NCBI RefSeq assembly: GCF_037042905.1
Contig: NC_087245.1
Coordinates: 34,908,001 to 34,972,000 of the forward strand
Length of the DNA: 64,000 nt
Reading direction: 5' to 3'
DNA from: Lytechinus pictus
Lineage: Eukaryota
Shown here: one piece after another, positions 1 to 64,000 of the stretch
How the letters are laid out: each line of letters opens with the position of its first letter
Numbering within the stretch: the stretch's first letter is position 1
The notes under the pieces: model-generated
Seen by the model: the letters and a program-made list of their open reading frames with translations, nothing else
Database searches by the model: none
What the model was told of the DNA's origin: nothing
Translations under genes and position numbers: made by a program

Positions 1-319
1 AACGTCTTGTTCAGGTTTTTATTCTTTTGACAAAAGATAGGAAGGAAGCAATAAAGCTGTGCACTTCTCCTTTCTCCCTTCACTTTTTTTTCTTCTCCTT
101 TTTCCCCCCTTTTTTTTTTCTTTATGGGGACGTATTTTTTGGGGGGAGAGCGACTGCCCTCACCGCCCCTGTCTATGCGTCTATACGCGCAAGGTGGTTG
201 GTTCAAGAGAGGGTCGATATGTGGTGTACTCACTATACATGATGTACAGCATGAAATGCTGAGTTGCTAATGACCTTACAGAACTCCATCTCAGTTTTTA
301 ATGATCCTTTTTTTCTGCC

Positions 320-950
320 TGAGTTTCAGGTCACATGACCAAGGTCAAAGGTCATTTAGGGTCAATGTTGGGGACCTAAGATTAAGTTTTTGAAATGTCA
401 TCATAACTTAAAAAGTATATGAACCTAGTTCCTGAAACTTGGCCATAATAAGGGTAATCAAACATTACTGAACATTCTGCCTGACTTTCAAGTCACATGA
501 CCAAGGTCAAAGGTCATTTAGGGTCAATGGACTTTGGCCAAGTTTGGGGTATTTGTTGAATTAGCATCATAACTTTGAAAGTTTATGGATCTGATTCATA
601 AAATTGTATCACTGAACATCCTGTGCGAGTTTCAGGTGACATGACCAAGGTCAAAGGTCATTAAGGTCAATGAACTTTGGCCATGTTGGAGAGAGGTAAT
701 TATTAAATTGCTGTCATAACTTTCAAAGTTCATGGATATAATTATGAATTGTGGACATAGGGGTAATCAAGTATCACTGACAAGTCTTAGGTCACATGAT
801 CAAGGTCAAATGTCATTAAGGGTCAATGAACATAGTATTGTATCATTATATGAATGGTGTTTTTTTTTTAATAATTATTTTATAGTAGTCAGCACTGCTG
901 CTTTATTGAATCGCGCAATGCAGGTGAGACTGTCAGAGGTGCTCCATTTG
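320..950 (+). mobile_element. Non-autonomous element with ~145-160 bp internal tandem repeats (Helentron/HINE-like), each unit carrying AGGTCAAAGGTCA
   Basis: Unit 'caggtcacatgaccaaggtcaaaggtcatttagggtcaatg' recurs with the motif at 342, 504, 648 and 803 (last imperfect). The 3' part (~670-900) matches a second copy at 35035-35870. Confidence 0.65.
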
Positions 951-1978
951 TTTTCCTTTTTTTATTGAGCAAAGTATCACAAATTGATTGCCAAAAAATG
1001 GCGTCATAAAGTTTTGGTGTACCGGTATTTTATGTAAGGAATTTTAGGGTTTTCTTTATCACTCATCAAATGAAATGAATTGTGAAGAATGTTTGATTAT
1101 TATACTACTCACCTCAAGCTTTAAAATAAGACCTTCCTCGCTCCCCCCTCCTCCTCTACCCTTGCCATTTTGCATTCCATCAGTCGCGGTGTTGCAAATT
1201 AACGGACTAAATTGCGCTAATTTTTTTCAGGGATGATATATACATGTACATGTAGCTCTAAATTGATACGGTACCAATTTTATGACAATATCTCTATGTT
1301 CAACTGAGATATCGAAAAAGAGTACCACCACCACCTTTTTGTGGGATTAGTTCAAGATGTGTGGCCCTACATGTGAAGTTTTTCATGATACATGTATGCT
1401 TGCAGAATCAATTTGATAATCAATTTGATATGCCCTATTTGGTATGTTATATTTTCAAAAAATTCATCTGTATGTTGCCGGCCTACACGTACATGCAAAG
1501 ATTATGTGATACCGTATACTATCTTCTTTTCAATTTTCACTGATCAATATATGTTCGATGTTTTTAAACATTTTTTTCAAGTCACTTGTGAATTGTCATT
1601 TTTCTGTTGTAAAGTAGAATCTGACCAACCTTCACTTTTTATACTAATACTACAAACTGAACAACATACAGTACGGTATTTCCTTCTTCCCCTAATATCC
1701 ATATAATTTGAGACTATCAGACTAATGTATTGTTCTGTCCTATTGTGTTGTGTCATTTATTCTCTCTGTAGGTTCCCAACGATCTTGTCCCCAATTCATC
1801 AACTCACCTCAGGATGCCACAGTGCTTCCTCTTCATCATTTGTTGCGTGTCATACTAGCATCAACCATATTAGTTGTCGGAACATTTGCATGTTACATTC
1901 GCCCTGCACTGTCAGTCAATCGCCACTCACTTTTATCCTGATTTTGCTTCACTTTCTTTTGATCTAACGCTCCAAAGA

Positions 1979-2009
1979 ATGTCATCTCATTTGCTGAGTC
2001 CACCCAAAG
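1979..2009 (+). CDS. Putative first coding exon of TMCC-like gene (exon 1772-2009; encodes MSSHLLSPPK, phase 1)
   Basis: Acceptor tctctctgtag|1772 and donor aaag|gtacgt at 2010. ATG at 1979 gives a phase-1 end that joins exon 23185 in frame (G+AT = Asp). No homology evidence for this short peptide. Confidence 0.45.
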
Positions 2010-2102
2010 GTACGTGATACAAAGTTTTCTCTAACACCTATTTTGTTTGCTTGTGTTTTGTTTGCTTGTCCAAGAAATTTGCAGTGCAAATAAATAGATA
2101 AT

Positions 2103-2717
2103 GGGTCAGATGCATAAAATGCTTGTGCTTGAAGCATTTGCTGCCAGCAAGTGCTTCAAGCACAAGCAACGCAATGGCTAGCCAAGCAGAAGGTCATGAT
2201 TTAGCAATTGCTTTATTTCATATGCATAACCCTTTGCTTGTGCTTAAACCATTTTTTTGCCTTGTGAAAGCAATTGCTAGTCGTTTGAACAACAGTGACA
2301 TGTATCACGCTTGTGCAAACAGTACTCACAGAACAAAGGCGGAAATCAAATCTTTTCCTTAGACGTGGTGTAAAAGTAACTTGTTTCTAATTAATAGTTG
2401 GCATTCAAATTGCACTTACAAGGAAGAAAACATGGCTCTGTACATCTTAGGTTATATAGAGAACATGATTTTAAGACTCAAATGTCCTGATCAAGCCTAA
2501 AATAAACTCAAGCAAATGCTTAAAAGCACAAGCAAACTGTTTGCCTTTTTTAATATGCAAACGCTTCTTAGCAATAGCTTAAGAGGAAGCAAATGCTAGC
2601 GGGCAGTTAGCAGTAGCTTGAGCTTACTAGCAAAAGCATTTGCTCATTCATTTTTATGCATACGGAATCAAGCAAAAGCCTGGCAAAAGCAATTGCTACT
2701 TTTTATGCATTTGACCC
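2103..2717. mobile_element. PIF/Harbinger-type MITE
   Basis: TIR gggtca(g/a)atgcataaaa (16/17), 3-bp TSD AAT/AAT, internal agca/tgct-rich repeats. Confidence 0.75.
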
Positions 2718-2903
2718 AATGCCACATCCAATTTTCTTATTTTTTAATTCAACAAAAATCATTCATTTTCATGACAACATGATGTAAAGTGGTTTGATAG
2801 CATAAAGCTCTTTTCAATATAATATTACAAAATACAATGCGAGAGAGCTCGAGAGCTTACATGTATGCATAGATCCATTTGGCATGTCTTTTACTGTGAT
2901 TGT

Positions 2904-3049
2904 ATTGCGCAATAATTCACTGTGCCGTATTCGCGCTCGTCTTCTACACATGAAAACACCAGCGAACCCGTCACCATGTACGTTAGCTGGTGTCTTCAGC
3001 TATGTGTAGGAAACGAACACGAATATGGTACAGCGAATTATTGCGCAAT
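2904..3049. repeat. ~48-bp-arm inverted repeat (palindromic TE remnant)
   Basis: attgcgcaataattcactgtgccgtattcg... pairs with ...cgaatatggtacagcgaattattgcgcaat. Confidence 0.7.
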
Positions 3050-4225
3050 TGGTGTAACAGCCTACGAACGTTTTTCTTGTATGGTACTACGTAATTGTTG
3101 CTTATTTCAGTTATTAGTGAAAACTTGCAGAGACTAGTACAGCATTTTCTCTCTTGGAGCCATTCTTTTCTACATGCTGAAGGTATTGATCATTTTTAAT
3201 TAGTGTAGTTTGTAGTGTAGTTTTGATGCACACCGAAAGTACATGTACCAATAGGACATATCAATGATTAATGAGGCGATCTCTTAGGGCTATTCCTGAT
3301 CTTCAAATTGGCTTCAAAAGCTCTGATCAAGGTACTTTATGCGGAATGTACATATTTTTGTGTGGGCAGGCGATCGCGAGCCAGTAAATAAATCAAGTGC
3401 GCATTGTGCATGTGCACTCGCGCCAGTGCCAACGACACATGTGATGTGAGGGACCAAAATGGTGAGCTTTTCAATGATTAGCTGATGTATTGTACTTTGC
3501 GTTAAGAAAGATCACTAGTAGAAGTAAAGACACAGCATTGGAAGTCTTTGAGTTGACTTAAGATGACAAATAAGTCAGAAAAATTTAAAATATTTTTTTA
3601 ATTTTTTTTAAAAGTTCATTTATTTGACATCCTTTAAAAACATATAAACATATGTACAAGTATACAACAACAAAGGAGTAAAAGAATTTAAATCACAGTA
3701 TAAGCAATAAAAAAATGGTAGAAATATAAAAGAAATGAAAATAAAATGTAGCGGATGTAGGAAGTCAGAAAGGCCATTGACCTGTCAAAGCCGACTCCCT
3801 TGATTACTACATTATGGTACGATTAAAAACACAAATAGAATAGTGGCCAAAAAAAAAATATTACAAGTAGCTACACAAATAATATGTTATCCCTGTCTGA
3901 CAGTAAATCTCCATTTATCCAAAACTGTCAAATTGAAAACGGTTAGTGGCATGGGTGGTCATTTACTGGATGGAAAAATTAGTTATTGTTTTGCTTAATG
4001 ATGCTGTGTACATCTATTTATTTTTGCTGTTTACAGACATACATGTTCTTTTGCATAGCTGTTTTTTATTTCAAAGATATGCACTAATTTTTTGTTTTTG
4101 TTTTGTGATTTGCTGTGATTTTTTTAAATGCTATTACACTGTTATAATTCTCTCATTGAGCATGGGATGGCGTAATATGTACTGACTTTATCAAATCAAA
4201 GGCTGACTAGGCTATCAGTATCATA

Positions 4226-4650
4226 GGCCCGAATTCACAAAGGTGGTTTTGAAAACCCACGGTTGAGTCCATGGTTTGTGCAGATTTCCTGTATAAATTA
4301 CGCTTAATTTAGCGCGTATCGGGCGCGTGTATAAAAAATGTAAAATGCTGATGCGCGCTTTGGTCACAGTGCGCCAAATTGACGCCTGTTACCATGGTTA
4401 AATATGCTATTTCATTAATGAGTCCACTGTTTTTATTCATGAGTCCACTCTTCAAACAGTGGACTCCTGAATATAATAGCCTATCTAACCATGGTAACAG
4501 GCGTCAATTTGGCGCATTGTGATAAAAGAGCGCATCAGTATTGGACATTTTTCAACATATGCGGTAAAATAAGTGTAATTTATACAGGAAATCTGCATAA
4601 ACCATGGACTCAACCGTGGGTTTTCAAAACCACCTTTGTGAATTTGGGCC
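4226..4650. mobile_element. Fully palindromic Harbinger-type MITE
   Basis: The element is a near-perfect foldback. TIR ggcccgaattcacaaaggtggttttgaaaacccac; flanks ATA/ATT. First 21 bp are identical to the left end of the 54482-62836 element. Confidence 0.85.
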
Positions 4651-4980
4651 ATTGAGTCAAGTTCATATTTGCTGATTCTGTGTTCAACTTCATTTTATTA
4701 TGTGAATTATTTCAGTTATTATTATTCTTACGTTTCATGCTCCCTACATTGTAATTGTGTTTCTGTTATTCTTTCGTTCTTTAATGCGCTTTGTATCTGA
4801 TGAAAAGGCGTTATATAAATGAAGTGTATTATTATTATTCTATAATTTTGGCATGGTATGTGCATGAATTCTCAATGGTCAAGTGAAATACACTTTCTAT
4901 GATTGACCCCCCCCCTGTTTTAACAGATACGATGCATGTATATGTGCACTCTACTTGATATTATACATGTATATCAAAAT

Positions 4981-5077
4981 AATGCTGATAACGCTTTGAT
5001 TGCCAATTGAGTTTTTATTGTTCACTCGAGTGAATAATAAAAACTTAATTTGCAATCAAAGCATTATCATCAGCATT
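4981..5077. repeat. Near-perfect palindrome centred on cactcgagtg
   Basis: aatgctgata..ctttgattgc..tttttattgttcactc|gagtgaataataaaaa..gcaatcaaag..tcagcatt. Confidence 0.75.
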
Positions 5078-5461
5078 TTTTGTTACATTACTGAAGCCAA
5101 TATGTGAAACTTTAAGATGTATACACAGTGCATCCAACAAAAAGGAAACCTGTATTCAGAGATAAATTTCACAATTATCAAACATGTTTTTACTATGAAT
5201 TTGATACTGATAGTAAGAGTGGAATCTCATCTTTAATTTGAGACCAACAGCTTCGCAAATTTTCACGCATGGCAAGTTACAAACAATAAAATATTGAGGC
5301 CTATCAGAAACAATTTGCGCAGAAACTCACGCAAGTATGGGAAAGTGAACTTTCATTGAAGTGGATGTAAAGTAAGTAAGTTTTATATGGAATATTATGA
5401 TTGATATATATATTTCTATTGTAGTAAATGATGATACAAAACAAACATTTTATGACCTTAT

Positions 5462-6058
5462 AGGACAATTCCACCCCAACAAAAAGTGAAATTGAATAAA
5501 AAGAGAAAAATCCAACAAGCATAACACTGAAAATTTCATCAAAATCGGATGTAAAATGAGAAAGTTATGACATTCTAAAGTTTCGCTTAAATTTTCAAAA
5601 CATTTAGATGCACATCCTGGTCAGTATGCAAATGAGGAGCCCGATGACGTCATCCACTCACTATTTCTTTTGTATTTTATTATATGAAATAAAAAATATT
5701 CTAATTTTCTCCTATTGTCAAGTGAAACGATTAATTCCTCCATGAACATGTGGAATTAGCATTGTCTAATACTATGTTTCGGTCAGGTTGGTCTTTATTG
5801 TCAAATCTGTAAAAAATGAAAAATTGTATAATTCAAACAATAAAAAACAAAAGATATAGTGAGTGAGGGACATCATCGTCTGTCTCATTTGCACGTCACT
5901 GAGTTGCGCATATCACTGTTTTGTGAAAAATAAGCGAAACTTTAAAATGTCATCACTTTCTTATTTTACATCCGATTTTGATGAAATTTTCAGCATCATG
6001 TTTTCCTGATTTTTCTCTATTTATTCAAATCAACATTTTTCTGGGGTGGACTTGACAT
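5462..6058. mobile_element. Kolobok-type (TTAA-target) MITE, family K1
   Basis: TIR aggacaa(g)tccacccc, 4-bp TSD TTAT/TTAT. Long subterminal inverted block with ctgaaaatttcatcaaaatcggatgtaaaa. Other copies at 36085, 43784, 59783, 63660. Confidence 0.8.
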
Positions 6059-6199
6059 TTATGATTATGTATGAAAGATTCAATTAATACTAAGACATAC
6101 ATGTATATTAACAAGTATGCTAGTATATGCACCCTTGATATTTATTACAATCATAACTCTATCAGCCCTTTACCAATAGTCAACTACTGCATATCAATA

Positions 6200-6540
6200 C
6201 TCGGTCAGAGGTCACATGGTAAGGTCAAAGGCCATTTTGAGGTCATTGTTATGACATAGCTCCGCATCTGTAAGTCACTTTTGAACCAAACTTGGGTTGT
6301 AGCTGAACTTAGGAGACCGACCTGCATGTTATTGTGTTCAGAGGTCGCATGGTAAGGTCAAAGGTCATTTCGAGGTCAACATTAAAGTTTATGTGCAAGA
6401 CTCTTATGACAAATGTTATTCCATCCCAGTTATTTTGCTAATGAACATTTGATGTACAATTCTGTTGCATGCCCTCGCAAATTACGATATTTCTGGTTAC
6501 TTTCACAAGTGTGTGAGACACAAAATCGCTTATGCCTTGT
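6200..6540 (+). mobile_element. Fragment of AGGTCA-repeat (HINE-like) element
   Basis: Two units 'cagaggtcacatggtaaggtcaaaggtcattt' ~133 bp apart. Confidence 0.5.
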
Positions 6541-7159
6541 CTGTGTTACTGATCACCAGAATGATTGATTTTGAGCTAAGATTTCATGATTTTACAAAGA
6601 TAAGTTTACATTAATGAACCAGATCTAGATGTATGATAATATTTTGACAATTAACCTTGATTTAAAAGACTTTATCTTGAAATAATTGTTTGCTGCAACT
6701 ACTGTCTTTTACCTTTAAGATAAAAAAAATGACATCACTATTAGTAAGCCTACCATAAGGCCTTATCATGACCAACATGCTCTCGTGTTAACTTGCAAAC
6801 CTTTGTTCTGACACCTGCTTGAGTAGGCTTCCTCTACGAGAGCAAATTTGAAGACGTTTCAAAACTCAATCGTCTTCAATGTCGCATTTGTACCGTATTT
6901 CTGAAGGTCATAACATCTGAGCTGATTGCATTTCCAATGCATCTTTTGCAACATTTAAATTCATGATTTGAAAAACGTTGACTTTTATGACCGCGAAAGA
7001 AGGACATTGAACACACTCTTTGTTTCTCATTATATTCATATTTCGTAACAACATTTTCAATCATGATTGAAAATGCTGTTTAAATTTGGAAACCGATATT
7101 GAACACACCCTATTAGTCTTAATTGGGTGAAATGAATGAAAATAAAATGGATATTACAT

Positions 7160-7335
7160 TGTAGACCAACTAGTTATCAGACGAAGTGGTCATAGACGAA
7201 CTGGTGATTGGACAAAGTGATGATTGGACCGAATGGTTTTGGACAAAATGATTATTAGACAAAATGTTGATGGATGGAATGGCATGGTAGACTAGATGAA
7301 GGTGTAGATCATGACTGTGATGAGTGGACGAGTTG
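7160..7335 (+). repeat. Degenerate ~15-16 bp tandem repeat (tagaccaantgg...)
   Basis: Repeated tagac/tggac-NAANTG units; a reverse-oriented relative lies at ~13500-13640. Confidence 0.55.
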
Positions 7336-7615
7336 GCGAATTCCCCAAGCCATTAGGGTTTCAATCGTCTTCATAACAAATCATTAGTCTGATAGCCTGC
7401 TAAATATAGACTCCACAATGTAGCTTTAGCTTTTAAATCTGGAATGTTTTAAGTCTGTGATTGAAAACAAAATTTATGTGAGCTAGTTCACAGCTAAAAA
7501 AAATGCATGGAACGCAGGTCCCAGAACTTATTGAAAATTCCCTATTGGTAGTGTACATGTAGTTTTACTCTATTGAACCCATGGGCATGGGCCCGTATTC
7601 TGAAGTTGGGTTTAA

Positions 7616-8010
7616 AGGTAAATGCTAGTTTTGGTAACGATATCAAAATGAGTTCGTACAGAATCCAATGAAATGACCACCAAAGTGTCTGTTTGTATAA
7701 ATAAAACGTATGTGCCAAAGGATTCTGGAAGAAATCGTGTAATTGCTGAGAAATCAGCAAATAAGCACAGGATTCGGGTAGAGCGTCGGGCCCGACGCTC
7801 AAAGCAATATTTATACACAGTCCCACGTGCGCTTATCTGTGTTGGGGAAGTTCAGTCTGAACATTTTTCAGCGTAGATTTCAAGATTTCACAAAGTTCAG
7901 TTTATGTAACTGTACCAGATCTAGATCCTCGATGATATACTGACAATTAAGCCTGGTTTTACAGACTTTCTCATGAAATCAGTGTTTACTGCAACTACTG
8001 GAATTTCTCT
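7616..8010. mobile_element. Kolobok-type MITE, family K2 (nested)
   Basis: TTAA at 7612-7615 and 8011-8014; imperfect TIR aggtaaatgctagt/agagaaattccagt. Related copies at ~6545-6715, ~33598-34272 and ~38178-38572. Confidence 0.8.
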
Positions 8011-8282
8011 TTAACTTAGACCGTGGTCTAACTCTGCTAAAATTATGGGAAGCCAAAAGTGTCAAAATTTTTATTATTAAATTGTAGGTTTAATGTTTTG
8101 TATGTTTACTGTGCTCTTTCCTGATTCATCGATGGTGAAGACAATCATCTATTTATACTTCCTGGACAATTATGAATGATTTGAGAGAAAAATGAGCTGA
8201 AATATATGATATCTCTACTGTTACTGATTTATTTAACAATTGGCTATCCATACTTAAACCACAACTTTAAACCTGAGTTTAA

Positions 8283-8866
8283 AGGGGAATGAAACTCTTG
8301 GAACAAGTTAGCTTTTGTGAAAGCAGAAAAATCAAAGAATAATATCAACAAAAGTTTGAGTAAAATAGGACTAGCAATAGAAGAGTTATGAGCATTTGAA
8401 TGTCGAGATCACTAATGCTATGGAGATCCTCCCATTGGCAATGTGACCAAGATCTATGATGTCACTGATAAACAACTCTCCCCTTTTGGACACTGAAAAT
8501 ATACCCCAAAACATATATTTTTGCTCATTCTTATCATATGACAAACGATTCATCAATGATATAATGTTGTGAAACCTCTGTACTTGTCCTCTCATAAAGA
8601 GAACACCTCACCTTGTGATAGACTCTATAAAAATGAGAATATAAGTGAAATAAGTACTAAAGTAATGAGGGAGTTGTACGTGTGTGACATCACAGATCTT
8701 GGTCGCATTGCCAATGGGAGGATCTACATGGCATTAGTGATCTCAATATTCAAATGCTCATAACTTTCTTATTATTCATTCAATCGTCCTCAAATTTTCA
8801 ACAATATGTTTCTTTGATTTTTCTCTTTGATATGGATTCAGCTGGTTTCAAGGGTTTCATTCTCCT
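8283..8866. mobile_element. Kolobok-type MITE, family K3 (nested)
   Basis: TTAA at 8279-8282 and 8867-8870; TIR agg(g/a)gaatgaaac; long internal inverted arms. Confidence 0.85.
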
Positions 8867-9584
8867 TTAAGTTAAACCCGACTTCAGAATACGGGCCATG
8901 GACTGAAGTCACTGAATTTACTCAAATAAAGAAAACATTCAATTTAATTTCATTTACTTCCGCAATTCAATTTTCACAAATCAACAGCTAAATCATATGA
9001 AACCATAAAGTATTAAAAATGACATTTAAAATAGTAATAGTAAAGTATTATTGAATTTCTACACTATAAAAATGTTTTTTTTTAATCCTTGAGTTTTCCT
9101 TGGTATGCATACATGTACAAAACATGAAGAGAGTAGTACAGTGTTGACATCCACTCCTTTCTTAGAACTACTTTTTACAATCATAATAAAGTCCATAAAA
9201 ATCTTGCTTGCTCAAATCATGGACCTACTAGCAAAAATAGTGTGCTGAAAGCTGTCAGTGATGTTCTTTGTACCTACTGTATTATGATGTGAATTTTATG
9301 ATGTGTAATTTATTTCTCCATCGATACCTCCATGGTCTCGGTACAGTGCATGTAAAAAAACGTTACACTTTGAAATAATCCTTTAAAATGAATATCCTGA
9401 AGCTTTTTCCACATTTATACATTGTTATAGGCCTCTTAAATGATGACATGACTGTCAGAAAATCTTTCTGCTTGAGTGAGCACTTCCAAATGCGTGTAAA
9501 AAGTTTGTGAAAAATGATTTTCACAGAATTTGGAAATATATAATAGAAATATGATAATAGTATACAAATGATGAATGTTTATGA

Positions 9585-9740
9585 GTGCAATGGACAGAAT
9601 ACTTCATGAGGTGAAAGATGAAATGATCCATTTACATGTAACTCTGCTATGCCTCGTTGAATGGATTCATTTCATCTTTCACTGCTGAGTTGAATGGATC
9701 ATTTCATCTTTCACCTCTTGAAGTATTCCGTCCATTGCAC
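9585..9740. repeat. Inverted repeat with ~45-bp arms (palindromic TE core)
   Basis: gtgcaatggacagaatacttcatgaggtgaaagatgaaatgatcca pairs with tggatcatttcatctttcacctcttgaagtattccgtccattgcac. Confidence 0.7.
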
Positions 9741-10819
9741 GAGTGAAAATAATTTTTGTTTATATTGTTATATATACCTAAAAATAGATCCTTTTCATAT
9801 GAAATTTATGAATTTTGATGCAAAATATGCTCTTTAATTAATGCTCGTTAATTATTGCGTACGTACAACATGCGCGCTGCAAACACGAATGGTTTTACTT
9901 GTGGTGCCTGCAGTTTTGGTGCGTGCGTGCAATGGACAAAATCGTATGGATCCAAAATTGCACGATGAATGGATCCAAAATTGCATGGTTTATGACATCA
10001 TTGTAAAATGGGCTGAATGATCGATATCAGACAACCAATCAAATGGCAAGGAACTATCTAGATGCCATATAATACATGTACATGTAGTTGTTTAGTCTTT
10101 AAGTGCACATGGACTTTAGCTAAGAAGATTAAAGATATCTTTTACCTTTTAAACTTGTTTTCTTGCTCAAAACACTATATCGAGCACCAATGCCCTCTCC
10201 CCCATCCCCCATTCACCTTACATGTAACAGTGGTTCGCATGAAATAGCTAAGGTTTGATTTTTCTTCTGTTATTCCTTGTTATGCCTAGGGAAAATTGTC
10301 ACTTTGTTCGCCCTTTTCTTTTGACACATCATGTAGCATTTCTGCGAAAACTGATTTCTGCAAGCTTTACAGAAATAGATAGTGTTCACTCAAGCGTAAC
10401 ATTCTTTCTGAATTTTTACTTTCATCTGATTGATGAGACCCAAATCCAAGAATATATGAGAAAAAAATTATTCCCATCAGGGTGCTACATCACTTTTTTG
10501 AGGCACTTGTCCAGTCGGGCAAGTAAATTTTTAAAGAGTTGGAAAATACTTGCCCGAAAATATATGTCACCTGCTCGGAAATTCCTTCAAAACAAAGTTT
10601 TACGTTTACCGCTTCAAAACAAAGTATTGCAGTTTTATACATACCATTTACTTTTTTTCTTACTTTTTAAAAGGAATTGATGTACCTTCTGATTTTATCT
10701 TGGTCGTCAAGACTAAATATAGCGTAAATATGCAATTGAATTAATTTCCTCTCATCATATATATCTATGTACTCTGAAGGTGACCAAGACACAATAAAAA
10801 GGGGAATCACTGAAAATAA

Positions 10820-10857
10820 CTAAAGAAAGAAAGAAAGAAAGAGAGAGAAAGAAAGAC

Positions 10858-10888
<31 letters not shown>

Positions 10889-11470
10889 CAGAAAGAAAGA
10901 AAGAAAGAAAGGAAGGAAAGGTGAAAGAATGGATGAAAGAAAGGAAGAAAAGAGATGAAGGGAGAGTGAAGGAAAGAAAATGTGGGAAAGAAGGGATAAT
11001 TAAAAAAAATAAGGAAAGAAAAAGGTTTCCCACATTCTTTTAGAGAAAAAAAGAAAGACAGAAAAGAAAAGGAATGAAAGAAAAGAAAGAAAGAAGGGAT
11101 GACAAAAGGATGAGATTAATTGGAAAAAGAAGAAAGGAAGTAAAAGAATGTTAAGAAAAGAGGAAGGGAAGAAGTAATAATGAAGAAAATAAGGAAAGGA
11201 GAAAATGAATGAAAGAAATGAGAAAAAGGGAAAGAATGAAGAAAAAAAGGAAATGATATGGAGGAAAAAAAATACTAAAGAAGGAAGGAAAGAAATATAG
11301 GAATAACTAAAAGGAGAGGAAGTGAGAAGGAAGGAGGAATAGAAAAATTTAAGGAAAAAAATTAAGGAAAAAAGAAGAAAAAAGGGAAAGTAAGAAAAGA
11401 AAGATAGATGGAATGAAAAAAAAAGGCATGAAAGAAAGATAGAAAAAAGGATGAAGAAAAAAAGAAAGTA
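10820..11470 (+). repeat. (GAAA)n microsatellite and long polypurine low-complexity tract
   Basis: gaaa repeats at 10823-10910, followed by ~550 bp that is almost only A/G. Confidence 0.9.
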
Positions 11471-12249
11471 TCTCCTTGACATGTATCTTTTATCAATAGT
11501 ACTTGAGTGAAATCCAATCCAAACTGATAGTCATTTGATAGAGGGCATATTTTTCCTTTCAGTTACAAAGCCCTGCACACAAACTACTCCATGCTTGGGC
11601 CACTATAATTCAACACCTCAGAATATGATTATTTGAACTTGTAGCTCTACATACAATATATACTGTATTTTCTGTATTCCGAGTTGAAATTAAGAATTTC
11701 ATGTACATAAACATAAAGAGCTCTGTGATTCCACTGATACATGTACAATCAAGGAGAAAGATATATTGACATGTAGGTGGGTACCGGTACATGTACAATT
11801 ATGCAGGCCTATACGAATTAACCAGGAAAGTGGGAGTGTTCCCTAGAAGAATTTTCAATATTCTTTTCTGTACTATTTGCATGTACAGAGGAGAGAAGAG
11901 AAAGTTTGTTGACCTTGTTGTAGCCTGATAGTAAATACAGTAGTGTACAGCTGTTTATCAATGTGTATATGGATATAGGGCAGGGTGGTCATCGACGAGC
12001 TTCAAGCTCCATGGTCATTATGATCATTGAGCTCGTAGTAGCTCCAAGATGTGATGTAGTGGAGAGTTGGGTAAATAAGGCTCCCTATTTCATATTCCCA
12101 ATCATATCTTTTTATTGCATAGCAGTAGAAACATGTAAACAAATTTTTGGCATTACTCCTATTTGTTTAAGATCGCATGCTCGATCTGTAATGAAAAGGC
12201 GCTTACAATAAACTTAACTCACTACTGGTACACTTACAATTTGGCCATT

Positions 12250-12515
12250 AAATAAGTTTTCAAACTGGCCTTGAAATGTTCTACTGATCTACAGTCTTAG
12301 TTTAGTTGGAAGATTGTTCCATAGACGGGGAGCAGCTGATGCAAATGCACGATCTCCCCATGACCGTCTGGTTTTTGGAATAGAAAGATTGAGAGTAGAA
12401 GTCTTAGAAGAGCGAAGACCAGAGCGACCAGGTTTGCAAAAATCAAGAAGATATGAGATGTATTCTGGTGAAGAGAAGGTCAGTGCACGATATGTTATCA
12501 GAAGAATTTTATAGG
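12250..12515 (-). mobile_element. L2/CR1-group LINE ORF2 C-terminal fragment
   Basis: YKILLITYRAL..PEYIS.LL..LRS..L.IPKT...GDRAFASAAPRLWNNLP, followed after a frameshift by EHFKASLKTYL; this is the typical end of an L2-type ORF2. Confidence 0.85.
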
Positions 12516-12632
12516 CGAGACGACGTAAATACAATGTAAAAGCAGAAATATCAGCCACACTGATCCATTATTCTAAATGAGTATTGGAAATGCTACAGAA
12601 ATGTCAATATTCTAATACGTCAAAATTGTACA

Positions 12633-13233
12633 TAAAGAGGCTTTCATATGAGGAAATTATAATTTGTAAACAAATTTTTCCGCATTACTCCTATGTGTTT
12701 AAGATTGCATGCTCGATCTGTAATGAAAAATCATAAGTCAGAAAAAATTGGAACCAGTGGGATTCGAACCTGCCATCTACTGCTTTCCGGGCAGCGACTT
12801 AACCACCAGGCCATTCTGGTTCACGGCTAAATCACGATGAACTGGAATTAAAATACCCTCGATCCTCTTCTTTCTGATTCATTAATATGCAAATGCAGTC
12901 CGCCATGGACAATAGATAGTAAATAAAGAGGCTTTAATAGGAGAAAATTATAATTTGTAAACAAATTTTCGGCATTACTCCTATGTGTTTAAGATCGCAT
13001 GCTCGATCTGCAATGAAAATCATAAGTCAGAAAAAATTGGAATTCAAATATCCTCTTCTTTCTGATTCATTAATATGTAAATGATAGGAGGAAATTATAA
13101 TTTTCGGCATTACTCTTACTGGCTTTCTGACTTATGATTTTCATTACAGATCGAGCATGCGATCTTAAACACATAGGAGTAATGCTGAAAATTTATTTAC
13201 AAATTATAATTTCCTCCTATTAAAGCCTCTTTA
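12633..13233. mobile_element. Unclassified element: ~115-bp unit R in direct (12633, 12924) and inverted (13124-13233) copies, enclosing a tRNA-like sequence
   Basis: R = taaagaggctttaataggag..ggcattactcctatgtgtttaagatcgcatgctcgatctgtaatgaaaatcataagtcagaaa. Period 291 bp; partial R copies at 12134-12197 and 13085-13115. Confidence 0.75.
12750..12822 (-). pseudogene. tRNA-like sequence (pseudo-tRNA, GGA in anticodon position)
   Basis: Perfect 7-bp acceptor stem GAACCAG/CTGGTTC, A-box TGGCCTGGTGG, anticodon arm GCTGC-CCGGAAA-GCAGT, B-box GGTTCGAATCC, followed by T6. T-stem is poorly paired and U33 is absent. Confidence 0.6.
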
Positions 13234-15108
13234 AAAATAGTCCAGCTGTTTTGATACAGTCACTGAACATTTACTAGTAACAATGACAGCATTAATATTT
13301 AATGTGTGTATGTTATTAACAAAACTTTGAGTGAAACTGATGGTGGTTACTCACGTTTGAGACGGAGGCTACTTTTAAACGGGTTTGAGACGATTTTTAA
13401 ACTTGTCGCAGAGACGTCTTCTGAGGCCCCACGATGTCCCATTAGTCTCAGGAATCTCAAAACCGTCTCCAAATTGTCCAAAATCTGTCTCAGAGATGTC
13501 TCCAATACTAGTCTGATTCGATTTTGTCTATAACCAGTTGGTCTAACTATCTTTTGGTCTATGTAGCACTTCGACTATTCACATTTCGTCTAATGCCCAC
13601 TTCGTTTTATACCGTCCATTTGATTTATCACCACTTGGTTGCTCTCAGTAAACAAACTGGTAATAGACTAAATATTCATTTCAGTCTGGAAATTATTATA
13701 ATAGATATAAATAGTCTCATTAATATGATAGGTCTGCGCTGTGACTTGACTGATTTGTACTATCATGTTTTGTTTTAGAAATTCTTCGATGCTATTTTTT
13801 TCATGAAAACTTTGGACATTAGCTTTCAAATGAATTTGATTTGAACAGGAACTTGTGAATCTCCCTGATTTTGATAAACACAGAAGTATCGAAGCAGGGG
13901 CGGATCCAAGTTTTTCCAAAGGGGGGAAGGCACATTTTCCTGAGGAAAATTCGACTAGCAAAAGAAAAAAATTCAGCTAAAATTGAAGGGTTTTTTTCTT
14001 CATGAAAAATTTGACCTAAACAAATGTTTTCACCTAAAATAGAAGAGTTTTTTGTCCACAAAAAATTTGACAAGCAAAAAGACAAAAAAACTGAAAAAAA
14101 AGAAGGTATATTCCCATTACCAATAAAAAGTATATTCCCATTACAAATATATGCTGTAACTTTCAAAGGGGCACACTTGTGTAAAAACAGCATATTTACA
14201 TTTAAAATATTGATTCAGGCAAAATTTGCATGTCCATTCTTCTCCAACCTCCCAGCCCAGGTCCCTGACTCTCGACCGGCACGTCAGGTGGTGACACTAG
14301 AGACTAGAGTCTTCGGCTGGGTTCCAAGTCCAACACATTGACGGTAAAACCATGCAATTGTACAGCTTGGTCCGTGACATTTGATTGAATTTAATGTGAC
14401 GGAATGTCACAAGTGCAAACTGGGGACTTCAAGTCGTTGATTTTTCGAAACGGAGGGCTCTAAACATTAATATTTCGTTCGGGAATATCATCAGCATTGA
14501 TCAGGTTCTTGTTCAACGTCCATCTTGGCAAATGTAATGCTATCCCACTGTGCATTGCGCGAGTCATGTACATGTACTTCCGCAGGCTGTCGCGACCTCG
14601 AGCGGAATTTACGAGTGACTGCAGGGGATTCTTTACAAGCTTGGCTGATTGAGTGGGATCATTTCATTGGCACCTCGCATGCGACTAAGTGAACTTTTCG
14701 AGTTATATTTCCTTCTAACCTCCCATTTCCCTGCTCTATCTAACCCTATTCCCTGTTGCCAGAACAAGTGTCATGTCTCCCCTGAAGCCATTCATTTTCA
14801 CTCACTTTTCATTCCTTGATGTTGTATTAGAGGGGCTGAGCACAAAAGCTCTTTGTCATTTGAGGACAGTTAAAGTGTTTCACCATTATTGATTGGGGAG
14901 GGGGTAAGAATAGAAAAGGGGGTTGCTGCTAAGTGTGTCTGGTGGTCATGCTTGTACATGTAGAAGTACCAAATGCTTGGCTTTTTCTCTGACACTTCCA
15001 GATAGAGTTCTCTAGAACTGCTGCAAGTAGTATACCTGCTACATGTACGCGTTGATCCATGGATCCATGGTTGTTGATCCCCTTGAGTGCATAAAGTGTG
15101 TTTAGTGA

Positions 15109-15440
15109 GGCAGCGTAGCTCAGTCGGTTAGAGCGCATGTTTCGGATAAGATCGTAGATCTCAACGTGAGGGGTTCGAGTCCCGCTCATGCCGAAACGCG
15201 TCTAACAAAAAAGTCTGATGCTATAGCGTTGTGTGTTAGCGTGCCTCACCACTGTATTCAGTGCAGGTGTGAATACAGTTGGAAAACACTCCGTCCATCG
15301 GAAAGGACGCAAATGTTGGTCCCGTGTATAGGAGAGGTACAACCTATGCACGTTAAAACCAATACACTATTCGTCAAAGAGTAGGGTGTTCACCCGGTGT
15401 ACTGCACCTGCCGGTCCCGGCAAAATCCAGGTCAAGTACC
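15109..15440 (+). mobile_element. tRNA-derived SINE with Deu/Nin-like core (DeuSINE)
   Basis: A-box tagctcagtcgg and B-box ggttcgagtcc (15172). Core ccgtccatcggaaaggacg..ggtcccgtg..gcacgttaaaa..aagagtagggtgttcacccggtgt resembles the DeuSINE/SINE3 core (recalled, not aligned). Confidence 0.75.
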
Positions 15441-17892
15441 CGATGCGTTTATGCCCAGAAGGGCCCTGCATCGTATACATCCAGATCCAGTTTCTTGAAG
15501 CATTGGAATATTAGTTTTTCTTCATATTTTGGAGGAGTTGATCATTATGAAATGTGTTTTGGACATATTCAGTGAGTATATGGCATAATCTAGACATCCC
15601 CTCTCACTCACAGTGTGCAGGATCGGTAGATTTGTTTATTTTGTTCTAGGTCCTCCCAAACTCTTAAATTGCAGAATTTTGTTGCTGTCTGGAAAACGTT
15701 AAGAATGAAACATCAAAGGCTACAACTGCGCAATTTGGAAAGTCAGTTATCTGAGTTACCTTATGTCATGAGTTGGGGCTTGAAGGGATTTGGGGATATG
15801 TATAGGTTTTGTGATACTAGTCTGTGATTATATGGATGCTCCAGGCTGACCATATTTATATCTCAATAAATAGAGTAAAATTCACCAAGCAAAATGCTGA
15901 AAATTGGATAACAAATAATAAAGTTATTGAATTTTAAAGATATATGCATTATTCCTGTGTTCAAAACAGTTCTAGGCATGTCTCCATGAATATTCATTAG
16001 GTGGGCTGATGATGTCATATCCCCACTTGTTCTTTTGTATTTTATTATGAAAATTTAAATATTCAAATCAAACATATCGAGGGCCCTCTCTTGGTTTTCT
16101 ATATTTACTTATCATGAAAAGGGCACTTTCAGCATTTATCTAGAAAATTTATGAATTGGATATTAAATCCGCTTCCTTCATACAAAGATTATATCCTGCA
16201 ATTTTCAGCCCAGTCCATACTGAGGAATAGGTTTTAAATCAAATGGAAAAACCATACAGATATTATGTTTTCATCAGGCGCCCATTTAAAATACATTTTC
16301 ATGTAAAATGTTGGTCACCAAAGTTATTGTGATTTTGTAACATTTCTTATTTTTATCAATAAAAATGGAAAGAAAAATTTGCCATGTCTCATTATTTACT
16401 ATCTATGATTTAACGGAGTATTGATTATCAGTTTAAAATGAATGATCAATACACTGACCCGTTCTCAGGATAATGTGCTTTATTTTTGTTTTCTTCATTT
16501 TAGAAATGCTATTAATCAATGGACTGACATGCTTGCACAAAAGCATTCTACAATAGCACTGCGAGTTAATCGCTTCTCTTGTGTTTTGAATCATACGTAC
16601 AGTTTACTGGATACAGTGTGCTTTCATCGTATTCCCTTTCAATGGGCTGTATCTACCAGGGTTTGTTTACAACTGAACCACTTGCTCGGGTTTCCTCTCC
16701 CACACTATACAAAATAATGTGGTTCCCTCTCGTTCTTGTTTTGAGAGGTCATACCTTTTCTTGTCTACGATACTATTAAGAAGGTTTCAAAAGAATATTG
16801 AAATGTCATCGCCACTGGGGGAAGTTATCCGGCACATATTTCACGCAGGTGGGTTTGCTGAATTAGCCAAGATTGTATATTGTGCATTTTGTCCATGGAT
16901 TTTGCTGTAGTCCCAGCTGTTGTGTACATGTTGTTGGTTTTCTTTCAATGAATAAAAAGTGTTGGGAAGCGTGCATTTGATTGTTCACTCTGATGAATGA
17001 AGTGATTCATTTTTTTTGCGATGATAATATTTGAACAATTTGTATCACAGCCTTGATTGAATCACAGTACAATGTAGGAGCTGAGAGGTTTCTGTAATAA
17101 TAAATATTCTCTTTTTCTGTATATGGAATGCTTGAAATACAGTGTTGATTTATAAATTCAATCTGTTATCCGATTTATTCACAAAGATTGTGCTAATTAG
17201 GTATTATGCTCATGTTTTCATTTTAAAGAAAATATTAGTTTTCAATAATAGATCTACAGTTATGAAACATCTTGCAAGGAGATCTCATGAATTACCTGAT
17301 ACGGTAAAAAAGGCATTTCTTCCGTCAGTCAAATAGTTCCAAAAGCTAATTGATGTATGTCAGTGACTGCCCTTCCTAGTAAAATAAAACAAAGACGGCA
17401 AAATACAGCTCCTCAAAAATATTAGATATTCGATGAACATTACTCTACCCGCCAAAATAATGGAATCTCCATATCTGATTACATTCATTGGACAACTCTG
17501 AAAAAAAAAGGAGGGGGAGAAATACAAGATATGCATGTAATTGTTTTGTTCTTAAAAATTACAAGTATAATAAAGTAAGACTTTGATATGCAGATGTGAC
17601 TCAAATGTGTGAAATGATGTGTGAAATTTGCAAAAGTATAAGGTTTAGTTTTCACATTACTTGATGAACAAGCTTCACATTAGTTTATATTCTTGAGGAG
17701 AATAAATGCACACCGAAGTGCTTAAATTTGAGAAAACTGGGCATAACCTAAATATATTGCAGAGAAGGTTATCAAAATCAGGCTAATAAATCGCTATAGA
17801 TATGTGTCTAAATTATCGTTTTTCATCCTATATTGTGCTGTGTTTCTTTTTCTTCACCCTTTTTTCCGGGGGGGGGGGGGGGGGACCCATTG

Positions 17893-18115
17893 GATCCCAG
17901 CCATGGCGTAATTTCCTTCAGCAAGAAATTTATCCACATTGTGCTGCACTCAACCCAGGTGAGGTGAATGGGTACCCGGCAGGATTAATTCCTTGAACGC
18001 ATGAGCGCTGAAAGGCAGCTCAAGCTAAAGCCGGGATAATAATAGTAATAAAAATGTGCCTTGGAATAGAATATTTCTAGATAGATGGCGCTATATAAAT
18101 GCCTATTATTATTAT
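17893..18115 (+). mobile_element. 5'-truncated SINE (Meta/CORE-like body, L2-type tail)
   Basis: tccttcagcaagaaattt..cactcaacccaggtgaggtgaatgggtacccggc body; tail ggcgctatataaatgcc(tat)n. Confidence 0.65.
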
Positions 18116-19367
18116 ACACGCCTGCCCCAGGTAACAGTTATTAGACTCATATAATTTGTTGTGTATGATACTAGCATGGATCCCACAAAGCCTATTGATT
18201 TTGAGGTCAAAAGGTCAAAGGTCAATGTCACATTGACATGTTTTCATCTTGCCCTTCTGCAGTCCTTGTAAACGCGATAACTTCAATTTAAGTTAACCTA
18301 GGCTCATATAATTTGGTGTGTATGATCTTGGACCCTACTATGGTATGATACTAGCATGGATCCAAGGAAGCCTTTTGATTTTTAGGTCAAAAGGTCAAGG
18401 TCACACTGACATGTTTTTTTCATACCCTTCTGAAGTCCTTGTAAACCCGATAACTTTAGTTTAATTAACCTAGGCTCATTTAATTTGGTGTGTATGATAC
18501 AAGCATGGATCCCAGGAATCCTATTGATGTTGAGGTCAAAAGGTCAAAGGTCAAGATCACAGTGACATGTTTTCATCTTAGTGATCTTACCCTTCTGAAG
18601 TCCTTGTTAATGTGATAGGCATAGCTTTAGTTGAACTTAACCTAGGCTCATATAATTTGGTGTGTATGATACTAGCTTAGATCCCAGCAGTTCTATTTAT
18701 TTTGAGGTCAGAAGGTCAAAGGTGAAGTTGCCATCCCCCACTTTTCTTGCTTGACCAAGAACTCAATTTTCTGTGTTACAGGTGGGTGTATTATGTGCTT
18801 GCCTAGCTACACTCTTGTTTATTAATTCAAACAAAATGACGTCATTTTAGGTACAGGTCAGGGAGAACTCCAATATGACTATTAGTGGTGTGTGGCTTGA
18901 TAGGCATGTCAATTTAATTAACCTAGGCTCATTTAATTTGGTGTGTATGATACAAGCATGGATCCCAGGAATCCTATTGATGTTGAGGTCAAAAGGTCAA
19001 AGGTCAAGATCACAGTGACATGTTTTCATCTTAGTGATCTTACCCTTCTGAAGTCCTTGTTAATGTGATAGGCATAGCTTTAGTTGAACTTAACCTAGGC
19101 TCATATAATTTGGTGTGTATGATACTAGCTTAGATCCCAGCAGTTCTATTTATTTTGAGGTCAGAAGGTCAAAGGTGAAGTTGCCATCCCCCACTTTTCT
19201 TGCTTGACCAAGAACTCAATTTTCTGTGTTACAGGTGGGTGTATTATGTGCTTGCCTTAGCTACACTCTTGTTTATTAATTCAAACAAAATTACGTCATT
19301 TTAGGTACAGGTCAGGGAGAACTCCAATATGACTATTAGTGGTGTGTGGCTTGATAGGCATGTCAAT
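18112..19367 (+). mobile_element. Helentron-associated (HINE/DINE-like) element with internal tandem repeats, plus a 453-bp tandem duplication of its 3' end and flank
   Basis: ~160-175 bp units with gaggtcaaaaggtcaaaggtca. Candidate subTIRs ttatacacgcctg (18112) and caggtgggtgtatta (18779). 18461-18913 is repeated at 18914-19367. Confidence 0.7.
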
Positions 19368-20689
19368 TTTTTAAATGCTTTTTAGCCTTTATTCAGATAA
19401 TAATATTACATTTTCTCATACATAGTGAATAAAATACCTATATAAAAGAATCATATAGCAATATAACAAAGGAAAAAATACATATTGTGATATAAATATT
19501 TCGGACAAAGATTATCATAACCCATAATACAGACAGATAGCATTTGATTTCACTCATATTTATCTTATGATGAAAAAAATATAAAACTTTAGACTTTTTT
19601 TAAAGTTCTGAACAGATGATAAAATTGATATATGAAATAAGTTGTTTAATAGAGAGAGATGTAAAGAGGTTATCCCATAATAATAATATATATACATACA
19701 TACATATATATATATATCTCCATAAGTCATGTTTGTAAAACGGTATGAATTCAGAAAAATTAAGTCTCTATGTTTATTCTTAGAAATATATACAACAATC
19801 TGAATAAAGAATTTATGTATAAAACACGCACAAAACCAAAACGAAATGTGAAAGGCGAACAGCCAAACCACACCCTGTCTACTTTATTTGTTTACCCATA
19901 GTTGCATGATGATTTATTTTATAATATATTGTTTTTATGGGTACTATTATTATTCTAATGCTACTTATGACTCTTATTTTTTCATTTTATCCAAATTGAG
20001 CATCGTAGCAAGATAACCATACATGTATATTGATGACACAAACTTGATTCCCCCCTTTGCGGTTTGCTGCCCTCTTTAGCTGAATTATGGTCAGTGTTTA
20101 TTTTTGGAGATCCAAGCTGTGTTAACATTGTTCAAATGGTAAAGACTATATTGACGTTGATTCAGCAGACTCAACCATATGATAAGGGCCAAGTCTGTTT
20201 TGTAGGCTTTGAATCAGACTACAAATCTTGAACTTGTAATTTTTCAGTCTTGCCTCAATTTTTTTTCTATAAAAAAGAACTTTGAAAAATTGTTCAAGGC
20301 GAGTCTCGAACGTGCATCAATGATCTTGACTGCAGTGAGCCTCAAATAGCGCATCGTTTTTACTGATCGCGCTACACCAGACGAGCTGGTCAATAAGTTG
20401 GACAGCTCCTTAAGAAAGTAATTGAAAAAGCATGGCTGGCTCCTTAAGTCTTTCTAGTACAAGCCACAAATTCTTATCAGCATTCTAATCCATGCTTTCA
20501 TCCCATCGTGATGGTGTATTTTAAATTTTGATAGTGAATGACCGTTCTTATGACAAAAAAAGTGATAAACTTGGGCTCCCTGAAACCCCTACAGGCTCCC
20601 TTAAAAGCATTCTACCATCATCATCATTACGGTCATTATCATAAATCACAATCATCAGCACCACCATCATTATCATCATCATAGTCATT

Positions 20690-22058
20690 CAGTGGCGTAG
20701 CTACGGGGGGCCTGGGGGGGCACGTGCCCCCCCTGAGATTTGGTGTGCCCCCCCAGGTGCCCCCCCCTGAAAAAAATTGGCAGAGCAAAAAAAAAGGGAG
20801 AAAGAAGAAAAGAAAAAAGGAAAAGAAGAAAGACAGAAGAAAAAAAAGAAGAGGAAAATAAGAGGAGGAAGACGAGTGAATGAAATAATGTGAAGGGAAG
20901 ACTTGCACAAAAACCCAAATCTTTCATGTTACTATATAAAACTTTTGCTTGCGCTTCGCGCCAGAATTGCCTGTTCGATGAGGTTCATATCTTGCTCAAT
21001 AGGCTGATATGGAGCAAGTTTTGAAGTCAATATACAAAATATATTTTAGCTCGGACATCGAGCTTTCATCAATTTTTCATTAAAAAATTTAAGTGCTCTA
21101 GCTGTAAAATGTCCCTTTTATAGTCTACCTATCAGCATTTTTAAGCTCACGCTGCGTGGTCAAATTGTTTGATTTGCCAAGTTCCTATTGTCAACGTGTA
21201 TTCCATAATGTTCCATTAAACAAATGTATTCAGACTGCCAAGATTCTAGGTCTAAATCTAAAACATGCGCGATAGCCTGCATGTTATATATATTAAATGT
21301 ACTTAAATTATCCAGTTTCACATCAGAATATCAATAATTGTCTGCTCACGCTTCATGATCGCATTATTAATGATACCCAATTAACTACTGTATATTCTAT
21401 TTATGATTTACAAAATATAAATAGTGTCCCGCTTTTAGGTCTAAAATCTCAATTTTCTTCCTCTCGCGCTCGCATCAATTGTTTAGTTACATAACTATCC
21501 CATTTATTAATATAAAAGTGCTTAGAATGACAATTTTTTAGGTCGGAATGTCCAAAAAATTTGCTCGCGCTTCGTGCTCGCATTATTGAAATATATACCG
21601 TCTTTGTGGGTAACTCTAAGCAGTCCTTAACAGGTCCCTTTTCGATAATGCTAGAACAGTTAATAAAATTTTCTGCTCACGCTTTGCGTTCGCAGTAACC
21701 ATCTAGTTTCATACGAATCTTGTTCAGGATCACACATAACATTGCCCAGAATATTAAATTTTCAGGACAAAATACATAAAAGTAACCCCAAAAAATCGCT
21801 CGCGCTTCGCGCTCGCACTTTTTATAAGGCTTATGAGACTATATCAAGTTACGTTGTTTTATAAGAATAAAACTAAGAAGTGACTGATCGGGGGAAATTT
21901 AGGTGAAGATAATTTCGGGCCCCGTCCCCTATTGGCGAAAGTCGGATCCGCCCTAATTGTGACACATACACACACAACAGAAAAAATGGTGCCCCCCCCC
22001 TGAAAGAGCAAGGACCCCCCAGTGCCCCCCCAGGAAAAAAATCCTAGCTACACCACTG
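20690..22058. mobile_element. Non-autonomous hAT-type DNA transposon
   Basis: TIR cagtgg(c/t)gtagcta, perfect 8-bp TSD TAGTCATT (20682-20689 and 22059-22066), G/C-run subterminals, internal gctcgcgcttcgcgctcgc repeats. Confidence 0.9.
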
Positions 22059-22061
22059 TAG

Positions 22062-22300
22062 TCATTATCATCATAATCATGATGATGTTGATGATTATCA
22101 TCATCATCATTAACATTTTCTTCTTCTTCATCATCATCATCATTATCATCATCGTCACCATCACTATCATCACCACCACCATCATCATCATCATCATAAT
22201 CATCATCATCATGATGATAAGGATGATAATGATTATGGCAATGATGGTAATAATGACTATGATGATGATAAAAATGATGATGGTGATGATGATCGTGATG
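22062..22300. repeat. (ATC)n/(ATG)n microsatellite
   Basis: ATC repeats switch to ATG repeats near 22210. The array continues on the other side of the hAT insertion (20615-20689). Confidence 0.9.
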
Positions 22301-22685
22301 TATGTTTTTTTATCACCACACACACACTATCTCCAAACTTTGTACACGCTTTTATGGTTGAACAAACATGTTTGAAAACTTGAGAATGAATAGGCCTACT
22401 ATTCGTACTGCATAAAATGCATTTTCTTTTACTGAAAATTTATCAGGGTGATTTAAATTTATTTACAAATCAGTGGTGGATCAAAAATTTGAAATTGTTA
22501 TGGGGCTCGACTAATTATGATTTAATGATTTGTCACCAAAATGTTGTGCTCACTCAACCATGAAAATATGTTATCTGAATTTGGTGTGGAGTTGTGAAAT
22601 GATGAATAGTAAAAAACCATAAGGACCATAAAAGTCACCAGAAACCAATTTCACCCAACTCTTTACTTAAGGTGTTTGCATGAGT

Positions 22686-23080
22686 TATACTAAAGGCGAA
22701 GTTGAGTTACTCCGGAGTAACTCCGTATTGAGTTGATAGGCTTGTACTGCGGACGGACATTACACCCCCTTTCAAACTGGCAAGCTCCGCAGTGGTGTAT
22801 CCACAGTGGTTTCCTTGGAATCTAAGCAAGTTCGCGTCATATGTGTGGCATGTGGAATCTTCCCCAGTGCAGAAATGAATGAAGTTATGTGGGAGATAGG
22901 TGATACCGCACTTCTGGTGCAGACTTACTCATTTGTAACCCTCTTCATGAAGTGGGTTGAGACTCTTCTTTGAATCCGGATTGAAGTAATCCTAGAATTT
23001 TCATACTGCCCTCCAAACTGGAGTAACTCCTTCTGAACTCTGGAGTAACTCCACTTCGGCCCTCAGTATGAAAGTGGTAT
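22686..23080. mobile_element. Degenerate MITE with gagttactc/gagtaactc subterminal repeats
   Basis: Left tatactaaaggcgaagttgagttactccggag versus right ctctggagtaactccacttcggccctcagtatg (inverted). Confidence 0.55.
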
Positions 23081-23184
23081 AACACAACCCCAAAAATCAG
23101 TATAGAATCACTGATTGGACTACATGTTATACTATGAACTTAGATTGGTTATCGCCTTGTTTCTTATTTTTCCCACCTTCACAG

Positions 23185-23310
23185 ATGTACCTGCCCGTCG
23201 GCTGAGCCGCAGCGCAGAGAATCTGGCTTCAGGAGGGCAGACTGCCACGCTGCCACCCAACATTCAGACGGTGAGACCATCATCACCCCAACCTTCAACA
23301 TTCACCAGAG
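23185..23310 (+). CDS. Internal coding exon (phase 1-1, 126 bp) of TMCC-like gene: (D)VPARRLSRSAENLASGGQTATLPPNIQTVRPSSPQPSTFTR
   Basis: Polypyrimidine acceptor ttcttatttttcccaccttcacag and donor agag|gtaaat. GC-rich and open; joins exon 50111 in frame to give TRGFKGLFH. Confidence 0.7.
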
Positions 23311-26300
23311 GTAAATATTCAGGAAGGAATCCTCCATTCCAATAGCTAATGTGTATGGTCTGGGAGAGAGAGAAAGATAGTTGGAAAGAGGGATGGATAG
23401 AGAGAAGCTTTGTAAATAGAGAATAGGAGGGGACCAACAGAGAGAGAGAGAAAGAAAAAAGAAAAGGGAAGGATAATAAGAATACATGTGTACATGATGA
23501 ACCAGTAAATCAACTCTTCCAATGAGCCAATGCAAGGGATACCAAACTGTTTTACATTTCTTGAGATATATATATACAGTTTGTGATTAAATAAGAAAAT
23601 AGGGCAACTGTACATAGAGCTGGTGTATGCACCGAATGTTTACCCCAAATCTTTGAAATAATGAGAGAGAAAGAGAATACAGTGGAAGGTTGATGATCAA
23701 GGCTGAACTTGAAAGTAATACACCGTTCTCACTATCGTCCTAAAACTAGTTTACAGGAAACTCGTTAAGTAGAAACTAGTTTATTGTGTGATAAGAACGG
23801 TCGAAGCGATCGTCCAAACTGGTTTAGAAAACCACTTCGTGCGTAGTTTTGGAGATCGCTTTGCCTCATTTAACTGGTTTTAGCATAAGTGAGGACACAA
23901 CCGTGAACAGGGAAGCAATCTTCGCACATTTCGAGTGCGCTACTCCATGCACTGTATGTGGAATGCCTACGCTGCGGTTTCAAATTTTGGGTGAAACATG
24001 TCACCCCTCCCTCCCTCCCCTACCCCCACCCCCATCATAACATCATCCTCATCATCTTCATTATCTTTCTCGTTATCTTCATCATATCATCATCATGTAG
24101 TCATCATTTTCATCGAGACAGATACCTACCTTTTTTCCAATATTGCATCAGCTTATACATTCAAATGTGAACAGGGTCATTAGAAATTGTAAGTTATGAA
24201 AACATATTGAAGGGATTATGCTGGTGTGGGCGGGAAGGTGCAAGAAGTTGCAGGTGATTTTCCAGTGTTATCAGGGCAAGGATGGATGAATTCATAATTG
24301 AAGATGAACAAAGTCGAAAGATTTGAACCGGCAAGTAAAGCTAAAAGAAGTTTAATACAGGAGTTTGACTGAACCAACTCTGAAGAGAAAGTGAGGGAGA
24401 GAGTGAACTGAATCGGGAAGAGAAAAGCTGCATGTACCGATGAAAGATATGGAGAGAATAAAGACAACATCATCCGATAATCAATACTCTCTCTGAGGAT
24501 TGTAGTAATGCGCATGAGCTTGTCCTCTGTCTATACTCTACTCCCGGCATTGTTATTAGCTTTCTCCCAATAAAAAAGAGGGGGAGGGGGAGAGATGACG
24601 AAAGCTGCTGGAATGTCCCCATTCATCCTGAAGATGAGTCCTTGTGGTGTGGGTGTGTGTGTGTGTGTGTGAGGGTGGCTGTCAGCTGGCGCTGGGATAT
24701 ATTGATCAGTTCAGTATGAGTACCTCATGAGTGAGTGAGTGATTGTCCCATTGCGTATGCCATGGTAGGGGAATATTCATGATACGGGCCTATGTCGGTC
24801 AGACATCTACTCATCAAAAGGTATGGTATTATAGTCTTTGCCTTGAATGGTGTTCTTTCATCGGATTTCCTCCCGGTATATTTTATACGTCAGGGTGTTT
24901 TAATTTATGAGTGATAGAGCTTGATTGCTTTATATTTGCCGGCAAATGAATGGATTTGCTTGTTATGTACAACATGAAGTCCTACATTTTGTTCCATTAG
25001 TCATGGAGTAATGAATATGAGAATGTACTGTATACATGTGCTGTACCTTATGTAGAAGTGAGTACAGTGAGCAATGCTTAGTGCTTGATTGTTTCTTATG
25101 AATAATATATACCATGGTTAATGCATGATTTAGATATTGACCAATTTTGGGGTAAATAAAAATTCTGTGGACCACTTCCATGACATATTTATCCCTCTTT
25201 TCTATTATTCATGTAATGATTTGATATCATGAAATACTGTTATGTTTTTGTTTATCTGATTATATTCTCCAATTGTATATTTGTTTTTTATTTCTTTGCA
25301 TTTTTGTTTTGAACAAAATATTGGCAGATGTCAGTGATGTTCTCAATTCATTCAATTGATGTTTGTATTATGATTGATAATAAATACTTGGCTAGTAAGA
25401 AAGTTCTATTATGATTTTATGTGAAAGTTTTTTTATAATTTTTTTATATATGTGAATGGTTTCACACTTCAACATTTCATGTTTAAACATGTTAATTTAT
25501 TTGAATCTATTTTCCTGGATTGTCATTTTTTCAAGCAATATGCTTAAAACAACAATCCTCCTGCAAATTGTGAATATTTGGTAGTAGATCATAATTGTTT
25601 AGAATGATAATTTTCAGTCCACACTGTTCTTCTTTATGATTCGTGTTTGTGCCATAAAACAGTAATCAATATTGTGTTTGTTAAGTACTGAAAAATGTAA
25701 TACAATTGATATGAATGCGGAAGAAAAAAATTAAATAAAATCAAAGTTATATTTGAAGAAACATTACACGAACCTATGAGGTTTCTATCTGAAATACATA
25801 CATATTTAAGGAAAACGTGATCATCATGATTTGTATAATTGTAGACATTAATTGATTTCGCGATTGTCCTTGGTTTAGGCCTATAATCACCAACAAGGCA
25901 TTTTGGTAGACTTTTGCTTTTATTTGGGACATTCAATCTGCAAAGTGTTTGTTCTGATTTTGAATTATTTGCACTCAGCTCTGTCAATGTTTGATTTTCA
26001 TCTTGAACTGCCTGCCATTCAGTACTATAAGCCTGTGGATTTGCCCTTTTGATGACTTGATTCATATTGTTTTATGTCATTTTGTATTTATTAAATTCAT
26101 TTATTTATAATTATTTATCTATTTATTCATATATAATGTATTAATTAATTTGTTTATTTGTTTCTTTATTTGTAAAAAAAAAACAGGGAAGCCCATTTAA
26201 CAATATATTCGATTTGATTTATTTTTTCTTCTGCATACATAATATTGGTATACAATACAATTTTCATTACGTAACAAACATGATATATCGGTATTTGATT

Positions 26301-27984
26301 TTGGTATGGATCATAAAGAAAAAATACAAAATAAAAGAGTCATTCTAAACAAATATGATCTATTACCAACCAAGAAAATTTAACATTTACAGTTTGCAGG
26401 AGAAGGATTGTCATTATAAGCAGATTGCTTGAAAAAATGACAACAATATTGGTATCCCATGGGGTCCTGTGACAATGTACATAGCATAACATTACTTAAC
26501 AACATTACTTAAAAACATAATGCTTAATTTTAAGGCTAAAATGGCATGTAAAGATCATTCAAATCAATCAACAATTTGTTTTGTGTGTATGTCACACACA
26601 TACAACAGGCAGAAACCAATCATGTAATGTGACTGTATAATGCTAGCCGTGATGAGTAATGATCCAGTTTTCATGATGTGTCTGTCTCTTCTGTTATGTG
26701 TAGTATTTGTAAGAACTACGACTTACTGGGAAGTTCACCTCTGTTTGTCCGTCCATCATTAATATTTCATGAACACGCATGTGGACAGATTGAACGATGG
26801 CTACATCGTAGTGGTCCTCCAGCACGCACTGGTTTCTTACACACAGCAGGTGTGACAATGGGAATTGTATGTGTGCTGGGAAAGGAGTAGCAGGAAAGAG
26901 GGAGAGAGAGTGGAAGAGAAGGTAAAAGGGAAAAGGGGGAAGGAAAGAAGAGATTTGAAGAGAAGGAGAGGGGGAGATGCAGATAGAGGGAAGGAGGGTA
27001 GAAAGAAAACAAGAATGAAAGAGAGAGATGGAGAAAGAGAGAGCGGTAGCATCGTAGGAGGAGGAACAAATGTACGGGTCTATGGTTGAGATAGAGAGTC
27101 AGAGAGATGGGCGGAACTAGGTGGGAAAATATTTTAAAAATAAACAGAAAAAGGAGAGTGACAGAGCAGGGATGGGAGGGAGGCATGTGATTGAGTAGGA
27201 GGGGGGGGGGGGGTGGTTACTGCATAGAGCTACTAGCTCCATGGTTAATGAGAGTTGTTGGGAGAAAAAGGGATAAGAAAGAGGGAGAATGCAAAAATGG
27301 TGAGAAGAGAAACGAGGCAAGCAGGGAATCTTCCGATTGGAGGTTGAACGCACTTGGGCATGAGAAGTATCGGTATGCACATTGCTGGCTAGTATCATTT
27401 GGCCAGCTTGGGATGATGAACTGAAGAGGGAGAGTGTGGCGAGTTTTCTCGATTGAAGATGAGTGGGGCGGCCATTTTCGGGGTTGGCTCGACATCCAAG
27501 GAGGATGCAATGTTGTGAGGATGTGTCTTCAATCTGTAAGTTGTCTTGCCTTTTTGTGATTTTATTTGGTGATTGGTGAGATTTGTTGTACTTGTGAGTA
27601 CTTGTTGGGATGAGGTTCTCACAGCTATAGTAGGGATGGAGATCTGGTAATGATGATGTACACGCAGTTCATGGACATACATGTAGGGTGAATAATGGAA
27701 TGAATGATGGTCATGAGACATGTGATCATATGATCACTGTTGAAATTACTTTTTATTTTTAGGGAGCCATTTTACCAGAGCCATTTTCAGTTTTTGACAG
27801 GGCTTTTTTTCATGATTCAATGCATGGTTTAGCATCGTAGTTAATCTTGTTTACAAATTCATTTATTGTTTAACATTGTTTATTCAATTGATATTTATTT
27901 TTTCTTCATTGTTATTAATTGTTAAATGATCATTTAATTTATTGTTGTTCAGTTTACGTTTATTGTTTGCATCTTATGTATTAG

Positions 27985-28530
27985 AGGGGTACTCCGGGCT
28001 GAAAATATTTATATCTAAATAAGTAGAGTAAAATTCAGAGAGCAAAATGCTGAAAATTTCATCAAAATTGGATAACAAATAACAAAGTTATCAAATTTTA
28101 AAGGTTAGCAATATTTTGTGAAAATAGTTATATGCACATCATCATGAATTTTCATTAGGTGGGCTGATGATATCATATCACATCCCCACTTTCCTTTTTC
28201 TTATGTTATTACATGAAATCATAACTGTTTCATTTTATCATACATGTGTGAATGTGTCTCCTTTATAATGAAATAAGTTGTAAATATCTAATGCACTAAA
28301 TCAGTTGTCAATCCATTTTTTCCAGTTCTTGGTAGAAAAAATTTGAATAAGCCTTATTCAATATAAAAATACAAAAGAAAAAGTGGGGATATGACATCAT
28401 CAAGTTGCTTATTGAATATTCATGAAGACATGCCTAGAACTACATGTATTTCACCGGATGAATGCAAATATTTAAAATGCCATAGCTTTGTTATTTTTAG
28501 TCCAATTTTGATCAAATTTTCAGTGTTTTG
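27985..28530. mobile_element. Kolobok-type MITE, family K4 (right end truncated)
   Basis: Starts aggggtactccgggctgaaaat. Related to full copies at 45632-46227 and 46399-46961 and a fragment at ~15833-16070. Confidence 0.7.
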
Positions 28531-28534
28531 TATG

Positions 28535-29012
28535 ACACCATTCTCACTACCTTGCTAAAACTAGTTTACTGGAAACTAGTGTAGTGGAAACTAGTTTGAG
28601 TGGAAACTAGTTTAATGTGTAGTGAGAACCGTCAAAGCGATCTTGGAAGCGATCTTCTAACCCGGTACAGAAAACCAACTCGCGATGTATTTTTCAAGAT
28701 CGCTTTGCCTCGTTAAACTGGTATTAGCCTAAGTGAGGACACAACCATTCTTCGGGAAGCAATCTTCACACATTTTGAGCGCACTACTCCACACGACAGG
28801 TGTAGAATGCCTACGCTGTGGTTTCGAATTTTGCGCAAAACGTGTCACCCCGCTGAGAGCATTTCCATAGCAACAAGATCGCTTTACGCGAAGTGATTTT
28901 TAAAACCACTTTCGTGTGATCAAGTGGGAATGCTAGCAAAGCGATCTTCTAAACTGGTTTCCTGAATCGGTTTCAAGTAAACTAGTTTTAGATAGCGTAA
29001 TGAGAACGGCCT
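28535..29012. mobile_element. MITE with aaactagttt subterminal repeats
   Basis: TIR cc(a/g)ttctca(c/t)tac..taaaactagtttact; a partial second copy lies at 23720-24008. Confidence 0.7.
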
Positions 29013-30458
29013 TTACTAGTCTCTGCACCAAACCTTATTACTCTTAGCATTTGAAAGCAGAATTTTCTCAGATTATATAAAAATAATATCAAACACTCAC
29101 TGGTTTTAATAAGAATATCATGTTAAGTGAAAAATTATTAAAGAAATCTGGCTCTTCATGAGAAAGAAAAAAAAAGTTTTGAAAATTGAGAAACTTTCAT
29201 TTTTACGAATGACCATGGTAAAACAATACAGCATTTCTTTGTTTTGAAACTTTGTGACATGCATATAAAGCTGTTTAATCATAAATATCCAAAATGCACC
29301 TTAACTCAGAAAAAAAGCCATTTCCTGAAACAAGGGAAGAATCGTGTTGTCTTTATGCACTTTATAATTATGTTTTAATGCATCATGTCAGCCACACGTG
29401 TCTTCCATTTGCTCTCTATATAGATCTATCTGTCTCATTCAGCTGTGCAAATATCAATCATGAGTCATTTTTAAACAACAGCATTTTAGCACCTGGTATT
29501 GTACCATACTTGAAGCTGAACATAAACAATATTTTTCATAATAACTTGATAGATAGACCCTACCGATTATTAAAAAGTAAAGTGGTATATATAATGAGCT
29601 AGACTTGAAACTGAGATGGTTAGAGACAGGAAGATGGGACACTGACAGTAGTAGAGCCTGCTTTTATAATTCTTTTCATTATGAAAAAAAATGTCAATTT
29701 GTTGGCTTGAATTGTTACCTTTCCTAGAAACAATTTTTTGGATAAATAATGTTCTTAAGTAGAATATAGTGACTTTTGGTAGCATTTTGATGAATTTTTC
29801 TTTGTATTACTGGGAAAAGTGATTGTCGGTTTAGCGAGATAGGCATCCTGCGTGTTCATAATTTTCATAATAAATCAAAAAGTTTCAGCTTGCGCTATAC
29901 ACTCGCCTCGGTTGTTTTAAGATACCCATCCCGTTTAGGATTACCGGTACAAAAAGTGCTCAGAACACCCAGTTATTTCAGGATATTAGAAATTTTCAGC
30001 TCGCACTTCGCGCTCACATATCATCTTCATGACCCACTGCAAACAGTCTTTAATAAGTCAATATTGGCCTATAAACAATTTTTGCTCGTGCTTGATTTTG
30101 TCAAACAGGCAAGAAAATTTGTGTCTGGCTTTGCCCCCCAGTTTAAAAATCCTGGTGCCGCCACTGCCCTCAACATGCTTTGGTTGATACTAGATTTTTT
30201 TTCTCTTTAATAACATGCCTGCACATTGGTACAAGTAATACCTGTAGTATTTCCTTTTTTGAATGTAGGATGAATAAATTTACTGAATAAATAAGGACAA
30301 GTGCCATGTCTAGGGATAGAACCCTGACTATTGTTAGTCTGCTATGCAGACTCTGAATGGCTCGTGAGGTGGGATCTCAGCGTGCAAAGCGCGCTGCTGC
30401 TGGTTAACCAGCCTGAAATGGCGAGTGAAGCAAGCCATTTACAGCCACAGTAGACCTA

Positions 30459-31223
30459 GGGTGCGTTTATCTGCCACTTTTTTACCCTAGAATCATGATC
30501 TGAATCATGATTCAAATCATGATTCTGCAGAATCACGATTGCGTTTAGTCGAAATTGAATATAATCATGATTAGAATCACAAACATGAAACACAAAAAAA
30601 GGGGCGTTTGGAAAGACGTTTCTGCAGAATCACGTACGAAAATGTTCGAATAAACGATATCGTGATTACAATCATGATTCTATGATCTCACTGTTGTGTC
30701 GGGCTACTTTCGGTTTGACTCTTGCCAAGCTCAAGACGCTCTATATGCTCATTGTATGTACATGATTATGTACTACGCATGCAATTCTTGTCATGTTCAA
30801 GTTCTGTGTTGGTCATCGCATCGTCCACTACTTTTCATTTTTTGGTCATGTCTTCAACTTCAAGTTCTAACTGGACAGACAATGATCTCAGTTGTTGAGT
30901 ATACAGTATCAATATTAAATTGGATCTAGGCTGAAATTCACTTCCGAACACCATTTTGGATAAACTAACAAGATGAATAGAAGCATATGGACCCTATATG
31001 ATAGAAGTAAACAAAATGAGGTATAGAATTCTATAACTTCCTCTGTCAAACTGCGCACTAGTGATGCGCACTGGATTGGCCCGAATCTGAGGAGAAACAG
31101 CACTGGAATGAAGGTCGTCTAAACGCTGATTCTGTGATATTGTGATTCATGTTTGTGTTTTGAATCATGATTCAAATCATGATTCAAATCATGATTCTGG
31201 CTTGAGGTCTTATAAACGCAGCC
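30459..31223. mobile_element. Harbinger-type MITE with AATCATGATT palindrome repeats
   Basis: TIR gg(g/c)tgcgtttat, TSD CTA/CTA; an opposite-orientation copy lies at 53052-53572. Confidence 0.8.
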
Positions 31224-31507
31224 CTAGTCTGCTATGACTAGTTGAATCAGCTGTGGTACACACACTGCAGATGTGGGTATACAATTTTGTAGACTAGACT
31301 ATTGTTTGTTTAGTCTGGTGCTGAAGACTCTGCCAAGACACCCCCACAAAATGTGTTGCTGACATCCTTCCCCTATCCTGTTTGATTTCTTAATGGAATT
31401 AAAGTCTTTGCTGAATCCATACAGGAAGGTTAACATCTCTTACAAGCACTATTTATAACTTAACCAATTATGTTCTTTCCTTGTATATGGTTTCACAGTG
31501 TATCTAA

Positions 31508-32353
31508 GGGTGTGTTTATGCTTCCATTGCGGAGCCAGAATCAGCGTTTTCAAACGTCGTTTCAGAACGTCGATCGCAAATGTGGTTCTGGGAGTGCTGT
31601 TTATTCTCATCTTTCAGAGGCGAAATCGCAATCTGCAGCTGGCTTTGCATCGTAATTTTTGTCGAGCAGGAAAGTGAGGTCAAATTGGGCGCACCCTTTT
31701 TCGAGAGTTTTTTGTTCTGAGTGTTGTTATGGTCAACTATTATTTTAACTCCAAACAATATCTATCTTTTAGTAATTGCATGGAGCTACATGTACTTGAC
31801 ATACATGTAGCCATAGAATTTCTACCGTGGTGAGGATGTTAGTAAGATAAATTAAAGTACCGGTATATACATAAGAAAATAATAAGAAATCAATTTGTTT
31901 ATGCTACTGCAGGATCTCTGGCTCAGCGATGTCTCCTCATCATAACTCATGTTCCATATTTTTAATCCCTAAACATCGTGATAGTGATAGGACTTAATGT
32001 GATATTCACACATGCAAATGTACATTGGTCATTATTAAAACCAGGTAATTTCGTGGAGGTAACTCCCTGTAATAGAACCATGCAACTGTATTTGCCCACG
32101 GATTTTCATCTCACCGGAAACATGTACCAAATGACGTCATTTAAACATGTTTACGATCATGGTCCTGTTTATACTTCCCTAGAAACCCTGATTCTGGACA
32201 AACAACGTTTAGAAACTCACCTTTTTGTAAGTTTTACGATCGGCATTCTGAAACGTAGTTTAATTGAAAGTAAGCATGGACGCAATCGTGTTTTGGACTA
32301 ATCACATATTAAAATGCTGATTCTGCCTGAAAAGTGGAAGCATTAACACGCCC
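31508..32353. mobile_element. Harbinger-type MITE
   Basis: TIR gggtgtgtttatgcttcca; flanks TAA/TAC. Short derivative at 40919-41088 and a solo end at ~43190. Confidence 0.7.
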
Positions 32354-32438
32354 TACATGTAATATTATTGATACTTCTACCATTCAGTTCTCATGGAAGC
32401 CGCGTGTGGTGGCTGAGTTCCATTATCACTCCCTCTCT

Positions 32439-32913
32439 AGGTGGTTTCAAACCGCCTCGATCACAAGAATCCCCGTTAAATTACGAGAACATTTTTAGGC
32501 TAAAAAATACCCATTAATTATTCCTGCATTCAGACCGCCCCGAAACATACACTTCGGGATAAATTCCTGAAGTTAGGAGCATGCGCAGTATGGTCTAATA
32601 AGCAGGCAAGGCGCGAGATTCAAAACCACTAGCCCAGCAGCCACCCACGGCGCCGCACCCAACGACACGCTGGGCTAAAAGTTCCCGTAATTTGCTTTCA
32701 CATCGCCAAAATACCTGCGACCTTGGAAAAATCCCCGCGAAAGTTCTCGTAATTCCGCCAAGTACCTACTATTTAGCGGGTATTTTCTTTCGGGGAAATT
32801 ACGCGTAGTTTGCTTTCACATTACCAAAATACCTGGTATTTTCTGATCGGGGTAAATTTCCCGATCAGAGAATACCTGGAACTGACGAACTTCGAGGCGG
32901 TCTGAAACCACCT
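32439..32913. mobile_element. CpG-rich MITE with 3-bp TSD
   Basis: TIR aggtggtttca(a/g)accgcctcga, TSD TCT/TCT. Confidence 0.8.
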
Positions 32914-33905
32914 TCTGACGTTTTTACCTAGTGAGGCATTAAACCCCTGTCATCTGACATTCTCATTAGTACATGAATGAAATGTATTCTCTGCCAACGG
33001 AAGCACCTGGTTGAATTATCTCCAACATGGATTGATGTCTATTTCAGCAGTGAGAGAGAGCGAGAGATAATAGAGTGAAAGGGGGGGGGGGGTGGGGGAA
33101 AAGGGAGCAAAACAATGGGAGTGAAAAGTATAGGGGCAGGGGAAGGAACAAAAAGGAAGAAAGAGCCCGGGGGGGGGGGGGGGAGGCCACTTACATTGAC
33201 GAGTGGATACCATGCGTGACCAAAAAACATGTAAAAAGGATATCTTGATGAGATATGAAAATAGTAAAATGGGATTATAGACCTGTGTGTGGACAAAAAT
33301 ATTCTGTTTTAGTCTTCTTTTTTTTCTTCTTTTTTTTGTCTTTCAGAAAGGATAAAAGACAAGCAATCATTATAGTGGTTGGCTGACTTAAGAGAAATTC
33401 ATGGTAGGGATTTTTAGCCCTTTAAGGTCAGATTTTTTTAGAAGTGCGTATTGATTTCAGGCCATCCACAGCTCGCTTTTGTCCTTTCTACACGACAAAT
33501 GCATTTGAAACTACACCATTAGTGTTCACGTAGACCCATGCTTTTTACACTGGTGTCAAATCATACTGTTAGTTCAACACCTATTATAACACATTAAAAG
33601 ATAAATGCATGGAGGAAGAAATGCAATTTGTAGATAAAATGAGTTCATACTGAATCCTATCTCATGACCACCCAGGTGTCTGTATGTATAAATAAAAAAG
33701 ATTTATGCCAAAGTATTCTGGAAGAAGTTGTGTATTGTTGAGAAATTATAACAAGCATGAAATTTGACCACGATGCAGGGTCTTTTTCCAAGCAGTTATA
33801 TGCTGTCCCCACGTATGCTTATCTGTGTTGGTGACCTTCAGTCTGACTGTTTTTTCAGCTTAGATTTCATGATTTCATACATTTTAGATAATACAACTGC
33901 ACCAG

Positions 33906-34182
33906 TCCCCCCCGTCTTACAAAGAGTTACGATTGATCTGATCAATCGCAACTATGGACGTCCTGCCAACGTCAACATGTATTATGTATGTTTGTTCAAA
34001 ATATTTTCTAACTACTGTATAATGTATATTCATGCATTCATTGTTTTCTTGAAAATTAACTGTGCTTCTCTTTGTTTTACAAAAAACATTGTGCCAATCT
34101 CCTATAGTGAAAATTATGACACTGATGGATTTCCATAGTTACGATTGATTGAATCAATCGTAACTCTTTGTAAGACGGGGCC
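33906..34182. mobile_element. Harbinger-type MITE nested in a K2 element
   Basis: TIR ccccgtcttacaaagagttacgattgat, TSD CAG. The empty site ccagatctagatc is seen in the K2 copy at ~7915. Second copy at 51218-51488. Confidence 0.8.
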
Positions 34183-35102
34183 CAGATCTAGATCTAAGAT
34201 CATGATATAGTGGCAATTGGTTTTACAGACTTTCTCATGAAATCACTGTTTGCGGCAACTACTTGTATTTATATAGACCCATACCAAAAGAACCCAGATC
34301 ACTAATGGTACTCTGATGGTCTAGTGGTTATGACGGTGGTCTGATAATCAAGAGGTCATGGGCCGAATCCTGCTGGTCTGCCTGTGATTTTTACAGGCAG
34401 ACTTCACACACCGGTTGCTGTATTACCCTTGTGTAGAAAATGAATATCATATTACTTGTCTTTATCCTCCAATGAATAAACTTTGTGGAGGTGCGTTTTG
34501 GTGTGTGACATTGTGATTAGTCTTATTGACAAGTGCTTTTAATGTTTAAAATCTTGAAAAACTGTTGGATAAAGTACGCAAAGACTTGTGTCACGTATCG
34601 TCAGTGATTTTACGGACTGGCTCAAACCTTGGCTGGTCTCCAAAACAAAACTCAAAGTTTAGATGCTTTTCAGATGCTCATAACTTTGCGCTTTGAAAGA
34701 AACCAGATCAGTTATTTATTTTATACCATAAAGCATACATTCTATTCTTTTATAATATACAATTTTTTCCCACAATTCTTTTTCATTCTTTCAATATTTG
34801 ACTTGATATTCTATGCATGCTACATGAGCTAATACTTCTTTGGGTGAAGACCTACATCCTTTCTCCATTGTTTTCAAATGAGATGCTTGTTCATGTCTTT
34901 TTAATATAACTCCTTGTCTGGATATTTTCATTAAAAACCATTTCCTTCAAGGCTTTGTGTGTACTACTATCAATGTAGTTTCTTTCATTATGTGGCTTAG
35001 GGTATATAAGTAAACCAATATAATCATGCATTTGGATCTTGGCCATGTTGGGGGTATTTATTGAATTACCATTGTAACTTTGAAGTTTATGGATATAGTT
35101 AA

Positions 35103-35682
35103 AGGGAAATCCTACCCAATTAAAAACTTGCTTTTAGAGGAAAAAATGAAAATCATATAAGTTGATAGGTGAAAGTTTGAACAATATAGGACAAACAATA
35201 AGAAAGTTACGAATTTTCAAAAGTTTTGAATATTGGTAATCACTATACTTATGGAGTTTTCAAATTGGCAACAAATGTGATGTCGAAGTGATGTAAGGCA
35301 AGGACTACTCTTCCATGTACTCTAGTACATAAAATGACTGAAATTACATTTTTTTCAAATGTTTTACTTCAAATTATATTTTTCTTTCATGAGGACATAA
35401 AACAATATACTACCTAATGTAGGCTATATTTAGATTACAGCCCCAGGGGAATGGGTACTTGGGAGAAAACCACAAATCACTGATTATAAAGTACATGGCC
35501 TATGGAAAAGTTGTCCTTGCCTCTTGTCATAATTTAATCTACATAGTCTTAGAGATCTCAAATTTAAAAACAGCCATAACTTTCTTGTTGCTCGTCCGAT
35601 ATCTTTCAAACTTTCACCATTCTGTTTTATTTATTTTTCTCCTTTCAAACACAACATATTGTGGCCAGGGCTGGATTCCCCT
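35103..35682. mobile_element. Kolobok-type MITE inserted in an AGGTCA-repeat element
   Basis: TTAA at 35099-35102 and 35683-35686; termini aggg(a/g)aatcc. The flanks rejoin to match 730-780. Confidence 0.8.
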
Positions 35683-36084
35683 TTAATGAAATGTGGACAT
35701 AGGGGTAATCAAGTATCACTGCTCGTTTTGCACAAGTTTTAGGTCACTTGACCAAGGTCAAATGTCATTTAGGGCCAATAAATGTTTAAGTTGTATCATT
35801 ATATGAATGGTGTTTTTAGTGATATAGGATTTCGTTTTTGAAGTCAGCACTGCTGCTATATTGAGACTGCTATAGGCTATCTCTCTCTGTTTGTATCCAT
35901 GGTGTATCATTGTTATTTTTACAACCTTTTTAAACAAAATGATGAAGAAGTATTTTCTCTAGCCTTTATATTCAAATTGAAGTAAAGATATTAACCGGAA
36001 AGTTCACTTTCTTGATGTCGTGAATTTTTTCTTTAAAGGGAGATAAGAAGGATACTGTCAGTCAATCATTTCAGTCTATTCTAA

Positions 36085-36614
36085 AGGTCAAATCCACCAC
36101 AGAAAAATGTTGATTTGAATAAATAGAGAAAAATCAAACCAGCATATGGATGAAAATTTATCAAAATCGGATGTTGTTATGACATTTTAAAGTTTTGCTT
36201 ATTTTTCACAAAACAGTGATAGGCACAACTGAGATGGTCGATGATGTCCCTCACTCACTATTTTGTTTTCTATTGTTTTAATCAATGATAAGGACCAACT
36301 TGACTGAACCATATAGTATTAAACAATGCTAATTCCACATGTGCATGGAGGAATTAATTGTTGTTTTACTTGACAGTGAGGAGAAAATTAGAATATTTCA
36401 TATAATAAAATACCAAAGAAATAGTGAATGACGTCATCAGTCTCCTCATTTGCATACCGACCAGGATGTGCATATTAACTGTTTTGTTAGATTAAGCGAA
36501 AAATGTCATAACTTTCTTATTTTGCATCCGATTTTGATGAAATTTTCAGTGTTATGCTGGTTGGATTTTTCTCTTTTTATTCAAATCAACTTTTTGTTGG
36601 GGTGGACTTGTCCT
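36085..36614. mobile_element. Kolobok-type MITE K1 copy
   Basis: aggtcaaatccacc ... ggtggacttgtcct followed by TTAA. Confidence 0.8.
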
Positions 36615-39600
36615 TTAACAAATACAACATTTGCAATATTAGCTGTACAATTTCCTGCGTGAATGTTATTCCAGAACCCTTCAGGTTTAAGGAAGGAAAA
36701 AATACATCCTGTCATACAGTATTATACAGTATTTGGTTCCGTTCTCGATTCCATTAACTCAGTCTGTTGCCTGAATGAAGGTAGGCATAGTGAATGTCTT
36801 CCTAGTACCCAGAGGTAATACGTGGGGGATTTCCTGACACTTGGGATAGACTGCGAAGCCAATGCTGTGTTGCTTTGATGAATGAGCCCATTGAGTCATT
36901 CGACCAATGCATGGCCATTGTCATACTGCTGGTTCGGTAGACCTCGATTTGTAGCAAGTTTCGAAAACAGTGAGCAGCGATTTCAAATAGATAGACAGTT
37001 TTACGACATTCTCTGTTGGACGTAATGAGCTGAAAGTTCATTGCCAAGAAACAAATCCTTGTCTGTCAGAGTACTAATTAGTCCCCAGACCTACTTTTCC
37101 CTTGTATCTAATACTACCTGTTGTCAGACATCACGGAGCTGCAAATTAGGAGACATAGAATAAAGAGAGTATCTTGAAAGTGCTTGATGTACAGTACATG
37201 CATGCATGTGAGGGTGATTATTATGCAATCAGGCCCCATTCATCGCGTGATAATTAGTGGGGCCTCTATCAAAGTTCCGTTGTTGTGATAGTCCCCTGTA
37301 ACACCTAACTTGGTTTGGAATCATCATGCCTGGTGGATCAGATTGAAACTCTCGGTGGCACCTGGGTCATAAGACAAGAAGGAAACAACAAATTTGTTTT
37401 GATTTGTCAACAAGTAGCGAAGATATAAAGTGATTGATTGTGATTGCCAGCAGACGTAATTGATTTGCCAGTCTGTTGGGTAGGAGCTTTTGGGATAACT
37501 AGTGAAAAATTTGATGCTTCACATTATTTTGTTCTAAAAAGGAGAAATCATGCCAACGGCCACAAAGAGTAAGTTCTTTATATTTGTTTATACATTGTAT
37601 ACAAATAGTAATTTATAATCCAGTGACTTTTTTATATCTCTACCAGAGTTGTGACAAGAGTTTATGATATAAAACTACTTAGTGAAAATGTATAGGGTGG
37701 CATTGGGCTAGCAATATAGGCATGGTCTATCCCTACAGAGTCAATATAGAGTACCGAAGTGTGACGTCACTGTCATGACAACAAACTGGCTGGTTCTAAA
37801 TAGAGTCGCAGCTGATGATCGTCTATACATATTTGTATTTCAAAAAAATTACCCTCATTCTAAGGTTGTAAGAGATGAAATTCCGTTAGCAGACACTTCA
37901 GAGACTGAGTTCATCATCTGTCAATATTTTGAATTATTTTCAGGCATAAATATTGAATGTTCAAAACTGAATTTTGACTCCTATTGTTTTGAAATTTTAT
38001 AGACATTATAAATAAAGTAAGATAGAATAATATAAACTTGATGAAATTGACACCAGGAAACATGGTCCTCTATAGTTCTATAGGCATCACTATAGTTCTA
38101 TAGTTCTATAATTCTTAAGGCATCGCTGCAGGCAATTCGGGCCTTTGGACAGAATTGATAAGAATCATCACCTTTTAAGAAAGTTGTTGCAGCAAACCAT
38201 TTCTTGAGAAAGTCTTTTAAATCAAGGTTAATTGTTACCATATCCTCAAATACTAAGATCTGGTACACATACATTAATGTAAATTTTTCTTTGTGAAATC
38301 ATGAAATCTTAGTTCAAAACCGATTATTCCGATGATGACTAACACAGAAAAGTATACGTGGGACAGTGTATTTATATTGGTTGGAAAAATACCCAACATT
38401 TGATGGAATTCTATACTTATTTTGCTCATTTCTCAGCAATTATGCATTTTCTTCCAGCGCCATTTGGCACATATTTTTTCATTTATACTGTATAAAACAC
38501 TTGGGTGGTAATTTTATTGGATTCTGTTCGAATTCATTTTGAGATCATTGTTACCACAACTGGTATTTGACTTACGCATTTTGTATATAGATTAATATGT
38601 GAGTATGAATTCTGCATACTTTGTGTATGTAAGGTTAAAATCTATTTCTTATCTTTAATCAGCGATATTACAATGGGAACCCATTAAATGTCTGTTTCTT
38701 GTCCTTTTTCCCTTTTATACGATTTTAACTCTCAAAAAGTTTGTTTGTTTTGAATGTTTCCCTTTTCTAACTCATTTTTTGTGTTTGTTCTTGTATGTAA
38801 GAGATAGGAAGTGCAGTCAAAAATCAAGAAATGCTTCAAATGTAATTAAACCATGATTGGGTTAAACTTTGTGTTGCATTTTAAATATGATGGTGATCTG
38901 CTTTTCTATTCAACATTAATCAATATAACAGTTAAAGGACAATGCCTGATATTGATACCATGCTGTGTCATGTAAATATTCATGGTCATTGCCAATTAGG
39001 GATTAGACCCCCCATGTCTGTGAGAAAAAAAAGGAAACAATGTTTTCATATTTCCAGCTGTCTTACTGGCATGAGTCATGTGAGTCATTAAGAAAAAAAT
39101 TCAGCGATATTCATTAGCACCTCCTCACTAGTTCTTGTGAATATTCATGATTGAAATTTTCTTCACTTTCTTGGTCTTGTACTCCTACAGAATAGAAGGA
39201 AGATATTTAAAAGGAAAGGTGAAACAGTTTAATTTGAGTTTCTTTTCTTCCCTATAATTCATAAAGTGGAAGAAAAGTGTGGAAATTGTGTTTTTTTGTT
39301 GTTAAGCTATGGAATAGGATTCCATTTAGTTTAAGGAAGTATAAAGAAATAAAAGATATTCATGAGAACCTAACCAGCATTCATATATCAAATATTTACA
39401 GACCTTCACGGTCTGATTGTAGCCTATCATTGAAATGAAAAATCGTATCAAACTTTCTGAGAAAGGATTCTGTGTCAGTCGATGATTGATGCTTCCTCCA
39501 GAATTTCAAAATAAATCAATCCCTTCATAATACGTCATTCATCACTGTTTCCTCTTTATTTCATATATCATAATTAATCTAAATTTTCTTCACTTACTTG

Positions 39601-40467
39601 GTCTTGTACTTAAACAGAAAAGGCAATACGTAGATAGGAATAGATTTAAAAAAAAAAATCAAGTTTCATTTTAATCCTTGGAGACAAACAGGGAAATGGA
39701 GTGTTTTTAAAAAAACCTTTGATCAGATTTCCATTATGGAATTGAAGGAAATTGTAGAGAGATTATACACAATGGATGCATAGCGTTTTCCAATGGATGG
39801 CACAATTTTTTTTCTGTTTACATCCTGTTTGCATCCATTAATGCAGTGGGACTGGACCTTTTAATTTGATTTTTACAGTTAAGATGAGTGTGCAAATCAT
39901 TAACCTTAAACAATAGTGATTTCTCTTTCGTATTCCTGAAGTGATTTAAAGCCTCTGTATTCTTTACAATGAGATCTTAGTGTAATTTCTCTCTGATTTG
40001 CTTTGTCGTTGAGAAATTTTCACGTAAAGCTGAAACGATCAGCACAGAGACGTGACGTCATGTTCGGGATCCTTTCTCCGAACCCAGCTCGATGTTGGAG
40101 TTCGTTTCAGCAGCATTTTCACGCTCGAGTTGAAAACACCCAGTGAGCTGAGCTGAGCCCGAGCTGAGCTGACTGAGGCCAGGCTTGGACATCCTCCCTT
40201 GAGCAGTGGCGTGCGCTTTGGGTAAAAACTTGGCAAAAGGACTTAGATGTTTTCCATTTTACGGAGAGGGCAAGGGGATGATCTAACCAGGGAATTATTG
40301 AAAATTAATTCCCTGATCTGCCCTGATACAAAGGATCTTTATTGAAGTTTAATTTGTTCATACTTGACTTGTTTAACAAACCAAGCTTCCTACATCCATG
40401 TTGTATTTGAGATGTCCTTTATGATGTAATCAATGAGCATCTGTCTCATAGATTTTTAAACAACCTG

Positions 40468-40596
40468 GGTCCCGTAACACAATGGTTAGCGATTAATTGT
40501 ACGCTTGATTTAAACGATTGACTGTGTATTGTAGTCTATGGAATCAATCGTAGAAAAATGTTCTACGATCATTGCTAAGCTTTGTGTTACGGGCCC
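40468..40596. mobile_element. Short Harbinger-type MITE
   Basis: TIR gg(t/g)cccgtaacacaa, TSD CTG/CTG. Confidence 0.75.
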
Positions 40597-40918
40597 CTGG
40601 ATAGCATAGATGTGCAAATACAACTGTGTAGTGCCCTAATAGAATCTTCCTCCTACTCTTTCTCATCATTTATGCAAAACATGTCTTGAGCACATCGGAA
40701 GCAGTAGAAGTAATGTAACACGGGTCAAAGGTCATCACTAGGTATTGCCTTCTCTTGTCGCCATCGCTAGCTGCACTGAGGATAAGAGAGGCATCACATT
40801 GGATGTAGACGGTATAACATGAGTCATCGATATAAATAGATGATGATGGAAAGGGGGTTCTAAATCTGTACTTCAATTCACTTATCATCTGTCTCTGGCA
40901 CAACCAGTATCATTCTAA

Positions 40919-41088
40919 GGGCATGTTTATGCTTCCACTTTTCAGGCATTTTCGTACATGATTAGTCCAAGACACAGTTGCGTCCATGCTAAGCATAAAC
41001 AGCACTCCCAGAACGTTTGCGATCGGCATTCTGAAATGACATTTGAAAACGCTGATTCTGTCTGTGCAATGGAAGTATAAACACACCC
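40919..41088. mobile_element. Short Harbinger-type MITE related to 31508-32353
   Basis: gggcatgtttatgcttcca ... tggaagtataaacacaccc, TSD TAA/TAA. Confidence 0.75.
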
Positions 41089-43783
41089 TAATTCCCTCAG
41101 AGGCTCTCACAGGTTTTTGTTTTTCACGTGAATGGAAGGGGAAAGATTTTCTACTTGCAAGTTGGCTTCTCTTCCTTTTCTAGACCTGGAGAATTACTCG
41201 GTCTCTTTCTTTCTATTCAGGTGTCTTACCAGAAATTGTTACAATCCTAAAGACTTGCCCCTTTTTTAACCGGCTTGTGCTATTAATGAAGTTTCTGTTC
41301 ATGTTAACAGACCATCCTGTATCTTCTATTCTCATCACAGGGTGTCATGTGAAGTGACTTTTTAAAAATTATTAATTTACTGCTTATTGAGACACTAAAT
41401 AAGGGATAAGTAAACAAATTGTATAAAGAGAAATTCAAGTTTAATTTCAAGCAAACTGTTGTGGGGTTTAAATACCATTGAATAGAATAGACAAGTCAAG
41501 TTGTTCAGTTTCAATATGAAATTACTGTCATCAAATTGTTGTCCATAAATGGAAATTTGTCCTGTTTACATGCCATGCAAAAGCATAATAAAGACAACAA
41601 AATTAGATAAATTCATACACCTGCAACATGACCAATGCAATCTATATTTGGAACATAACAAACATAATATTACTCACATAATAAGACATAGCAGTGGTTT
41701 TTTTTAATAACAAAGGCATTAGGTGAGTTTATTGCAATCATCTGAATTAAGGAAAGACATTATTAGATTTATTTAATTGTGACGTTAATGTAAATATTAA
41801 ACGCCTTATCCCAACATACATGTAGATATATCATATTTTACATTTCAGGTTGGGTAATGTATTCATGTATACTTGAAAACATGGATCATAATCAGATAGG
41901 AAAGAGGGAGATAGAGGCGGGGGGGGGGGGGGGGGGAGATAGAGATGAAGAAGGGGAAAGGAAGAGAGAGAAGAAAAAAGAAATAATAATATAGTCAGTT
42001 CTTGTATAGCGCATAATTCATTATGAATATATTCAGCCTGGAGCACCCCTTTAGTATGACCTAACAATCATGGTTGTTCTCACCACTTTGAAATGAAGGA
42101 AACTTGTGATAGCACGCATTAGAGTGGGGTAGAAATTAGTTGCATTCATCATCACCACCCCCCCCCTTTCCTGACAGAAGCAAACTCTTTTAAAGTCATC
42201 ATCAAAAAAAAAAAAAAAGAAACAGTTCCAGGAGTTCAGCCAACTAGACACCATGTTCCATATCAATTTGTGTATATTTTATAGGGATTCTAGACCAAAT
42301 AATGTGGTCTTGAATACTCTCATGCATCCAATGTATGTATGTTCCATATGGGATTTCTATTTACATTGAATGCTCATCTGGCAATTGCTGTATAAAATAT
42401 GGATGGAAACATAGAGAGAAACCAGCAGTGAATGTTTTTGTAATATATATAATAGTGATAGTCATAATAAACAAAACACTCATGAACAGTTCAGTGAATT
42501 CAAATAGAAAGAAGAAAGAACAGTAAGGAGAAAATAAAGCACCTGAATTTGTAGATTAATCATGTAGGCCAACAATTGACACTGATTTATATTAAATATC
42601 TTAGGATTGCTAATATTGCTCTGAAAGAACTCTGCTAATAATTGTACCTTATTTCATTTTTGTCCTCATACAAATAAATCAAATTTTGACATTCACCACA
42701 GACCCTTTCCTGTCTTTACTACAATGGTATATCAGAAATATGTTTTACTGGATACTCTTTTAAAGAACAGGAAATTGGGAGACAAATTGTCCTGATTATA
42801 AAGTGAGAGCCAGAGGCGGTGGGTATGGCATCATTTTTCCATTCATCCTAATAGACGAAGGTATCAATGAGACATATTTTGGTGTTTTTCATATCCGTGA
42901 TGTGGTGATTCTGCTTTGTTGTGTGAGAAATGAACGAAGGCAGATTGTGGTTTTTATGTGAGCATAAATGAATTCATTTATTTTACACATTATTAATTCA
43001 CTATAGAATGAATTGGGATATGGTAGGCGGTAGCTGATATCCATTGTGACCCCATTAACAGTGGATATCATTAAAATGGTAATTAGAAAAGTACACACCA
43101 AGTGATTCAAAAGAAAAATATATTTTAAGGCTTATCTTGTTATATTTTCCAGCTTCCTGGAGAAGGTTCTTGGCACCAATACAAATTAAGGGTGTGTTTA
43201 TTCTTCCATTTTGAAGACAGAATCACCATTTTTCATTGTCCCAATGGCATTGATATAATTCAATCATTAAAAAAAATCAAGTGTTTCATAGTTACATTGT
43301 ACATTATTACATTGGATTCATTGGACACACATTAAAAAAATAGAATAGAATATGATATCATGCTGAATATTTTGCTAAAACAGGAGATCATGTGTGTTAT
43401 TTTTAGGTACTGTTTTACCCCATCCCTCCATCTCTTCTAAAGACGATCCTCAATGGGTTTTTTCCCCCTTGTATTTTCCTATGATGATGAATATTTTAAC
43501 AGAGGTTAAGATCAGTGAAATAATGACATAATGATCTAGGTGTTTTCATACCCACTTGTCACAGAAAGTTCCTAAAAAATATTTCTTTATTTAGGAATTT
43601 CTACCCAAATCATAAAACAAAGGTTTTTTCAGTCTGAAAGCAATTTACCTGTAATATCCTTGATGAGGTTACCCTCAAGTTACTCTTCAAAATTATGAGA
43701 CTTTTCATGGGAATATATCCCAAGGTCTCAGGGTTTTTTTCAGTTAGAAAGCAAATTATAAGTACTGGTACTTTCATACTTTA

Positions 43784-44346
43784 AGGTCAAGTCCACTACA
43801 GGAAAATGTTGATTTGAATAAATATAGAAAAATCAAACTAGCATAACGCTGAAAATTTCATCAAAATCGGATGGAAAATAAAAAAGTTATGACATTTTAA
43901 AGTTTCGCTTATTTTTCAAAAAACGGTGATATGCACAACTCAGTGACATGCAAATGAGACAGTCGATGATGTCCCTCACTCACTATTTCTATTGTTTTTT
44001 ATTGTTTGAATTATACAATATTTCATTTTTTACAAATTTGACAATATGGACCAACTTGATTCAACCATACAGTATCAAACAATGCTAATTCCATATGTTC
44101 AGGGAGGAATTATTGTTGTTTCACTTGACAATGAGGAGAAAATTAGAATATTTTATGATGTCATCGGTTTCCTCATTTGCATACCGACCAGGATGTGCAT
44201 ATAACTGTTTTGTGAAATTAAGCGAAACTTTAAAATGTCATAACTTTCTTATTTTACATCCGATTTTGATGAAATTTGCAGCGTTATGTTTGATGGATTT
44301 TTCTCTTTTTATTCAAATAAACTTTTTGTTGGGGTGGACTTGTCCT
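43784..44346. mobile_element. Kolobok-type MITE K1 copy
   Basis: aggtcaagtccac ... gtggacttgtcct followed by TTAA. Confidence 0.8.
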
Positions 44347-45631
44347 TTAATATTGAGGCATATAAGAATACTAGTCTTGTTCCTTGTTATCCTTACGGTG
44401 ACTTTATTTGGTAAAGTGGGTGTGAACCCACAAAATGAATTAGGCAGGTATTTTGAAGCCAGAATAAATTGTACTAATTCTTGTAATTGAGAGGGTATGA
44501 ATTGAAGCGCCTTCTGAGTGAAAGTTTGTTGAACCTGTGAACCCCATTTATGCATGTGATTGGATAGTCTACATATCAGACACTTTGTCACGAATCTGGC
44601 TCAGTACATGTTTTTACATGTTCAAAATGGGCAAAATACACATTTTTTCATTAGTAGGTACCAACACCCCTTTTCATTTCACACAGGTATTTAACCAAAT
44701 ATCACAGCATTATTGCCCAATTAGTGTTGGAGTTCACAATAGACGACTGTGTACATGTAAATGGCAATTTATGCGTTTTTTTACAAAATGGTTCCTTTGA
44801 TTAAAATTGAGTGTAAAATTTGATTTATTCATGAGATAGGATTCATATCTTCAAAACTTATTCTTAGAACCCTTATATTTCACTGGCAATCTTAACCTTG
44901 AGTGAGACATACACCCACTTGGTGTTAATGATTAATTGATTAATTAACTAATTTATATTACATAATTTGTACATATTTCTCCAATGTCGGTATTCTGCCA
45001 ACCTGAGCATATCAAGTTCTTTTAAATAAATCAATCAAACTTGAATGAGGTGACCAGAGATTATGTTTTACGAGACAGATTCGAGTTTAGTGAGTTTTAA
45101 ACATAAATTAGATAGTTAATTCACCTTCAAAGGCCAGGGGGCGGATTCTGAAAACAATCTGTAACATGAAAAGCTGGTGCCATGTTGTTTCCTGGTACAG
45201 ACCCCAATAAGCTCAAAAACATGTCAGAATTCATATACAAATCCAATGTAAATTTTTTTTTTAGCCATCATTTGTGTATCATTATTTCTGCTTTTACTGA
45301 TTAAGCTCAATTAATTTGTTCTTGTTTATGATCAGAATAAAAGTCAGCAAAGGTTCTTTGCATGTGAAATTTTGTCTTCATTTATTGATACTGGATAGCA
45401 AGATTTGCTGATTTAGCATGACAGAAAACAACATTTTAAGCATCAGTAACAGGAGGTCAAACCTTTGTACATATATAGAATGTGTAGTAATCCTGAAATC
45501 AGAAATGGTTTTGAAAAAAAAAAACTTGTTAGATCAATGTCATTGTTTCTCTTTTGTAAAAATATTTTACAGAGTAATTTTTCTGTGAGGCATATTACGC
45601 AATATCTGCATCCATTGCAACTTGCCTTTAT

Positions 45632-46227
45632 AGGGATGGTGCAGACTGGAAATATTATATCTCAATAAATAGAGTAAAATTCACAGAGCAAATGCTGAAA
45701 ATTTGATCAAAAGTCGGATAACATATAACAAAGTTATTGAATTTTAAAGATTTGCATTATTCCGGTGAAACAGTTCTAGGCATGTCTTTATGAATATTCA
45801 TTAGGTGGGCTGATGATGTTATATCCCCACTTGTTCTTTTGTATTTTATTATATGAAATTAGGTTTATTCAAAAATTTCCTACCAAGAACTAAAACAATT
45901 GGATTGACAACTGATTAAGTGCATTAGTTATTTATTGCCGCAACTTATTTCATCATAATGGAGACACATCATTTACACATGTATGAACAAATGAAACATT
46001 TATGATTTCATGTAATAACATAAGAAAAGGAAAGTGGGGATGTGACATCATCAGCCCACCTAATGAATATTCACAACGATGTGCATATAACTTTTTTTCA
46101 CAAAATAGTGATAAACTTTAAAATTCAATAACTTTGTTTTCTGATTTTGATGAAATTTTCAGCATTTTGCTCTGTGAATTTTACTCTTTTTATTTAGATA
46201 TGAATATTTTCAGCCCGGACCATCCCT
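45632..46227. mobile_element. Kolobok-type MITE K4 copy
   Basis: agggatggt..ctg ... cagcccggaccatccct; flanks TTAT/TTAA. Confidence 0.75.
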
Positions 46228-46398
46228 TTAAATAACTTGAGAGGTTAAAACAATAATGTATGCAATATATTGTTGTCATGTTGACTAGATGAATGATAGG
46301 GACAGCTATACCCATTGTAAACAAATTTTTGATATGAACAAACGTCAAGGCCAACTCACTTACACCATAATTTCTTGTTTCGAATAATTTATCATTAA

Positions 46399-46961
46399 AG
46401 GGGTACTCCGAGCTGAAATAAATCAATAGAGTAAAATTCATCGAGCAAAATGCTGAAAATTGAATACAAATATGATGAATATATTAAATTTTAAGGTTTA
46501 GCAATATTTTTTTTAAAGTAGTTATATGCACGTCGTCATAAATATTAATTAGGTGAACTGATAATGTCATGTCCTCATTTTCCCTTTTCCTATGTTGTTA
46601 CATGAAATCATCGTTATTTTATTATGCATGTATGTTAAATCTCCCTTAAAATGAAAGAAGTTGCAGAAATGAATATCTGTACTGCATTCAATCAGTTGTC
46701 AATCCAAATATAATTCTTGGAGGACAAAATTTGAATAAACATAAGAACATGTGGGGATATGACATCAATTCACTCATTGAATATTCGTGAACAAAAGCAT
46801 AACACTGTTATGCTGAACTAATTCAAATCTTTAAAATGTCACAACTTCGATACTCCTTTTCTGTTTTTGATCACATTTTCAGTGTTTTGATTTTTTGTCT
46901 GATTGTTTTTAATGTGTTCAAAATTTTGAATCATAATTTTTCAGCCTGGAGTACTACCCCT
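46399..46961. mobile_element. Kolobok-type MITE K4 copy
   Basis: TTAA aggggtactcc ... ggagtactacccct TTAA. Confidence 0.75.
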
Positions 46962-47346
46962 TTAATGCAGAGATGAAGCTTTCTTTAGTTAGCATCAATC
47001 ATTGTCCAGTACTGTATGTGTGAATTTCCATCCTATTATACTGAGTGTCCTCTGCAAAGACGTTATTATATATTTACTAGACCGAAAGCTGCGTGCGCGT
47101 TCAACACAAAACAAATGAGATTAGGCTACACCTACCGCTAAGCCCTCATTGATATATTATTCAAAAAGAAAACAATTGATCGATTTTCTCAGATTTTAAA
47201 TTGATAGAGACGGAGAGGGTCATTATTTTGCTTATCCGTACTAAACTTTTAAAACATTTTTTATAAATATGTCATTTTGATTATGTTGTTATTAGTATAA
47301 TTACAAAAAGAAAGAAAAGAATGATATTTAGTGATTGCTATCTGAA

Positions 47347-47814
47347 AGGGAAAGCTCACCAAGATAAGTTGGTTTTAATAAAAGCAGAAAAAATAGAGAA
47401 AAATACTAGTGAAAATCATAAAAATCCAAAGAATAAGAGAACTATGAATTTGTAAGTTTTTTTAATTTGTAATGTTATACGCGTGTAGCTTCCCCATATA
47501 TCATGTAATATATATTTCATAAATTCAAATTTTGTAATGGAATATGATAAATACAAAATTTTTTCTTATAGAAGGGGTATAAAATGATGATATTTCAAAC
47601 GTACAGATGAAATCACTTTCAAATTTTTGAGAAAAATTGCATTTTGGGGAATTTATATCACATGGCGGAGCTGCTTTGTTGTGAAGTCACAGCATAAAAA
47701 GTTGAGAATTCCATAACTGTTTGAAAGATTTCATCAAACCTTCACCAATATGTTTTTATCTATTTTATCAGCTTTTATTAAATCAACTTTATCAGGGTGA
47801 ACTAAATTCCTCTT
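47347..47814. mobile_element. Degenerate Kolobok-type MITE (K3-related)
   Basis: Inverted ends aagttggttttaataaaagcagaaaaa / tttatcagcttttattaaatcaacttt, ending at TTAA. Confidence 0.55.
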
Positions 47815-47939
47815 TTAATGTGTAACAAAGAAACATAAATAATGCAGTTTAAGAAACAAAGGCGAGAAGGTTGACATAAAGGAAGAGGAAGGAAAGAAGT
47901 GAATGGGGATTACAAAAGGGAAAGAAGAATGTGGCTTGT

Positions 47940-48415
47940 TTTAAAATTCTTAGGCAAAAGTTATTTAAATTATGAAGATGCTCTAAAACGATGCAAACTG
48001 GATACACTAAAAGAGAGATGTGAACAATTATGTTCTGATTTTGCAGTATCAGTGAGCAAAAATCCACATTGTAAAAACTGGTTACCGGAAAGGAAAGTTG
48101 TTGGCATGACTTTACGCAATAAACAAAAGTATATGCAATACAAATGCAGGACCTCCTGTTTTAAACACAGTGCAATACCGTATTTTATCAATCTTCTTAA
48201 TAACTTGTGAAATGCATATTTTCATTATAATTTTATTTTGTGTATACTAAATTTTTCTTAATATACCATTAGTTTTATCATTATTTCATTTTTTTTTAAT
48301 GCTACATGTGCAATTGTTATACCTTTGTAAATGCATACATTTCAGCTTTTTAGCTGCAGTGCAAATGTGTATGATTGTTTTACTGGAAATAAATAAACCA
48401 TGAAATGAAATGAAT
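47940..48415 (+). mobile_element. 5'-truncated CR1/L2-group LINE (ORF2 C-terminus plus 3' UTR)
   Basis: LG..Y..YEDAL....LDTLKER...LC..FA....LRN...Y....CRT..F..SAIPYF..LLN, then an AT-rich UTR with cagctttttagctg hairpin, aataaa and a (tgaaa)n tail. Confidence 0.8.
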
Positions 48416-48705
48416 TCAATGCAAAATGACAATGTTTTCATTTAAAAATTTTATAATGAAAATTGTCTACATTATTAACACTGAGAAGAAAATGAGTATC
48501 AGCTCCTTAGTCCTTAATTGTCCTTACCATGTGGGGACATTCGACCGTCATTTTGAAATGTCACAAAAAAGATCTACAATGAGTCATTTAATGCTATGTT
48601 CAGGGTTTTGTGTCTGACCCCAATGTTTACATTTGGGACTACACTGTTTGTTCTAACATCTCTTAGCCCTACTGTTGAAAATAATCACCCTTTTCGAGAA
48701 GTTTA

Positions 48706-49104
48706 GGGCCCGTCTGCACCATCCCGAGTTTTCAAATTGGCACGCTATTTCTGATCCGGCAAATTATCCCGATCTGAACAATCTCGAGATTATTTGCAAT
48801 GGAGACGCAATTATCGCGCTAGTTCGTAGGATTAATCTCGAGATTGCAATCCCAAGTCAACTTGGGTTATTTGCAAAATAGCGCGCTATTTTACGAATTA
48901 TCGCGCTAATTCGTAGGTGCAGACGCACTCGGGATTATTTATTCATGGCGTCAGACCATAACGCATCGATGCCTCGCTTGAGCAGGAATCGCTCTTCATG
49001 CGATGGTGGAGACAGGGTTTCTCGAATCTCGAGATTAATCGCGAAGAGGGCCGATCGGGCTAAAATCTCGAGATTGAGCAAACTCGGGATGGTGCAGCAC
49101 CGCC
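48706..49104. mobile_element. MITE with aatctcgagatt palindrome repeats
   Basis: Inverted ends ctgcaccatcccgagttt / aaactcgggatggtgcag; four copies of aatctcgagatt. Confidence 0.75.
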
Positions 49105-49953
49105 TGTTGTCAACAATTTTTGAGATTGAGAGCCAATATATGTGGTCCATGATCTATTCATTCAAACTTAATAGTTGTTACAAGTATGTATGAGTATTAT
49201 GCATGTGTGAATTTAGAAATTATTAAAATGTCATTGAAATATTTTGTTTACATTCATTTAAATCTACCAGCATATATATATTTTATGAATTCTATATATA
49301 GCATTTACCCTTTGTACTTTCTTTGTGTGAACTAGAGTTTCTCCCAATTTACTACCTCCCCCTAAAATTTAGGTGCTCCTAAGATATTATCTCCAAGATT
49401 TATGACAATGGATTGCAGGTAAACATTAATATTAATCTTATACAAGATGCTTAAAAGAAAATATTTATTTATCCTCTCTTGATCAAATAGTTTATTCTCA
49501 TTAAGTGAATATACATGTAGTTTGATATGGCATTTTATATTTTTTCTTTTGAAATTGACATATCTGACCACATCTTTATGTAGTATTGTTCAATGATTAT
49601 ATTATGATGATGGTGATGAATTACATGTATACATCTTATTCCTGCATGCTTATTGGAAGGGGCACATCTAACCTGATGTTTTTTTTTCACAAACAAAAAC
49701 ACAACATTAGTGACAAATATCAAATCAACGTGGAGAAGGTTTACGGTTCACCATGTGTATGAAGAAGGGAACGAAATACAGGCAAAAAGATTGAAATGGA
49801 AAGATGAGAAAGGATGAAAAGAGGAAATTAGAAGTATTCTTTTCTTGAAAGTGAGTGAAGTCCTGAAAAGGACTGTAAACCAGATGAGATGAGCTGAATA
49901 TGGCTTGAGTAGCGATGGTTTGAGTAGTAGCAGGATGAAGTGAAGAGAGGTTA

Positions 49954-49992
49954 CTCGACGTTTCAGGCAGGTTGACTGTCCATCTTCAGGAG
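49954..49992 (-). ncRNA. Minimal type-I hammerhead ribozyme motif of Penelope-like element type (likely within a pLTR remnant ~49845-49996)
   Basis: Minus strand reads ctc-CTGAAGA-t-ggacag-tcaac-ctgcct-GAAAC-GTC-gag: conserved core, 3-bp stem I and GUC cleavage triplet; stem II carries mismatches. Confidence 0.65.
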
Positions 49993-50110
49993 ACATTTGT
50001 TTATTAACTTCCTTGTGGTGCGAGCTGTAAGTTTTGTGAATAAATTAGAACATATTGTGCTGTTGAAAAATATGTATAACCATCCCTTTTTCATTTTGTT
50101 TCCCTTGCAG

Positions 50111-50324
50111 GTTTCAAGGGATTATTTCACCGTAAACGGGAGATTGATTCAGGCCATCCAGATGTGTCACCCACTGGGGGCGACAGTCAAGGGTCGCAGC
50201 AGCTTTCATCCTCAGCCAATGACCTCCATCCAGTGTCATACGCGGGTAATCTACATGATCTCCCAGAGAGACCCAGTGCATTCAATCGAGTTCTTCAACA
50301 AATTAAAACTAGGCCTACTACTAT
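50111..50324 (+). CDS. TMCC: Coding exon (phase 1-2) of transmembrane and coiled-coil domain protein (TMCC1/2/3, dementin-like): (G)[70 protein letters not shown]
   Basis: Strong acceptor ttttgtttcccttgcag and donor at|gtaagt. The peptide resembles the recalled human TMCC1 N-terminal motifs GLKHLFQHQRR and PTALNRVLQQIR. This frame is not in the ORF track. Confidence 0.78.
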
Positions 50325-50501
50325 GTAAGTATATTCTGATGAGGTTAAACTTGAGCCTGTAACGTTAAGCGTAGCAATTGTTGATGAGGCTGATTGATGC
50401 AATCATTCAATGCAATCAGTTATACTAATCAGCCCCAAGATTGATAGCTGAAGTGTATGTTACAGGCCACAAGTATTTTGTGAAAGTAAATTACTTATTT
50501 A

Positions 50502-50882
50502 CCGTGTTTACACGCTGCACCGGCTCGTGGTGCAGATCCGCGAGCCAGTGCAGACTCGCCTTTTTCATGTGTATAAACGCGATTACCTTGCCCCCGGCTC
50601 ACGGGTCAGACATTGCAATTTTGGTCCGCCAAAATGCCAAAATAGTAGGATCAGACTTGCGAGCCAGTGCAGACACTGCAATATTTCTCTGTGTAAACAC
50701 GAAGTCAAGTCTTAGAACTGCGGCAATTAGTGCGTGTTTCATGACGTAAATTTTATCCACTGATCTTTGTTTTGGCCCCGCGAGCTGGGGCAGCGTGAAA
50801 ACGCGACACAGGATAATCCGCGAGCCGAGTCTTCACCGGCTGTCGGGTCTGCACCGCGAGCCGGGGCAGTGTGTAAACACGG
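50502..50882. mobile_element. MITE with ~40-bp TIRs and TA TSD
   Basis: ccgtgtttacacgctgcaccggctcgtggtgcaga / tctgcaccgcgagccggggcagtgtgtaaacacgg, flanked by TA. Confidence 0.8.
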
Positions 50883-51217
50883 TAGTAGTGTACCAAAAGA
50901 TAAATACTCACAAGTTGGTAGTACTGTTTGCAAATTGCATGAATTTTCACAAGATTTCTATGTGAAGGTCGGAAGGAATTTCGCAATTAGGAAATTCACC
51001 CTAGTAATTAGTAGGTTTGCTAATTTGAAATTTACAGTCTTCGGGATCACAATTGCCAATATTGCTTTCTGATTTCTTTCAAACTTTCTCCATTCTGCTT
51101 TACTAATTTTTCTCCTCTCTGATTACCAAGGTTTGATTCCCCTTTAGTAATCTTTTTTTTTGAAATTTGCTCCCCAATGAAAGATGCACACAGGGCATGT
51201 GTCCCTTACAACCCCAG

Positions 51218-51488
51218 GGGCCCGTCTTACAAAGAGTTGCAATCGATCCGATCAATCACAACTATGGACTGCCAGCAACGTCAACATCTAAAATGCATGA
51301 ATCGTCAAAATGTTTTCTAGATATGACGTAAATTACATAAAGTCTTTGTTTTCATGACAATTTGGTGTGTTCGCCTTTGTTTACAAAGGACATTTTGAAA
51401 ATTTTATGTAGAACAAATTATGACACTGATGGATTTAGATAGAGTTACGATTGATTGGATCAATCGTAACTCTTCATAAGACTGGGCC
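51218..51488. mobile_element. Harbinger-type MITE (same family as 33906-34182)
   Basis: gggcccgtcttacaaagagtt ... aactcttcataagactgggcc, TSD CAG/CAG. Confidence 0.8.
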
Positions 51489-53051
51489 CAGATATACCAC
51501 TGTCCAACACAGATGTTGAAATCTATGAGACTTACTTCCATCAAGGATCCTATGAGACTATGAGTACTTTCACCTTGCTAAAGCAAAACTGCTAATATAA
51601 TTGCTGTATATATACCGACATGCAACACATTTACAAATAACAACCTGAAAGTATGCTGCAACTGAATTTTCTTTCCAATTCTACTTCCGGCATCATGTGA
51701 TGTAATGTGATCAGGTTGTTTTTCCAGTTTCACTTTTTTAGACAATGTCATAGAAATTAATAAAATCTCTAAAGTTCTCTACATATAGCCCTATACAGGT
51801 GTGTAATAGTACCCAGAATACCTGTGATTGTGTATACACTCATTTGTGTAGGAGCATTATAACACAGTCACATGACTGATAATACATCCTGTCTGAGCCA
51901 GCCTAAATAATTCTGATAAGCCTGACATTGAGGCTAATTGCCACCTTTTTTTCTGTCAAGTACATTCAGTCTGTTTGTTTCAATACTTGAGGACTTGATT
52001 TTGGGATTTGAGTCAACAGTTTGTTAATATGTCTACCACGGAATAGCGTGATCTCTACTTTACTCTTGCTAATTGTCCATGTAATTTGTGACGTACATGT
52101 ATCATTCAAAGTGCTTATACTGTACCGGTACTATTAAAGGAAGTGTGGTTTTATTCAAGGAAACAAATTGGATTGTGAGTCAAATTGGATGGGGAGTTTT
52201 CTCTGCTCGTGCTGTTTCGTTTTGAAGGATATGTTTCCATGGATATTCAGAGATTTTTCGTAGTTGCACCTTCTAAATTGTGCATGGAACCTCATCCTTG
52301 ATGTGAATCAAATGTACTGCAAATGCATTGAAGATCTAGCAGATCAAAATGTCTTACAAGAATAGTGGGCATCATCGTTTCTGTTTTTCAAACAGCAAAA
52401 AGGATTTCAACATGAAGTGTTGGAATATTTTGTGCTTTTGGATTAAAATAATTGAATTTAGTTCTTTTTCTTCACTTATCATATTCACGTGACAATGAGA
52501 GTCATAAGCATTGGAAAATATTTTGCACTCTGCATTTCTTATAATTTTTCATTGAACCTGAATATGTTTATTTTGTGATTATTTTGATTTGCTTGACTTT
52601 TGATAATGATAGCTGCGAACCCCATTGTTGTATCTTTTAGCTGTCTTGTTACTTATTGTCAATTATTGTAGATTGCGGTGAGTTAATTAGATATTGTTAT
52701 GGCAACATTCAGAGTGCATTTGATGGGCTTGCCTTTTGGAGTGTTTATGACCTTAATTGTAAAATCTTTAATATAATTTCTTGTTGGGCAAGCATTTTTT
52801 TTTTTTACAGTGAATATAAAAAAGATGTTTTTTAGGGGGGTTGTTACATATATTTACAATATTCAATCATTAGTGTGATAGATTATTATTGTTATAAAAA
52901 GGGAACATATCCATGATTTTTTATAGTGGGGGGGGGGGGGCCCTTATTCATGTTTGATCATTCCCTTTCAATTTACCTGAGAAGTATTGTTTTGTCTGGA
53001 TGGGTCATTGTCAAGGTGATTGTAACGAGATATTATTTGGATTATGACTAA

Positions 53052-53572
53052 GGCTGCGTTTATCCGACCTCAAGCCAGAATCGTGATTTGAATCATGATT
53101 GGAATCATGATTCAAATCACAAACATGAATCACAATTACTACAGAATCAGGGTTTAGACGACCTTCGTTCCAACGCTGTTTCTCCTCGGATTCGGACCGA
53201 TCCAGTGCGCATCACAGTGCGCAGTTTGACCCAGGAAGTATAGGTCAACGTTGGACACTTAATTGGAGGTCGGCGACGTACATGTGATGTGACAACGTGG
53301 GGCGCGCGCCTTGGCAAGAACCGGAAATAGCTCGACACAATGACGTCATATAATCATGATTCAAATCACGATATCGTTTATCCGAACATTTTCGTACGTG
53401 ATTCTGCAGAAACGTCTTTCCAAACGCCCTTTTTTTCGTAGTTCATGTTTGTGATTCTAATCATGATTATATTCAATTTCGACTAAACGCAATCGTGATT
53501 CTGCAGAATCGTGATTTGAATCATGATTGGAATCATGATTATAGGGTAAAAAAGTGGCGGATAAACGCACCC
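53052..53572. mobile_element. Harbinger-type MITE (family of 30459-31223)
   Basis: ggctgcgtttatccg ... cggataaacgcaccc, TSD TAA/TAA. Confidence 0.85.
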
Positions 53573-56149
53573 TAAGCATGCTATGTATCTATAATATGGG
53601 CTTACCCTTGGGGGAAGATTACTGATATGTTTCAACCAAAGGAGTTAAACAAGGTTATCCTTGGAAGAGATCATTGTCCTCTACAGTCTACGTTGTGATA
53701 CTGGATATAAAGGCATTAGTAGTAAATTCTTCTTTTTAATTAGGGCAGTAATATTTTGGAAATCTAAAAAAAAAGGGGGGGGGGGAGGGCTAATTTATGT
53801 CAATGATTTAGATATATCTGCCTGATTTGCTAGTTGTTGATTATCATCAACTTGCTATTATAGCCTGTATAAATTGTATACAAAATTCTTGCGCCTAGCG
53901 ACAACTCACTTACCAACACAGTTCCCATCATCCTTTGCATGACTTCCGCATAGCAGTCTTCCTTTTCGTATTATGCTACCCATGGAGTAACATTACATGT
54001 AACTCCTAATCATTTATCCACCTCTTATGAATAGATATTCTTGCATATTTATGCCAGTGGCTGAACTGGGAATATACTTTGCACCACTTAAATAGATAAC
54101 AACTCATGTTAGCCGAACCTGACTACACTTACTATTTATGACAAAACTTGGATTGATAGGTTTTCGTATTAGTGCTGAAAAAAGGCTCATATGTGTTCAT
54201 TTGACCATTTCTCATGAAATTTTTGCCAGTTTTATATAATAAATGCTAGTTTACGATTTTAAAATTAGATACAATATGATTTGGTTATTTTCATATCCTG
54301 CTATTTTAAATTGCCTGTAGCATTTATTTGAGACACACTGTATGTGTAATGACATGTGTACGTCATTCGGATTTTATCTGAAAAGAAAGAAACCATTCTT
54401 TTCATATATAAAAACCTTGTTGGCTTACCTCAAACAAAATAACCCTATTTGTGGTTGCTGTTGTGGTATATTGAACATATAGGCCCGAATTCACAAAGGT
54501 GGACTAAAGTTATACCCGGGGTATAAAACGCGTCATTTGACGTCATTTTAATCCATGGACTAAAGTTAGCACCTAGGGGCTAACTTTTGCGATTCACAAA
54601 GGTCGACTAAAGTTATACCGGGGTATAAAACGCGTCATTTGACGTCACGACTTAGTCAGCTCTTTGGGGTGGACTAAATCGGTGGGTTAAAGTTAGTCCA
54701 CTGTTTTAACCAATCAGAGAGCAGCATTTCGATTGCGGAAAAGTTTGCTGCAAGAAAAAAGTTTTTTTGGCAGAGACGAGATTCGGTGTGATCGGCTTAT
54801 CTAAAGCTTCATATTTCACGACTTCGACCGAGATTGTAAGTAAATTACATAATTTTTGGAGCTTAAATCATGACGGAGCCTTCAGTTCCATCTGTAACTA
54901 TTATTGATAGCTTTAACTTTCCAAAAGGTATACTCGAAAACTTGAAATGGTATCTGAATCATTGTTATCGTCGCGTCTCTAAGCTGCTCAGTCCCAGCCA
55001 TGTACTTTTGTGTGCGTTCATATCTATGAGCATTGCAGTGCGAGACGCAATTAGCGTACACTACACAGGCCAGGTAGGCGTGATTGAAAGGTCGATACTA
55101 TTTGCTAGTTATGTCAGGCAGTGATTTTCGATTTCGTGTGATTTTCATGGAATTTTTATTGTCTACGATACCCCTGCCACTCCTCCTGGCCTTGCCAACA
55201 CAGCTACTACTGTGCATCTAATTTTGTCTGAGACTGAAGCAAGGCCAAGGCAAGTCCAGGAGAGCAGCAATACAAATAAGTTTTTTTTAAACACTACAAT
55301 ACAGAGCCGGTCTAACTTAGACATTCTACTCTGGGCTGGCTTTGTCTTGGCTTGGATAGATGGTCAAGCTATGAAGCTTACCTGGTAGCCATGTTAGAGT
55401 TAGTCCTACAACATCGTTGGAGTAAAACAAATATTTTAATAAGGGTCAACTCTAACTTAAGGCTAAGCCCTGATTAAATTATTTTTTGAAAAAATATTTA
55501 ATAAACTAAGATTGGGTTCCACTCACCGCTGTTTACTCCAACAGCTATAAATGAGCTGATTTTACTTTTACTAAAACTAAGTTTTACTGACCTTTGGCAT
55601 TGCATTTGCGATCACTTATAGATTTACGGTGTCGTCAAAACATTAAAAAATAATGGAAATCCTAGGCCTAATTGATTATTTGAGTAGATCTAACTGAGGT
55701 CTAACTTTGAAAATTCTCTCGTTTGGGGGTTATTATAAACTCTACCCCACCCTCTTTGTTTCAAGTATTTTTTTTTCACAAGGAGTCCCAATGTTATATT
55801 CACATGAGACCACAGACAAGTGCATTTGATCTTCAGTCCTCTACATTTGTAGTAGACCGATAAATAGGTTTATTTCTGTCAGGGATATGCTCCCCTGAGA
55901 TTTCATGTGGCTCCGCAGCATCCCGTCCCACCAAAAAAAAAATCAGAAAATGTTGAAAGACTCCTCTGAAACAGCGGATTTTATCAATCTACATTTGTAG
56001 CTGCTTTATTATTTTTTTCTTTGATATACAGTACCTTGACATTGCAGTATGATTGATGAATAAATATTTTTTTCATTATTTTTTTTCTTCCATATCAGCA
56101 ACAGACCATACATACTCGGCAGATTGTGCTCAATCCAGACAAAGCAAAC

Positions 56150-58935
56150 ATGGCTCACAATTTTGAACTGCTGTGCCGTCTTGCAAGAGAGTGAGGTATG
56201 TCTTATCAATTCATATTAAAAAAAAATTAAATGTCATTAAAATGGCCTTTTTTAATAAAATATTATTTCTGGGATTTGAATTCATCATGTAATTGTAAAT
56301 GTATCATGTGACATGTATGTTACTTTTTCATTCTTGTCATAGTAATTGACAAAAAAGAAGAGGGGGGGGGGACCTTGCTTGTGTGTTATTAACATATATA
56401 TTTGTCTACTGGTCACTTTGACACTAGGCTTGTTGATCTCCAATTAATCCTGACATTTTGTTGAATATTTATTTAAAAGAGAGAAAGAAAGCATTGTCAG
56501 TCTGATGAATGCCAGGGAGGGGGGGTAGAAAAAAAGGTTTAATGAGACTTTGATGAAGATTCATGAAAATATGTTATTCGAAAGTCACTCGCAAGCAATA
56601 ACCTCTATTTGTGTAAACAAAGTTCCATAAAATTAGTGCCTTGCCTTCATTATTAAAGCCAATTGAAAGTGATTCAGTAAATCAGTTTTCATAGAAGCAT
56701 CTCTATGACGTGCATGGTTTGATCAATGATGATGATCAGCAACAATTGGCAGGTTTTTTTTCTTCACTTTTACAAGTAGGTAAATAGAAAAGCTACTCAT
56801 GTCAATTAGAATTTTAATCCTATCTTTTTTTAAGGATTTCTGTATAATCTTTCACATTCTGTCCCTCATTTTAAACACTTTTGAATTAAATGAAATTCAA
56901 AGAGTAAATTGCCCATTCATGGTGACTCTTAAACGCAATCTTTTAACTTCCATGCAGATTCAGCAACACATACAAAGACCACAGCATGGATTAAGAAACA
57001 GGAAGAATCCATTTGAATAATACGAGGATGAACCTCTCAGAGTGGGGTACCAACAGAGACAACCACACATTGCCTGTCATGTTACAGGTTTTGACAGGAC
57101 TTTGTTTTATGTCATTGGTGAGTTTTCATGTGCGAACTATAAAGCAGAGGGTAATGGGGGGGGGGGGGGGGTCAAATTATGTTCTATGAAAGTGATTTTC
57201 CAGGCCAAAAATGATGAGATTTTGATAAAGAACAATTCGACTAGCAAAAACCATCAATATTGGATGGAGAATTATGAATTGATTCAGTTTTAAAGTTTTA
57301 CATAACTTGGGGGAAACAGTTCTGTGTATCTCATATGCAATATTCATATCCCCACTTGTTCTCTAGTGATCTGAAATCATAATCATTAATTTTTTTCCTC
57401 CAGGAATGTAAAAATGGGGTTGACTGCTGATTATATATTTAAGATAGTTATTGCGAGTTCAGAATAATGTAAGGATCAATGATTGGAAGTATCTAGTCAT
57501 GAAAATTAAGTTTTATGTTTTGCTTAGCATGCAGATTTTCCATTGAGTAATTGTCGCCAGAGCAAATATCATGGAACCCTTGTACATTCATGTGTGGAAA
57601 ATGTGTGGATGTGACATCATCAGGCTATTTCTTGCATATTCATGGAAACATGCACATGTTTCACAGAAATAATTAATGCAAATCCTAATATTCATTATTA
57701 ATCATCCAAAGTGTATGATTTTTGTTTCTGCTTTCAGCCAGGAGTACTAGTAACCCCTTACAGGGGAGGGGGAGTGTTGGGGGTATTTCACAGAAAGGTT
57801 TTTGTCGGAATGAAGCACGTAACCCTTTGGGTTGGAAATAGGTGGGGATTTTATTTTTCTCTCATTTTTTACAATGTAGCAACATTTTTTTAAATACAAA
57901 ATGTCATATTCAAGTGGGAAATTATCATGAAGGATGATTTATAACCACTCAAAAAGAAATATTGGTATGTCATTTCAGCTAGAGAGATATTCTCCATTTT
58001 GCATGGATTGTTATTGCAGTAGAGTTTTTTTTTAATGAATTGAAGAAAAATCTCTTTAAGCAGTTCCAGTGCATCATAAACATCAGGTCATAACAGAAGC
58101 ACAATGTTTGCAAACGTAAATGGTAAAGTATCAATTGGCTTTCATATCAATAAACCAATTACATAACATCACTTATCATACGATAACTAAAGGTACCTTT
58201 TAGAAGATGCAAGCAGACGAAGCAACTATATCACAGTCATCCGTGTGCAGAATCATCAAAGATTTTTCTGAGGCAATAGCAAGGAGTAACAGTGAATAAA
58301 GTTTCCAATGACGAGAAATTCAAACCACCCAGTGACAATTTGATGATTGCTACAGGTTTCCAAGAGTCATAGGTGCTATCGATTGGGGCCAATCCAGGCC
58401 ATGTCTACATCAGGAGTCCTGATGGGGAACAAGCCCTGTACTTAGCAGGAAGAACAGGTCTTCTGTAAATGTATAGGTTGGTATACTCATTCAGTTTTCA
58501 ATGTGATATTCTCTGTATTCAACACCTACTAGAGGTATGTGATAATGAAGAAAAAATATATTGGCCCCTACTACATGTCTTTTACTGTCTTTTATCAAGT
58601 TTCAATGTTGTTGGTCAAATTTTTTTCTAATTTTATACTTTTAATATGTGAAATAAGACAATTTCAAAGATTTCACTGAAGAAAAAAAATATAGATAATC
58701 TGCTAACTTTCCTATTGCAGGAGAAATGAACAATAGAAAAAATGCATTTTGCTTATTCAGGTAAAGGATGTATTAATTGCTTGATCAACGAAGATATATT
58801 TCCAGAAAGAATACCGAAGAGCAAATTTTCTAATATTCATTTTGTTTTGATCCTTATTGCAGGTATCCGTTGCTCCTCTCTTTGATGAATTCCTGCCTGC
58901 ATTCTGTTGTCAATAGAAAAGGACGGTGTGCTACG
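56150..58935 (+). pseudogene. Intron-split Harbinger/HARBI1-like (DDE_Tnp_4) transposase pseudogene
   Basis: Exon remnants: 56958-57117 RPQHGLRNRKNPFE*YEDE..YRF; 58193-58476 GTF*..ISQSSVCRIIKDFSEAIAR..KFP..FPRVIGAID..GHVYIRSPDGEQALY..RKNRSSVNV*; 58863- (G)YPLL.SLM; possible first exon 56099-56195. Contains stops and frameshifts. Confidence 0.8.
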
Positions 58936-59782
58936 GGTATTAAGCATTCCATTGGATTATCTGTGCATGAAAGTGGACACTTGTGATAAAAATATGGTAG
59001 CTTGGTTGATAGGATGTATTCATGCATTCCGATTTATCATTAGTGATCAAATGACCATCTTGCTTCTTAAATCCCAAAATCACAACATTTTTCTTGTTTG
59101 ACAAAAGGTTTGGGACGTGAATTCCAGGATATAAATGACACACATGATGGGCTAATGTATAAGCAGGGACACGAGAGGTATAAGCAACATTTTTTTTTGC
59201 TTAATTAAGTTTGGCATGAGATGGACTTGGTCTTTTTTATGATTCAAGTCGATTTTATACCAAGTTTGTTTTAATCAACAATCAATGTTTGAAGCCTCAT
59301 GATTTCAATTTTAAAACCTCTTTGTTAATTAAACAGTCATTTTTCTTAGCATATGCAGCTTCTTAATTTATCAAATTTAAATTATAAAATGTCATTTTTG
59401 CTGAATATCCTTTTTTCCACCTATTTTCATAGACCCTAAGATACATTTCTGTAGTAAGCACTATAAATACATTGCAAGCTATTATCATTTGTTTGATATT
59501 ACTATTTTATAGAATCATCCTTTAATTTCTTTCAGAAATATATTTGACAAATTACTTGTGATATTCATGCTTTAGCTGTAGAGTTTAAAATCTTCATTAA
59601 ACTTTTTTTAATCCATTGTTTATCTATTTTTATTCAGAGTTTCTGATGCATTGTTAAGAAAACGTAAACAGTCTATTCAATCTTCGTATCATTATGTAAA
59701 GAATATCAATCTACCTTAAAAAGTAATGCACTAAATAAACTGCTCTGTCTACTACACATGTACATATAAGTTTTGATTTTAA

Positions 59783-60349
59783 AGGTCAAGTCCTCCCCAG
59801 AAAAAATTAGATTTGAATTAATAGAAAAAAATCAACCGAGCATAATGCTGAAAATTTCATCAAAATCGGTTGTAAAATAGGAACGTTATGACATTTTTAG
59901 ATTTGGCTTATTTTTCACAACACAGTTATATGCACAGATCAGTGACATGCAAATGAGACAGTCAATGACGTCCTTCACTATTTCTTTTGTTTTTGTTGCT
60001 TGAATTGTACAATATTTCATTTTTTACAGATTTGACATTGAGGTCCAACTTGATTAAACCAAAATTATAGTATTAAAATAATGCAAATCCCACATGTTCG
60101 GGGGGGGGGGGGGACTAATCTTGGTTTCACTTGACAATGAAGAGAAAATTTGAATATTTCATCTAGTAGAATAAAAAGAAATAGTTTGCATGCCGACTGG
60201 GATGTACATATAAGTGTGTGGTCAAGCGAAACTTTAAAAATGTCATAATTTAATATCTTTACATCAGATTTTGATGAAATTTTCAGTGTTACGCTTGTTG
60301 GGTTTTTCTCTTTTTATTCAAATCAACTTTGTGGGGGTGGACTTGTCCT
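59783..60349. mobile_element. Kolobok-type MITE K1 copy nested in the Harbinger element
   Basis: TTAA aggtcaagtcc ... ggtggacttgtcct. Confidence 0.8.
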
Positions 60350-63300
60350 TTTATATCGTTTTCAAGTAATTGTGTCAGGAGAAAACAAAAATGAAATTCT
60401 TTTATCAATTCTGTCCATATGCTGCATGGTTCATCGTTCTTGCAGGAGGCAAAAAATAAATTTATATAAGAAAGACTTATTTTATTTACTTTCAGATAAA
60501 AATTGTGCTAAGGAGAGATTAAGGTTATGTGTAAGGCAGGGGTGGTGGTAATGGTATGTTGGTTAAGGTTGTTTATGAAGAAAGTCAAGTGATTGCTTGC
60601 TTGTGCAGGAGGATATACTTCAAGAAACTTGTTGTAGGGTATAATGCAAAATTATTATAATATAATTTAATTGAGAGAAAAGTATTTGGCACGTTAAGAT
60701 GCACAATAATGTACATGTGATTGAAGCAAATGTGATTGAAGCAAATGAGAAATGAAAGGAGTAAAGGTAGCTACATGTGTCAATGAAAGAATGGCCAGTG
60801 GTGTTATAGTATAAATCTTTGTTTAAAAGTTATTTTATTTAAGGAAATTTAGTCCGTTCAGTTTGAAAGTATAGAGGGAGGACCATGGACCACTGACCAT
60901 GGAAAAAAGTCCCCCCCCCAAAAAAAAAAAAAAAAATATTATAACCAAGGAAAAAAAAGAAAGGTGAAACACATTTTTTCTGAATATTATGTCAAATCTA
61001 TCACAAAATTGGATATTTGATACTAAAATTTTGGATATTTTTCCTTGCTCGCAATTTTTTATTTTACCCGATACGCCATATATTTAGCCCCCTCAAAATT
61101 TTGGGCCTAATACGTATGCCACTGATATTTCCCCAATTTCAAATATATTATTATGATTGGGTGGAATACCCTTTACACTTATCCAGGGTTGATAAGTCTT
61201 TATTTTTCTGATAAGGAAATTGTGTTTCCTTTAAGGAAAAAAATACTGCAAGCATGGTGAATAGCTTGACCCCCCCCCCCTCCAAAGCAAACTGGAGTAT
61301 ATAGGTTAAGGTTGGGAATAATGCGATTGCATGAGTGACCAGTGAGTGTGGAGGAGCTACTAATGAGTATCTCAGCTCCTTTTAGAGATGTTGGTAGAAC
61401 TGACGTATGGAGTAGGGAGGGGGGGCTTGGGGCTCTTGCCCCCCCTAAAAAAAAAAAAAAAATTCACGACCAAGAAAAAGATCAAAGAAATGAGGGTGAA
61501 ATAGAATATTTTTTTGATATTATGTGAAAATCTAACACAAACTAGAATTTTAATGTCAATTTTGAAAAAATTTTGCTCGCTTAATTTTTTTTTTTTTAAT
61601 CAATTTATCGAGATACACCATATAAAAATACGAGAATAAATAAATGAATTGAAAATATTACTTCGAATGGGAAAGTCAATTCTGAGGGAAAGGAAAAGAG
61701 GCACGCTTGTGGACGCGAGATCAGATCAAGGTCATGTCGCTCCGCTCCACGCGACGCTGGCCCCACCATTTACCAAGTACATAACCCAAACAAAGATTCA
61801 ATTCCATATTTCCATTTTCTATCAAAGCTAGCTCCGGGCAAAGTTCCACCGGACTTCGATAAGGTAGGTAGGATTATACAATCAGATTGGTTATGATTTA
61901 ATTCAAACAAATGTGCACTTGATCTAGATGTAATTGGCGTGTAACTTTAGATTTATTTTTCCGTAGATCTAAGTAACTTCCTCAGGCCTAAAACGCAGTT
62001 ACGGCACGCTATTATAGGCCTAGATCCACGTCAAACTGCACTGTAATACGATGGCGATCGATCTGGACTTCATATTAGACCAAAAAGGCAAAAAAAAACA
62101 AAAAAACTTTGGTCTCTGTCATTGTTCCGCTGGACTCCGTTGCCTCCACTAACCAATTGAGAAATAAGAAATTGAAAAAAAATGTGTAAAACCCCCTCGA
62201 AAAAGCCGGCTGCTGCGCGCAGCTGTCTAAAAAGGTTAAAACTTCATCACGTTGCAGTGCACCTACCGCACGGTACCGTACATTGACGGAGTTTGAACTT
62301 CTCGATACGGTACGATGCTGCAGGCGCAGTCGAGCTAGCTCGCATGCAGGCAGCGCTAACGTTAGTCCGAACCTAAGTTGGTAAATATTAACAAATAAGT
62401 AATGACAATGTTCGTTGTCAACACCTCATTGCTAAGAAATTCAAGTTCATGCTGCTGATACATGATTTTAGGGTTGAGTTCTGCTTCCTAACTCATGTGA
62501 TGCAATGACGACATTTCATATGGCCCTAGCAGACGAAACTCTCAAATACGGCACTGAGCATGCTCAGTACTGCTTTATTACACTGAGCATGCTCAGTGCA
62601 GTGTTATAATAGTATGCTAGCTTCAGTCCATGATTTAATCCATGGACTAAAGTTATGACCGGGGTATAACTCAGCCGTGGGTTAAATTTAGCACCGGGTG
62701 CTAAAGTTAGTCCATGGATTAGTTAGTCCACCGTTTGTGAATAGCGCGGTGGACTAACTTTATACCCCGGTATTAGTTAACCCCCGACTAAATTTAACCC
62801 CGGTATAACTTTAGTCGACCTTTGTGAATTCGGGCCATAATATACATTCAAAATCAGTGCATGGACCATTATGATGATTCTTTTGTTTCTCATATTGTAG
62901 ATAGTATTTCTTTCTCATTTTTTCCACTAAGATGGCCAAGTTCTTTATACATTTGTTGCAAATTTTTCATTTATTGTTAAAAGGGTTAAGCCGACTGTGA
63001 TGGTTATTCTTCCATGCTAAAAGAAAGATTTTAATAGCTGTATTACAAATCCATGTATGATCTCTATGTGAATGGATTCTTTCATTTTGTGGCTTCAAAT
63101 GTATGCTGTGGCTTGTGACTCAATTCAAAGTGAACAAATGTGCACAACCACATGTATGGCAATCACGTCTCACAATTCAAGTACTACATGTGTATCATTC
63201 ATGCTGCCTTTTTGCAAAAGCTTTCACTTTCTTTTTAATATAACTCTGAGTCTGAATAGTATAATGTGAAAGTATGAGATTGCAATATGGTAGTACAGGA

Positions 63301-63760
63301 TACCTGTGTGTGGATTGCTATGGGAACTGCCGGGGGGGGGGGGGGGGGGGGGGCTCAACTACATTGCTGTACACACACATGACCAAATAAACATGTAAAA
63401 AGGGCATTTTTTAGTCTGCTGGGCAAACCCTTCACTCGAGTAAAGGGTCTGAATTGCAGCCTGCTCATGCCTTGTGTACTGAAGGCCCTCTCGCTCTGAA
63501 CTGAAACAGCAAGTTTTGTATGTGCTAGTCTTTGCATGGAGACACACTTCTTGATCAAAGTTTCAATCAGGGTCTGTGCCTGCAGACTAGGCATTTTTTG
63601 CTGATCATGGCACATCACATGCTTAACTTTTTTTCAGGTTATTCTTGTTTAGGGGGCAAATGAGGAGAAAATTTGAATTTTTTCATATTTCATATAATAA
63701 AATACAAAAGAAATAGTGAGTGAGTGATGTCATCAGTTCCCTCATTTGCATACAGACCAG

Positions 63761-63917
63761 GGGAGTGTTTCATCAACATTTTTGTCCGACAAGTTGTCAG
63801 ATCTGACATCTTTCCTTGATGTTGATTGGCTAAGAAGCACTGTTACTATGGCAACTGTCGGATAAAACAGGACTTGTCGGATAAAACGTGTGACAAGTCC
63901 TTTCATGAAACGCTCCC
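63761..63917. mobile_element. Short MITE nested in a partial K1 element (~63660 to window end)
   Basis: TIR gggag(t/c)gtttcat, TSD CAG/CAG. Removing it restores gaccaggatgtgcata, as in the K1 copy at ~44187. Confidence 0.85.
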
Positions 63918-64000
63918 CAGGATGTGCATATTTTATGAAAATAAGCGAAACTTAAACATTTCATAACTTTCTTATTTTACATCCAATTTTGACGAAATTT

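Follow-up and report, generated by a model that had tools for sequence, protein, structure and literature searches.

A long Harbinger element of Lytechinus pictus with a decayed, intron-containing transposase, probably mobilised in trans

A Harbinger element of 8.4 kb occupies positions 54482–62836 of the Lytechinus pictus window, the 64,000-nucleotide stretch of DNA that was analysed. It is of a known kind, PIF/Harbinger, and adds a family to the repeat annotation of sea urchins. It possesses a HARBI1/DDE_Tnp_4-type remnant, terminal inverted repeats (TIRs) and a 3-bp target site duplication (TSD; judged by flank match), and has neither a detectable Myb/SANT (MADF) gene nor the intact D-D-E frame of an autonomous element. 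Very probably it represents a long non-autonomous family of a Lytechinus-type sea urchin that was moved in trans; the copying of a dead transposon by the enzyme of its intact relatives is a well-known lifestyle. Mobilisation after the death of the transposase, as proposed by an initial sequence-only reading, is supported by frameshifts and a 21-codon deletion shared with deep contigs of organism C (see below), by an interior far deeper than the right flank, and by intact spliced relatives at multiple loci.

The left TIR (54482–54516, plus strand) and its complement on the right (62802–62836, minus strand) match at 34 of 35 bases, and both are bordered by ATA (54479–54481 and 62837–62839, plus strand), a 3-bp flank match which alone has a chance of ~0.02. 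With up to three mismatches allowed, the terminal 17-mer occurs four times in the window against 0.10 expected, a count reached in 0 of 100 shuffles. Two of these occurrences are the ends of the element; the other two lie in a 425-bp MITE at 4226–4650, which has its first 21 bases in common with the element and is flanked by ATA and ATT. The ATA of the element falls outside TWA, ANT and CWG, and these two sites (element and MITE 4226) yield no family consensus; both pairs of flanks equally fit a 2-bp AT duplication plus one extra terminal base. For the PIF/Harbinger group in the strict sense PMC4482050 gives TWA, and PMC9179366 gives TIRs of 25–50 bp for fish Harbingers. Contigs from metagenomes and from viral and prokaryotic genomes contained no match to the exact TIR patterns.

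The observed/expected ratio of CpG is 1.22 at 54501–55000 and 0.75–1.58 at 61501–63000, against 0–0.66 across 55251–61500 and 0.56 for the whole window. By this ratio the left CpG-rich end (54501–55250) is likely to be the former promoter region of the transposase, and the right one (61501–62836) lies where a Myb/SANT gene would be expected. A palindromic 12-mer forms an array at each end, with nine matches at 54501–54699 and 12 at 62629–62817; on the left, the block 54489–54545 is repeated at 54592–54647 with 96% identity. These arrays are candidate binding sites of the Myb-like partner. The end comparison and the CpG ratios thus bear out the TIRs of 34/35 bp, the ATA on both flanks and the CpG-rich termini noted beforehand.

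Three GT-AG exons within 56150–58476 match residues 1–187 of the 353-residue protein P0004, the Lytechinus variegatus RefSeq "putative nuclease HARBI1" (XP_041461903.1, XP_041467027.1, XP_041469107.1), with 64–78% identity over the aligned codons. The frameshift-aware spliced alignment scored 460, compared with 73–103 for three shuffled proteins. Exon 1 (56150–56195, plus strand; aa 1–16) has 9 of 14 codons identical, is two bases short and is followed by a GTATGT donor at 56196. Exon 2 (56958–57117, plus; aa 17–91; 39/52 identical) has lost aa 48–68 and contains a stop at 57018 and frameshifts; its donor, GTGAGT at 57118, was read by eye, and the alignment script placed it at 57122. Exon 3 (58193–58476, plus; aa 92–186; 70/90 identical; donor at 58477) carries four stops and four frameshifting indels; one of these, at 58387, inserts 10 bases directly after the first catalytic D codon. 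Exons 2 and 3 together hold five stops, several frameshifts and the 21-codon deletion in exon 2, and the exons fit a divergence of ~10–12% from P0004. Among 134 proteins P0004 was the best family for exons 1–3 (35/108/234 bits; best outside it, 19/63/212). The junction after Q186 is backed by independent gene models, two of which (P0310, P0312) read into the intron and two of which (P0290, P0299) begin there.

Similarity of 58193–58476 to HARBI1/DDE_Tnp_4 had been postulated; the region proved to be exon 3 of a HARBI1-like transposase. With stops read as X, 58204–58476 had three matches among 10 candidates, each a sea-urchin protein named "putative nuclease HARBI1" (best E-value 1e-12), and a profile of 105 distant homologues also detected the exon (86 bits; shuffled maximum 35.5). 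The DDE_Tnp_4 domain is evident in P0004 itself (E-value 4.7e-35) and is visible in the element only via this homologue: the raw frames (18 whole-frame and 15 short-frame translations) gave no DDE_Tnp_4, no transposase and no Myb with Pfam. Weak Pfam matches to WRW and Pyr_redox_2, unrelated and below the cut-off, were rejected.

The second-D/E half of the transposase is, as judged from the sequence, missing or present as a borderline remnant only. Residues 188–236, carrying the second D, were undetected. A possible, heavily decayed 3' exon at 58863–59005 (plus strand; aa 237–300; 17/47 identical) starts at an AG acceptor in the expected phase, with the E region deleted; under codon-decay scoring it beat column shuffles (0/100), yet 2–3 of 86 other stretches of the window equalled it. 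An alignment of aa 188–310 was rejected, since under BLOSUM scoring 34–131 of 200 shuffles reached its score. No intact D-D-E triad in an open frame exists in the element. Hence the expected transposase, split by GT-AG introns and broken by stops and frameshifts, is confirmed by the spliced alignment and is clear for aa 1–187, the rest of its 353 residues not being clearly present.

A frameshift-aware profile of 121 Myb_DNA-bind_5 proteins scored no higher than 28.6 bits in the element; 15 shuffled profiles gave 26.9 ± 2.3 (maximum 31.6). Since Harbinger Myb proteins diverge between families (PMC9179366), a decayed remnant could escape such a profile search. A Myb-like reading of 61700–61860 (minus strand), seen by eye, was unsupported by it. 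No host gene was recognised near the element: of 50 listed ORFs, 35 were compared with Pfam and none matched, and no tRNA was found. In the RNA run X23, about 6% of which was read, no splice joint appeared among the results listed, and 95% of the placed reads continue unlike the stretch.

Intact relatives occur at several loci. The P0004 protein is identical on three contigs, with two further near-identical loci, and a 350-aa sister protein of L. pictus is identical on five contigs. The intact HARBI1 relatives of L. variegatus, L. pictus and Strongylocentrotus purpuratus have their exon breaks at the same places as the element and share DDE_Tnp_4; they differ, at the protein level, in having intact ORFs of 338–353 aa annotated as host genes, whereas the element is broken and without a clear 3' half. 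Truncated HARBI1-like models of L. pictus (148–233 aa; clusters P0024 and P0025) resemble it in being multi-locus and in keeping the N-terminal half without the second D and E (13 sequences; 9 of 9 aligned end before D234), but they form a sister subfamily, with exon scores of 19/53/190 (35/108/234 for the P0004 family), in which the N-terminal ORF is still open. In metagenomes P0004 found 13 distant loci at 27–47%, none with the TIR of the element. It is probable that many of the Lytechinus genes annotated in RefSeq as "putative nuclease HARBI1" are intron-containing Harbinger transposases copied in recent times. Of the suggestion that an active spliced Harbinger exists elsewhere in the genome, the intact spliced relatives at several loci are thus established, as RefSeq proteins of two Lytechinus species, from which we infer that a master copy may reside in the same genome as the element.

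Public contigs were compared for organisms A (X1), B (X6) and C (X10), contig depth serving as a proxy only and not as copy number; four of the 24 listed runs were used, and neither X21 and X22, two smaller runs with a share of 0.00 from the sample that gave X6, nor 18 further runs enter the evidence. In all three organisms the interior is far deeper than the flanks. Interior bins free of nested repeats have depths of 180–900 in X10 and about 10–130 in X1; for the two cleanest bins of the flanks the values are 13.1 and 0.61 (X10) and 3.4 and 0.76 (X1). In both runs every bin of the interior is covered, at depths of the same order, and the first bin that lies entirely beyond the right TIR has a depth below 1; X6 shows no coverage at 61305–62309. 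Across exon 3, X10 contig 12 (depth 473) shows the 10-base indel as its only one, so the three other frameshifts of this exon are common to organism C, and X10 contig 10 (depth 268) crosses the 21-codon deletion of exon 2 with six gap letters. These lesions, present in deep contigs, are therefore older than the amplification. The 10-base insertion is found in all X1 depth (0 of 49.8 without it) and in X6, and is absent in organism C. Measured against the window, four deep X1 contigs carry 11 differences in 2558 bases (0.43%), and all eight X1 contigs listed differ together by 3.0%, which indicates that older copies also exist. The stop at 57018 is private to the window copy, X1, X6 and X10 all having C at 57020, so some decay postdates the insertion. 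Also present was a short derivative that shares the ends of the element but has an internal deletion (joint 54650 to 62811; depth 117). Among the contigs listed none spans the whole element (longest piece 1463 bp) and no second full-length copy was seen; no empty-site joint occurs among the 15 listed of 243.

Other repeats are nested within the element. A K1-type MITE at 59783–60349 (AGG...CCT ends; flanks TTAA and TTTA), which we take to be Kolobok-like, has three other near-full-length copies in the window at 71–80%; its presence had been correctly recognised beforehand. Inside intron 2, fragments of another family (57282–57697; 67–81% to copies near 16000, 28300–28430 and 45730–45940) coincide with a depth peak in X1 and X10. 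A high-copy fragment at 60880–61124 (left edge approximate) reaches a depth of 2611 in X10, against about 500 beside it; its right end is presumably hAT-like, by a terminal motif with one mismatch at 61115–61124. The hAT label given beforehand depends on this motif. The element was also thought to carry cargo: nested repeats are indeed carried, and nothing beyond them, in particular no captured host gene, was found.

That the interior became multi-copy through duplicated blocks or through deletion derivatives that overlap, with the 8.4-kb unit rarely or never moving whole, is improbable. Such partial-derivative families are described in Caenorhabditis inopinata (PMC13668399), and the short derivative, the X6 gap at 61305–62309 and the lack of a listed piece spanning the stretch would suit it; against it stand the depth of the X1 and X10 interiors, of the same order in all bins and ending just outside the right TIR, and the intact ends and TSD of the window copy. 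Scarcely probable, and nearly refuted, is a single insertion of an autonomous element that decayed in place, its ends owing their fresh look to chance or to gene conversion from MITEs. High-copy short relatives of the ends, seen as depth peaks in the terminal bins, are possible donors, and the private stop at 57018 shows decay of this kind; the exons, however, are ~10–12% diverged and indel-rich, in contrast to the 34/35 TIRs and exact TSD, their frameshifts and 21-codon deletion are seen again in deep organism C contigs, and X10 barely covers the right flank.

Two independent short MITEs around host DNA are exceedingly unlikely. Short elements with these ends do exist (the 54650 to 62811 joint and the MITE at 4226–4650, through its first 21 bases), but there is one TIR per end, the two facing each other with no further TIR-like 17-mer nearby, and the DNA between them codes for the matching type of transposase and is deep in public contigs. 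All bins of the interior are deep, in contrast to the right flank, which upholds the view that the ends do not enclose unique DNA.

If the element belongs to a family moved in trans, its ancestor would have been an autonomous element with an intron-containing transposase, closest to the P0004 family. The transposase has, as observed, lost or wrecked its 3' catalytic half and gained stops and frameshifts, and other MITEs, also observed, have inserted into the element. The ends would have kept their TIRs and subterminal motif arrays, so that the transposase and Myb-like protein of relatives could bind them. From the known Harbinger mechanism, the whole 8.4 kb may have been excised and reinserted by these proteins with a 3-bp duplication left behind, and the lesions common to deep contigs suggest that copying went on after death in at least two lineages. 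Points against such a family are that the duplication is ATA and not TWA, that no Myb remnant was found, that no whole-element contig or empty-site joint is among those listed and that depth is not copy number.

The MtPH families of Medicago (PMC2213677) and Harbinger-1M_cIno of C. inopinata (PMC13668399) resemble the element in their long TIR-bounded derivatives, pseudogenised DDE genes, intron-containing transposases and nested insertions; their TSDs are TWA. The expanded long class of C. inopinata is described there as having an intact MADF gene (PMC13668399), whereas neither gene is intact in the element, the long unit of which has apparently been amplified. For Harbinger-Snek, a Harbinger of sea kraits, PMC8437027 reports sea-urchin relatives, multi-copy solo-ORF variants and horizontal transfer. 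Of 1535 matches to P0004, the best 120 include no snake protein, so at the protein level Harbinger-Snek is probably another family. The titles and abstract openings listed in literature searches contained no description of the family of this element; supplementary family tables, e.g. of PMC4482050, may hold it.

A tentative and rather unlikely extension is that the gene-dead 8.4-kb derivative remained mobile for longer than the split between A and C and recently crossed horizontally, nested repeats included, from the A lineage to the more distant organism B, as one run (X6) of organism B and summary tables would suggest. Eight listed contigs of X6 show 75 differences from the element in 4101 bases, an identity of about 98%, and X6 has the A-type 10-base insertion absent in C. 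Depths in X1, X10 and X6, in that order, are 9740, 129667 and 0.59 for bin 63315–63640, and 1192, 3976 and 7.3 for the nested fragment at 57285–57619, where the X6 value is at the element baseline. Repeats abundant in A and C are thus nearly absent in X6, a pattern that simple dilution of A DNA does not fit. If true, this would be horizontal transfer of a large element without a working gene, and the recipient would have to supply a compatible transposase or receive a helper along with the element.

The HARBI1 transposases of Lytechinus are a possible native tool, and a possible source of insertion polymorphism, in a model animal. Divergence is layered, at about 10–12% for the dead gene, about 6% for organism C and under 1% for organism A, and these layered ages would make the element well suited to a clean test of the time for which a borrowed transposase can sustain a large non-coding element.

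The element spans 8355 bp (54482-62836), is complementary at 34 of the 35 outermost bases of its ends, and is flanked on both sides by ATA, bearing out the proposal of a Harbinger with terminal inverted repeats and an ATA target-site duplication (TSD). CpG is retained close to both ends and depleted between them. Palindromic 12-mer arrays occupy both ends, with 21 of the 52 window matches lying within approximately 220 bases of them; since the motif was derived from these ends, the figure counts repeats and is no test of enrichment. Just to the left (53046-53574) lies a repeat with 12-bp palindromic arrays; this repeat has two parts, which match two parts of 30457-31229 at 90%. The terminal 17-mer occurs four times in the window (0.10 expected), and the two remaining matches delimit a 425-bp MITE (4226-4650) which has only its first 21 bases in common with the element. 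This MITE, probably a sister Harbinger family, possesses long internal inverted repeats, subterminal sequence unlike that of the element, and flanks of ATA and ATT.

Pfam screening of the raw frames of the element gave no match. With stops entered as X, the frame 58204-58476 matched three of 10 candidates, all of them sea-urchin proteins named "putative nuclease HARBI1", the best being P0001/P0004 of Lytechinus variegatus (domain DDE_Tnp_4). Because the same protein is specified on three contigs, with two more near-identical loci, we infer that it resembles a recently copied transposon rather than a single host gene. P0001 and P0004 are annotated isoforms of this intact transposase; a difference of 15 residues immediately ahead of the second catalytic D separates them, possibly through alternative splicing. 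Spliced, frameshift-aware alignment revealed exons with GT-AG introns at 56150-56195, 56958-57117 and 58193-58476, in which 9/14, 39/52 and 70/90 codons, respectively, are identical to P0004. Among 134 proteins compared, the P0004 family was nearest for all three exons, the best-fitting divergence being 0.10-0.12 (exons 2 and 3). These matches make a Lytechinus sea urchin the probable source of the window. The lesions comprise five stops, a deletion of amino acids 48-68 and several frameshifts; the spliced, stop-laden transposase previously described is thus confirmed, with HARBI1 similarity covering 58193-58476.

Exon 3 ends after Q186, a point at which gene models of sister subfamilies also break. 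Residues 188-353, containing the second D and the E, scored no better than shuffles using BLOSUM. Under codon-decay scoring, 58863-59005, whose first position follows an AG acceptor in the phase required, exceeded 100/100 shuffles; as high a score was reached, however, by 2-3 of 86 other stretches of the window. If genuine, this stretch (17/47 identical) is much more decayed than exons 1-3, and its slightly better score against sister subfamilies (28-29 bits, versus 24 for the P0004 family) would suggest a mosaic. Many L. pictus loci (P0024, P0025 and their clusters) specify a Harbinger transposase that is truncated at about 218 aa, short of the second catalytic D, and keeps an open frame in its N-terminal half; this recurrent loss of the 3' half might hint at a putative regulatory role.

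A profile built from 121 Myb/SANT proteins, with the metagenome Harbinger L002 as its seed, found nothing above shuffles in the element; a control profile of distant transposases recovered exon 3. L002 itself, a metagenome contig, carries a distant Harbinger with an apparently intronless transposase (60-1002, plus strand) and a convergent Myb_DNA-bind_5 gene (1554-2225, minus strand). The suggestion that the element carries cargo stands for its nested repeats, at 57282-57697, 59783-60349 (a K1-type MITE) and ~60880-61124; no captured host gene was identified within it. Further K1-type copies lie at 5458-6061, 36078-36618, 43780-44353 and 63650-64000, and a related family at 15828-16063, 27980-28530 and 45627-46889. 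Elsewhere, 18460-19369 is a 453-bp tandem duplication (99.6% identity) adjoining older units 75-83% similar, and an open frame at 12289-12567 (minus strand), without a Pfam match, looks similar to the last part of a LINE reverse-transcriptase protein.

Contigs of four of the 24 listed public runs were compared with window 53600-63640 at 85% likeness. In X10 (organism C) depth was at least 180 in every interior bin, the cleanest flank bins having 13.1 and 0.61; a depth of 70 in a second left-flank bin is due to a distinct small repeat. The profile of X1 (organism A) has a similar shape at lower depth. Since summed depth gives no copy number, the element is called only multi-copy. Neither end is a complete MITE, which together with the deep interior in X10 and X1 argues against two independent short MITEs. 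In X10, exon 3 is spanned by a contig of depth 473 that shows 19 substitutions and a single indel, the 10 bases at 58387; the other three exon-3 frameshifts are therefore common to it and the window copy. A further X10 contig, of depth 268, reads through the exon-2 deletion with six gap letters. The 10-base insertion is present in X1 and X6 (organism B) and absent in X10, and only the window copy has the stop at 57018. Judged from these contigs, the transposase lesions predate the copies. Differences from the window were 0.43% for four deep X1 contigs, and 3.0, 6.0 and 1.8% for the eight listed contigs each of X1, X10 and X6. An X1 joint (54650 to 62811, with 39 other letters) represents a shortened derivative that retains these ends. 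On the opposing side, no contig of the runs compared spans the entire element, and no empty-site joint occurs among the 15 of 243 joints listed.

X6 is nearer to the window than organism C. Its long contigs, of depth 4-8, cover most of the interior, and a 1463-bp one passes through the nested fragment and exon 3. Dilute contamination by A is disfavoured because three repeats at high depth in A and C should have come along, and X6 nearly lacks them; it does contain the K1-type MITE (1428). Horizontal transfer from the A lineage into organism B would explain this pattern, and Harbinger transfer involving sea-urchin relatives is described in PMC8437027; we consider it unlikely here, the signal coming from one run in which low-depth repeat assembly may distort such ratios, and no B-type flank of the element being seen in the X6 contigs.

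The sequence-only reading was largely correct, and the element is of a known kind. Reports on Medicago (PMC2213677) and C. inopinata (PMC13668399) describe similar elements: long derivatives that are non-autonomous, contain introns and nested insertions, and have DDE genes that are dead. The strict PIF/Harbinger TSD is TWA (PMC4482050), whereas the ATA of this copy falls outside all TSD classes listed there; a single site cannot define a family. According to PMC13668399 and PMC9179366, autonomous Harbingers require two proteins, a DDE transposase and one that is Myb-like and binds terminal or subterminal DNA. The window copy retains the cis parts and neither protein, and failed the tests for an autonomous member. 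By its sequence it would work like a non-autonomous Harbinger, with a transposase of that family. In each of the two Lytechinus species, several loci specify intact relatives of the transposase. The ends, broken exons, nested repeats and lesions shared with deep contigs are directly observed. Mobilisation in trans after decay of the transposase, as had been proposed, is the simplest account and a likely one. The entire unit would have moved, recently, and its helper elements would have the same ends.
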